Below, piece after piece: positions 1 to 64,000 of a DNA stretch of 64,000 bases. Source of the stretch: the human T2T-CHM13v2.0 reference genome, Homo sapiens. A program made the position numbers and the translations under genes. The notes under the pieces were generated by a model. That model had not been told where the DNA came from, did no database searches, and saw nothing but the letters and a program-made list of their open reading frames with translations. The DNA lies in NCBI RefSeq assembly GCF_009914755.1, contig NC_060935.1; one strand, 5' to 3'. Position 1 is the stretch's first letter; each line of letters opens with the position of its first letter.

Positions 1-1687
<1,687 letters not shown>

Positions 1688-1953
1688 TGAATGAAAAGAA
1701 AGGTTTATCTCTGTGATGTGAATGTACACATCACAAAGAGGGTTCTCAGATAGCTTCCTTCCAGTTTATATCCAGGGATATTCGGTTTTTCACCATTGAC
1801 CTCAAAGAGCTTCCAAATGTCCGTTTGCACAAAAGACAAAAACACTGTTTGGAAACTGCTGAATCCACATAAATGTTTAACTCTGTGAGGTGAATGCAAA
1901 CATCACAAAGCAGTTTCTTAGAAAGCTTCTTTCTAATTTTTATGGGAAGATAT

Positions 1954-1970
1954 TTCCTTTTTCACCATAG
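1954..1970 (-). promoter_or_regulatory. pJalpha (A-type) box, representative of many copies in every second monomer
   Basis: TTCCTTTTTCACCATAG fits the pJalpha motif TTCCTTTTYCACCRTAG at the monomer position where B-type monomers carry the CENP-B box. Confidence 0.8.
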
Positions 1971-4801
1971 GCCTCAAAGCATTCCAAGATATCATTTCAC
2001 AGATTCTACGATAACAGTGTTTCCAACCTGCTGAATGAAAAGAAATGTTTATCTCTGTGAAATGAATGCACGCATCACAAAGCGTTTTTTCAGATTGCTT
2101 CCTTCTATTTTTTTTCCTAGGATATTCGCTTTTTTTTGCCATTGGCCTAAATGAGCTCCAGAATACACCTTCGCAGGTTCTAAAACAACAGTGGTTTCAA
2201 ACTGCTGAATCCGAAGGCAGGTTTAAGTTTATGGGATGAATGCAGACATCACAAAGCAGTTTCTGAGAAAGCTTCTTTCTAATTTTTATCAGAACATATT
2301 TCCTTTTTCAACATAGGCCTCAATGAGCTCACAAATATAACTTCACAGATTCTACCAAAACAGTGTTTCCAGAGTGCTGAAAGAAAAGAACTTTTTATCC
2401 CTATGAGGTGAATGCACCCATCACAAAGTGGTTTCTCAAATAGCTTTCTTCTAGTTTTTATCTGGGGATATTCACTTTTTAGCCATTGGACTCAATGAGT
2501 TCCCCAATGTCCATTCACAGAATGGACAAAAACAGTGTTTGCAATCTGCTGAATCCACAGAAAACTTTAACACCGTGAGATGAATGCACAAATCACAAAG
2601 CAGTTTCTCAGAAAGCTTCTTTCTAGTTTTTAATCTGAAGATATTTCCTTTTTCACCATAGGCCTCAATGCACTCCCAGACATCCCTTTGCAGATTTTAT
2701 GAAAACAGTGTTTCCAAATTCCTGAATGAAAAGAAAAGTTTAACTCTGCGAGATGAATGCACACATCACAAAGCTTTTTCTCAAACATCTTCCCTCTAGT
2801 TTTTATCCTGGGTAATTTGCTTTTTTGCCATTGGCCTCAATGAGCTTCAAAATGTCCATTTTCAGAATGGACAAAAACATTATTTGAAAACTGATTAATC
2901 CATAGAAAGTTTGAACTCTGTGAGATGAATGCACACATCACAAAGCAATTTATCAGAAAGCTTCTTTCTAGCTTTTATCTGAAGTTATTTCCTTTTTCAC
3001 AATAGGCCTCTAGGCACTCAAAACTATACCTTTGCAGATTCTACAGAAACAATGTTTCCAAACTGCTGAATGATAAGAATGTGTTAACTCTGAGACCTAA
3101 ATGCACACATCACAAAACGGTTTTTCAGATAGCTTTCTTCTAGTTTTTATATTGGGATATTCTGTTTTCCCGTTTGGCCTCATTAAGCTCCCATACATCT
3201 ATTCTCAGATTCTACAACAAGCCTGTTTCCAAATTGCTGAATACAAAAAAGTTTTAACTCTGTGAGGTGAATGTACACATCCCAAAGCTGTTTCTCAGAA
3301 AGCTTCTTTCTAGTTTTTTTTCTGGAAATTTTTTTTTTTCACTGTAGGCCTCAATGCACTCCCAAATATCTCTTCATGGAGTCTGCCAAAACAGTGTTTC
3401 CAGATTGCTGAATGAAAAGAAAGTTTTAACTATTCCAGCTGAATGCTCAGATCACAAAGCAGTATCTTAGATAGCTTCCTTCAAGTTTTTATCATGAGAT
3501 ATTTGCTTTATCGCCATTGGCATCAATGAGCTCCCAAATATCCCTTCATAGATTCTACAAAAACGTGTTTTCAAACTGCTGAAACCAAAGAAAGGTTTAA
3601 CTCTGTGAGACGAATGCCCACATCACAACGTAGTTTCTCAGGAAGCATCTTTCTAGTTTTTGTCTGAAGATATTCCTTTTTTACCCTAGGCCTCTATGCA
3701 CTCCTAGATGTCCCTTTGCCAATTCTACCAAAATACTGTAACCAGACTACTGAACGAAAAGAAAGGTTTGACTCTGGGAGGTGAATGCACACATCACAAA
3801 GCGGTTTCTCAGTCAGCTTCCTTTTAGTTTTTATCCTGGGATATTCGCTTTTTTGCCATTAGCCTCAATGAGCTACCAAATGTCAATTTGCACAATGGAC
3901 AAAAACAGTGTTTGCAAGTGGCTGAATCCACAGAAAGTTTTAATTCCATGAGGTGAAAATACACATCACAAAGAAGTTTCTCAGAAATATTGTTTCTAGT
4001 TTTTTTTCTGAAGATATTTCCTTTTTCACCTTAGGCCTCAATGCACTCCCAGACATCCCTTCACAGATTCTACAAAAACACTGTTTTCAAACTGCTGAAT
4101 GAAAAGAAAGATTTAACTCTGCGAGATGGATGCACACATCACAATGTGGTTTCTCAAATAGCTTTCTTCCAGTTTTTATCCTGGGATGTTCTCTTTGTCA
4201 CCATTGGCCTAAATGAGCTCCCAAATGTCCCTTTGCACATTCTACAACAACAGTGATTCCAAATTGTTGAATCCAAAGAAAGGTTTAAATCTGTGAGATG
4301 AATGGACACAGCACAAAGCAGTTTCTGAGAAAGCTTCTTTCTAGTTTTTTTCTGAAGCTATTTCCTTTTTCACCATAGGCCTTAAGGTACTCCCAGTTAT
4401 CCCTTTCAGATTCTATGCATACAGTGTTTCCAAACGGCTCAATAAAAGCAAGGTTTAGCTCTGTGAGATGAACACATACATCAGAAAGCGGTTTCTCATA
4501 TAGCTTCCTTCTAGTTTTTATCTTGGGATATTCGCTTTTTTTGCCATTGACCTCAATGAGCTCCCAAATATCCATTCGCAGAATGGACCAAACAGTGTTT
4601 ACTAACTGCTGAATCCACAGAAAGGTTTAACTCTGTGAGTTGAATGTACAAATCACAAAGCAGTTTCTCAGAAAGCTTCCATCTAGTGTTTATGTGAAGA
4701 CGTTTCCTTTTTCACCATAGACCTCAATTTGCTCCCAGATATCTCTTCACAGATTCTACAAAAACAGTGTCTCCAAACTGCTGAATGAAAAGAAAGGTTT
4801 A

Positions 4802-5017
4802 TGTTCCCCTTCCTGTTTCCATGTGTTCTCGTTGTTCAATTCCCACCTATGGTTGTGGAGGGGGGAGGGATAGCATTAGGAGATATACCTAATGTTAAAT
4901 GAAGAGTTAATGGGTGCAGCACACCAACAGGGCACATGTATACATATGTGACAAACCTGCACCTTGTGCCCATGTGCCCTAAAACATAAAGCATAATCAA
5001 AAAGGAAAAGAAAAAAA
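4802..5017 (+). mobile_element. Very short (~215 bp) L1PA4-like LINE-1 3' end with a ~50-bp 5' inversion and a 15-bp TSD
   Basis: 4801-4851 is antisense to CATAGGTGGGAATTGAACAA..GAGAACACATGG..CAGGAAGGGGAACAT. 4852-4997 is sense 3'UTR (GGGATAGCATTAGGAGATATACCTAATGTTAAATGA...), followed by an A-rich tail. TSD GAAAAGAAAGGTTTA at 4787-4801 and 5018-5032. The subfamily call rests on recalled 3'UTR diagnostics. Confidence 0.93.
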
Positions 5018-8000
5018 GAAAAGAAAGGTTTAACTCTGTGAGATGAATGCCCACATAACAAAGCAGTTTCTCTGAAAGCTACTTTCTTGTTTTTATCTGA
5101 AGATATGTCATTTTTCACCATAGGCCAGAAGGAGCTCCCAAATATCCCTTCATCCATTCTGCCAAAATACTCTTTCCAGACTGCTGAATTTAAAGAAAAT
5201 TTTATCTCTGTGAGATCAATGCACACATCACAAAGCAGTTTCTCAAATAACTCCCTTCTAGAATTTATCATGGGATATTCACTTTTTCCCCATTGATCTG
5301 AAATAATTCCCAAATGTCCATTCACAGAACGGACAAAAACAGTGTTTGCAAACTACTGAATCACAGAAAATTTGAACCCTGTGAGATAAATGGACACAAC
5401 ACAATGCAGTTTCTCAGAAAGTGTCTTTCAGTTTTTTATCCGAAGATATTTTTTTTCACCATAGGCCTCAAAACACTCCCAGATATTCCTTTTCAGATTC
5501 TTCAAAAAAAAGTGTTTCAAAAGTCCTGAATGAAAAGAAAGGTTTAACTCTGAGAGATGAATGCACATATCACAAAGCGGCTTCTCAAATAGCTTCCCTC
5601 TAGTTTTTATCCTGGGATATTTGCGTTTTTGCCATTGGCTTCAATGAACTTCAAAATATCCATTTTTAGAATGGACAAAAACAGTTTTTGCAAACTGCTT
5701 AATCCGTAGAAAAGTTGAACTCTGTGAGATGAATGCACAGATCACAAAGCAGTTTCTCAGAAAGATTCTTTGTAGTTTTTATCTGAAGATATATCCTTTT
5801 TTCACTGTAGGCCTCTATGTACTCCAATATATACCTTTGCAGATTGAAGAAAAGCAACGTTACCAAACTGGTGAATGAAAAGAATGTTTCAATTCTGATA
5901 GAAGAATGCACACATCACCAAGCGATTTCTCAAATATCTTCCTTCTAGTTTTTACTCTGGGATAGTCCATTTCTCTCCTTTGGCCCCATTAAGCTTCCAA
6001 ATTTCCCTTTGCAGATTTTAAAACACCGGTGTTTTCAAACTGCTGAATGGAAAGAAAGGTTTAACTCTGTGAGATGAAGGCACACATCACAAAGTAGTTT
6101 CTCAGAAACATTCTTTCTAGTTTTTATCTGAAGATATTTCCTTTTTCATCATTGGCCTCAATGCACTCCCAGATATCCCTTCGCAGATTCTACTAAAACA
6201 GTGTTTCCAAACTGCTGAATGAAAAGAAAGGTTTAACTCTGCTAGATGAATGCACACATCACAAAGCAGTTTCTCAGATTGATTTCTTCTAGTTTTTTTC
6301 CTGGGATATTTGATTTTTCACCATTGGCCTCAATTAGCTCCCAAATATCCCTTTGCAGATTCTACAACAACAACGTTTTCAAACTGCTGAATACAAAGAA
6401 AGGTTTAACTCTGTGAGATTAATGCACACATCACAATGCAGTTTCTCAGAGAGCTTCTTTCTATTTGTTATCTGAAGATATTTCCTTTTCACCATAGGCC
6501 TCATTGCGCACCTAAATATTCCTTCACAGATTCTGTCAAAACAGTGTTTCTGGACTGCCGAATGAAAAGAAAGTTTTATCTGTGTGAGATGAATGCACAC
6601 ATCACAAAGCAGTTTCTTAAGTAGCTTCCCTCTAGATTTTATCCTGGGATATTCGCTTTTTTTGCCTTTGATCTGAAATAACTCTCAAATGTCCATTCAC
6701 AGAACAGACAAAAGCAGTGAATGCAACCTACTGAACCCACAGAAAGTTTGAACTCTGTGAGATGAATACACATCAAAATTCAATTTCTCAGAAAGCTTCT
6801 TTCTATTTTTTATCTGAAAATATTTCCTTTTTAACTGTAGGCCTCCATGTGCTCCCAGATATCCCTCTGCAGAATCTACAAAAACACTGTTTCCAAAGTC
6901 CTGAAAGAAAATAAAATTTTAACTCTATGAGACGAATGCACAAATCACAAAGCAGTTTCTCAAATAGCTTCCCTCTAGTTTCATCCTGGGATATATGCTT
7001 TTTGCCATTGGCCTCGATGAGCTTAAAATGTTCAATTTCTGAGTGCACAGAAACATTGTTTGCAAACTGCTTAATCCACTGAAATGTTGAACTCCTTTAG
7101 ATGAATGCACACATCACAAAGCAGTTTATCAGAAAGATTCTTTGTAGGTTTTATCTGAAGATATATCCTTTTTCACCATAGTCCAATGTGCTCTCCAAAA
7201 TATACCTTCAAAGATTCTACAAAAACAATGTTCCCAAACTGTTGAAGTAAAGGATGCTTTAACTCTCAGAGATGAATTCACATATCACAAAGCAGTTTCT
7301 AAGATAGCTTCCTTCTACTTTTTATCCTGGGATATTTGCTTTTTCGCCATTGGCCTCAATGAGCTCCCTAATGTACATTTGCAGAATGGACAAAAACAGT
7401 GTCGCCAAAGTGCAGAATCCAAAGAAAGGTTTAACTCTGTGAGATAAATGCACACATCCCAAAGCAATTTCTAATTAAGCTTCTTTCTAGTTTTTATCTG
7501 AAGATATTTCCTTTTTCACCATAGGCCTCAATGGGCTACCAAATATCTCTTCGCAGATGCTAGGCAAACAGTGTTTCCAAACTGCAGAATGAAAAGAAAG
7601 TTTTAACTCTGTGAGAAGAATGCACACATCACTAATCGTATTCTCAGATAACTTACTTCTATTTTTTATCTTAGGATATTCACTTTTTTGCCATTGGCCT
7701 CAATGAGCTCCCAAATGTCCATTCCCAGAATAGACAAAAACAGTGTTCCCAAACTGCTGTATCAAAAGAAAGGTTTAACTCTGTGAGATGAATGAACACA
7801 TCACAAAGTAGTTTCTCAGAAAGCTTCTTGCTAGGTTTTATCTGAAGATATTTCCTTTTTCACCATAGGCCTCATTGCACTGACAAATATCATTTTGCAG
7901 TTTCTACAAAAAGAGTATTTCCAAACTGCTGAATGAAAAGAAAAGTTTAACTCTGCGAGATGAATGCACACATCACAAATCAGTTTCTCAGACAGCTTCC

Positions 8001-9786
8001 TTCTAGTTTTTATCCTGGGATATTAGCTTTTTCATCTTTGGCCTCAATGAGCTCCCAATTGTCCATTTGCAGAATGCACAAAAACAGTGTTCTAAAACTG
8101 CTGAATTCGAAGAAAGGTTTAACTCTGTGAGATGAAAGAACACATCAGAAATCAGTTTCTTATAAAGCTTCTTTTTAGTTTTTAACTGAAGATATTGCCG
8201 ATTCACCATAGCCCTCAATGCGCTACCAAATATGTTTTCACAGATGCTAAGAAAACAGTTTCCAAACTGCTGAATAAAAATAAAATTTTAACTCTGTGTT
8301 GTGAATGCACACATCCCAAACCAGTTTCTCATTAAGCTTCTTTCCAGTTTTTATCTGAAGATATTTCCTTTTCACCATAGCCCTCAGTCTCTATGAAATA
8401 TCTCTTTGCAGATTCTAAGAAATCAGTGTTTCCAAACTGCTGAAACCAAAGGAAGGTTTAACCATGTGAGATGAATGAACATGTCACAAAGCAGATTCTC
8501 AGAAAGCTTCTTTCTAGATATTATCTAAACATATTTCCATTTTCACTGTAGGCCTCCATGCACTGCCAAATATCCTTTCACAGTTTATGCATAAACAGTG
8601 TTTCCACACTGCTGAACAAAAAGAAAGGTTTAACTCTGCTAGATGAAGGTACACATCACAAAGTGCTTTCTCGGATAGCTTCCTCCTAGTTTTTATCTTG
8701 GGATACTCGTTTTTTCACCATTGGCCTTTAAGCTCCCAAATGTCCTTTCTCCAAATTGACAAAAACAGTGTTACCAAACTGCTGAATCCAAAGAAAGGTT
8801 TAACTCTCTGAGATGAATGCACACATCCAAAACCAGTTTCTCATTAAGCTTCTTTCTAGTTTTATCTGAAGATATTTCCTTTTTCACCATAGGCCTCAAT
8901 GCACTGCCAAATATCCTTTAATAGTTACTACAAAAACATTGTTTCCCAACTGCTGAATGAAAAGAAGGGTTTAACTATGCCAGATGAATGCACACATCAA
9001 AAAGTGGTTTCTTAGAGAGCTTCCTTCAGTTTTTATCCTGGGATATTCCCCTTTTTGCCATTGGCCTCATTGAGCTCCCAAATGTCCATTCACAGAATTG
9101 TCAAAAGCTGTGTTATCAAACTGCTGACTCCAAAGAAATGTTTAACTCTGTGAGATGAATGCACACATCCCAAACCTGTTTCTAATGAAGATTCTTTCTA
9201 GTTTTTATCTGAAGATATTTCCTTTTCCAGCATAGGCCTCCATACTCTTCCAAATATCTTGTCACAGATTATAAGAAAAGAGTGTTTGCAATCTGCTGAA
9301 TGAAAAGAAAGTTTTAACTGTAAGATGAATGCACACATCAGAAATGTGTTCCTTCCTGTCAGAGAAAAGTTCCAGTTTTTATCCTGGGATACTCACCTTT
9401 TTGCCATTGGCCTCTATGAGCTCCCAAATGTTCATTCACGAAATGGACAAAAACAGTGTTTCCAAACTGCTGAATCCAAACAAAGGTTTAATTCTGTGAG
9501 ACGCATGCACACATCCCAAAGCAGTTTCTCATTAAGGATCTTTCTAGTTGCTATTTGAAGATATATCCTAATTCCCATAGTCCTCAGTGTATTACCAAAT
9601 ATCACTTTGCAGATTCTAAGAAAACAGTGTTTCCAAACTGCTGAATGAAAAGAAAGGTTTAACCCTGGGAGATGAATGCACATATCACAAATCGCTTTCT
9701 CAGATAACTTCCTTCTAGTTTTTATCCTGGGATAATCTCTTTTTCAAAATTGGCATCAATGAGATCCTAAATATCCTTTTGCAGAT

Positions 9787-12700
9787 ATATTTCTTGGTGC
9801 ATTGAAGCCTATGGTGTAAAATGAAACATTTTCAGATAAAAACTAGAAAGAAGCTTAATGTGAAACTGCTTTTAGATGTGTACATTCATCTCACAGAGTT
9901 ACACTTTCTTTGGATACAGCAGTTTGGTAACACTGTTTTTGTCCATTATGTGAATGAACAGTTCAGAACTAATTGAGGACAATGGTGAAAAAGCGAATAT
10001 CGCAGGATAAAAGCTAGAAGGAAGCTATCTGAGAAACTGCTTTGTGGTGTGTGCATTCAAATCGCAGAGATAAACTTTCCTTTTTATTCAGTAGTCTGAA
10101 AACACTGTTTTGGCTGAATCCATGAAAGGATATTTGGGAGCACCTTGAGGCTTTTGGTGAAAAAGAAAATATCTTCTGATAAAAACTAGAAAGAAGCTTT
10201 CTGAGAAACAGCTTTGTGATGTGTGCATTCATCTCACAGACGTAATCATTTCTTTGGAGTCGGCAGTTTGGAAACACTGTTGTTGTAGAATCTGCGAAGG
10301 GATATTTGGGAGCTCTTTGAGGCCAATGGCAAAAAAACGAATATCCCAGGGTAAAAATTAGAAGGAAGCTATATGAGAAACACAATTGTGAGGTGTGCAT
10401 TCACCTCCCAGAATTAAAACTTTCTTTTCCTTCAGCATTCTGGAAACACTGTTTCAGCAGAATCTGCAAAGGGATATTTGGGAGCTCCTTGAGGCCTATG
10501 GTAAAAAAAAAAAATCTTCAGAAAAAAAAAACAGAAAGAAGCTTTTTGAGAAACTGCTCAGTGATGTTTGCATTCACCTCACAGAGTTAAACCTTTTTGT
10601 GGAATCAACAGTTTTCATGCACTGTTTTTGTCCATTCTGCTAATGGACATTTTGGAGCTCATTATGGCCAAAGGCAAAAAAGCAAATATCCCAGGATAAA
10701 AACTAGATGGAAGTTATTTGAGAAACAGCTTTGTGATGTGTGCCATCATCTCCCAGATTTAAAACTTTCTTTTCATCCAGCGGTCTGGAAACACTGTTTT
10801 GGCAGTATCCACGAAGGGACATTTGGGGACACATTGAGGCCTGCAGTGAAAAAGGAAATATATTCAGATAAAAACTAGAAAGAGACATGCTGAGAAAATG
10901 CTTTTTGATGTGCGCATTCATCCCACAGAGTTAAACCTTTCTGTGGATTCAGCAATTTGCAAACACGGCTTTTGACCATTCTGTGAATGAACATTTTGGA
11001 GCTCATTGAGGTCAATGGTGAAAAAGAGAATATCCCAGTATAAAAACTAGACGGAAGCTATCTGAGAAACAGCTTTGTGATGAGTGCATTCACGTCACTG
11101 AGTTAAAACTTTCTTTTCATACAACAGTCTGGAAACACTGTTTTGTTAGAATCCGTGAAGAGATCTTTGTGAGCTCATTGAGGCCTATGGTGAAAAAGGA
11201 AATATTTTCAAATAAAAACTGGAAAGAAACTTTTTGAGAAACTGCTTTGTGATGAGTGCATTCATCTCACAGAGTTCAACTTTTCTGTGGTTTAAGCAGT
11301 TTGCAAACACTGTCTTTGCCCATTATGCAAATGGACATTTGAGAGTTCTTTGAGGCCAATGGCAATAATTTATCCCAGGATAAAAACTAGAAGAAAGTTA
11401 TTTGCAAAACTGCTTTGTGATGGTGCATTCATCTCACAGAGTAAAACCTCTGTTTTCATTCAGCAGTTTGGAAACACTGTTTCATAGAATCCACTAAGGG
11501 ATACCTTGGAGTGCATTGAGGCCTACAGTATAAAAGGAAATATTTTCAGATAAAAACTAAAAATAAGCTTTTTGAGAAACTGCTTTGTGATGTGTGCATT
11601 CTTCTCATAGAGTTAAACCTTTCTTCGGATTCAGCAGTTTGGAAACACTGTTGTTGTAGAATCTGTGAAGGAATATTTGGGAGCTTAATGAGGCCAAATG
11701 GGAAAAACTGAATATCTCGGGAAAAAAACTAGAAGGAAGCTATCTACAAATCCGATATTTGATGTGTGCATTCTTCTCTCAGAGTTAAAACATTCTTTTC
11801 ATTCAGCAGTCTGGAAACACTGTTTTTGTAGATTCTGTGAAGTTATATTTGGGAGAACCTAGAGGCCTATCCTTAAAAAGAAAATAACTTCGGATAAAAA
11901 CTAAAATGAAGCTTTCTAAGAAACTGCTTTGAGATGTGTCCATTCATATCACAGAGTTCAACCTTTCTGTGGATTCAGCAGTTTGCAAACACTGTTTTTG
12001 TCCATTCTGCAAATGGACATTTGGGAGTTCGTTTAGGTCAAAGGCAAAAAAATGAATTTCCCAGGATAAAAATTAGAAAGAAGCTATTTGAGATACCACT
12101 GTGTGAAGTGTGCATTCAACTCGCAGTTAAACTTTTCTTTTCATTCAGCAGTTTGGTGATACTGTTTTCGTAGAATCTGTGAAGGGATATCTGAGAGGGC
12201 ATAGAGGCCTATGGTGAAAAATGAAATAATATCTGATAAAAACTACAAAGAAGCTTTCTGAGAAACTGCTGTGTGATGTGTACATGCATTTCACAGAGTT
12301 CAACTTTTCTGTGGATTCAGTAATGTGGAAACACTGTTTTTGTCCATTCTGAAAATGGACATTTTGGAGATCATTGAGGCCCATGGTGAAAAAGCAAATA
12401 TGCCAGGATAAAAACTAGAAGGAAGCTATCTGAGAAACCACTCTGTGATGTGTGCATTCACCTCATAGAGTTAAAACTTTCTTTTCATTCAACAGTTTGG
12501 AAACACTGTTTCGAAGAATCTGCAAAGGGATATTTTGGAATGCATTGATGCCTATGTTGTAAAAGGAAATATATTCAGATAGAAAGTATAAATAAGCTTT
12601 CTGAGAAACTGCTTTGTGATATGTGCATTCTTCTCACAGAGGTAAAACTTTCCTTGAATTCAGCAGTTTGGAAACACGGTTTGTGTCTATTCTGTGAATG

Positions 12701-15700
12701 TACACTTCAGAGCTCATTGAGGCCAAAAGTGAAAAAGTGAATATACCAGTATAAAAAAAACAGAAGAAAGCTATCTGAGAATCCGCTTTGTGATGTGTGC
12801 AATCAATTCGCAGAGCTAAACCTTCCTTTTCATTCATCAGTCTGGAAACACTGTTTTGGTAGAATCAGTGAAGGGATATTTTAAAGCTCGTAGAGGGCTA
12901 TGGTGAAAAAGGAAATATCTTCAGATAAAAACTAGAAAGAAGCTCTCTGAGAAACTGCTTTGTGATGTGTGCATTCATATAACGGAATTAAACCTTTCTT
13001 TGGATTCAATGAGAATGGGCATTTGGGAGCTCACTGAGGCCAATGGCAAAAAAAGCGAATATCACACATTAAAAACTAGAAAGAAGCTATCTGAGAAACT
13101 GCTTTGTGAAGTGTGCAATCACTTCACAGAGTTAAAATTTTCTTTTCATTGACCAGTCTGAAAACATTTTTTGGCAGAATCCATGAAGGGATATTTGGGA
13201 GTGCATTTAAGCCTATGGTAAAAAAGGAAATGTCTTCAGATAAAAACCAGACAGAAGATTTATGAGAAGTGGCTTTGTGATGTGTGCATTCGTCTCACAG
13301 AGTTAAACCTTCCTTTGGATTCAGCATTTTGGAAACACTGTTGTTGTACAGTCTGTGAAGGGATATTTAGGAGCTCACAGAGGCCAATCTAGAAAAGGCC
13401 AATATCCCAGGATAAAAACTAGAAGGAAGCTATTTGAGAAATCACTTTTGATGTGTGCATTCATCTTGCAGATTTAAACATTTCTTTTCATTTAGTAGTT
13501 TGGAAACACTGTTTTGATAGAATCAGTGAAGTGATATCTGGGAGGGCATGGAGGCCTAGGTTGGAAAAGGAAATATCAACAGATAAAAACTAGAAGGAAG
13601 ATATCTGAGAAACCACTTAGTAGTGTGTGCCTTCATCTCACAGAGTTAAACCTTTCTTTTTACCCAGCAGTTTGGAAACGCTGTTGTTGTAGAATCTGTG
13701 AAGGGATATTTGGGAGCTTAATGAGGTGAAAGGGGAAAATCCAAATATCCCAGGAAAAAACTAGAAAGAATCTACCTGAGAAATCACTTTGCGTTATGTG
13801 CATTCATCTTTCAGAGCTAAAATATTATTTTCATTCAGCAGTTTGTAAACACGGTTTTTGTAGAATCTGTGAAGTTATATTTGGGAGCACCTGGAGGCCT
13901 ATGATGAAAAAGAAAATATCTTCATATAAAAACTAGAAAGAAGCTTTCTGAGAAACTGCTTGTGATGTGTGCATTCCTCTCACAGAATTCAATGTTTCTG
14001 TTGATTGAGTAGTGGGTACACACTGTTTTTGTCCATTCTGTGAATGGAGATTTGGGAGCTCATTGAGGCCAATGGTGAAAACGCAAATATCCCAGGATAA
14101 ATAACAGAGGTAAGCTACTTGAGAAACTGGTTTGTGATGTGTGCATTCACCTCGCAGATTTAAAAGTTTCTTTTCATACAGCAGTCTGGAAACACTATTT
14201 TGGCAGAATCCAGGAAGGGATATTTGGGAGTGCATTGAGGCAAAAGGCAAAAAAGTGAACATCCCAGGATAAAAACTTGAAGGAAGCTACTTGAGAAACC
14301 AATTTTTTATGTGTGCATTCTTCTCACAGAGTTAAAACTTTCTTTTCTTTCAGCAGTTTGGAAACACTGTTCTCATAGAATCTATGAAGGGATGTCTGGG
14401 AACACATTGAGGCCCATGGTGAAAAATCAAATATCTTCAGATAAAAACTAGAAAGAAGCCTTCTGAGAAACTGCTTTGTGATGTGTGCATTCAACTCACA
14501 GAGTTAAACCTTTCTGTGAATTCCGTCTTTTGCAAACACTGTGTTTGTCGATTCTGCGAGTGGTCATTTTGGAGCTCATTGGGGCCAATGGTGAAAAAAC
14601 GAATATCTCAGGATAAAAACTAGAAGCAAGCTATCTGAGATAATGCTTTGTGATATGTGCATTCACTTCATTAAGTTAAAACCTTCTCTTCATTCAGTAG
14701 TCTGGAAGCAATGTTTTGGCAGAATCCGTGAATTAACATTTGGGTGCACATAGAGGCCTGTGGTGAAAAAGGAAATATCTTCAGATAAAAACTAGAAAGA
14801 AGCTTTCTGAGAAACTGCTTTGTGATGTGTGCATTCATCTCACAGAGTTAAACCTTCCTTTGGATTCAGCACTTTAGAAACACTGTTGTAGGGTCTGTGA
14901 AGGGATATTTGGGAGCTCATAGAGGTCAGTCTAGAAAAGACCAATATCCCAGGATAAAAACTGGAAGGATGCTATATGAGAAACTGCTTCATGATGGGTC
15001 CATTCATCTTGTATAGATAAAACGTTCTTTTCATTCAGTAGTATGGAAACATGGTTTTTGTATAATCTGTGAAGGCATATCTTGGAGCATACTGAGGACT
15101 AGGGTGAAAAAGGAAATATTGTCAGATAAAAACTAGAAAGAAGCTGCCTGAGAAACTGCTTTCTGATGTGTGCATTCAGCTCACAGAGTTAAACCTTTCT
15201 GTGGATTCACCAGTTTTCCAACACTGTTTTTGTCTCTTCTGCAAATGGAAATTTCAGAGCTAATTGAGGCCATTGGCAAAAAAGTGAATATCCCAGGATA
15301 AAAACTAGAAGGAAGATATCTGAGGAACTGCTTTGTGAGGTTTGCATTCACCTCACAGAGTTAAACTTTTCTTTTCATTCAGCAGTTTGGAAACACTGTT
15401 TTTGTCCATTCTGTGAATGGACATTTGGGAGCTCTTTGAGGTCAATGGCAAAAAAGCAAATATCCCAGGATAAAAACCAGAAGGAAGATATTTGAGAAAC
15501 AGGTTTGTGAAGTGTGCATTCATCTCACAGACTTAAACTTTTCTTTACATTTAGCAGTTTGGAAACAATGCTTTCTTAGAATCTATCTGTGAAGGGATAT
15601 CTGGGAGCACATTGAGGCCTATATTCAAAAAGGAAATACCTTCAGGTAAAAACTAGAAAGAAGTTATCTGAGAAATTGCTTTGTGTTGTGTACATTCATA

Positions 15701-18700
15701 TAATGGAATTAAACCTTTCTCTGGATTCAGCAGTTTGCACCCACAGTTTTTCTCCATTCTGCGAATGGACATTTTGGAGCTCATTGAGGCCAGTGGTTAA
15801 AGAGTGAATATCACCAGATAAAAACTAGAAAAAAGCTATCTGAGAAACCACTTTGTGATGTGTGCAGTCATCTCACAGAATTCAATCATTTTTCGGATTC
15901 AGCAGTTTGGAAACTGTTATTGTAGAAACTATGAAAGGATATTTGGGAGCTTAATGGGGCCAAAGTTGAGAAAGTGAATACCCCAGGAAGCAAACTAGAA
16001 GGAAGCTATCTGAGAAACCGCTTTTTGATATGCACATTCATCTCTCAGAGTTACACATTTCTGTGGAATCAACAGTTTGCAAACACTGTTTTTGTGTATT
16101 CTGCAAATGGACATTTTGGAGGTCATTGAGGTTAATGTCAAAATGCAAACATCCCAGGATAAAAACTAGAAAGAAGCTATCTGAGAAACAGCTTTGTGAT
16201 GTGTGCATTCACTTCATAGAGTTAAAATTTTCCTTCCACACAACAGTCTGGAAACACTCTTCTGGCAGATTCTGTGAAGTGATATTTGGGAGCTCATTGA
16301 GGCCTAAGGTGAAAAGAAATATCTTCAGGTAAAAACATGAAAGAAGCTTTCTGAGAAACTGCTTTGTAGTGTGTGCATTCATCTCGCAGAGTTAAACCTT
16401 TCTTTTCATTCAGCAGTTTAGGAAAACTGTTTTCAAAGAATTTGAGAAGTGAAATCTGGTAGCACACTGAGGACTATGGTGAAAAAGGAAATATCTTTAG
16501 ATAAAAATTAGAAAGAAGCTTTCTGAGAAACTGCTTTGTTATGTGTCTATTCATCTCACAGAGTGAAACATTTCTTTGGATTCAGCAGTTTGAATCATTG
16601 TTTTGTAGAATCTGTGAAAGGAGGTTTGGGAACTCATTAAGGTAAATGGTGAAAAAGTGAATATCCCAGGAAAAAAAAATGAGAAGGAAACAACCTGAGA
16701 ATCCGCTGTGTGATGTGTGCATTCATCTGAGAGAGTTAAAACTTTCTTTTCATTCAGCAGTTTGGAAACATTGTTTTCATAGAATCTGTGAAAAGATATC
16801 TGGGAGTACAATGAGACCTGTGGTGAAAAAGGAAATATCTTCAGATAAACACTAGAAAGAAGCTTTCTGAGAAACTGCTTTGTGATGTATGCATTCAACT
16901 CACAGAGTTAAACATTTCTGTGGATTCACCAGTTTGTAAACACTGTTTTGTCCATTCTGTGAATGGACTTTTGGGAACTCATTGAGGCCAATGGCGAAAA
17001 AGCAAATATCCCAGGATAAAAAATAGAAGGAAGGTATCTGAGAAGCCACTTTGTGATGTGGGCATTCATCTCGCAGAGGTAAACATTTCTTTTCATGCAG
17101 CAGTCTGCAAAAACTGTTTTGGTAGCTTCTGGGAAGGGATATTTAGGAGTGCATAGAGGCATAGGATGAAAAGGGAAATATCTTCAGATAACAACTAGAA
17201 AGAAGCTTTCTGAGAAACTGCTTTGTGATACATGCATTTGCCTGACAGAATTAAACATTTTCTTGGATTCAGCAGTTTGGAAACACTGTTGTTGTAGAAT
17301 TTGCGAAGGGATATATGGGAGCTCATTGATGCCAATGGTGAAAAAGTGAATATCCCCATATACAAACTAGAAGGAAGCTATTGAGAAACTGCTTTTTAAT
17401 GTTTGGATTCATCTCACAGAGTTAAATCTTTCTTTTCATTCAGCAATCAGGAAACACAGTTTTGGCAGAATCCACAAAGGGATATCTGGGAGTGCATTGA
17501 GGTCTAGGGTGAAAAAGGAAGTATCTTCAGACACAAACTAGAAAGAAGCTTTCTGAGAAACTGCTTTGTGATGTGTTCATTCCTCTTGCAGAGTTAAAGC
17601 TTTCTTTTCATTCAGCAGTTTGGTAACCGTGTTTTTGAAATATCTGCGATGGAATATCTGGGAGTGCATTGAGGCCTATGGTGAAAAAGTAAATCTCTTC
17701 AGATAAAAAGTAGAAAGAAGGGATCTGAAAAACTGCTTTGTTATGTATGCATTCACCTCACAGAGTTAAATCTTTTTTTTCATACAGCAGTCTGGAAATA
17801 CTTTTTTGGCAGAATCTGTGAAGGGATATCTGAGAGTGCATTGACCTATGGTGAAAAAGGAAATATCTTCAGATAAAAACTGGAAATAAGCTTTCTGAGA
17901 AATTTCTTTTTGATGTATGCATTCATTTCACAGAGTTAAACAATACTTTGGATTCAGCAGTTTGGAAACACTGCTGTTGTAGAATATGTGAAGGGATAGT
18001 TGGAAATTTAATGAAGCCAAAGGCAAGAAAGTGAATATCCCAGGAAAAAAAGCAGAAGGAAGCTATCTGAGAAACTGCTTTTTGATGTGTGCATTCAGCC
18101 TGCAGAGTTAAACCTTTATTTTCATTCAGCAGTTTGGAAACACTGTTTTTGAAGTATCTGTGAAGGGATATCTGGGAGAGCCTTGTGGCCTATGGTGTAA
18201 AAGGAAATATCTTCAGATAAAAACTAGAAAGAAGCTTTCTGAAAAACTGCTTTGTGATGCGTGCATTCCTTTCAGAGAGTTCAACCTTTCTTGGGATTCA
18301 GCAGTTTGAAAACACCATTTTTGTAGGATCTGTGAAGGGATATGTGGGAGTTCAATGAAGTGAAAGGGGAAGAATGGATTATCCCAGGAAAAAACAGAAG
18401 GAAGCTATATGGAAACTGCTTTGTGATGTGTGCATTCATCTCTGAGAGTTAAAACACTGTTTCATTCAGCAGTTTGGAAATAATGTTTTCGTAGAATCTG
18501 CGAAGGGATATCTGGGAGTGCATTTAGGCTTATGGTGAAAAAGGAAATGTCTTCAGATGAAAAATATAAAGAAGGTTTCAGAGAATCTGCTTTGTGATGT
18601 GTGCATTCATCATATAGAGTTAAAACTTTCTGTAAATTCAGTCATCTGCAAACACTGTTTTTGTCCATTCTGTGATTGGAAATTTGGGAGCTTTTTGTGG

Positions 18701-21418
18701 TCAAGGGTGAAAAAGTGAATATCCCAGTATAAAAACTAGAAGGAAGATATTTTAGAACCACTTTGTGATGTGTGCATTCATCTCACAGAGTTAAACCGTA
18801 CTTTTCTTTCAGCAGTCTGGAAACACTGTTTTGGCGGCATCCACGAAGGGATATTTTTGAGCATATTGAGGCCTATGGTGAAAAAGGAAACATCTTCAGA
18901 TAAAAATTAGAAAGTAGCTCTCTGAGAAACTACTTTGTGATGTGTGCATTCTTCTCACAGAGTTAAGCCTTTCTGCACATTCAGCAGTTTGCAAAAACTT
19001 GTTCTAGAATCTGTGAAAGGATACTTGGGAGCTCACTGAGGCCAATGGCGAAAAAGTGAATTTCCCGGGACAAAAAGTAGAAAGAAGTTATTTGATAAAC
19101 AGCTTTGTGATGCATGCATTCTTCTTGTGGAGTTAAACTTTTCTTTTCATTCAGCATTTGTGAAACACCGTGTTTGTAGAAGCATAGAAGGGGTATTTGG
19201 GAGTGCATAGAGGCCTATCCTGAAACAGGAAATAGCTTCAGATAAAAACTAGAAAGAAGCTTTCTGAGAAACTGCTTTGTGATGTCTGTGTTCATCTCAC
19301 ACAGCCAAACCTTTCTTTTGATTCAGTAGTTTGGAAAGACTGTTGTTGTAGAATCTGCAAAGGGATATTTGGGAGGTCTTTGAGGGCAATGGTGAAAAAG
19401 TGAATATCCCAGGATAAAAACTAGAAGGAAGCTATCTCAGAATCCACTTTGTGCTGTTTGCATTCATCTCACAGTGTTAAACCATTCTTTTCATTCAGCA
19501 GTTTAGAAACACTGTTTCTGTAGAATCTGCAAAGGGATATCTGGGAGCGCATAAAAGCCTATGTTGAAGAAGGAAATATCTTCTGATAAAAACTTAAAAG
19601 AAGCTTTCTGAGAAACTGCTTTGTGATGTGTGCATATATTTCAGAGAGTTCAATGTTGCTGAGAATTAAGCATTTTGAAAACACTGTTATTGTCCATTCT
19701 GCAAATGGAAATTTTGGAGCTCAATCAGACCAATGACAAAAAAGGTAATATCCCAGGGTAAAAACTAGAGGGAAGCTATTTGAGAAATCGCTATGTGATG
19801 TGTGCATTCATCTCATAGTGTTAAGCCTTTCTTTTCCTTCAGGAGTGTGGAAACACTGTTTTCCTTGAACATGCAAACGTATATCTGGGAGCACCTTGAG
19901 GTCTATGGTGAGAAAGCAAATATCTTCAGATGTAAACTAGAAATAAGGTTTCTGAGAAACTGCTTTGTGATGTGTGCATTCATCTCACAGAGTTGAATCT
20001 GTCTGTCAAATCAGTAGTTTGCAAACACTCTTTTTGTCCATTCTGTGAAGGGACATTGGGAGCTCTTTGAGGTCTGTGGAGAAAAAGCGAATATCCCAGG
20101 AAAAAACTGGAAGGAAGCTATCTGAAAAACTGCTTTGTGATGTTTGCATTCACCTTGCAGAGATAAACATTTCTTTTCATTCAGCTATCTGGAAAAACTG
20201 TTTTCATAGAATCTGTGAAGGGATAACTGGGAGAGCATTGAGGCCTAAGGTGAAAGAGAAATATCTCTGGATAAATGTAGAAAGCCACTTTTGAGAAACT
20301 GCTTTGTGATGTGCACATTCATCTCACAGAGTTAAACCTTTCTTTAGATTCAGCAATTTGGAAACACTGTTGTAAAATCTAAGCAGGGGTATTTGGGAGA
20401 TAAATGAAGCCAAAGGCAAAAAACCAAAAATCTCAGGACAAAAACTACAAGGAAGCTATCTGAGAAACCACTGTGTGATGTGTGAATTTATCTCTCACAG
20501 TTATGATATTCTTTTGATTCAGCAGTTTGTAAACACTGTTTTTGTAGAATCTGTGAAGGGATATGTGAGAGATCATTGAGGTCTATGGTGAAAAAAAAAT
20601 CTTCATATAAAAACTAGAAAGAAGCTTTCTGAGAAACTGCTTTGTGATGTGTGCATTCATCTCACAGAGTTAGATGAATCACTTTCTGTGGATTCAGCAG
20701 TTTGCAAACACTGTTTTTATCCATTCTGCTACCGGAAGTTTGGGAGCTCTTTGAGGTCAACGGCAAAAAAGCAAATATCCCAGGACAGAAGCTAGAAGGA
20801 AGCTATCTCAGAAACCACTTTGTGATGTGTGCATTCATCTCACAGAATTAAACCTTTCTTTTCATTCAGCAGTTTGGAAACACTGTTTTCAAAGAATCAG
20901 CAAACGTATATCTGGGAGCACATTGAGGCTTATGTTAAAAAAGGAAATATCTTAAGATAAAAACTAGAAAGAAGCTTTCTATGAAACTGCTCTGTGAATG
21001 GACATTTGGGAGCTCATTGAGGCCAATGGCAAAAAAGCGAATATCTCAGGATAAAAATTAGAGGAAGCTATTTCAGAAACCACTTTTGGATGTCTGCATT
21101 CAACTCGCAGAGTTAAACCTTTCTTTTAATTCAGCTGTATGGAAACAGTGTTTTGGTAGAATCTGCAAAGTTATAAGTGCGCATTGAAGCCTGTGGTCAA
21201 AAAGGAAATATCATCAGATAAATACTTGAAAGAAACATTCTGAGAAACTGCTTTGTGATGTGTGCATTCATCTCACTGAGTTAAAGCTTTCTGTGGATCT
21301 GCAGTTTGCAAGCCCTGCTTTTGTCCATCGAATATCCCAGGACAAACACTAGCAAGAAGCTATCTGAGAAACTGCTCTGCGATGTGTGCATTCATCTCAC
21401 AGAGTTAAAAACTTCATT
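9787..21418 (+). repeat. Alpha satellite array, dimeric, forward orientation (inverted relative to the flanking blocks)
   Basis: Units read CTGAGAAACTGCTTTGTGATGTGTGCATTCATCTCACAGAGTTAAACC..., the reverse complement of the flanking blocks. Confidence 0.98.
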
Positions 21419-24354
<2,936 letters not shown>

Positions 24355-27300
24355 AACCTTCATTTCATTCAGCAGTCTAGAAACACTGTTTTTTCAGAAA
24401 ATGCAAAGGGATATTTGTGAGTGTATTGAGGCCTATGGTGAAAAAGAAAATATCTTCAGAAAAAAAACTGGAAAGGAGCTTTCTGAGAAACAGATTTGTG
24501 ATGTGTGCATTACTCTCACAGATGTAAACCTTTCTGGGGTTTCAGCAGTTTGCAAACACTGTTGTTGTAGAATCTGCAAAAGGATGTTTGAGAGCTCATT
24601 GAGGCCAATGGCAATAAAGATAATATCCCAGGATCAAAACTATAAGGAAGCTATTTGAGAAACTGCTTTGTGATGTGAGCATTCATTTCGGAAAGATAAA
24701 TCTTTCTATTCATTCAGCAGTTTGGAACACTGTTTTCATAGTGTCTCCAAGGGGATATCTGGAAGTGCATTGAAGACTATGGTGAAGAAAGAAATATCTT
24801 CAGATAAAAACTAGTAAGAAGCTTTCTCTGAAACTGCTTTGTGATGTGTGCATTCATCTCACAGTGTTAAACCTTTCTGTGGATGCAGCAGCTTGTAAAA
24901 ACTGGTTTTTGTCCATTCTTAAAAAGGACATTATGAGATCATTGAGGTCAATGGCAAAAAAATCGAATATCCAAAGATAAAAACTTTTAAAAACCACTTT
25001 GCATTGTGTGCATTCATCTCACAGAGTTAAATGATTCTTTCGATTCAGCAGTTTGGAAACACTGTTTTCGTAGAATGTGCGAAGTTATATCTGGGAGCTC
25101 ATTGAGGCCTATGGTTAAAAAGGAAATATATTCAGTTAAAAAGTAGAAAGAAGCTTTCTGAGAAAGTGCTTAGTAAGGTGTGCATTCTCCTCACAGATTT
25201 AAACCTGTCTGTGAACTCAGCAGTTTTAAAACACTTTTTTTTGCCCATTCTGCAAATAGACATTTTGGAGCTCTTTGAGGCCACTGGTGAAAAAGGGAAT
25301 ATCAGAGGATAAAAACTAGAAGGAAGCTCTTTGAGAAACTGCTCTGTGATGTGTGCATTAATCTCACACAGTTAAACTTTTATTTTCATTCGGCAGTTTG
25401 GAAACTCTGTTTTTGTAGAATCTGCGAAGTGATATCTGGGAGCACATTGAGGCCTATGGTGATAAATGAAATATCTTCAGAAAAAAACTAGAAAGAAGTT
25501 TTCTGAGAAACTTATTTGTGATGTGTGCATTTACCTCACAGAGTTAAACCTTTCTGTGGATTCAGGGTTTTGCAAACACTGTTTTTACCATTTTGTGAAT
25601 GGACATTTGGGAGCTCATTGAGGCCAATGGTGAAAAAGGCAATATCCCAGGATAAAAACCAGAAGGATCCTATCTGAGAAACCACTTTGTGATGTGGAGA
25701 TTCATCTTGCAGAGTTAAACCTTTCTTTTCAGTTAGCAGTTTGGAAATATTATTTTCATAGAATCATCGAGGTGGTATCTGGGAGTGCATAGAGCCCTAC
25801 GATGAAAAAGGAAACATCTTCAGATAAAAATTAGAAAGTCCCTTTCTGAGAAACTGCTTTGTCATGTGCGCATTCTTCTCTTAGAGTTAAATCTTTCCTT
25901 GGATTTTGCAGTTTGGACACTGTGTTTTTGTAGAATCTGTGAAGGGATAGTTGGGAGCTCATTGAGGCCAATGGTGAAAAAACCAATATCCCAAGATAAA
26001 AACTAGAAGGTAGCTATTTGAGAAACTCCTGTGTGATATGTGCATTTGCCTCACAGAGTTAAACCTTGCTTTTCCTTCAGCAGTTTGGAAACACTGTTTT
26101 CATGGAATCTGGGAGCACATTGAGGCCTATGGAGAAAAACGAAATATCTTCAGATAAAAACTAGAAAGAAGCTTTCTGAGAAACTGCCTTGTGATATGTG
26201 CATACATCTCACAGAGTTGAATCTTTCTGTCGATTCAGCCAATTGGAAACACTATTTTTGTCCATTCTATGAATGGACATTTGGGAGCTCATTGAGACCC
26301 ATTGTGAAAAAGTGAATATTCGACTTTAAAAACTAGAAATATCCTATCTGAGAAATTGATTTTTGACTTGTGCTTTCAACTTGCAGAGTTAAATCTTTCT
26401 TTGGATTCAGCCATTTGCAAACACTGTTTTTGCTGATGCTGCGAATGGAAGTTTTGGAGCTCATTGAGTCCAATGGTGAAAAAGTGAATATCCCAGGATA
26501 AAACTAGAAAGAAGCTACCTGAGAAACCCCTTTGTGAATGGTGCATTCATCTCACAGAATTACAACTTTCTTTTCATACAGCAGTCTGGAAAAACCATTT
26601 TGGCAGAATCCATGAAGGGATATTTGGGAGTGCAGTGAGCCCTATGGTGAAAAAGGAAATACCTTCAGATAAAAACTAGAAAGAAGCTTTCTCAGAAAGC
26701 ACTTTGTTATGTGTGCATTAAACTCTCAGAGTTACATCTTTCTTTTCATTCAGCTGTTTGGAAACACCGTTTTCATAGAATCTGCAAAGGGTTATCTGGG
26801 AACACATTGAGGCCTGTGGTGAAAAAGGAAATATCTTCAGATAAAAACTCTAAAGAAGCTTTCTGTGAAACTGCTTTGTGTTGTGTGCATTGTTCTCACA
26901 GATTTAAAACATTCTGTGGGTTCAGCAGTTTGCAAACAATGTTTTTTTCCTTTCTGCAAATGGACATTTGGGAGCTCATTCAGGCCAAAAGCAAAAATGC
27001 AAATATCCCAGGATAAAAACTAGAAAGAAGCTCTTTGAGAAACTGCTTTGTGATGTTTGCATTCATTTTGCATAGTTAAAGCTTTCTTCTAATTCAGCAG
27101 TTTGGAAACACTGTTTTCATAGAATATGCAAAGGTATATCTGGGAGCACATTGAGGCTTAGGGTGAAAAAGGAAATATCTTCAGATTAATCTGGAAAGCT
27201 TTCCGAGAAACTGATTTGGGATATATGCATTCACCTCACAGAGTTAAGCCTTTCTGTGGATTCAGCCATTTGCAAACACTGTTTTTGTACTTTCTGAGAA

Positions 27301-29699
27301 TGGATTTTGGGGAGTTCATAGAGACCAATGGCAAAAAAAGGCAATATCCAAGGATAAAAATTAGAAGGAACTATCTGAGAAACCGCTTTGTGATGTGTGC
27401 ATTCACTTCACAGAATTAAACCTTTTTTATTCATTCAACATTTTGGAAACTCTGTTTTCGTAGAATGTAGTAGGTGATATCTGGCAGCACATAGAGGTCT
27501 ATGGTGAAAAAGGAAATATCTTCAGATAAAAAACTAGAAACAAGAATTCTGAGAAACTGCTTTATGATGTGTTCATTCATCACACAGAGTTAAAACTTTC
27601 TTTGGATACAGCAGGTTAGAGATGATCCTTTGTCCATTTTGTGAATGGAAATTTAGGAACTTATAGAGGCCAATGTAAAAAAAGGGAATATCCCAGTATA
27701 AAAAGGAGATAGAAGCTATCTGAGAAACCACTTTGTGATGTGTACATTCTTCTCAAAGAGTTAACCCTTTCTTTGGATTTGGCAACTTGGAAACACTGTT
27801 TTTGTAGAATCTGTGAAGCAATATATTGGATCTCATTGAGGACAAGGCAAAAAACGGAATATCCTAGGATAAAAGCTAGAAAGAAGCATTCTGTGAATCT
27901 GCTTTGTGATGTGTGCATTCACCTCTCACAGTAAAACCTCTTTTTATTCAGCAGTTTGGAAACACTGTTTTGGTAGAATCTGCTAAGGGATAATTGGGAG
28001 CTCATTGAGGTCAAAGGCAAAAAAGGTAATATCCCAGGATTAATACTAGAAAGAACTCTTTGAGAAACCACTTTGTAATGAGTGCATTCATTTCACAGAG
28101 TTAAACATTTCTTTTCATTCAGCAGTTTGGAAAAACTGTTTTCATAGAATCTGTGCGGGGATGTTTGGAAACGCAATGGAGCCTATAATGAAAAAGGAAA
28201 TATAACTTCAGATTAAAAGTAAAAAGAACTTTTCTGAGAAACTGCTCTCTGATATGTGCTTTCATATCACAGAGTTCAACCTTTCTTTGGATTCAGCAGT
28301 TTGGAAATAGTGTTTTTGTAGAATCTGCAAAGGGACATTTGGGAGTTCGTTGAGGCCAAAGGTGAAAAAGTGAAAAGCCCAGGATAAAAACTAGAAGGAA
28401 TTATATGTGAAACCACTTTGTGATATGTGCATTTATCTCTCAGAGTTAAACCTGTCTTTTCATTCAGCAGTTTGGAAACACTATTTTGGTAGAATCTTGG
28501 ATGGGATATTTCAGAGCGCATTGAGGCCTATGGTGAAAAAGGAAATGTCTTTAGATGAAAACTAGAAAAAAGCTTTCTGAGAAACTGCTGTGCAATGTCT
28601 GCATTCATCTCACAGTATTAAAACTTGCTTTTGATTCATCAGTTTGGAGAAACTGTTTTTGTCCATTCTGTGAATGGACATTTAAGATCTGATTGAAACC
28701 AATGGCAAAAAAGTGAATATCCCAGGATACAATGTAGAAGAAAGATATCTGACAAACCGATTTGTGATGTGTGCATTCATCTCACAGAGTTAAACTTGTT
28801 TTATATTCAGCAGTTTGGAAACACTGTTTTTCGAAATCTGTGAAGGGATATATGGGAGTTCTTGGAGGCCTGTGGTGAAAAAGGAAATATCTTTAGTTGA
28901 AAACTAGAAAGAAGCTTTCTGAGAAACTGCTTTGTGATGTGAGCATTCATCTCACAGAGTTAAACCATTCTTTGGATTCAGCAGTTTGGAAACACTGTTT
29001 TTGTAGAATCTGAAAAGGGATATTTGTGAGCTAAGTGAGGCCAAGGAAAAAAAAATACTATCCCAAAATAAAAATTAGAAGGAAACTATCTCAGAAACCA
29101 CTTGTTATGTGTGCATTTGTGTCGCATACTTAAAATTTTCTTCTCATTCAGTAGTATGGAAACACACTTCTGTAGAGTCTGCGAATGGATATTTGGGAGC
29201 TCATTGGGGTCAAAAGTGAAAAAGCCAATATCCCAGGATAAAAACTAGAATAAGCTATCTGAGAATCCACTTTGTGATGTGTGCATTCATCTTACAGAGT
29301 TAAAAGTTTCTTTTCATTTAGCAGTTTGGAAACACTTTTTGGGAGAATCTGCAAAGGGATATATGGGAGCTCATTGAGGCTTATGGTGAAAAAGTAAATA
29401 TCTTCATATAAATAGTAGAAAGAAGCTTTCTGAGAAACTGCTTTCTGATGTGTGCTTTCATGTCACAGAGCTAAACATTTCTTTGGATACCGTATTTTGA
29501 AAACACCGATTTCTGTCCATTCTATGAAAGAACATTTGGCAGCTCATTGAGGCCAATGATGAAAAAGCAAATATCCCAGGATGAAAACTAGAAAGAACCT
29601 CTCACCGCATTGTGATGTGTGCATTCATCTCACAGAGTTAAACATTTCTTTGGATTCAGCAGTTCGGAAACACTGTTATTTTAGAATCTGCAAAAGGAT
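24355..29699 (+). repeat. Alpha satellite array, forward orientation (continuation after L1 element B)
   Basis: The monomer resumes in register after the TSD (CTTCATTTCATTCAGCAG) and ends at ...GAATCTGCAAAAGGAT. Confidence 0.98.
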
Positions 29700-32600
29700 G
29701 AATGGATACATAACAAAGTGGTTTCTCAGATACTTTCCTTCTACTTTTTACCCTGGGATATTTGCTGTTTAGCCTATGGCCTCAATGATCTATCAAATAT
29801 CTCGTCACAGATTCTACTGAAACAGAGTGTCCAAACTGCTGAATCCAAGGAAATGTTGAAATCTCTGAGATGAATACACACATCACAAAGTGGTTTCTCA
29901 GATAGCTTCCTTCTAGTTTTTATCCTGGGATATTCACTTTTTCTCTGATGGCCACAATGAGCTCCCAAATATGTCTTCACACATTCTACAACAACAATGT
30001 TTCCAAACTGTTGAATCCAAAGAAAGTTTTAATGCTGTGAGATGAATGCACACACCACAAAGCAGCTTCTCAGAAAGCTTGTTTCTAGTTTTCAACTGAA
30101 GATATTTCCTTTTTACTATAAACCTCAATGTGCTCTGAAAAATCCCTTGCACTTTCTACAAAAACAGTTTTTCCAACCTGCTGAATGAAAATAAAAATTT
30201 AACTCTGTGAGATGAATGCACACATCACAGAGCAGTTTTTCAGATAGCTTCCTTCTAGTTTTTATCCTGGGATATTCGCTTTTTTGCCATTGGCTTCAAT
30301 TAGCTGCAAAATGTCTATATGCAGAGTGGAGAAAAACAGAGTTTCTAAACTACTGAATCCACAGAAAGGTTTAACTGTATGAGATGAATGCACATGTCAC
30401 AAAGCCATTTCTCAGAAAGCTTCTTTCTAGTTTTTATCTGAAGATATTTCCTTTTTCACCATATGCCTCAATGCACTCCTATAATACCTTCACAGGTTCT
30501 ACAAAAACAGTGTTTCCAACTGCCGAATGAAAAGACAGGTTTAAGTATGTGAGAAGAAAGCACTCATCACAAAGCAGTTGCTCAGATTGCTTCCTTCTAG
30601 TTTTTCTCCAGGGATATTCACTATTTTGCCATTGGCCTCAACGTGCACCCAAATATCCAGTCACAGAATTGACAAAAACAGTGTTTCCATTCTCCAGAAT
30701 GAAAAGAAAGGTGCAACTCTCGGATATGAATGGACACATCACAAAGTGGATTCCCAGATAGCTTCCTTCTAGTTTTTACCCTGGGATATTGGCTTTTTCT
30801 GCTATGACCTCAATGAGCTCCCAACTATTGTTTTGCAGATTCTACAACAACAGTGTTTCCAAACTGCTGAATCCAAGGAAATGTTGAAATCTGTGAGATG
30901 AATGCACACATCACACAGCAGTTTGTCAGAAAGCTTCTTTCTAGTTTTGATCTGGAGTTATTTCCTTTTTTACCATAGGCCTCAATGTGCTCCAAAATAT
31001 ACCTTTGCAGATTCTACCAAAACAATGTTTCCAAACTGCTGAATGAAAAGAAAGATTTAACTCTGTGAGATGAATGCACACATCACAAAACAGTTTTTCA
31101 GATGGCTTCCTTCTAGTTTTTATCCTGGGATATTAGCTTTTTTGCCATTGGCCTCAATTAGCTGCCAAATATCCATTCTCAGAGTGGAGAAAAGCAGAGT
31201 TTCTACACTACTGAATCCAAAGAAAGGTTTAACTCTATGAGATGAATGCACATGTCAGAAAGCAGTTTCTCAGAAAGCTTCTTTCTAGTTTTTATCTGAA
31301 GATATTCCCTTTTTCACCATAGGCCTCAATGCACTCGTATAATTCCTTCACAGATTCTAGCAAAACAGTGTTTCCAACTGCTGAATGAAAAACAGGTTTA
31401 CCTCTGTGAGATGAATGCACACATCACAAAGTGGTTTCTCAGATAGCTCCTAGTTTTTATCCTGGGATATTTGCTTTTTCCCCAATGGCCTCAATGAGCT
31501 CCCAACTATGCCTTTGCACATTCCACAACAACTCTGTTTCCAAACTGTTGAATCCAAAGAAAGGTTTAACGCTGTGAGATGAATGCACACAACACAAGGC
31601 AGTTTCTCAAAAGCTTGTTTCTAGTTTTCAACTGAAGATATTTCCTTACTATAAGTCTCAATGTGCTCTCAAATATCCACTTGCAGTTTCTACAAAAACA
31701 GTGCTTCCAACCTGCTGAATGAAAAGAAAGGTTTAACTCTGCTAGATGAATGCACACATCACAAAGCAGTTGTTCGGATAGTTTTCTTCTAGTTTTTATC
31801 CTGAGATATTCGCTTTTTTGCCATTGGCCTCAATTAGGTGCCAAATGTCCATTCACAGAATGGAGCAAAACAGAGCTTCTAAACTACTTAATCCAAAGAA
31901 AGGTTTAACTCTATGAGATGAACGCACATGTCACGAAGTTGTTTCTCAGAAAGCTTCTTTCTAGTTTTTATCTGAAGATATTTCCTTTTTCACCATAGGC
32001 CTCAATGCACTCCTATAATACCTTCACAGATTCTACCAAAGCAGTGTCTCCAACTGCTGAATGAAAAGACAGGTTTAACTCTGTGAGATGAAAGCACTCA
32101 TCACAAAGCAGTTTCTCAGGTAGCTTCCTTCTAGTTTTTCTCCTGGAATATTTGCTGTTTCACCATTGACCTCAATGTGCTCCCAAATATCCATTCACAG
32201 AATTGACAAAAACAGTGTTTCCATTCTCCAGAATGAAAAGAAAGCGTAACTTTGGGATACAAATGGACATATCACAAAGTGGATTCCCAGATAGCTTCCT
32301 TCTAGTTTTTATCCTGGGATATTTGCTTTTTCCTCTATGGTCTCAATGAACTCCCAAATAGTCCTTTGCAGATTCTACAATTACAGTGTTTCCAAAGTGC
32401 TGAATCCAAAGAAAGGTTTAACACTGTGAGATGAATGAACACGTCAAAAAGCATTTTCTCAGAAAGCTTCTTTCTAGTTTTCAACTGAAGATATTTCCTT
32501 TTTTACCATAATCCTCAATGTGCTCCCAAATATCCCTTCGCAGTTTCTACCAAAACAGTGTTTTGAAACTGCTGAATGAAAGGAAAGTTTTAACTCAACA

Positions 32601-35600
32601 TGATGAATGCACACATCACAAAGCGGGTTCTCTGATACCTTTCTTGTATTTTTTATCCTGGAATATTTGCTTTTTAGCCATTGGCCTCATTGAGCTCTCT
32701 AATATCCTTCCTCAGATTCTACAAAAAAGGAGTTTCCAAACTGTTGAATCCTAGGAAAGGTTTAAATCTGTTAGACGAATTCACACATCACAAAGCAGTG
32801 TGTCAGAAAGCTTCTTTCTAGTTTTTATGTGAATATATTTCCTTTTTCAACATAGGCCTCAAAGCTCCCCCAAATATCCTTTTGCTGATTCCACAAAAAA
32901 AGTGTTTCCAAACTACTGAATCCAAAGAAAGGTTTATCTCTGTGAGATGAATGCACACTTCCAAAGCTGTTTCTCAGATAGCTTCTTTCTAGTTTTCTTC
33001 TGAGGATATTTCCTTTTTCACCATACACCTCAATGCGCTCCCTAATATCCCTTTGCAGATTATACCAAAACAGTGTTTTCAAACTAGTGAATGGAAAGAA
33101 TGTTTTAACTCTGTGAGATGATTGAACACTTCACAAAGCTGTTTCTCAGATAGCTTTCTTGTATTTTTTAGCCTGGTATATTCACTTTTTCACCATTGGC
33201 CTAATGAACTACCTAATATCACTGCACAGACTCTACAAAAACAGTGTTTGCAAACTGCTGAATACAAAGAAAGGTGCAACTCTCTGAGACGAATGCACAC
33301 ATCACAAACCAGTGTTTCAGAAAGCTTCTTTCTAGTTTTTATCTGAAGATATATCCTTTTTCAACATTGACCTTAAAGCACTCTCCAATATCCCTTCGTA
33401 GCTTCTACAAAAACAGTGTTTCCAAACTGCTGAATGAAAAGGAAGGTTCATTGCTGTTCGATGAACTTAGACATCCCAAGTTGGCTCTCAGGTAGCTTCC
33501 TTATGGTTTTCATGCTGGGATAATCACTTTTTCCCTTATGATCTCAATTAGCTATCAAATATCCCTTCACAGATTCTACCAAAACAGTGTTTCCATACTG
33601 CAGAATGAAAAGAAAGCTTTAACTCTGGGAGATGAATGTAGACCTCACAAGGTGGTTTCTCAGATACCTTCCTTTTAGTTTTTGTTTCGGGATATTTGAC
33701 TTTTCCCTACACCCTCAATGAGTTATCAAGTATCCCTTCACAGATGCGACAAAAGCAGTGTTTCCAAATTACCGAATCCAAACAAATGTTTAAATTTCTC
33801 ATCTGAAGGTACACATCATGAAGCAGTTTCTCAGAAATCTTCTTTGTAGTTTTAATCTGAAGATATTTCTTTTTTCACCATAGGCCTCAATGTGATCCTA
33901 AATATCTCTTTGCAGAATCTACCAAAACAGTGTTTACAAGCTGCTGAATGGAAAGAAAGTTTTAACTCTGTGAGATGAAAGCAACCATCACAAAGTGGTT
34001 CATCAGAGAGCTTCCTTCTAGTTTTTATCATGGGATATTTGCTTCTTTGCCTATGGCCTCAATGAGCTCTCTAATATCCCTTCACAGATCCAACAAAAAC
34101 AGTGTTTCCAAACTGCTGAACACAAAACATTTTACCTCTCTGAGATGAATGCACACATCACAAAGCAGTTTCTCAGAATGCTTCTTTCTAGTTTATATCT
34201 GAAGATTTTTCTTTTTTCACTGTAGTCCTCAATGGACTCCCAAATATCCCTTTGCAGATCCTACCAAAACAATGTATCCAAACTGCTGAATGTAAAGAAA
34301 CTTTTAACACTGTGAAATAAGTGCACACATCACAAAGTGGCTTCTCAGATAGCTCTGTTTTAGTTTTCATCTTGGGATATTTGCTTTTTCACCGTTGGAA
34401 TAAAGAACTCCCAAAAATCCATTCACAGAATGGACAATAACAGTGTTTCCAGACTGCTGAATCCAAAGAAAGGTTTAACTCTGTGAGGTGAATGCACATG
34501 TCCCAAAGCAGTTTCTCAGAAATCTTCTTGCTAGTTTTCATCTAAAGATACTTCCTTTTTATCCCTAGCCTTCAATGGACTCCAAAATATCCCTTTGCAG
34601 ATTCTACAAAAACAGTTTTTCCAGCCTGCTGAATGAAAAGGAAGTTTAACCACTGTGAGATTAATGCACACACCAGAAGGCTGTTTCTCAGATAGCTTAT
34701 TCTTGTTTTTATCCTGGGATATTCAGTTTTTCCCCTATGGCCTCAATGAGCTCCCAAATATCCCCTTGCAGATTCTACAACAGTGTTTCCAAACTGCTGA
34801 ATCCACCAAAATATTTAACTCTGTAAGATAAATGGACACATTACAATGCAGTTTCTCAGAAAGCTTCTTCCTAGTTTTTATCTGAAGATATTTCTTTTTC
34901 CACCATGAGTTTCAATGCACTCCCAGATATCCCTTTGCAGATTCTGCAAAAACCGGGTTTCCACACTGCAGAATGAAAAGAAAGGTTTAACTTTCCAGAG
35001 GAATGCACACATCACAAAGCAGTTTCTCAGATAGGTTTCTTCAAGTTTTTATACTGGGATATTTGCTTTTTCGCATTTGGCCTCAATGAGCTGAAAAATT
35101 GTCCATTCACAGAAAGGACAAAAACAGTATTTCAAAATTGCTGAATCCAAACAAAGGTTTAACTTTATGAGGTGAATGCACACATGACAAAGCAGTTTCT
35201 CAGAAAGTTTCCTTCTAGTTTTTATCTGAAGTTATTTCTTTTTTCCCCATATGCCTCAAAGAGATCCCAAATATTGCTTCGTGGATTCTGCCAAGACAGT
35301 GTTTCCAGACAGTTGAATGAAAAGAGACAATTAACTCTGCAGGGTGAATGCACACATCACAAAGTGGTTTTCAGTTTCTCAGATATCTTTCTTCTAGTTT
35401 TAAATCTGGGATATTCTCTTTCACACCTTTGGCCTCAGTGAGCTCCCAAATGTCCATTCACAGAATGGACAAAAATAGTGTTTGCTAACTGCAGAATCCA
35501 CAGATACTTTTACCTCTCTGATTTCAATCCACACTTCAGAAAGCAGTTTCTCAGAAAGCTTCTTTCTAGATTTTATCTGAACATATGTCCTTTTTCACCA

Positions 35601-38600
35601 CAGGCCTCAGTGTGCTCCCAGGTATCTCTTTGCAGATTCTAGGAATAAAGTGTTTCCAAGCTGCTGAATGGAAAGAAACGTTTAATTCTGTGAGATGAAT
35701 AAACACATCACAAAGCTGTTTCTGAAATAGCTTCCTTTTACTTTTTGTCCTGATATAATTACCTTTTTGCCTTTGGCCTCATTAAGCTCCCAAATGTCCC
35801 TTTGCAGCTTCTACAACAGTGTTTCCATCTGCTTAATCCAAAGAAAGGTTTAACTCAGTGAGATGAATGCACACACCTCAAAGCAGTTTCTGAGAAAGCT
35901 TCTTTCTAGTTTATATCTGAAAATATTGCCTTTTTCACCATAGGATACTAGGTGCTCCCGAATAACCCTTCATGGATTCTGCCAAAACAGTGTTTCCAAA
36001 CAACATTAGAAAATCAAGGTTTATCTCTGTGAGGTGAATGCACACATCACAAAATGGTTTCTCAGATAGCTTCCTTCTAGTATTTATCCTGGGATATTCA
36101 CTTTTTCTCCATTGGCCTCAATGAGCTCCCAAATGTCCATTCGCAGAATGCACAGAAACAGTGTTTACAAATGGCTGAATCCACAGAAAGTTTTATTTCT
36201 GTAAGGGGAAAGCACATGTCACAAAGCAGTTTCTCAGAAACATTCTTTCTAGTTTTTTTCTCATGATATTTCCTTTTTCGCCATAAGCTTCAAAGCACTC
36301 CCAGATATTGCTTTGCAGATCCTACAAAAACAGTGTTTCCAAACTGCTGAATGAAAGGAAAGGTTTAAATATGCGAGATGAATGAACACATCACAAAGTA
36401 GTTTCTCAAATAGCTTCCTTCTAGTTTTTATCCTGGGATATTCACTTTTTTGCTATTGGCCTCAATGAGCTCACAAATACCCCTTTGCAGATTCTACAAC
36501 AACAGTGTTCCCAAACTGCAGTATCCAGAGAAATATTTAACTCGGTGAGAGGAATGTACACATCACAAAGCAGTTTCTCCGAAAGCTTCTTTCTAGTTTT
36601 TATCTGAAGATATTTCCTTTTTCACCACAGGCCTCAATGCACTCCCACATATCCCTTCACAGATTCTACAAAAACAGTGTTTCCAAACTGCTGAAAAACA
36701 GAAAGGTTTAACTCTGCAAGATGAATGCACACATCACAAAGCAGTTTCTCAAATAGCTTCCTTTTAGTTTTTCTTGGAATATTCACTTTTTTGCCATTGG
36801 CCTTAATGTGCTCCAAAATGTCCATTCACAGAATGGACAACAACAGTGTTTGCAAACTGCTCTATCCAAAGAAAAGTTTATCTCTGCAGGATGAATGCAC
36901 ACATCACAAAGTTGTTTCTCACAAAGCTTCTTTCAAGTTTTTGTCTGAAGATATTTCCTTTTTTATCATAGGCCTCTATGCGATCCTAAATTATCCCTTC
37001 ATGGATTCTACCAAAAGTGTGTTTCCAGACTGCTGAATGAAAGGAAAGGTTTATCTCTGTGAGGTTAATATACTCATCACAAAGTGGTTTCTCAGTTAGT
37101 TTCCTTCTAGTTTTTATCCTGGGATATTCACTTTTTCACCATTGGCCTCAATGAGCTCCCAAATGTCCATTCTCAGAATAGACAAAAACAGTGTTTGCAA
37201 ATGGCTGAATCCAAAGAAAGGTTTAATCCTTTGAGATAAATTAACACGTCACAAAATAGTTTCTCAGAAAGCTTCTATTTTTTATATGAAGATATTTCCT
37301 TTTTCACCATAGGCCACAATGTGCTGCCAAATATCCCTTCATAGATTCTATAAAAACTATGTTTAGAAACTGCCGAATGAAAATAAAGGTTTTGAATCTG
37401 CGAGTTGAATGAACACGTCAAAAAGCAGTTTCTCAGATAGCTTAATTCTAGTTTTTATCCTAGGATATTCACTTTTTTGCCATTGCCTCAATGACATCCC
37501 AAATGTCCATTTGCAGAATGGACAAAAACAGAGTTACCAAACTACCGAATACAAAGAAAGGTTTAACTCTGTGAGATGAGTGCACACATGCCAAACCAGT
37601 TTCTCAGTAAGCTTCTTTCTAGTTTTTATCTGAATGTATTTCCTTTTTCACCACTGGCCTTAATATGCTTCCAAATATCTCTTCACAGATTATAAGAAAA
37701 CAGTGTTTCCTAACTGCCAAATGAAAAGAAGATTTAACCCTGTGAGATGAATGCACACATCAAAAATCATTTTCTCAGATAACTTCCTTCTAGTTTTTAT
37801 CTTGGGATATTTGCTTTTTCACCATTGGCTGCAATAAGCTCCCAAATGTCCATTCTGCAAAAACAGTGTTTCTAAACTGCTGAATTCAAAGAAAGGTTTA
37901 ACTCTGTGAGATTAATGAACATACCACAAAGCAGTTTCTCAGAAAGCTTCTTTCTAGTTTTTATCTGAAGATAATTCCTTTTTCACTGTAGGCCCAAATG
38001 CGCTGCCAAATATCCTTTTGCTGATTCTACAAAAACAATGTTTCCAAACTGCTGAATGAAAAAAAAGGTTTAATTCTCCTGGATGAATGCACACATCACA
38101 AAGCAGTTTCTCAGAGAGCTTCCTTCTAGTTTTTATCCTGGGATATTTGCTTTTTCGCCTTTGACCTCAATAAGCTCCCAAATGTCTTGTTGCATAATCC
38201 ACAAAAACAGTGTTACAAAACTGCTGAGTCAAAAGAAAGTTTTAACTCTGTGAGATGAATCCACACATCCCAAACCAGTTTCTCATTAAGCTTCTTTCTA
38301 GTTTTCACCTGAAGATATTTTCTTCTTCACCATTGACCTCCATACTCTTCCAAATATCTCTTTGCAGATCCTAAGAAAACCGTGTTTCCAAACTGCTGAA
38401 TGAAGAGAAAGTTTTACCTCTGTGAGACGAATGCACACATCACAAATTGGTCTCTCAGATAACTTTCTTCTAGTTTTTAACCAGGGATATTCGCTTTTTC
38501 TCCATTGGCATAAATGAGCTCCCCAAATGTTCATTCGCAGAATGAACAAAAACAGTAATTCCATACTGTTCAATGAAATAAAGTTTTAGCTCTCTGAGAC

Positions 38601-41291
38601 AAGTGAACACATCACAGGGCAGTTTCTAAGAAAGCTTCTTTCTAGTTTTTATCTGAAAATATTTCCTTTTTCACCATAGGCCTCAATGCACTGCCAAATA
38701 TCCTTTCGCATAGTCTACAAAAACAGTGTTTCTATACTGCTGAATGAATAGAAATATTTAACCCTGAGCGATGAATGCACACATCACAAAGAAGATTCTC
38801 AGATAGCTTCCTTCTGGTTTTTATCTTGGGATATTCCCTTTTTTGCCATTGGCCTCAGTGAGCTCCCAAATGTCCATTCTCAGAATGGACAAAAACAGTG
38901 TTACCAAACTTCTGAATTGAAAGAAGACTTTAACTCTCTGAGATGAATGCACACATCCTAAAACCAATTTCTTATTAAGCTTCTTTCCAATTTTTATCTG
39001 AAGCAATTTCCTTTTTCACCATAAGACTCAATATGCTACCAAATACCTCCTTGCAGATTCTAAGAAAACAGTGTTTCCAAACTGCTGAATGAAAAAAAAG
39101 ATTTAAACCTGTTAGATGTATGCACACATCACAAATCAGTTTCTCAGATAACTTCCTTCTAGTTTTTATCCTGGGATATTCTGTTTTTCACCATTGGCCT
39201 CAATGAGCTCCCAAATGTCCATTCTGCAAAAACAGTGTTGCCAACCCCTGAATTCAAAGAAAGGTTTTACTCTGTGAGATGAATGAACACATCACAAAGC
39301 AGTTTTTTGGAAAGCTTCTTTCTAGTTTTTATCTGAAGATATTTCCTTTTTCACCATAGGCCTCAATGTACTTCCAAGTGTCCTTTTGCAGATTCTACAA
39401 AAACAGTGTTCCCAAACTGCTGAATGAAAAGGAAGATTTATCTCTGCTAGATAAATGCACACATCACAAAGCAGCTTCTCAGAGAGCTTCCTTATAGTTT
39501 TTATTGTGGGATATTTTCTTTTTGGCCTTTGGCCTCAATGAGCTCCCAAATGTCCATTCGCAGAATGGGCAAAAACAGTATTATGAAACTGCCGAATCAA
39601 AAGAAAAGTTTAAGTCTGTGAGATGAATGCAGACATCCCAAACTAGTTTCTCATTAAGCTTCTTTCTAGTTTTGATCTGAAGATATTTCCTCTTTCACCA
39701 CAGGACTCAATGCACTAGCAAATAGCTCTTTGCAGATTCCAAGAAATCAGTGTTTCCAAGCTGCTGAATGAAAAAAAAAAAAAGATGTAAGTCTGTGAGG
39801 TGAAAGCGCACATCAAAAATCAGTTTCTCAGATAACTACTTTCTCATTTTTATCCAGGATTATCACTCTTTTGCCATTGGCCTCAATGAGTTCCCAAATG
39901 TCCATTCCCAGAATGGGCAAAAAAAGTGTTTGCAAAATCCTGAATCCAAAGAAAGGTTTATCTCTGTGAGATGAATGAATACATCACAAAGCAGTTTCTC
40001 ATTAAGGTTCTTTCTAGATTTATCTTAAGATATTTCCTTTTTCACCATAGGCCTCAATGTGCTGCAAAATATCCCTTTGCCGATCCTACAAAAGCAGTAT
40101 TTCCAAACTGCTGAATGAGAAGAAAAGTTTAACTCTTCGAGTTGATTGCACACATCACAAAGCGGTTTCTCACATAGCTTCCCATTCTCGTTTTTATCCT
40201 GGGATATTTGCTTTATCGATATTGACATCAATGAGCTTCAAAGTGTCCATTCACAGAATGCATGAAAACAGTGTAATCAAACTTCTGAATCCAAAGAAAT
40301 GTTTAACTCTCTGTGATGAATGCACACATCCTTAGCCACTTTCTCATTAAGCTGCTTTCCAGTTTTTATCTGAAGATATTTCCTTTTTCACCATTGGCCT
40401 CCATACTCTACCAAGTATCTCTTCGCAGTTTCTAAGAAAACAGCTTTTCCAAAGTGCTGAATGAAAAGAAATGTTTAACTCTCTGAGATGAATGGACACA
40501 TCACAAATCGGTTTCTCAGATAACTCTCTTCTAGTTTTTACCCTGGGATATTCGCTTTTTTGCATTGGCCTCAATGAGCTCCCAAATGTCAATTCTGTGA
40601 AAACAGTATTTCCAAACTCCTGAATCCAAAGAAAGATTTAACTCTGTGAGTTGAATGAACACATCACAAAGCATTTTCTGAGAAAGCTTCTTTCTAGTTT
40701 TTATCTGAAGATACTTCCTTTTTCACCATAGGCCTCAGAGGGTTACCAAATATCCCTTTGCAGATTCTTCAAAACAGTGTTTCTTAACTGCTGAAGGAAA
40801 AGAAAGGTTTTGACTCTGTGAGATGAATGCACAAATCACAAATTGGTTTCTCAGATAGATTCCTTATAGTTTTTATCCTGGGATATTAGCTTTTTCTCCA
40901 ATGGCCTCAATGAGCTCCCAAATATCCACTCTGCAAAAACAGTTTTTCCAAACTGCTGAATCCAAAGAAACGTTTAACCCTGTGAGATGAATGCACACAT
41001 CACAAATCAGTTTCTCATACAACTTCCTTCCAGTTTTCATCCTGGGATATTCCCTTTTTCACCATTGGCCTCAATGAGCTCCCAAAAGTCCATTCACAGA
41101 ATGGACAAAAACAGTGTTACCAAACTGCTGAATCTTAAGAAAGGTTTCAGTCTTTGGGAGGAATGCATACATCACAAATCAGTTTCTCATTAACCTTCTT
41201 TCTAGTTTTTATCTGAAGATATTTCCTATTCAGCTTAGCCCTCAATGCACTAACAAATATCTTTTCACAGATTCTAAGAAAATAGTGTTTC

Positions 41292-41501
41292 CAGGAAGGG
41301 GAACAACACACTCCGGGGACTGTTGTGGGGTGGGGGGAAGGGGGAGGGATAGCATTAGGAGATATACCTAATGTTAAATGACGAGTTAATGGATTCAGCA
41401 TGCCAACATGTCACATGTATACATATGTAACAAACCTGCACATTGTGTACATTTACCCAAAAACTTAAAGTATAATAATAATAAAACAAACAAACAAAAA
41501 A
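41292..41501 (+). mobile_element. Short 5'-truncated L1PA4-like LINE-1 3' end (~210 bp) with an 18-bp TSD
   Basis: CAGGAAGGGGAAC...TGTTGTGGGGTGGGGGGAAGGGGGAGGGATAGCATTAGGAG...AAACTTAAAGTATAATAATAATAAAACAAAC. TSD AAGAAA(A/G)TAGTGTTTCCA at 41276-41293 and 41502-41519 (17/18). CA microhomology at the 5' junction. Confidence 0.96.
41327..41349 (+). other. G-rich tract of the L1 3'UTR with G-quadruplex potential
   Basis: GGGG-T-GGGGGG-AA-GGGGG-A-GGG: four runs of at least 3 G with short loops. Confidence 0.7.
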
Positions 41502-44500
41502 AAGAAAGTAGTGTTTCCAAACTGCTGAATGAAAAGAAATGTTTAACTCTGCGAGATGAATGCACTCATCACAAAGTGGTTTGTCACAGACTTCCTGGTA
41601 GTTTTCATCCTGGGATATTCGTTTTTTCACGATTGGCCTCAATGAGCTCACAAATATCCATTTGCAGAATCGATAAAAACAGTTATACCAAACTGCTTAA
41701 TTAAAAGGAATGTTTAACTCCTGAGTTGAATGAACACATCGCAAAGCAGTTTGTCAGAAAGCTTCTTTCTAGTTTTTATCTGAAGATATTCCCTTTTTCA
41801 CCTTAGACCTTAATGTGCTGCCATATATCCCTTTTCAGATTGTGCAAAAATAGTTTTTGCAAACTACTGAATATAAAGAATCATTTAATCTGTGAGATGA
41901 ATGCCTATATCACCAAGCAGTTTCTCACAGAGCTTTCTTCTAGTTTTAATCCTGGGATATTAACTTTTTTGCCATTGGCCTCAATGACCTCCCAAATGTC
42001 CATTCAAAGATTGAACAAAAACAGTGTGACCAAACTGCTGAATACAAAGAAAGGTTTAACCCTCTGAGATGAATGCATACATCCAAAACCAGTTTCTCAT
42101 ATGTATTTTTTCTAATTTTTAACTAAAGATGTTTCATTTTTCAACCATAGGCACCCATACACTTCTAAATGTCTCTTCACAGATTGTAAGAAAACAGTGT
42201 TTCCAAACTGTGAATCAAAAGAAAGTTTTAACTATGTGAGATGAATGCACACATCACAAATTGGTTTCTCAGACAACATCTTTCTAGTTTTTAACCTGGG
42301 ATATTCACTATTTTGCCATTGGCCTCAATGAACTCCCAAATGTCCATTCCCAGAATGGACAAAACCAGTGTTTCCAAACTGCTGAATCCAAAGAAGGTTT
42401 AACTCTGTAAGATGAAAGCATGCAACCCAAACGAGTTTCTCATTAAGATTATTTCCAATTTTTTTCTGAGGATATTTCCTTTTTCACCATAGGCTACAAT
42501 GTAGTACAAAATATCTCTTCTCAGATTCTTAGAAATCAGTGTTTTCAAACTGTGGAATGAAAAGAAAAGTTTAACTCTGTGAGATGAATGCGCACATCAC
42601 AAAGCTGTTTCTCAGATAGATTCCTTGTAGTTTTTATCTTGGGATATTTGCTTTTTTGCCATTGACCTCAATGAGCTCCCAAAAAACCATTTGCAGAATG
42701 GACAAAAAAATTGTTACCAAAAGGCTGAATCCAAAGAAATGTTTAATTCTGAGAGATGAATGCACACATCTTAAAGCAGTTTTCATTAAGCTTATTTCTA
42801 GTTTTTAATCTGAAAGAATTTCGTTTTTCAACATAGGACTCAATGGGCTATCAAATATCTCTTTGCACATTCTAAGAAAACAGTTTTTCCAAACTGTTGA
42901 AAGCAAAGAAAGTTTTAACCCTGTGAGATGAATGCACACATCACAAACTGGTTTCTCAGATAACTGCTTTTTAGTTTTTATCCTAGGATAATTGCTTTTT
43001 CACCATTGGCCTCAATGAGCTATCAAATGTCCATTCCCAGAATGGACAAAAACAGTGTTTCCAAACTGCTGAATCCAAAGAAAGTTTCATCACTATGAGA
43101 TGAATGTATACATCACAAATCAATTTCTTAGATAAATTTCTTCCAGTTTTTATCCTGGGATATTCTCTTTTTCAACATTGGCCTCAATTAGCTCCCAAAT
43201 GTCCATTCACAGAATGGACAAAAACAGTGTTTCCAAACTGCTGAATTCAAAGAAAAGTATAACTCTGTGAGATGAAAGAATACATCACAAAGCAGTTTCT
43301 CAGAAAGCTACTTTCTAGTTTTTATGTGAAGTTATTTCCTTTTTCACTGTAGATCTCAACACGCATCCAGATATCTTTCACAGTTTCCAAACTACTGAAT
43401 GAAAAGACAAGTTTAATTCTGCTGGATTAATGCACACATCAAAAAGGGGATTCTCAGATTGCTTCCTTCTATTTTTAATCCTGGAATGTTTACTTTTTTG
43501 CCATTGGCCTCATTGAGCTCCCAAATGTCCATTCACAGAATGGACAAAAACACTGTTACCAAACTGCTGAATCTAAATAAAGCTTTAAGTCTGTGAGATA
43601 AATGCCCACAACTCAAACGAGTTTCTCATTATGCTTCTTTCTAGTTTTTATCTGAAGATATTTCCTTTTTCACCATAGGCCTCAATGTGCTACAAAATAT
43701 CTCTTCACAGATTCTAAGAAATCAGTGATTCCAAACTGCTGAATGAAAAGAAAGGTTTAATTCTGTGAGATGAATGCACACATCATGAATCGGTGCTCAG
43801 GTAACTTGCTTCTAGTTTTTATCCTGGGATATTCACTTTTTTGCCATTGGCCTCAATGAGCTCCCAAATGTCCATTCACAGAATAGACAAAAACAGTGTT
43901 TCCAAGCTGCTGAATCCAAAGAAGGTTTAACTCTGTGAGATGAAATAACACAACCCAAATGAGTTTCTCATTAAGCTTCTTTCTAGTTTTTATCTGAGGA
44001 TATTTCCTTTTTCACCACAGGCCACAATGTGGTAGAAAATATCTCTTCTCAGATCCTTAGAAATCAATGTTTTCAAACTGCTGAATGAAAAGAAAGGTTT
44101 AACTCTGTGAGATGAATGCACACATCATGAATTGGTTTCTCAGACCACTTCCTTCTAGTTTTCATCCCGGGATATTCGCTTTTTTGCCATTGCCCTCAAT
44201 GAAGTTCCAAATATGCATTCCAAGAATGGATAAAAACAGTGTTTCCAAACAGTGAATGAAAAGAACGGTTTGACTCTGTGAGATGAATGCACACAACACA
44301 AAGCAGTTTCTCAGAAAGCTTCTTTCTAGTTTTTCTCTGAAGATATTTCCATTTTCACCATAGGCCTCAATGCGCTGCCAAGTATCCCTTTGCAGATTCT
44401 ACAAAAACAGCGTTTCCAATCTGCTGAATGAACAGATACATTTAACTTTGTGAAATGAATGCACACATCACAAAGCACTTTCTCAGAGAGCATCCTTCTA

Positions 44501-47500
44501 ATTTTTATAATCGGATATTTGCTTTTTCACCATTGGCCTCAAATACCTTCAAAACCTCCATTCACAGAATGGACAAAAGCAGGGTTACCAAACTGCTGAA
44601 TCCAAAGAAAGGTTTAACTCTGTGAGATGAATGCATGCAATGCAAATGAGTTCCTCATTAAGCTTCTTTCTAGTTTTTATCTGAAGACATTTCCTTTTTC
44701 AACATAGGCCTCAATGGACTACCAAATATCTCTTTGAGGATTCTAACAAATGAGTGTTTCCAAACTGCTGAATGAAAAGAAAGCTTAAACTCTGTATGAT
44801 GAGTGCACACATCATCAATCAGTTTCTCAGATAACTTGCTTCTAGTTTTTATCCTGGTATATTTGCTTTTTTGCCACTGGCCTCAATGCGTTCCCAAATG
44901 CCCATTCCAAGAATGGACAAAAACAGTGTTTCCAAACTACTGAATCCATAGAAAGTTTTAGCTCTGTGAGATGAATGAACACTTCACAAGGCAGTGTCTC
45001 AGAAAGCTTCTTTCTAGTTTTTCATTGAAGTTATTTCCTTTTTCACCATAGGCCCCCATACTCTTCCAACTATCTCTTTGCACATTCTAAGAAAATAGTT
45101 TTTCAAAACTGCTGAATTAAAAGAAAGTTTTAACTCTGTGAGAAAAATACACCCATGAAAAGTAGGTTTCCCAGATAACTTCCCTCTAGGTTTTATCCTG
45201 GAATAATTGCCTTTTCATCATTGGCCTCAATGAGCTCCAAAATGTCCATTTGCAGAATGCACAACAACATTGTTTCCAAACTGCTGAATCCAAAGCAAGG
45301 TTTAACTCTGTGAGATGAATGAACACATCACAAAGAGGTTTCTCAGAAAACTTCTTTCTAGTTGTTTTCTGAAGGTATTTACTTTTTCACCATAGGCCTC
45401 AATGGGCTGCCAAATATCCTTTCACAGTTTCTACAAAAACAGTGTTTCCAAAGTGCTGAATGGAAAGAAAGGTTTAACTCTGCTAGATGAATACACACAT
45501 CACAAACGTGTTTCTCAGATAGCTTCCTTCTAGTCTTTATCCTGGGATATTCACTTTTTTGCCATTGGCATCAATGAGCTCTCAAACGTCCATTCACAGA
45601 ATGGACAAAAACAGTTACCAAACTGCTGAATCCAATCAAAGGTTGCAGTCTGTGAGATGAGTACACACAATCCAAGTGAGTTTCTCATAAATATTCTTTC
45701 TAGTTTTTATCTGAAGATATTTCCTTTTTCAACATAAGTCTCAATTTGCTACCAAGTATCCCATCTCAGATTCGAAGAAATCAGTGTTTCTGAACTGCTG
45801 AATGAAAAGAAATGTTTAAAACTGAGAAGAATGCACACCACTCAAATCAGTTCTCAGATAATGTCCTTCTAGTTTTTAATCCAGGTATGTTCACTTTTTT
45901 GCCATTGGCCTCTAAGAGTTCCCTAATGTCCATTCCCAGAATGGACAAAAACCGTGTTTACAAACTCCTGAATCCAAAGAAAGCATAACTCTGTGAGATA
46001 AATATCCATGTCACAAAGCAGTTTCTGAGAATGTCTATTTCCAGTTTTTTCCTGAAGGTATTTCCTTTTTCAACAAAGGCCTCAATGAGCTGCCAAATAT
46101 CCCTGCACAGATTCTACAAAAACAGTGTTTTCAAAATATTGAATGAAAAGAAACGTTTAATTCTGTGAGATGAATGCACACATCACAAAGCAGTTTCTCA
46201 GATAGCTTCCTTCTAGTTTTTATGCTGGGAAATTCACTTTCTTGCCATTGACCTCAATGAGCTCCTAAATGTCCATTCACAGAATGGACAAAGACAGTGT
46301 TACCAAACCGCTGAACCCAAAGTAAGTTTTAACTCTCTGAGATGAATGCACACATCCCAAACCACTTGCCCCTTAAGCATCTCTGTAGTGGTTACTGGAT
46401 GACATTTTGTTTTTCACCATAGGCCTCCTTACCCTTCCAAATATCTCATTGTAGATTCTAAGAAAACGGTGCTTCCAAACTGACGAATGAAAGGAAAGTT
46501 TTAACTCTGTGAGATGAATGCACACATCACAAATCGGATTCTCAGATAACTTCCTCTAGGTTTTGTCCAGGGATATTCACTTTTTCGCCATTGACATCAA
46601 TGAGCTCCAAAACGTCCATTCACAGAATGGAAAAAAACGATGTTATCAACCTGCTGAATCCAAACAAAGTTTTAACTCTGTGAGATGAATGAACACATCA
46701 AAATTCAGTTTCTCAGACCACTTCTTTCTAGTTTTTATCTGAATATATTTCCTTTTTCACCTTAGGCCTCAATGCACTGCCAAATATCCGTTTGTAGATA
46801 CTACACAAACTGTGTTTCCAAACTGCTGAATGAAAAGAAAGTTCTAAGCCTGTGAGATGAATGCACACATCAGAAAGCAGTTTCTTAGATTGCTTCCTTT
46901 TAATGTTTATCCTGGTATATTCTCTTTTTCACCATGAGCCCCAATGATTTCCCAAATGTCCATTCCAAGAATGGACAAAAACAGTGTTTTCATATTCCTG
47001 AATCCAAAGAAAGATTTAACTCTGTGAGATGAATTAACATATCACTAAGTAGTTTCTCAGACAGCTTCTTACTAGTTTTTATCTGAACATATTGCTTTTT
47101 CACCCTAGGCCTCAATGGACTGCCAAACATCCTTTTGCAGTTTCTACAAAAACAGTGTTTCTAAACTGCTGAATGAAAGGAAAGGTTTAACTCTGCTAGA
47201 TTAATGCACACATCATAAAGGGGTTTTTCAGAAAGGTTCCTTCTAGTTTTAATCCTGGGATATTCTCTTTTTCACCACTGGCTTCAATGAGCTCCCAAAT
47301 GTCCATTTACAGAATGGACAAAAACAGTGTTACCAAACTGCTGAATCCAAACAAAGTTTGAAGTCTGTGAGACGAATGCACACAACACAAAAGAGTTTCT
47401 CATAATGCTTCTTTCTAGTTTTCATTTGAAGTTATTTCCTTTTTCACCCTAAGTCTTAATGCACTACCAAATATCTCTTCAAAGCTTTGAAGAAATCAGT

Positions 47501-50500
47501 GTTTCCAAACTGCTGAATGAAAAGAAAGGTTTAACACTGTGAGATGAATACACCCATCACAAATAGGTTTCTCAGATAACTTCCTCTAGTTTTTATCCCA
47601 GAATATTTCCTTTATTGCTATTGGCCTCAAAGAGATCCCAAATGTCCATTCCAAGAATGGACAAAAACAGTGTTTCCAAACTGCTGAATTCAAAGAAAGG
47701 TTTAACACTGTGAGGTGAATGAACACATTGCAAAGCAGTTAATCAGAAAGCTTCCTTCTACTTTTTATCTGAAGATATTTCTTTTTCAACATAGGCCTCA
47801 AGGCACTGCCAAATATCCTTTTGCAGTTTCTACAAAAACAATGTTTCCAAAGTACTGAATGAAAGGAAAGTTTTAACTCGGCTAGAAGAATGCACACAAC
47901 ACAGAGCAGCCTCTTAGATAGCTTCCTTCTAGTTGTTATCCTGGGTTATTCGCTTTTTTGCCATTGGCCTCAATGAGCTCCCAAATGTCCATTCACAGAG
48001 TGCACAAAAACAGTGTTACCAAACTGCTGAATCCAAATAAAGGTTTAACACTTTGAGATGAATGCACACATCCTTAACCAGTTTCTCATTAAGCTTCTTT
48101 CTAGTTTTTACTTGAAGATATTTCCTTTTTCACCATAGGCTGGAATGCACTACCAAATATCTCTTTGCAGATTCTAAGAAAACAGTGTTTCCAAACTGCT
48201 GAATGAAAAGAAAGTTTTAACTCTGTGAGATGAATGAACACGGTATAAATCGATTTTTCAGATGGGTTCCTTCTGGTCTTTATCCAGAGATATTCGCTTT
48301 TTCACCATTGGCCTCTTTGAGCTCCCAAATGTCCATTCGCGTAATGGACAAAATCAGTGTTTCCAAACTGCTGAATCCAAAGAAAGATTTAATTCTGTGA
48401 GATGAATGAACACATCACCAAGCAGTTTCTCAGACAGCCTCCTTCTAGTTTTTATATGAAGATGTTTCTTTTTTCACCCTAGGCCTCAATGAGCTGCCAA
48501 ATATCCTTTTGCAGTTTCTACAAAAACAATGTTTCCAAAGTGATGAGTGAAAAGAAAGGTTTAAATGTGCTGCAGGAATGTGCACATCACAAACGGCTTT
48601 TTCAGATAGCTTCCTTCTAGATTTTATCCTGAGCTATTTGCTTTTTCACCATTTGCCTTAATGAGCTCCCAAATGTCCATTCACAGAATGGACAAAAACA
48701 GTGTTACTAAACTGTGAATCCAAAGACATGTATAAGTCTGTGAGCTGAATGCACACATCACAAACCAGTTTCTAATTAAGCTTCTTTCTAGTTTTTATCT
48801 GAAGATATTTCCTTTTTCAACATAGGCATCCATACTCTTCCAAGCATCTCTTTGCAGATTCTAAGAAAATACGGTTTCCAAACTGCTGAATGAAAGGAAA
48901 GGTTTAACTCTGCGAGATGAATGCACACATCACAAGGGAGGTTGTCACAGACCTTCCTTCTAGTTTTTATCCTGCATATTCCCTTTTTCTCCATTGGCCT
49001 AAATGAGCTGCCAAATGTCCATTCATGGAATGCACAAAAACAGTGTTACCAAACTGCTGAATGCAAACGAATGTTGAAATCTGTGAGATGAATGCACACA
49101 ACACAAGTGAGCATTCCAAACTCATAAAGCTTCCTTGTAGTGTTTATCTGAAGATATTTTCTTTTTCACCATAGGCCTCAATATGCTGCCAAATATTATC
49201 TCGTAGTTTGTACAAAAACACTGTTTCCAAACTGCTGAATGAAAAGAAAAGTTTAACACTGTGAAATGAATGCACACATCCTAAAGCAGTTTATCATTAA
49301 GCTTCTTTCTAGTTTTTATCTAAAGGTATTTGCTATTCATCATAGGCCTCAATGTGCTACCAAATATCTCTGCAGATTTTAAGAAAACAGTGTTTCCAAA
49401 TTGCTGAAAGAAAAAGGTTTAACTCTGTGAGATGAATGCACTCATCACAAATCGGTTTCTCAGATAAATTGCTTTGTCTTTTTTTCCTGGGATATTTGCT
49501 TTTTAGCCATTGGCATCAGTGAGCTCTCAAATGTCCATTTGCAGAATGGACAAAAGCAGTGTTTACAAACTGCTGAATTCAAAGAAAGGTTTAATTCTGT
49601 GAGATAAATGGACACATCATAAAACAGTTTCTCAGAATCCTTTTTTATAGTTTTTATTTGAAGATGTTTCCTTGTTCACCATAGGCCTCAAAACACTGGC
49701 AAATATCCATTCACAGATTCTACAAAAACCGTGTTTCTAAACTGCTGAATGAAAATCAAGTTTTAACTCCGCTAGATGAATGCACACATAACAAAGCAGT
49801 TTCTCAGATAGCTTCCTTTTAGTTTTTACACTGGGATAATTGCTTTTTCCCCATTGACCTCAATGAGCTTCTAAATGTCCATTTGCAGAATGGACAAAAA
49901 CAGTGTTACCAAACTGCTGAATCCAAAGGAAGTTTTAACACTGTGAGATAAATGCACACATCCCAAACTAGTTTCTCATTAAGCTTCTTTATAGTTTTTA
50001 ATTGAAGATATTTCCTTTTTCCCCCTAGGCCTCAATGCACTATCAAATATCTCTTCAGAGATTCTAAGAAATAAGTGTTTCTAAACTGCAGAATCCAAAG
50101 AATGGTTTAACCCTGTGAGATGAATGAACACATCACAAAGCAGCTTCTCAGAAAGCTTGTTTCTAGTTTTTATTTGAAGACATTTCTTTTTTCTCCATAG
50201 GCCTCAGTGCAATGCAAAGTATCCTTTCACAGTTTCTCCTAAAACAGTGTTTTCAAACTCCTGAATGAAAAGAAATTTTTAACTCTGTGAGATGAATGTA
50301 CACATCACAAAGCTGTTTCTTGAATAGCTTCCTTCTAGTTTTTGTCCTGAGGTAATAACTTTTTTGCCTTTGGCCTCATAAACTCCCAAATATCCCTTCA
50401 CAGATTCTACAACAACAGGTTTTCCAAACTGCTGAATCCAAAGAAATTTTTAAATCTGTGAGATGAATGCACACACCACAAAGCAGTTTCTCAGAAAGTT

Positions 50501-53500
50501 TCTTTCTAGTTTTTATCTGAAGATATTTCCTTTTTCACCATAGGCCTCAATGCACTCCAAAATAAAACTTTGCAGATTCTACAAAAACAGTGTTTCCAAA
50601 CTGCTGAATGAATGCAATGGTTTAAATCTGAGAAATGAATGCACACATCACAAACCGGTTTGTCAGATAGCTTCTTTCTAGATTTCTTTTTCCTGGGATG
50701 TTCGCTTTTTTGTTTTTGACCTCTATAAGCTCCCAAATATCCCTTTGCAGATACTACAACAGCAATGTTTCCAAACTGCTGAATCCAAAGAAAGGTTTAA
50801 AACTGTGCAATGAATGCACAGATCACAAAGCAGTTTCTTAGATAGCTTGTTTCTAGTTTTATCTGAAGATTTTCGTTTTTTATCTGAAGATATTTCATTT
50901 TTCACCACAGGACTCAATGCGCTCCCAAATATCTCTTCTCGGATTTTATGAAAAGAGTGTTTCTGGACTGCTGAATGAAAAGAAAGGTTTATCTCGGCAA
51001 GACGAATGCACACATAACAAAGCAGTTTCTCAGATAGCTTTCTTCTAGCTTTTATCCTGGGGTATTCACTTTTTCGCTATGGGAAAAAGGACCTCCAGAA
51101 AGCCCATTCACAGAATGGACAGAAACAGTGTTTGCAAACTGGTGCATCCACAGAAAGGTTTATCTCTGTGAGATGAATGCACACAACACAGGGCAATTTC
51201 CCAGAAAGCTTCTTGCTAGTTTTTATCTGAAGATATTTCCTTTTTCACCAGAGGCCTCAATGCACTCCAAAATGTAACTTCGCAGATTCTACAAAAACAG
51301 TGTTTCCAAACTGCTGAATGAAAACAATGATGTAGCTCTGTGAGATGATTGCACACATCACAAAGCTGTTTCTCAGATAGCTTCCTTTAGGTTTTTTTTT
51401 CTGGAATATTTGCTTTTTCATCTTTTGCCTCAGTGAGTTCCCAAATATCCCTTCACAGGTTGTACAACAGTGTTCACAAACTGCAAAAGGCAAAAAAAGT
51501 TTTAACTCTGTGAGATGAATGTACACATCATAAAGCGGTTTCTCAGATAATTTCCATCTAGTTTTTTTTTCTGGGATATTCACTTTCTTGCCTATTACAT
51601 CATTAAGCTCCAAATTTACCTTCGCAGATTGTACAACAGGGTTTCCAAACTGCTGCAACCACACAAAGGTTTAACTCTGTTAGACGAATGCACATATCAC
51701 AAAGCTGTTTTTCAGAAAACTTCCTTCTAATTTTTTCTGAAGATATTTCCTTTTTTGCCATAGGCCTCAATGCACTCTCAAATATCCCTTCGCGGATTCT
51801 GCCAAAACAGTGTTTCTGGACTGCTGTATGGGAAGAAAAATTTATCTCTGAGAGATGAATGCACACATCACAAAGCAGTTTCTCAGGGAGCTTCCTTCTC
51901 GTTTTAGTCCTGGGATATTCACTTTTCCACCTTTGACTTTTATGAGTTCCCAAATATCCATTCTGTGAATGGACAAAAACAGTGTTTGCAAACTGCTAAT
52001 TCCACAGACATGTTTAATAATGTGAGATGAAAGCACACATCACAAAGAAGTTTCTCAGAAAGCTTCTTTCTAGTTTTTATTTGAAGATATTTCCTGTTTC
52101 ACCATAGGCCTCAATGCATTCCCAAATATTCCTTCAGAGATTCTGCAAAAACAGTGTCTCCAAACTGCTGAAGGAAAAGAAAGGTTTAACTCTACCAGAC
52201 GAATGCACACATCACAAAGAAGTTTCTCAGATAGCTTCCTTCTAGTTTTGATCCTGGCATATTTGCTTTTTCAACATTGGCCTCAATGAGCTCCCAAACT
52301 TCCATTAGTAGGATGGACAAAAACAGTTTTTGCAAACTGCTGATACCACAGAAACCTTTACCTCTATGAGATGAATGTAAATATCACAAAGCAATTTCTC
52401 AGAAAGCTCCTTTCTACTTTCTATCTGGAGATATTTCCTTTTTCACCATAGGCCTCATTGCGCTCCCAGATATAACTACAGAGATTCTACGAAAACAGTG
52501 TTTCCACACTGCATAATGAAATGAAAGGTTTAACTCTCCGAGGTAAATGCACACATCCCAAAGCACTTACAAAGCTTCTTTCTTGTTTTTATCTGAAGAT
52601 ACTTCCTTTTTCACCATAGGCCTCAATGCATTCTGAAATATCCCTTCTTGGATTCTGCCAAAACAGTGTTTCCACACTGCTGAATGAAAAGAAAGCTTTA
52701 ACTTGGTGAGGTGAATATGCACAAAATGGTTTCTCAGACAGCTTCCTTTTAGTTTTGACCCTGGGATATTCACTTTTTCACCACTGGCCCCAATGAGCTT
52801 CCAAATACCCCTTCACAGTTTCTACAACAAGTGTGTTTCCAAACTGCTGAATCCAAAGAAATGTTTAACTCTGTGAGATGAATGCACACATCACAAAGCA
52901 GGTTCTCAGAAAGCTTCTTTCTAGTTTTTATCTGAAGATATTTCCTTTTTCACCATAGGCCTCTATGAACTCCCAAATATCCCTTCATGGAATCTGCCAA
53001 AACAGTGTTTCCAGACTGCTGAATGAAAAGAATATATCTGCGAGGTGAATGCACATGTCACAAAGCCATTTCTCAGAAAGCTTCTTTCTAGTTTTTATAC
53101 GAAGATATTTCCTTTTTCACCATAGGCCTCAAAGCTCTCCCAGATATCCCTTCGCAGATTCTATGAAAACAGTGTTTCTAAACTACTGAAAGAAATGAAA
53201 GGTTTAACTGCCCGAGATGAATGCACACATCACTAAGTGGTTTCCCAGATAGTTTCCTTCTAGTTTCTATCCTGGGATATTCAATTTCTCATCATGGGTC
53301 TCAATGAGCCCCCAAATATCACTTTGCAGATTCTACAACAGTGTTTCCAAACTAGGGAATCCAAAGAAAGTGTTAACTCTGTGAGATGAATGCACACATC
53401 ACAAAGCAGTCTTTCAGAAAGCTTCTTTCTAGTATTTATCTGAAGATATTTCTTTTTTCACCATAGGCCTCTATGCACTCCTAAACATCCATTCCCAGAT

Positions 53501-56500
53501 TCTGCCAAAACAGTGTTTGCAGACCGTTGGATGGAAAGAATAGTTTGTCTCTCAGATATGAATGCACACATCACAATGCAGTTTCTCAGAGTGCTTCCTA
53601 CTACTTTATATCCTGGGATATTCACTGTTTTACCATTGGCCTCAATGAGCTCCCAAATGCCCATTTGCACAATGAAGATAAACAGTATTGGAATATGGCT
53701 GAATACACACAAAGGTTTAACTCTGTGAGTTGAATGTACACATCACAAAGCAGTTTCTCAAAATGCTTCTTTCTAGTTTTTATCTGGGGTTATTTCCTTT
53801 CTCACTATAGACCTCAGGGCACTCCCAGATATCACTTCGCAGATTCTATGAAAACAGTGTTTCCAAACTGCTGAATGAACAGAAAGGTTAACTCTGTGAG
53901 ATGATTGCACACATCACAAAGCAGTTTCTCAAGTATCTTCCCTCTTGATTTTATCATAGGATATGCCCTTTTTCTCCATTGATCTGAAAGATTTCCCAAA
54001 CGTCCATTCACAGAATGGACAAAAACAGTGTTTGCAAGCTACTGAAAACACACAAAGGTTGAGCTCTGTGAGAGGAATGCACACATCACAATGGAGTTTC
54101 TCAGAAAGCTTCTTTCTAGTTTTTATCTGAAGATATTTCCTTTTTCACCTTAGGCCTCAATGCACTTTCAAATATCCGTTTGCACATATTACACAAACAG
54201 TGTTTCCAAACTGCTGAATGAAAAGAAAGTTTTAAGCCTGTTAGATGAATACACACATTACAAAGCCATTTCTCAGATTGCTTCTTTCTAATCTTTATCC
54301 TAGTATATACACTTTTTCACCATGGGCCTCAATGAGTTCCCAAATATCCATTGCAAGAATGCACAAAAACAGGGTTTCGATAATACTGAATCCAAAGAAA
54401 GATTTAACTCTGTGAGATGAATGAACACATCTCTAAGTAGGTTCTCAGACAGCCTCTTACTAGTTTTTATCTGAACCTATTCCTTTCTCACCCTAGGCCT
54501 CAATGGGCTGCCAAACATCCTTTTGCACCTTCTACAAAAACAGTGTTTCCAAACTGCTGAATGAAAAGAAAGGTTTAACTCTGTGAGATGAATGCACACA
54601 TCAGAAAGCAGTTTCTCAGATTGCTTCCTTCCACTTTTTTTCCTGGGATATTTGCTTTTTTACAATTGGCCTTAGTAAGCTCCTAAATTTCCCTTTACAA
54701 ATTCTAAAACAACAATGTTTCCAAACTGCTGAATGGAAAGAAAGTTTTAGTACTATGAGATGAATGCACACATCACACATCAGTTTCTCAGAACGGTTCT
54801 TTCTAATTTTTATCTAAAGATATTTCCTTTTCATCACAGGCCTCAATGAACTCCCAAATACCCGTTCACACATTCTGCCAAAACAGTTTTTCCACACTGC
54901 TAGACGAAAAGAATGTTTTATCTGTGGGAGGTGAATGCACACATCACAAAGCGGTTTCTTAGATAGCTTCCTTATATTTTTAATCCTGGGATATTCGCTT
55001 TTTCACCATTGGCCTCAATGAGATCCCAAATGTCCATTTGCGGAGTGAATAAAAATATTGTTTGCAAACTGCTGAACCCACAGAAAAGTTTAACTCTGTG
55101 AGATGAATGCACACATCATCACAAAGCAGTTTCACAGAATGCTTCTTTCCATTTTTTATCTGAAGGTGTTTCCTTTTTCACCATAGGCCTCACTGTGGTC
55201 CCAGATATCCCTTTGCAGATTCTACAACAACTTTGTTTTCCAACTGCTGAATGCAAAGAAAGGTTTAACAATGTGAGATGAATGCACACATCACAAAGTA
55301 GTTTCTCAGAAAGCTTCTTTCTTGTTTTTGTCTAAAGATATTTGCTTTTTTACCACAGGCCTCTAAGCGTTACTAAATATCCCTTCACGGATTCTACCAA
55401 AAGAGTGTTTCCAGACTGCCGAATGAAAAGAAAGGTTTATCTCTGCAAGGTGAATGCACACATCACAAAGTGGTTTCTCAGTTAGCTTCCTTCTGGTTTT
55501 TATCCTGGGATATTTGCTTTTTCACCATTGGCCACAATGAGCTCCCAAGTGTCCATTCGCAGAATGGACAAAAACAGTGTTTGCAAATGACTGAATCCAC
55601 AAAACGGTTTAGTTCTGTGAAGTGAAAGCAAACGTCATATGGCAGTTTCTCAAAAATCTTCTTTCTAGTTTTTTTCTGAAGATATTTCCTTTTTCACCAT
55701 AGGCCTCAATGTGCTCCCAGATATCCCTTCGAAGATTCTACAAAAACAGTGTTTCCAAACTGCTGAAAGAAAAGAAAAGTTTAACTCTGCAAGATGAATG
55801 CACACATCACAAAGCCGTTTTTCAAATAGCTTCCTTCTAGTTTTTATCCTGGGATGTTCTCTGTTTCACCTTTGGATTCACTGTTCTCCCAAATATCATT
55901 TTCCAGATTCTACAACAGCAGTGTTTCCAACTGCAGAATCTAAAGAAAGGTTTAGCTCTGTGAGATTAATTGACACAGCACAAAGCAGGTTCTCAAAAAG
56001 TTTCTTTCTAGTTTTTATCTGAAGATATTTCCTTTTTCACCATAGGCCTCAATGTGCTCCCAGATATCCCTTCACAGATTCTATGAAAACAGGCTTCCCA
56101 GACTGCTGAACAAAAAGAAAGGCTTAACTCTGGGAGATGAATGCACACATCACAATGTAGTTTCTCAAATACATTCCTTCTAGTTTTTATCCTCAGATTT
56201 TTGCTTTTTTGCCTTTGGGCTCAATGAGTTCCCAAATATCCCTTCACAGATTCTACAACAGTGTTTTTCCAATGCTGAGAACAAAGAAAGCTTTATCTCT
56301 GTGAGATGAATTCACACATCACAAAGCAATTTCTCAGAATGCTTCTTTCTAGTTTTATTGGAAGATTATTCCTTTTTCACCTTAGGTCTCAATGCGCTCC
56401 CAAATATCCCTTCAGGGATTCTGCCATAACGGTGTTTCCAGATTGCTGAATGAACAGTAAGTTTTATTTCTGTGAGGTGAATGCACACATCACATAGCTG

Positions 56501-59500
56501 TTACTCAGATAGTTTCTTTCGAATTTTTATCCTGGGATACTGGCTTTTTGCCATTGGCCTCAAAGGTCTCCCAAAAATTCCTTCACAGATTCTACAACAA
56601 CAGTGTTTTCAAATTGCTGAATCCACAGAATGGTTTAAATCTGTGAGGTGAATGGATACATCCCAAGGAAGTTTCTCAGAAAGCTTCTTTGTAGTTTTTT
56701 TCTGAAGATACTCCCTTTTTCACCTTAAGCCTCAAAGCACTCCCAAATATCACTTTGAAAATTCTATGAAAACAGTGTTTCCAAACTGCTCAATGAAAAG
56801 AAAGGTTTATCTCTGTGAGATGAATGCACACATGACAAAGAAGTTTCTCAGAAGGCTTCTTTCTTGTTTTTATCTGATGATATTTCCTTTTTCATCGTAG
56901 GCCTCAATGCACTCCCAAATATCCCTTCACGGTTTCTGTCAAAAGAGTGTTTCCAAACTGCTGAATGAAAAGGAAGGTTTATCTCTGCAAGGTGAATGCA
57001 CCCATCACAAGGTGCTTTCTCAGAGAGCTTCCTTCTCGTTTTTATCTTGGGATATTCACTTTTTTGCCATTAGCCTCAATGAGATCCCAAGTGTCCCTTC
57101 ACAGATTCTACAATGACAGTGTTTTTCCAACTGCTGAAACCAAAGAAAGGTTGATCTCTATGAGATGAATGCACACATCACAAAGCAGTTTCTCAGAAGG
57201 CTTCTTTCTAGTTTTTATCAGAAGATATTTCCTTTTCCGCCATAGGTCCCAATGTGCTCCCAAATATCCCTTCAGGGATTCCGCCATAACAGTGTTTCCA
57301 GATTGCTGAATGAAAAGTAAGTGTTACTTCTGTGAGGTGAATGCACACATCACATAGCTGTTACTCAGCTTCTTTCGAATTTTTATCCTAGGATACACTC
57401 TTTTCTGTCATAGGCCTCAAAGGGCTCCCAAATATTCCTTCACAGATACTACAACAACAGTGTTTTCAAATTGCTGATTCTGCAGAATGGTTTAACTCTG
57501 TGAGGTGAATGGACACATCCCAGAGAAGTTTCTCAGAAAGACTCTTTCTAGTTTTTTTTTTTCTGAAGATACATCCTTTTTCACCATATTCCTCAAAGCA
57601 CTCCCAAATATCACTTCGCAGATTAGAAAAAAACAGTGTTTCCAAACTGCTCAATGAAAAGAAAGGTTTAACTCTGCAAAATGAATGCACACATCACAAA
57701 CCAGTTTCTCAAAGAGCTTTCTTCTAGTTTTTGTCCTGTGATATTCCCTCCTTCACCACTGACCTCAATGAGCTCCAGCATATCCCTTCACAGATTCCAC
57801 AACAACAGAGTTTCCAAAATGCTGAACCCAAAGAAAGATTTAACTCCTTGAGACGGATGCACATATCACAAAGCTGTTTCTCAGAAAGCTTCATTATAGT
57901 TTTTATCTGAAGATATTTCCTTTTTCAACATAGGCCCCAATGTGCTCCCAAGTATCCCTTTGGGGATTCTGCCAGAACAGTGTTTCCAGATTGCTGAATG
58001 AAAAGTAAGTTTTACTTCTGCAAGGTGAATGCATACATCACAAAGCTGTTCCTCAGATAGCTTCCTTCTAGTTTTTATCCAGGAATATTCACTTTTATGC
58101 CACTGGCCTAAATGAGCTCTCAAATATCCCTTCACCGATTCGACAACAACAGTATTTCCAAACTTCTGAATCAAAATAAAGGTTTAATTCTGTGAGATGA
58201 ATGCACACATCACAAAGCGGTTTCCCAGAATGCTTCTTTCTACTTTTTATCTGAAGATGTTTCCTTTTTTACCATCAGCCTCAATGCGCTCCCAAATATC
58301 TCTTCGTGGATTCTGCCAAAACAGTGTTTCCAGACATAAGTGTGAAAAGAAAGTTTTACCTCTGCAAGGTGAATGCACACATCACAAAGAGATTTCTCAG
58401 ATAGCTTCTTTCTAGTTTTTATCCTGGGATATTTGCTTTTTCGCCTTTGGCCTCAATGAGCTCCAAAATGTCCATTCACAGAATGGACAAAAACAGTGTT
58501 TCCAAACTGTTGATTCCACAGAAAGTGTTATTTCTATGAGAAGAATGCATACATCACAAAGATGTTTCTAAAATAGCTTCCTTCTTATTTTTTATCCTGG
58601 GAAATTTGCTTTTTTGCCATTGACATCAATGAGCTCCCAAATGTCCATTTGCAGAAAGTACAAAAAACAGTGTTTGCAAACTGTTGAATCCACAGAATGG
58701 TTTAACTCTGTGAGATGAATGTACACATGAGAAAGCAGTTTCTCAGAAAGCTTCTTTCTAGTTTTTGTCTGAAGATATTTCCTTTTACACCATAGGCCTC
58801 ATTGCACACCAAAATATCCCTTCAGGGATTCTGCCAGAACAGTGTTTCCAGATTACTGAATGAAAAGCAAGTTTTACTCTGTGAGTGGAATGCACACATC
58901 ACAAAGTTGTTTCTCAGAGGGCTTCCTTCTAGTTTTTGTCCTTGGATACTGACTTTTTGGTCATTGGTCTCAAAGAGCTCCCAAATATTCCTTTGTGGAT
59001 TCTGCAACAACAGTGTTTTCCAACTGCTGAATCCACTGATGGTTTAACTCTGTGAGGTGAATGCACACGTCACAAAGCAGTTTCTCAGAAAGCTTCTTTT
59101 AGTTTTTTCTGAAGATATTTTCTTTTTCACCATAGGCTTCAAAGCTCTACCATATATCACTTGGCAGATTCTAGGAAAACAGTGTTTGCAAACTGCTGAA
59201 TGAAAAGAAACATTCAATTTTGCAAGATGAATACACACATCACAGAGCAGTTTCTCAAATACCTTCATTCTAGTTTTTATGTTGGGATATTCACTTGTTC
59301 ACAATTGACCTCAAAGAGATCCCAAATATCCTTTTGCAGATTCTACAACAACAGTGTTTCCAAACTGCTGAATCCAAAGAAATGTTTCACTCTATGAAAT
59401 GAATGCACACGCCAGAAAGAAGTTTTTCAGAAAGATTCTTTCTCGTTTTTATCTGAAGACATTTCCTTTTTCACCATAGGCTTCAATGTGTTCCTTTATA

Positions 59501-60498
59501 TCCCTATGCAGATACTATGAAAACAATGTTTCCAGACTGCTGTGTTAAAAGAAAAGTTTAACTCTGCGAGATGAATGCACACATCACAAAGCCGTTTCTC
59601 ACATAGATTCCTTCTAGTTTTTAAACTGAGATATGTGCCTTTTTGCCATTCACCTCAAAGAGCTCCCAAATGTCCATCTGCAGATTCTATAACAACAGTG
59701 TTTCCAAATTGCTGAATCAAAAAACAGATTTAACTCTGTGAGATGAGTGCACACATCACAAAGCTGTTTCTCAGAATGCTTCTTTCTAGTTTTTATCTGA
59801 AGATATTTCCTTTTTCACCATAGGCCTCAATGCACTCCCAAGTATCCCTTCACAGTTTCTGCCAAAACAGTGTTTCCTGACTGCTGTTGAAAAAGAATAT
59901 TTTAACTCTGCAGGGTGAACGCACACATCACAGAGCAGTTTCTCAAATAGCTTCATTCTAGTTTTTATCCTGGACATTCTCTTTTTCACCATCGGTCCCG
60001 ATGAGCTCCCAAATGTTCATTCACAAAATGGAAAAAAACAGCGTTTGCAAACTGCTGAATCCAGAGAAATGTTTAACTCTGTGAGATAAATGCACACATC
60101 ACAAAGCAGTTTCTCAGAAAGATTCTTTCTAATTTTCATCTGAGCATATTTCCTTTTTCACCTTAGGCATCTATGCTCTCCCAAATATCACTTTGCAGAT
60201 TCTGCCAATGCAGTGTTTCCAGACTGCTGTTGGGAAAGAATGTTTTAACTCTTTGAGGTGAATGCACACATCACAAAGCAGTTACTCAGATATCTTCTTA
60301 CTAGTTTTTATCCTGGGATATTCTGTTTTTCACCATTGGCCTCAATAATATCCCATATATCCATTCACAGGTTCTACAACAGTGTTTGCAAACTGCTGAA
60401 TCCACAGAAAGTTGTAAATCTGTGATATGAATGCAAAGATCACAAAGCAGTTTCCTCAAAAGCTTCTTTCTAGTGTTTATCTGAAGATATTTCCTTTT

Positions 60499-60796
60499 GT
60501 TTTTTTTTTCTTTTTGGAGATGGAGTCTCACTCTGACACCCAGGCTGGAGTGCAGGGGATGATCTCGGCTCTATGCAAGCTCTGCCTCCCCAGTTCATGC
60601 CATTCTTTTGCCTCAGCCTGACATGTAGCTGGGACTGCAAGTGCCTGCCACCATGCCTGGATAATTTTTTCTGTTTTTAGTAGAGATGGGGTTTCACTTT
60701 GTTAGCCAGGATGGTCTTGATATCCTGACCTCGTGACCCTCCTGCCTTGGTCTCCAAAAGAGCTGGGATTACAGGTGTGAGCCACCACAGCCAGAC
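60499..60796 (-). mobile_element. Full-length Alu, AluY-type, heavily CpG-decayed
   Basis: Poly-T at 60495-60515, then GAGATGGAGTCTCACTCTG...GCAAGCTCTGCCTCCC..TTCATGCCATTC...GTTAGCCAGGATGGTC...GACCTCGTGA...GTGAGCCACC, which carries AluY diagnostics. Short imperfect TSD TCCTT(T/C)T at 60492-60498 and 60797-60803. Confidence 0.93.
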
Positions 60797-63700
60797 TCCT
60801 TCTTCACCATACATCTCAATGCACTCCCAGATATCCCTTTGCAGATACTAAGAAAACACTGTTCCCAAATTGCTGAATGAAAAGAAAGATTAAACTCTGT
60901 TAGATGAATGCACACACCAAAAAGCTGTTTCTCATATAGTTTCCTTATAGTTTTTATCCTGGAATATTCACTTTTTGCCTTTGGTCTCAATGAGCTCTGT
61001 AATATCCCTTTGCATATTCTACAACAACACTATTTTCAAATTGCTGATTCCAAAGAAAGGTTTAACTCTGTGAAATGAATGCACACATCATAAAGCAGTT
61101 TCTCAGAGAGCTTCCTTATGGTTTTTATCTGAAGATATTTCCTTTTTCACCATAGGTCTCAATGTGCTCAAAATATCCCTTTGCTGCTACTGTCAAGACA
61201 GTGTTTCCAGACTTCTGTATGAATAGAACCTTTTTAACATTATGAGGTGAATGCACACATCACAAAGCATTTATTCAGATAGCTCCTTTCTAGTTTTTAT
61301 CCTGGGATATTCCCTTTCTTGTGATTGGCCTCAATAAGCTCCCAAAGGTCCATTTGCAGATTCTACAAGAGTGGTTGCCAACTACTGAATCCACAGAAAG
61401 GTTTAAATCTGTGATATGAATGCACAGATAACAATGCAGTTTCTCAGAAAGTTTCTTTCTAGTTTTCCTCAGAAGATATATCATTTTTCACCATAGGTCT
61501 CAATGCGTTCCTAAATATGTCTTCATGGATACCGCCAAAACACTGTTTCCAGACTGCTGAATGAAAAGAAGGTTTTCACTCTGTGAGAAGAATGCACACA
61601 TCAAAATCAATTGTCCATATAGCTTCCTTCTAGTTTTGATCCTGGGATATTCAATTTTTCACCATTGGCCTCATTGAGCTCTCAAATGTCCAATCGCAGA
61701 AGGGATAAAAACTGTTTGCAAGCTGCTGAAGCCACAGAAATATTTATCTCTGTGAGGTGAATGCATATATCACAAGCAGTTTCTCAGAAAACTTCTTTCT
61801 AGTTTTTATCTGAAGATATTTCCTTTTTCACCATAAGCCTCAATGTGCTCCCAGATATCCCTTCATAGACACTATGAAAACAGTGTTTCCAAACTGCTGA
61901 ATGAAAAGAAAGGTTTAACTCTGTGAGATGAATGCACATATCACAAAGCAGTTTATCAAATAGCTTCCTTCTAGTTTTTATCCTGGGAGATTCACTTTTT
62001 CGCCATTGACCTCAAAGAGCTCCCAAATGTCAATTCACAGAATGGACAAAAACAGTGTTTGCAAACTATGAAATACACAGAAAGGTTGAATTCTGTGAGA
62101 TGAATGCACACATCACAAAGCAGTTTATCAGAAAGCTTCTTTCTAGTTTTCTTCTGAAGGTATTTCCTTTTTCACCGTAGGCCTCATTACACTAACAGAT
62201 ATCACTTCGCAGATACTCAGAAAACAGGGTTTACAAACTGCTAATTGAAAAGAAAGGTTTAATTTTGTTAGGTGAATGAACACATCATGAAGCAATTTCT
62301 CAAATACCTTCATTCTAGTTTTTATATTGGGATATTCACTTTTTCGCCATTGACCTCAAAGAGTTCCTAAATATCCTTTAACAAATTCTACAACAACATT
62401 GTTTCCAAACTGCCGAATCAAAAGAAATGTTTCACTCTGTGAAATGAATGTACACATCAGAAAGCAGTTTCTCAGAAAGTTTCTTTCTAGTTTTTATCTG
62501 AAGATACTTCCTTTTTCACCATTGGCCTCAAATCGCTCCCAAATATAACTGTGCATATTTTAGAAAAACAGTGTTTCCAAACTGCTGAATGAAAAGAAGG
62601 CCTAACTCTGAGAGATGAATGCACCCATCAAAAAGCAGTTTATCAGAGAGCTTCCTTCTAGTTTTTTTTCTTGGGATATTCACTTTCTATACTTTGGCCT
62701 CATTAAGCACCCAATTATTCCTTCACTGATCTGCAACCACAGTGTTTCCAAACTGCTGAATACAAAGATAGTTTTAGCTCTGTGAGATGAATGCACACCT
62801 CACCAAGCAGTTTCTCAGAAAGCTTCTTTCTATTTTTCATCTGAAGGTATTTCCTTTTTCACCATAGGCCTCAATGTGCTCCCAAATATCTCTTTGCAGA
62901 TTCTGCCAAAACAGTGTTTCCAGACTGCTGAATGAAAAGAAATATTTAACTCTGTGAGTTGAATGCACACATCACAAAGCAGTTTCTCAGATAGCTTCCT
63001 TCTAGTTTTTCTCCTGGGATGTTCACTTTTTTGCCATTAGCATAAATGAGCTCCCAAATATCCCTTCTCATATTCTACAACAACAGTGCTTCCAAACAGC
63101 TGAATCCAAAGAATGGTTTAACTCTGTGAGATGAATGCACACATCGCAAAGCACTTTGTCAGAAAGTTACTTTCTAGTTTTTATCTGAAGATATTCCCAT
63201 TTTCACCATAGGCCTCTATGTGCTCCCAGATATCAGTTCTCAGATTCTACAAAAACAGTGTTTCCAAATGGCTGAATGAAAAGCATGTTTTAACTCTGTG
63301 AGATGAATGCACACATCACAAAGCTGTTTCTCAGATTGTTTCCTTCTACTTTTTTTCCTCGGGTGTTTCCTTTTTTGCCATTCACCTTAATGAGCTCCCA
63401 AATATCAATTCGCAGATTCTAAAACTACAGGGGTTCCAAACTGCTGAATCCACAGAAAGGTTTAACCCTGTGAGATGAATACACGCATCACAAAGCAGTT
63501 TCTCAGAAACCTTCTTTCTAATTTTTACATGAAGATATTTCCTTTTAAACCATAGGCTTCAATGAGCTCCCAAATATCCTTTCACAGAATGGAAAAAAAC
63601 AGTGTTGCAAACGACTGAATCCACAGAAAGGTTTAGCTCTATGAGATGAATGCACACATCACAAAGCAGTTTTTCAGAAATCTTCTTTCTAGTTTTTATC

Positions 63701-64000
63701 TGAAGATATTTCCTTTTTCACCATAGGCCACTATGCGCTCTGAGATATCCCTTTGCAGATTCTATAAAAACAGTGTTTCCAAACTGCTGAATGAAAAGAA
63801 AGTTTTACTCTATGAGATGAATGCACACATCACAATGTAATTTCTCAGTAAGTGTATTTCTAGTTTTATCTGAAGATATTTCCTTTTTCACCATAGTCCT
63901 GAATGAACTCCAAACATTCCTTTGCATATTCTACCAAAACAGTTTTTCCAGACTGCTGAATGAAAAGAAAGTTTTAACTCTGTGAGGTAAATGCACACAT

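What the first reader, a model, noticed from the sequence alone, without database searches (positions are those of the whole stretch)
54146..54530. ~385-bp satellite patch copied in register from 46758-47140 into a different sub-family domain
Seen: a run of private variants is shared at an offset of 7,388 bp (43 monomers) at both ends of the patch: CACCTTAGG, AAATATCCGTTTG, TACACAAAC, TAAGCCTG, CACCATG.GC, CAAGAATG, CTAAGTAG, CAGACAGC.TCTTACTAG, TCTGAAC.TATT, CACCCTAGG, GCCAAACATCCTTTTGCA. The patch carries markers of the 37-50 kb sub-family, while its flanks belong to the other sub-family, and monomer phase is unbroken. Inference: a long-range, old gene conversion tract with donor 46.8 kb and recipient 54.1 kb. 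This would be a second conversion footprint in the window.
Basis: partly seen in the sequence, partly recalled or inferred. Interest (0 to 1): 0.7.

Follow-up and report, generated by a model that had tools for sequence, protein, structure and literature searches.

The report
Fossil satellite patch in dead centromere
Beside the centromere of human chromosome 11, a stretch of about 400-480 bases of ancient repeat DNA is a 90%-identical match to a stretch 7,400 bases away and belongs to that other block's repeat subtype; it is likely a leftover of a copying event roughly 25-30 million years ago, of a kind that is common in this old repeat layer.

Summary
All 11 motifs pair at lag 7,388. The matched tract is 46724-47195 with 54109-54583, 89-90% identical against about 79% background, and it beats both shuffle nulls. 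The flanks fall to 76%. In trees the two copies are sisters (SH-aLRT 99) inside the 37-50 kb sub-family X, while both flanks of the 54-kb copy group with sub-family Y. No closer donor was found genome-wide, but a third, partial copy lies on chr7 at 64.013 Mb in X context. The array is a 172-bp dimeric dead alpha-satellite layer that matches H1H2/OaNa on every feature I could test. The best reading is an in-register, one-way X-to-Y replacement (conversion-like, 0.6); duplication followed by deletion (0.3) cannot be excluded without ape orthologues. The patch is ordinary for this layer: 12 paired segments lie in the window, 10 in 80 kb of chr7 and 15 between the two, and those measured are 8-14% diverged. 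No pair among 306,936 monomer pairs reaches 93% identity, which suggests that short-range exchange stopped in one ancient epoch.

The parts
54109..54583 (+). Patch B (likely recipient): about 2.8 alpha-satellite monomers of sub-family X type inside domain Y; core marked by shared rare alleles about 54150-54522, outer limits about 54080-54620
46724..47195 (+). Copy A (likely donor, or its nearest surviving sister), inside domain X, 43 monomers upstream
37300..50074 (+). Domain X: 73 monomers of 172-bp dimeric alpha satellite with a hidden 1-3-1-0 four-monomer pattern; has type 3, lacks type 2
50074..60498 (+). Domain Y around the patch: 60 monomers, has type 2, lacks type 3
53680..54108 (+). 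Left flank of B: Y-type, weakly related to monomers at 5173 and 6543; no paralogue above 82% found genome-wide for 53520-54105
54584..55230 (+). Right flank of B: Y-type (type-2 monomer at 54542); no paralogue above 83% found
46950..47159 (+). 3' half of A, shared with a third copy on chr7 (G000:C7:64013099-64013345), which lies in an X-type block

Best explanation
The 54.1-54.6 kb patch is an X-sub-family stretch of dead dimeric alpha satellite, sister to 46.7-47.2 kb and set in register among Y-sub-family monomers, likely left by an ancient one-way, homology-guided replacement (gene conversion or a double template switch during break repair). Shown: sisterhood, bounded tract, X-type content, Y-type flanks, both junctions in monomer register and dimer parity, and no third full copy found. 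Inferred: a break or stalled fork in the Y block invaded an in-phase X monomer 43 units away on the same chromosome or its sister, copied about 2.2-3 monomers and returned to the Y block. This would have happened when random monomers differed by only about 12% (today's array divergence of about 0.24 minus the pair's 0.10-0.12; my arithmetic), near the end of the array's recombining life, roughly 25-30 million years ago. Both copies have since drifted neutrally. No present function is expected.
For: Tract tree: A and B sisters at SH-aLRT 99, nested in a 22-row group (support 93) of 14 X rows, 7 chr7 rows and B. Flank trees put B's left flank with 4 Y rows (96) and its right flank in a 24-row group with no X row (96). 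A and B share 26 rare derived alleles, 12 of them absent from the chr7 copy. The X/Y classifier, trained without A or B, calls both whole monomers of B X-like. The chr7 copy sits among type-3 monomers, so X is the home context. Alternatives score negative: permuted 4-mer and 6-mer circle pieces -14 to -63, target-site duplication -28, same-lag flanks -12 and -36, against +65 for the tract. Both junction zones hold exact-match runs of 16-34 bases, though these are also the conserved parts of the monomer. Age: K2P 0.10-0.12 against 0.072 for L1 pairs in the same region; at the 0.2% per Myr rate of PMC2729386, read as per lineage, this gives about 25-30 Myr, near the 23-26 Myr that paper gives for the layer. 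Conversion between alpha-satellite repeats is described for younger arrays (PMC2853522).
Against: No copy of the recipient site in its former state was found (40 of 5,765 and 27 of 5,453 candidates scored), so replacement is not distinguished from net insertion plus deletion. The same layer is shuffled in pieces of 1-13 monomers between chr7 and chr11, including a 14.4-kb block present on chr11 where chr7 joins window 35.85 kb directly to 50.29 kb, so duplication and deletion were clearly at work. In the 3' half, A-C (91.7%) is as close as A-B (90.8%), and only 3 alleles join A and B against C (1 joins A and C), so the order of the chr7 split and the transfer is weakly resolved there. The left flank's weak kinship with the 5.2-kb block does not resume on the same diagonal to the right of the patch (-10.2). 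Tract edges were chosen by score, which biases divergence down.
Confidence: 0.6

Rival explanations
1. Two-step unequal exchange: an in-register crossover duplicated a longer X segment (up to the whole 43-monomer interval) into domain Y, and later in-register deletions trimmed it to about 3 monomers.
For: Short tandem-duplication relics at lags of 5 and 9 monomers are the two strongest pairs in the window. chr7 and chr11 differ by block-scale gains, losses and reordering. The end product is the same as that of conversion.
Against: It needs at least two events. No other X-type remnant lies between 52.0 and 56.5 kb, and no Y monomer inside domain Y scores like the patch. The flanks are not duplicated around the patch. 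Collapse of a fresh duplication would more easily use the identical copies and erase the trace (inference).
Confidence: 0.3
2. A and B both descend from a third, now lost, X-type donor (a small family of repeats carrying these alleles), so that 46.8 kb was not itself the template.
For: The 3' half has a third member on chr7 and looser relatives at 48356 and chr7:64009194; the three-way divergence of the 3' half is nearly star-like.
Against: A and B match over the whole tract, including 9 derived alleles in the 5' half that the chr7 copy lacks. Two 5'-half patterns match exactly only at A and B genome-wide. Transfer of X sequence into Y would still be needed.
Confidence: 0.08
3. Chance similarity of near-consensus monomers, or an assembly artefact.
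For: A window of 339 monomers gives 57,291 pairs, so some reach 90% (99.9th percentile of same-type identity 89.8%).
Against: Three consecutive monomer pairs score 10, 18 and 31 on shared rare alleles, and 0 of 60 shuffles reach the tract score. A misassembled duplicate would be near-identical, not 10% diverged (inference).
Confidence: 0.02

Closest known systems
Olive-green dimeric dead alpha-satellite layer, H1H2 = OaNa (Shepelev 2009 PMC2729386; Miga and Alexandrov 2021 PMC9549924)
   Same: 172-bp monomers, dimeric alternation, about 79% identity within each monomer class, pJalpha site in one class only, no CENP-B box, L1 insertions, relatives on chromosomes X, 5 and 7.
   Different: Not compared with the published H1/H2 or Oa/Na consensus or HMMs. 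The X and Y sub-families with four-monomer patterns, and the paired patches, were not in the passages I read; Shepelev 2009 mentions sub-layers without my having seen their detail.
Short conversion events in alpha-satellite HOR arrays (Pironon 2010 PMC2853522, citing Schindelhauer and Schwarz 2002 and Roizes 2006)
   Same: Short in-register transfer of variant alleles between non-adjacent repeats, seen alongside unequal crossover.
   Different: Those are young, highly homogeneous HOR arrays (0.2-0.5% sporadic variation), mostly without map positions. Here donor and recipient are mapped, 7.4 kb apart, in different sub-families, and 10% diverged.
Interchromosomal transfer and amplification of centromere layers (PMC2729386, PMC9549924)
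   Same: chr7 and chr11 share a block of this layer at 10-13% divergence.
   Different: Here the sharing is resolved monomer by monomer and is shuffled into pieces of 1-13 monomers.
Segmental duplication
   Same: Paralogous sequence at about 90% identity.
   Different: Under 0.5 kb, both ends in repeat register, flanks unrelated; below the 1-kb length used in the abstracts listed.

Membership tests
H1H2/OaNa dead alpha-satellite layer | 172-bp monomer | tested here: met
   TRF period 172; median spacing 172, dimer 343; Table 1 of PMC2729386
H1H2/OaNa dead alpha-satellite layer | Dimeric arrangement | tested here: met
   First principal component splits two classes; alternation at 301 of 331 adjacent pairs; between-class identity 72%
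H1H2/OaNa dead alpha-satellite layer | Within-type identity about 0.785 (H1) and 0.790 (H2) | tested here: met
   0.791 and 0.781 against Table 3 of PMC2729386
H1H2/OaNa dead alpha-satellite layer | pJalpha site in one monomer of the dimer only; no CENP-B box | tested here: met
   With up to 2 mismatches: 142 of 169 class-0 against 8 of 170 class-1 monomers; CENP-B box 0 of 339 (motifs from PMC5109768; rule from PMC9549924)
H1H2/OaNa dead alpha-satellite layer | Clusters with published H1/H2 (Oa/Na) reference monomers | not testable with these tools
   No reference monomers or HMMs were available; supplements not read
H1H2/OaNa dead alpha-satellite layer | Oldest L1 insertions are L1PA4/PA5 | not tested
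   L1-like insertions differ from each other by 6.9%; subfamily not assigned, and the L1 label rests on my recognition of the sequence
Gene conversion tract | Bounded tract with phylogenetic incongruence against both flanks | tested here: met
Gene conversion tract | Both junctions in homologous register | tested here: met
   0 gaps in 472 columns; class 0 meets class 0 and class 1 meets class 1; weak as a discriminator
Gene conversion tract | Non-reciprocal: donor keeps its own sequence | tested here: met
   A's monomers score X-like (0.0, 3.6, 14.1, 5.6) and A lies in domain X
Gene conversion tract | Replaces an equal length of recipient in one event (no net gain or loss) | tested here: inconclusive
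   No unconverted paralogue found; no ape genomes available
Segmental duplication | At least 1 kb at 90% identity or more | tested here: not met
   Tract 476 bp; flanks 76%
Integrated extrachromosomal circle | Whole number of dimers, with a circularly permuted second piece next to the first | tested here: not met
   4-mer and 6-mer circle pieces score -14 to -63; larger circles not tested

The most novel reading that the evidence does not exclude
Dead alpha-satellite layers keep a readable record of their last recombination events: monomer-scale exchange, including long-range, cross-sub-family and chr7-chr11 transfer, went on until repeats had drifted about 12% apart and then stopped across the layer in one epoch. 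This patch is one dated, polarised tract of that final phase, and a census of such tracts would give the tract length, reach and divergence limit of recombination in a dying primate centromere.
Probability: 0.35. Interest if true: 0.5.

Novelty: new member of a known kind. Interest (0 to 1): 0.3.

Why it matters
On its own the patch is a neutral fossil with no gene or known element near it. Its value is as a mapped example: donor, recipient, direction, length (about 0.4-0.5 kb) and reach (7.4 kb) can all be read, which is rarely possible in homogeneous centromeric arrays. Together with the other paired segments, all 8-14% diverged where measured, it makes a qualitative idea testable: that exchange stops beyond some level of divergence (PMC2853522), and that divergence builds quickly after a centromere dies (PMC2729386). 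With complete ape genomes, the conversion versus duplication-deletion question could be settled directly.

Tried and rejected
1. Kilobase-scale duplication at lag 7,388: rejected, the flanks are at background. 2. Closer donor elsewhere: none found; the best other match is chr7 at 87%, then 82-84%; exact pattern matches occur only at A, B and, for the 3' half, chr7. The BLAST-type searches scored only 40 candidates each. 3. Circle reintegration (4- and 6-monomer) and target-site duplication: negative scores. 4. An unconverted paralogue of the recipient at 5.0-6.7 kb: left flank weakly positive (11.3, 8.9), right flank negative (-10.2, -7.8); not usable. 5. A second donor piece in monomer 54542 (two alleles resemble 46812): whole-monomer score -10.9, rejected. 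6. A transversion-rich 'active array' spectrum in the paired segments: Ts/Tv 1.14 in 10 pooled satellite pairs against 1.33 in 4 L1 alignments, p = 0.40, so no support from the local control, although both are below the value of about 2.3 expected in bioRxiv 10.64898/2026.09.03.749043. 7. A wider survey of the layer on chr11 and chr7 was not possible, so base rates rest on the 64-kb window, 80 kb of chr7 and 41 loci of about 3 kb chosen for likeness to the patch. 8. Rudd et al. 2006 and the journal version of Altemose et al. 2022 were not held. Seven literature searches listed no paper on this patch or on a chr7-chr11 paralogy in this layer; most subscription papers are not covered.

Full report
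Setting. The window is almost all alpha satellite of period 172, with a stronger 343-344 period and several strand switches. An HMM built from window monomers gave 815 hits in the window and 80 kb of chr7; 31 hits with fewer than 140 aligned bases were dropped, leaving 339 window and 445 chr7 monomers. They fall into two alternating classes and four types. Type 3 marks domain X (37.3-50.1 kb, also 7.2-9.8 kb; pattern 1-3-1-0). Type 2 marks domain Y. Of 73 monomers in the main X block none is type 2; of 60 in the Y block from 50.1 to 60.5 kb none is type 3. Monomer length, dimer structure, within-class identity (0.791, 0.781), a pJalpha site in one class only (142 of 169 against 8 of 170) and no CENP-B box (0 of 339) match the olive-green H1H2/OaNa dead layer. 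I had no reference monomers, so this label rests on those features.

The observation. All 11 motifs pair at lag 7,388; 7 are found only at these two places in the window. A scan of all 2,676 monomer diagonals, scoring shared alleles by rarity, gives a tract 46724-47195 / 54109-54583 with score 65.1. It is the third best in the window and the best at a distance over 2 kb. Shuffled maxima were 10-16 (columns) and 35-41 (whole monomers) in 30 replicates each. Among 94 in-phase stretches, A is B's nearest neighbour in the tract (90.9%, mean 78.6%) but ranks 79 of 93 on the left and 67 of 92 on the right.

Polarity. In the tract tree A and B are sisters (SH-aLRT 99) in a group of X and chr7 rows (93); in the flank trees B goes with Y rows (96 and 96). 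A classifier trained without A or B scores B's monomers 54199 and 54371 above every Y monomer of their type (62 and 122 tested). The junction monomer 54027 and the neighbours score Y-like. So X sequence moved into Y. The core marked by shared rare alleles is about 54150-54522. The left edge is uncertain by about 70-100 bases, since two rare alleles are shared further left among Y-like states.

Other copies. Genome searches with A and with B return each other (90%), then chr7:64,012,908 (87%), then 82-84% (40 of 6,616 and 40 of 6,069 candidates scored). Two patterns from the 3' half match exactly at A, B and chr7 only, with no one-mismatch hits. Two patterns from the 5' half match exactly at A and B only. 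Of derived alleles, 14 are shared by all three, 12 by A and B, 2 by A and C, 2 by B and C. But 13 of the 14 lie in the 3' half, where A-C is 91.7%, A-B 90.8% and B-C 88.3%. The chr7 copy is therefore mainly a homologue of the 3' half, and the order of the chr7 split and the transfer is only weakly resolved. The chr7 copy lies among type-3 monomers, which agrees with X as the source.

Mechanism. Both junctions are in register and keep dimer parity, but so do 301 of 331 adjacent pairs in the window. Circle reintegration would leave a permuted second piece, and insertion with target duplication would repeat the flank; both score negative. What is left is a replacement (conversion or double template switch) or a longer duplication later trimmed by deletions. 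Only an unpatched copy of the site could separate these. None was found: flank searches top out at 82% and 83%, and a weakly related block at 5.2-6.7 kb matches on the left only. I put replacement at 0.6 because it is one event and no other X remnant lies nearby, and duplication-deletion at 0.3 because such shuffling is evident in the layer.

Age. At the 0.2% per Myr rate in PMC2729386, read as per lineage (the reading that reproduces their 62 Myr), this is about 25-30 Myr, close to the 23-26 Myr given there for the layer. The date is rough: that paper warns that satellite divergence overstates age, and PMC11062924 reports flanking rates 1.1-4.1 times those of unique DNA. The patch should be shared by all apes; this is untested.

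How ordinary is it. The scan found 12 paired segments with score 18 or more within the window and 15 between the window and chr7, and 10 within the 80 kb of chr7, two of them long-range (587 bp at 9.5 kb; 738 bp at 25 kb). Those measured differ by 7.7-14.3% (7 of 12 window pairs), 8.2-13.5% (6 of 15 chr7-window pairs) and 9.6-13.0% (7 of 10 chr7 pairs). None of 306,936 monomer pairs reaches 93% identity; the maximum is 92.9%. chr7:63.978-64.015 Mb is a shuffled paralogue of the window: 33.6-35.9 kb is followed directly by 50.3-51.5 kb and then by pieces of domain X. Against a strict floor, two chr16 loci are a 99.8% identical inverted pair over 3,369 bases, so large young duplications do carry this layer; the floor can only concern monomer-scale exchange, and it was measured in 144 kb. 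A transversion-rich spectrum was looked for and not supported against the L1 control.

Literature seen. PMC2729386: passages and section 9. PMC9549924: passages and section 16. bioRxiv 10.1101/2021.07.12.452052, PMC4496801, bioRxiv 10.64898/2026.09.03.749043, PMC5109768, PMC2853522 and PMC11062924: passages only. Other papers: search listings and abstract openings only. No supplements were read; the annotation tables of the T2T centromere paper and Text S1 of PMC2729386 may already name this layer, its sub-layers or the chr7-chr11 sharing. Seven searches listed nothing on this patch.

Verdict. A real, old, polarised, in-register transfer of about three monomers between sub-families of a dead centromere layer. 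Conversion-like origin is likely but not shown. It is one of many such relics and has no evident function. Interest 0.3; new member of a known kind.

Noticed in passing
window 29.9-35.9, 45.0-51.5, 59.1-59.4 and 61.0-62.5 kb versus G000:C7:63,978,500-64,014,700 (L021, L023-L026): chr7 holds a shuffled paralogue of much of the window at 10-13% divergence; the longest piece is 2.3 kb (33571-35851). chr7 joins window 35.85 kb directly to 50.29 kb, where chr11 has 14.4 kb including domain X.
   Followed up: partly
window 29867-30876 / 31409-32409 and 56244-56809 / 57094-57670: Two stronger paired segments at lags of 9 and 5 monomers, about 10% diverged; likely relics of local tandem duplication.
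   Followed up: partly
window 36890-37203 / 55279-55589: A second long-range pair (lag 18.4 kb, 313 bp, 9% diverged, score 24.7), 700 bp downstream of the patch, Y to Y.
   Followed up: no
G000:C7:64,035,900-64,036,486 / 64,045,382-64,045,964 and 64,020,805-64,021,538 / 64,046,055-64,046,791 (L026, L028, L029): Long-range in-register patches like the finding, 10% and 13% diverged.
   Followed up: partly
window and chr7, 784 monomers: No monomer pair reaches 93% identity among 306,936 pairs: a possible common freeze of monomer-scale exchange.
   Followed up: partly
window 7.2-9.8 and 37.3-50.1 kb; loci L013, L016, L032, L044, L047, L064, L007: A hidden four-monomer pattern (1-3-1-0) within the dimeric layer recurs on chr7, chrX, chr5 and elsewhere on chr11; the Y sub-family has a looser 1-0-2-0 pattern.
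   Followed up: partly
L014 (C16:32.95 Mb) and L018 (C16:34.49 Mb): The two loci are a 99.8% identical inverted pair over their whole 3,369 bases: a young large duplication carrying this old layer.
   Followed up: no
window 1-1600, 4800-5020, 21.4-24.35 kb, 41.3-41.5 kb: L1-like insertions (label from my recognition of the sequence); pairwise difference 6.9%, Ts/Tv 1.33. Strand switches of the satellite lie near 9.8 and 29.7 kb.
   Followed up: partly
G000:C7:64,013,297-64,013,340 and 64,013,520 onward (L025): The chr7 copy ends in an out-of-register junction (35 extra bases against the chr11 copies), followed about 200 bases later by an Alu-like insertion (label from recognition).
   Followed up: no
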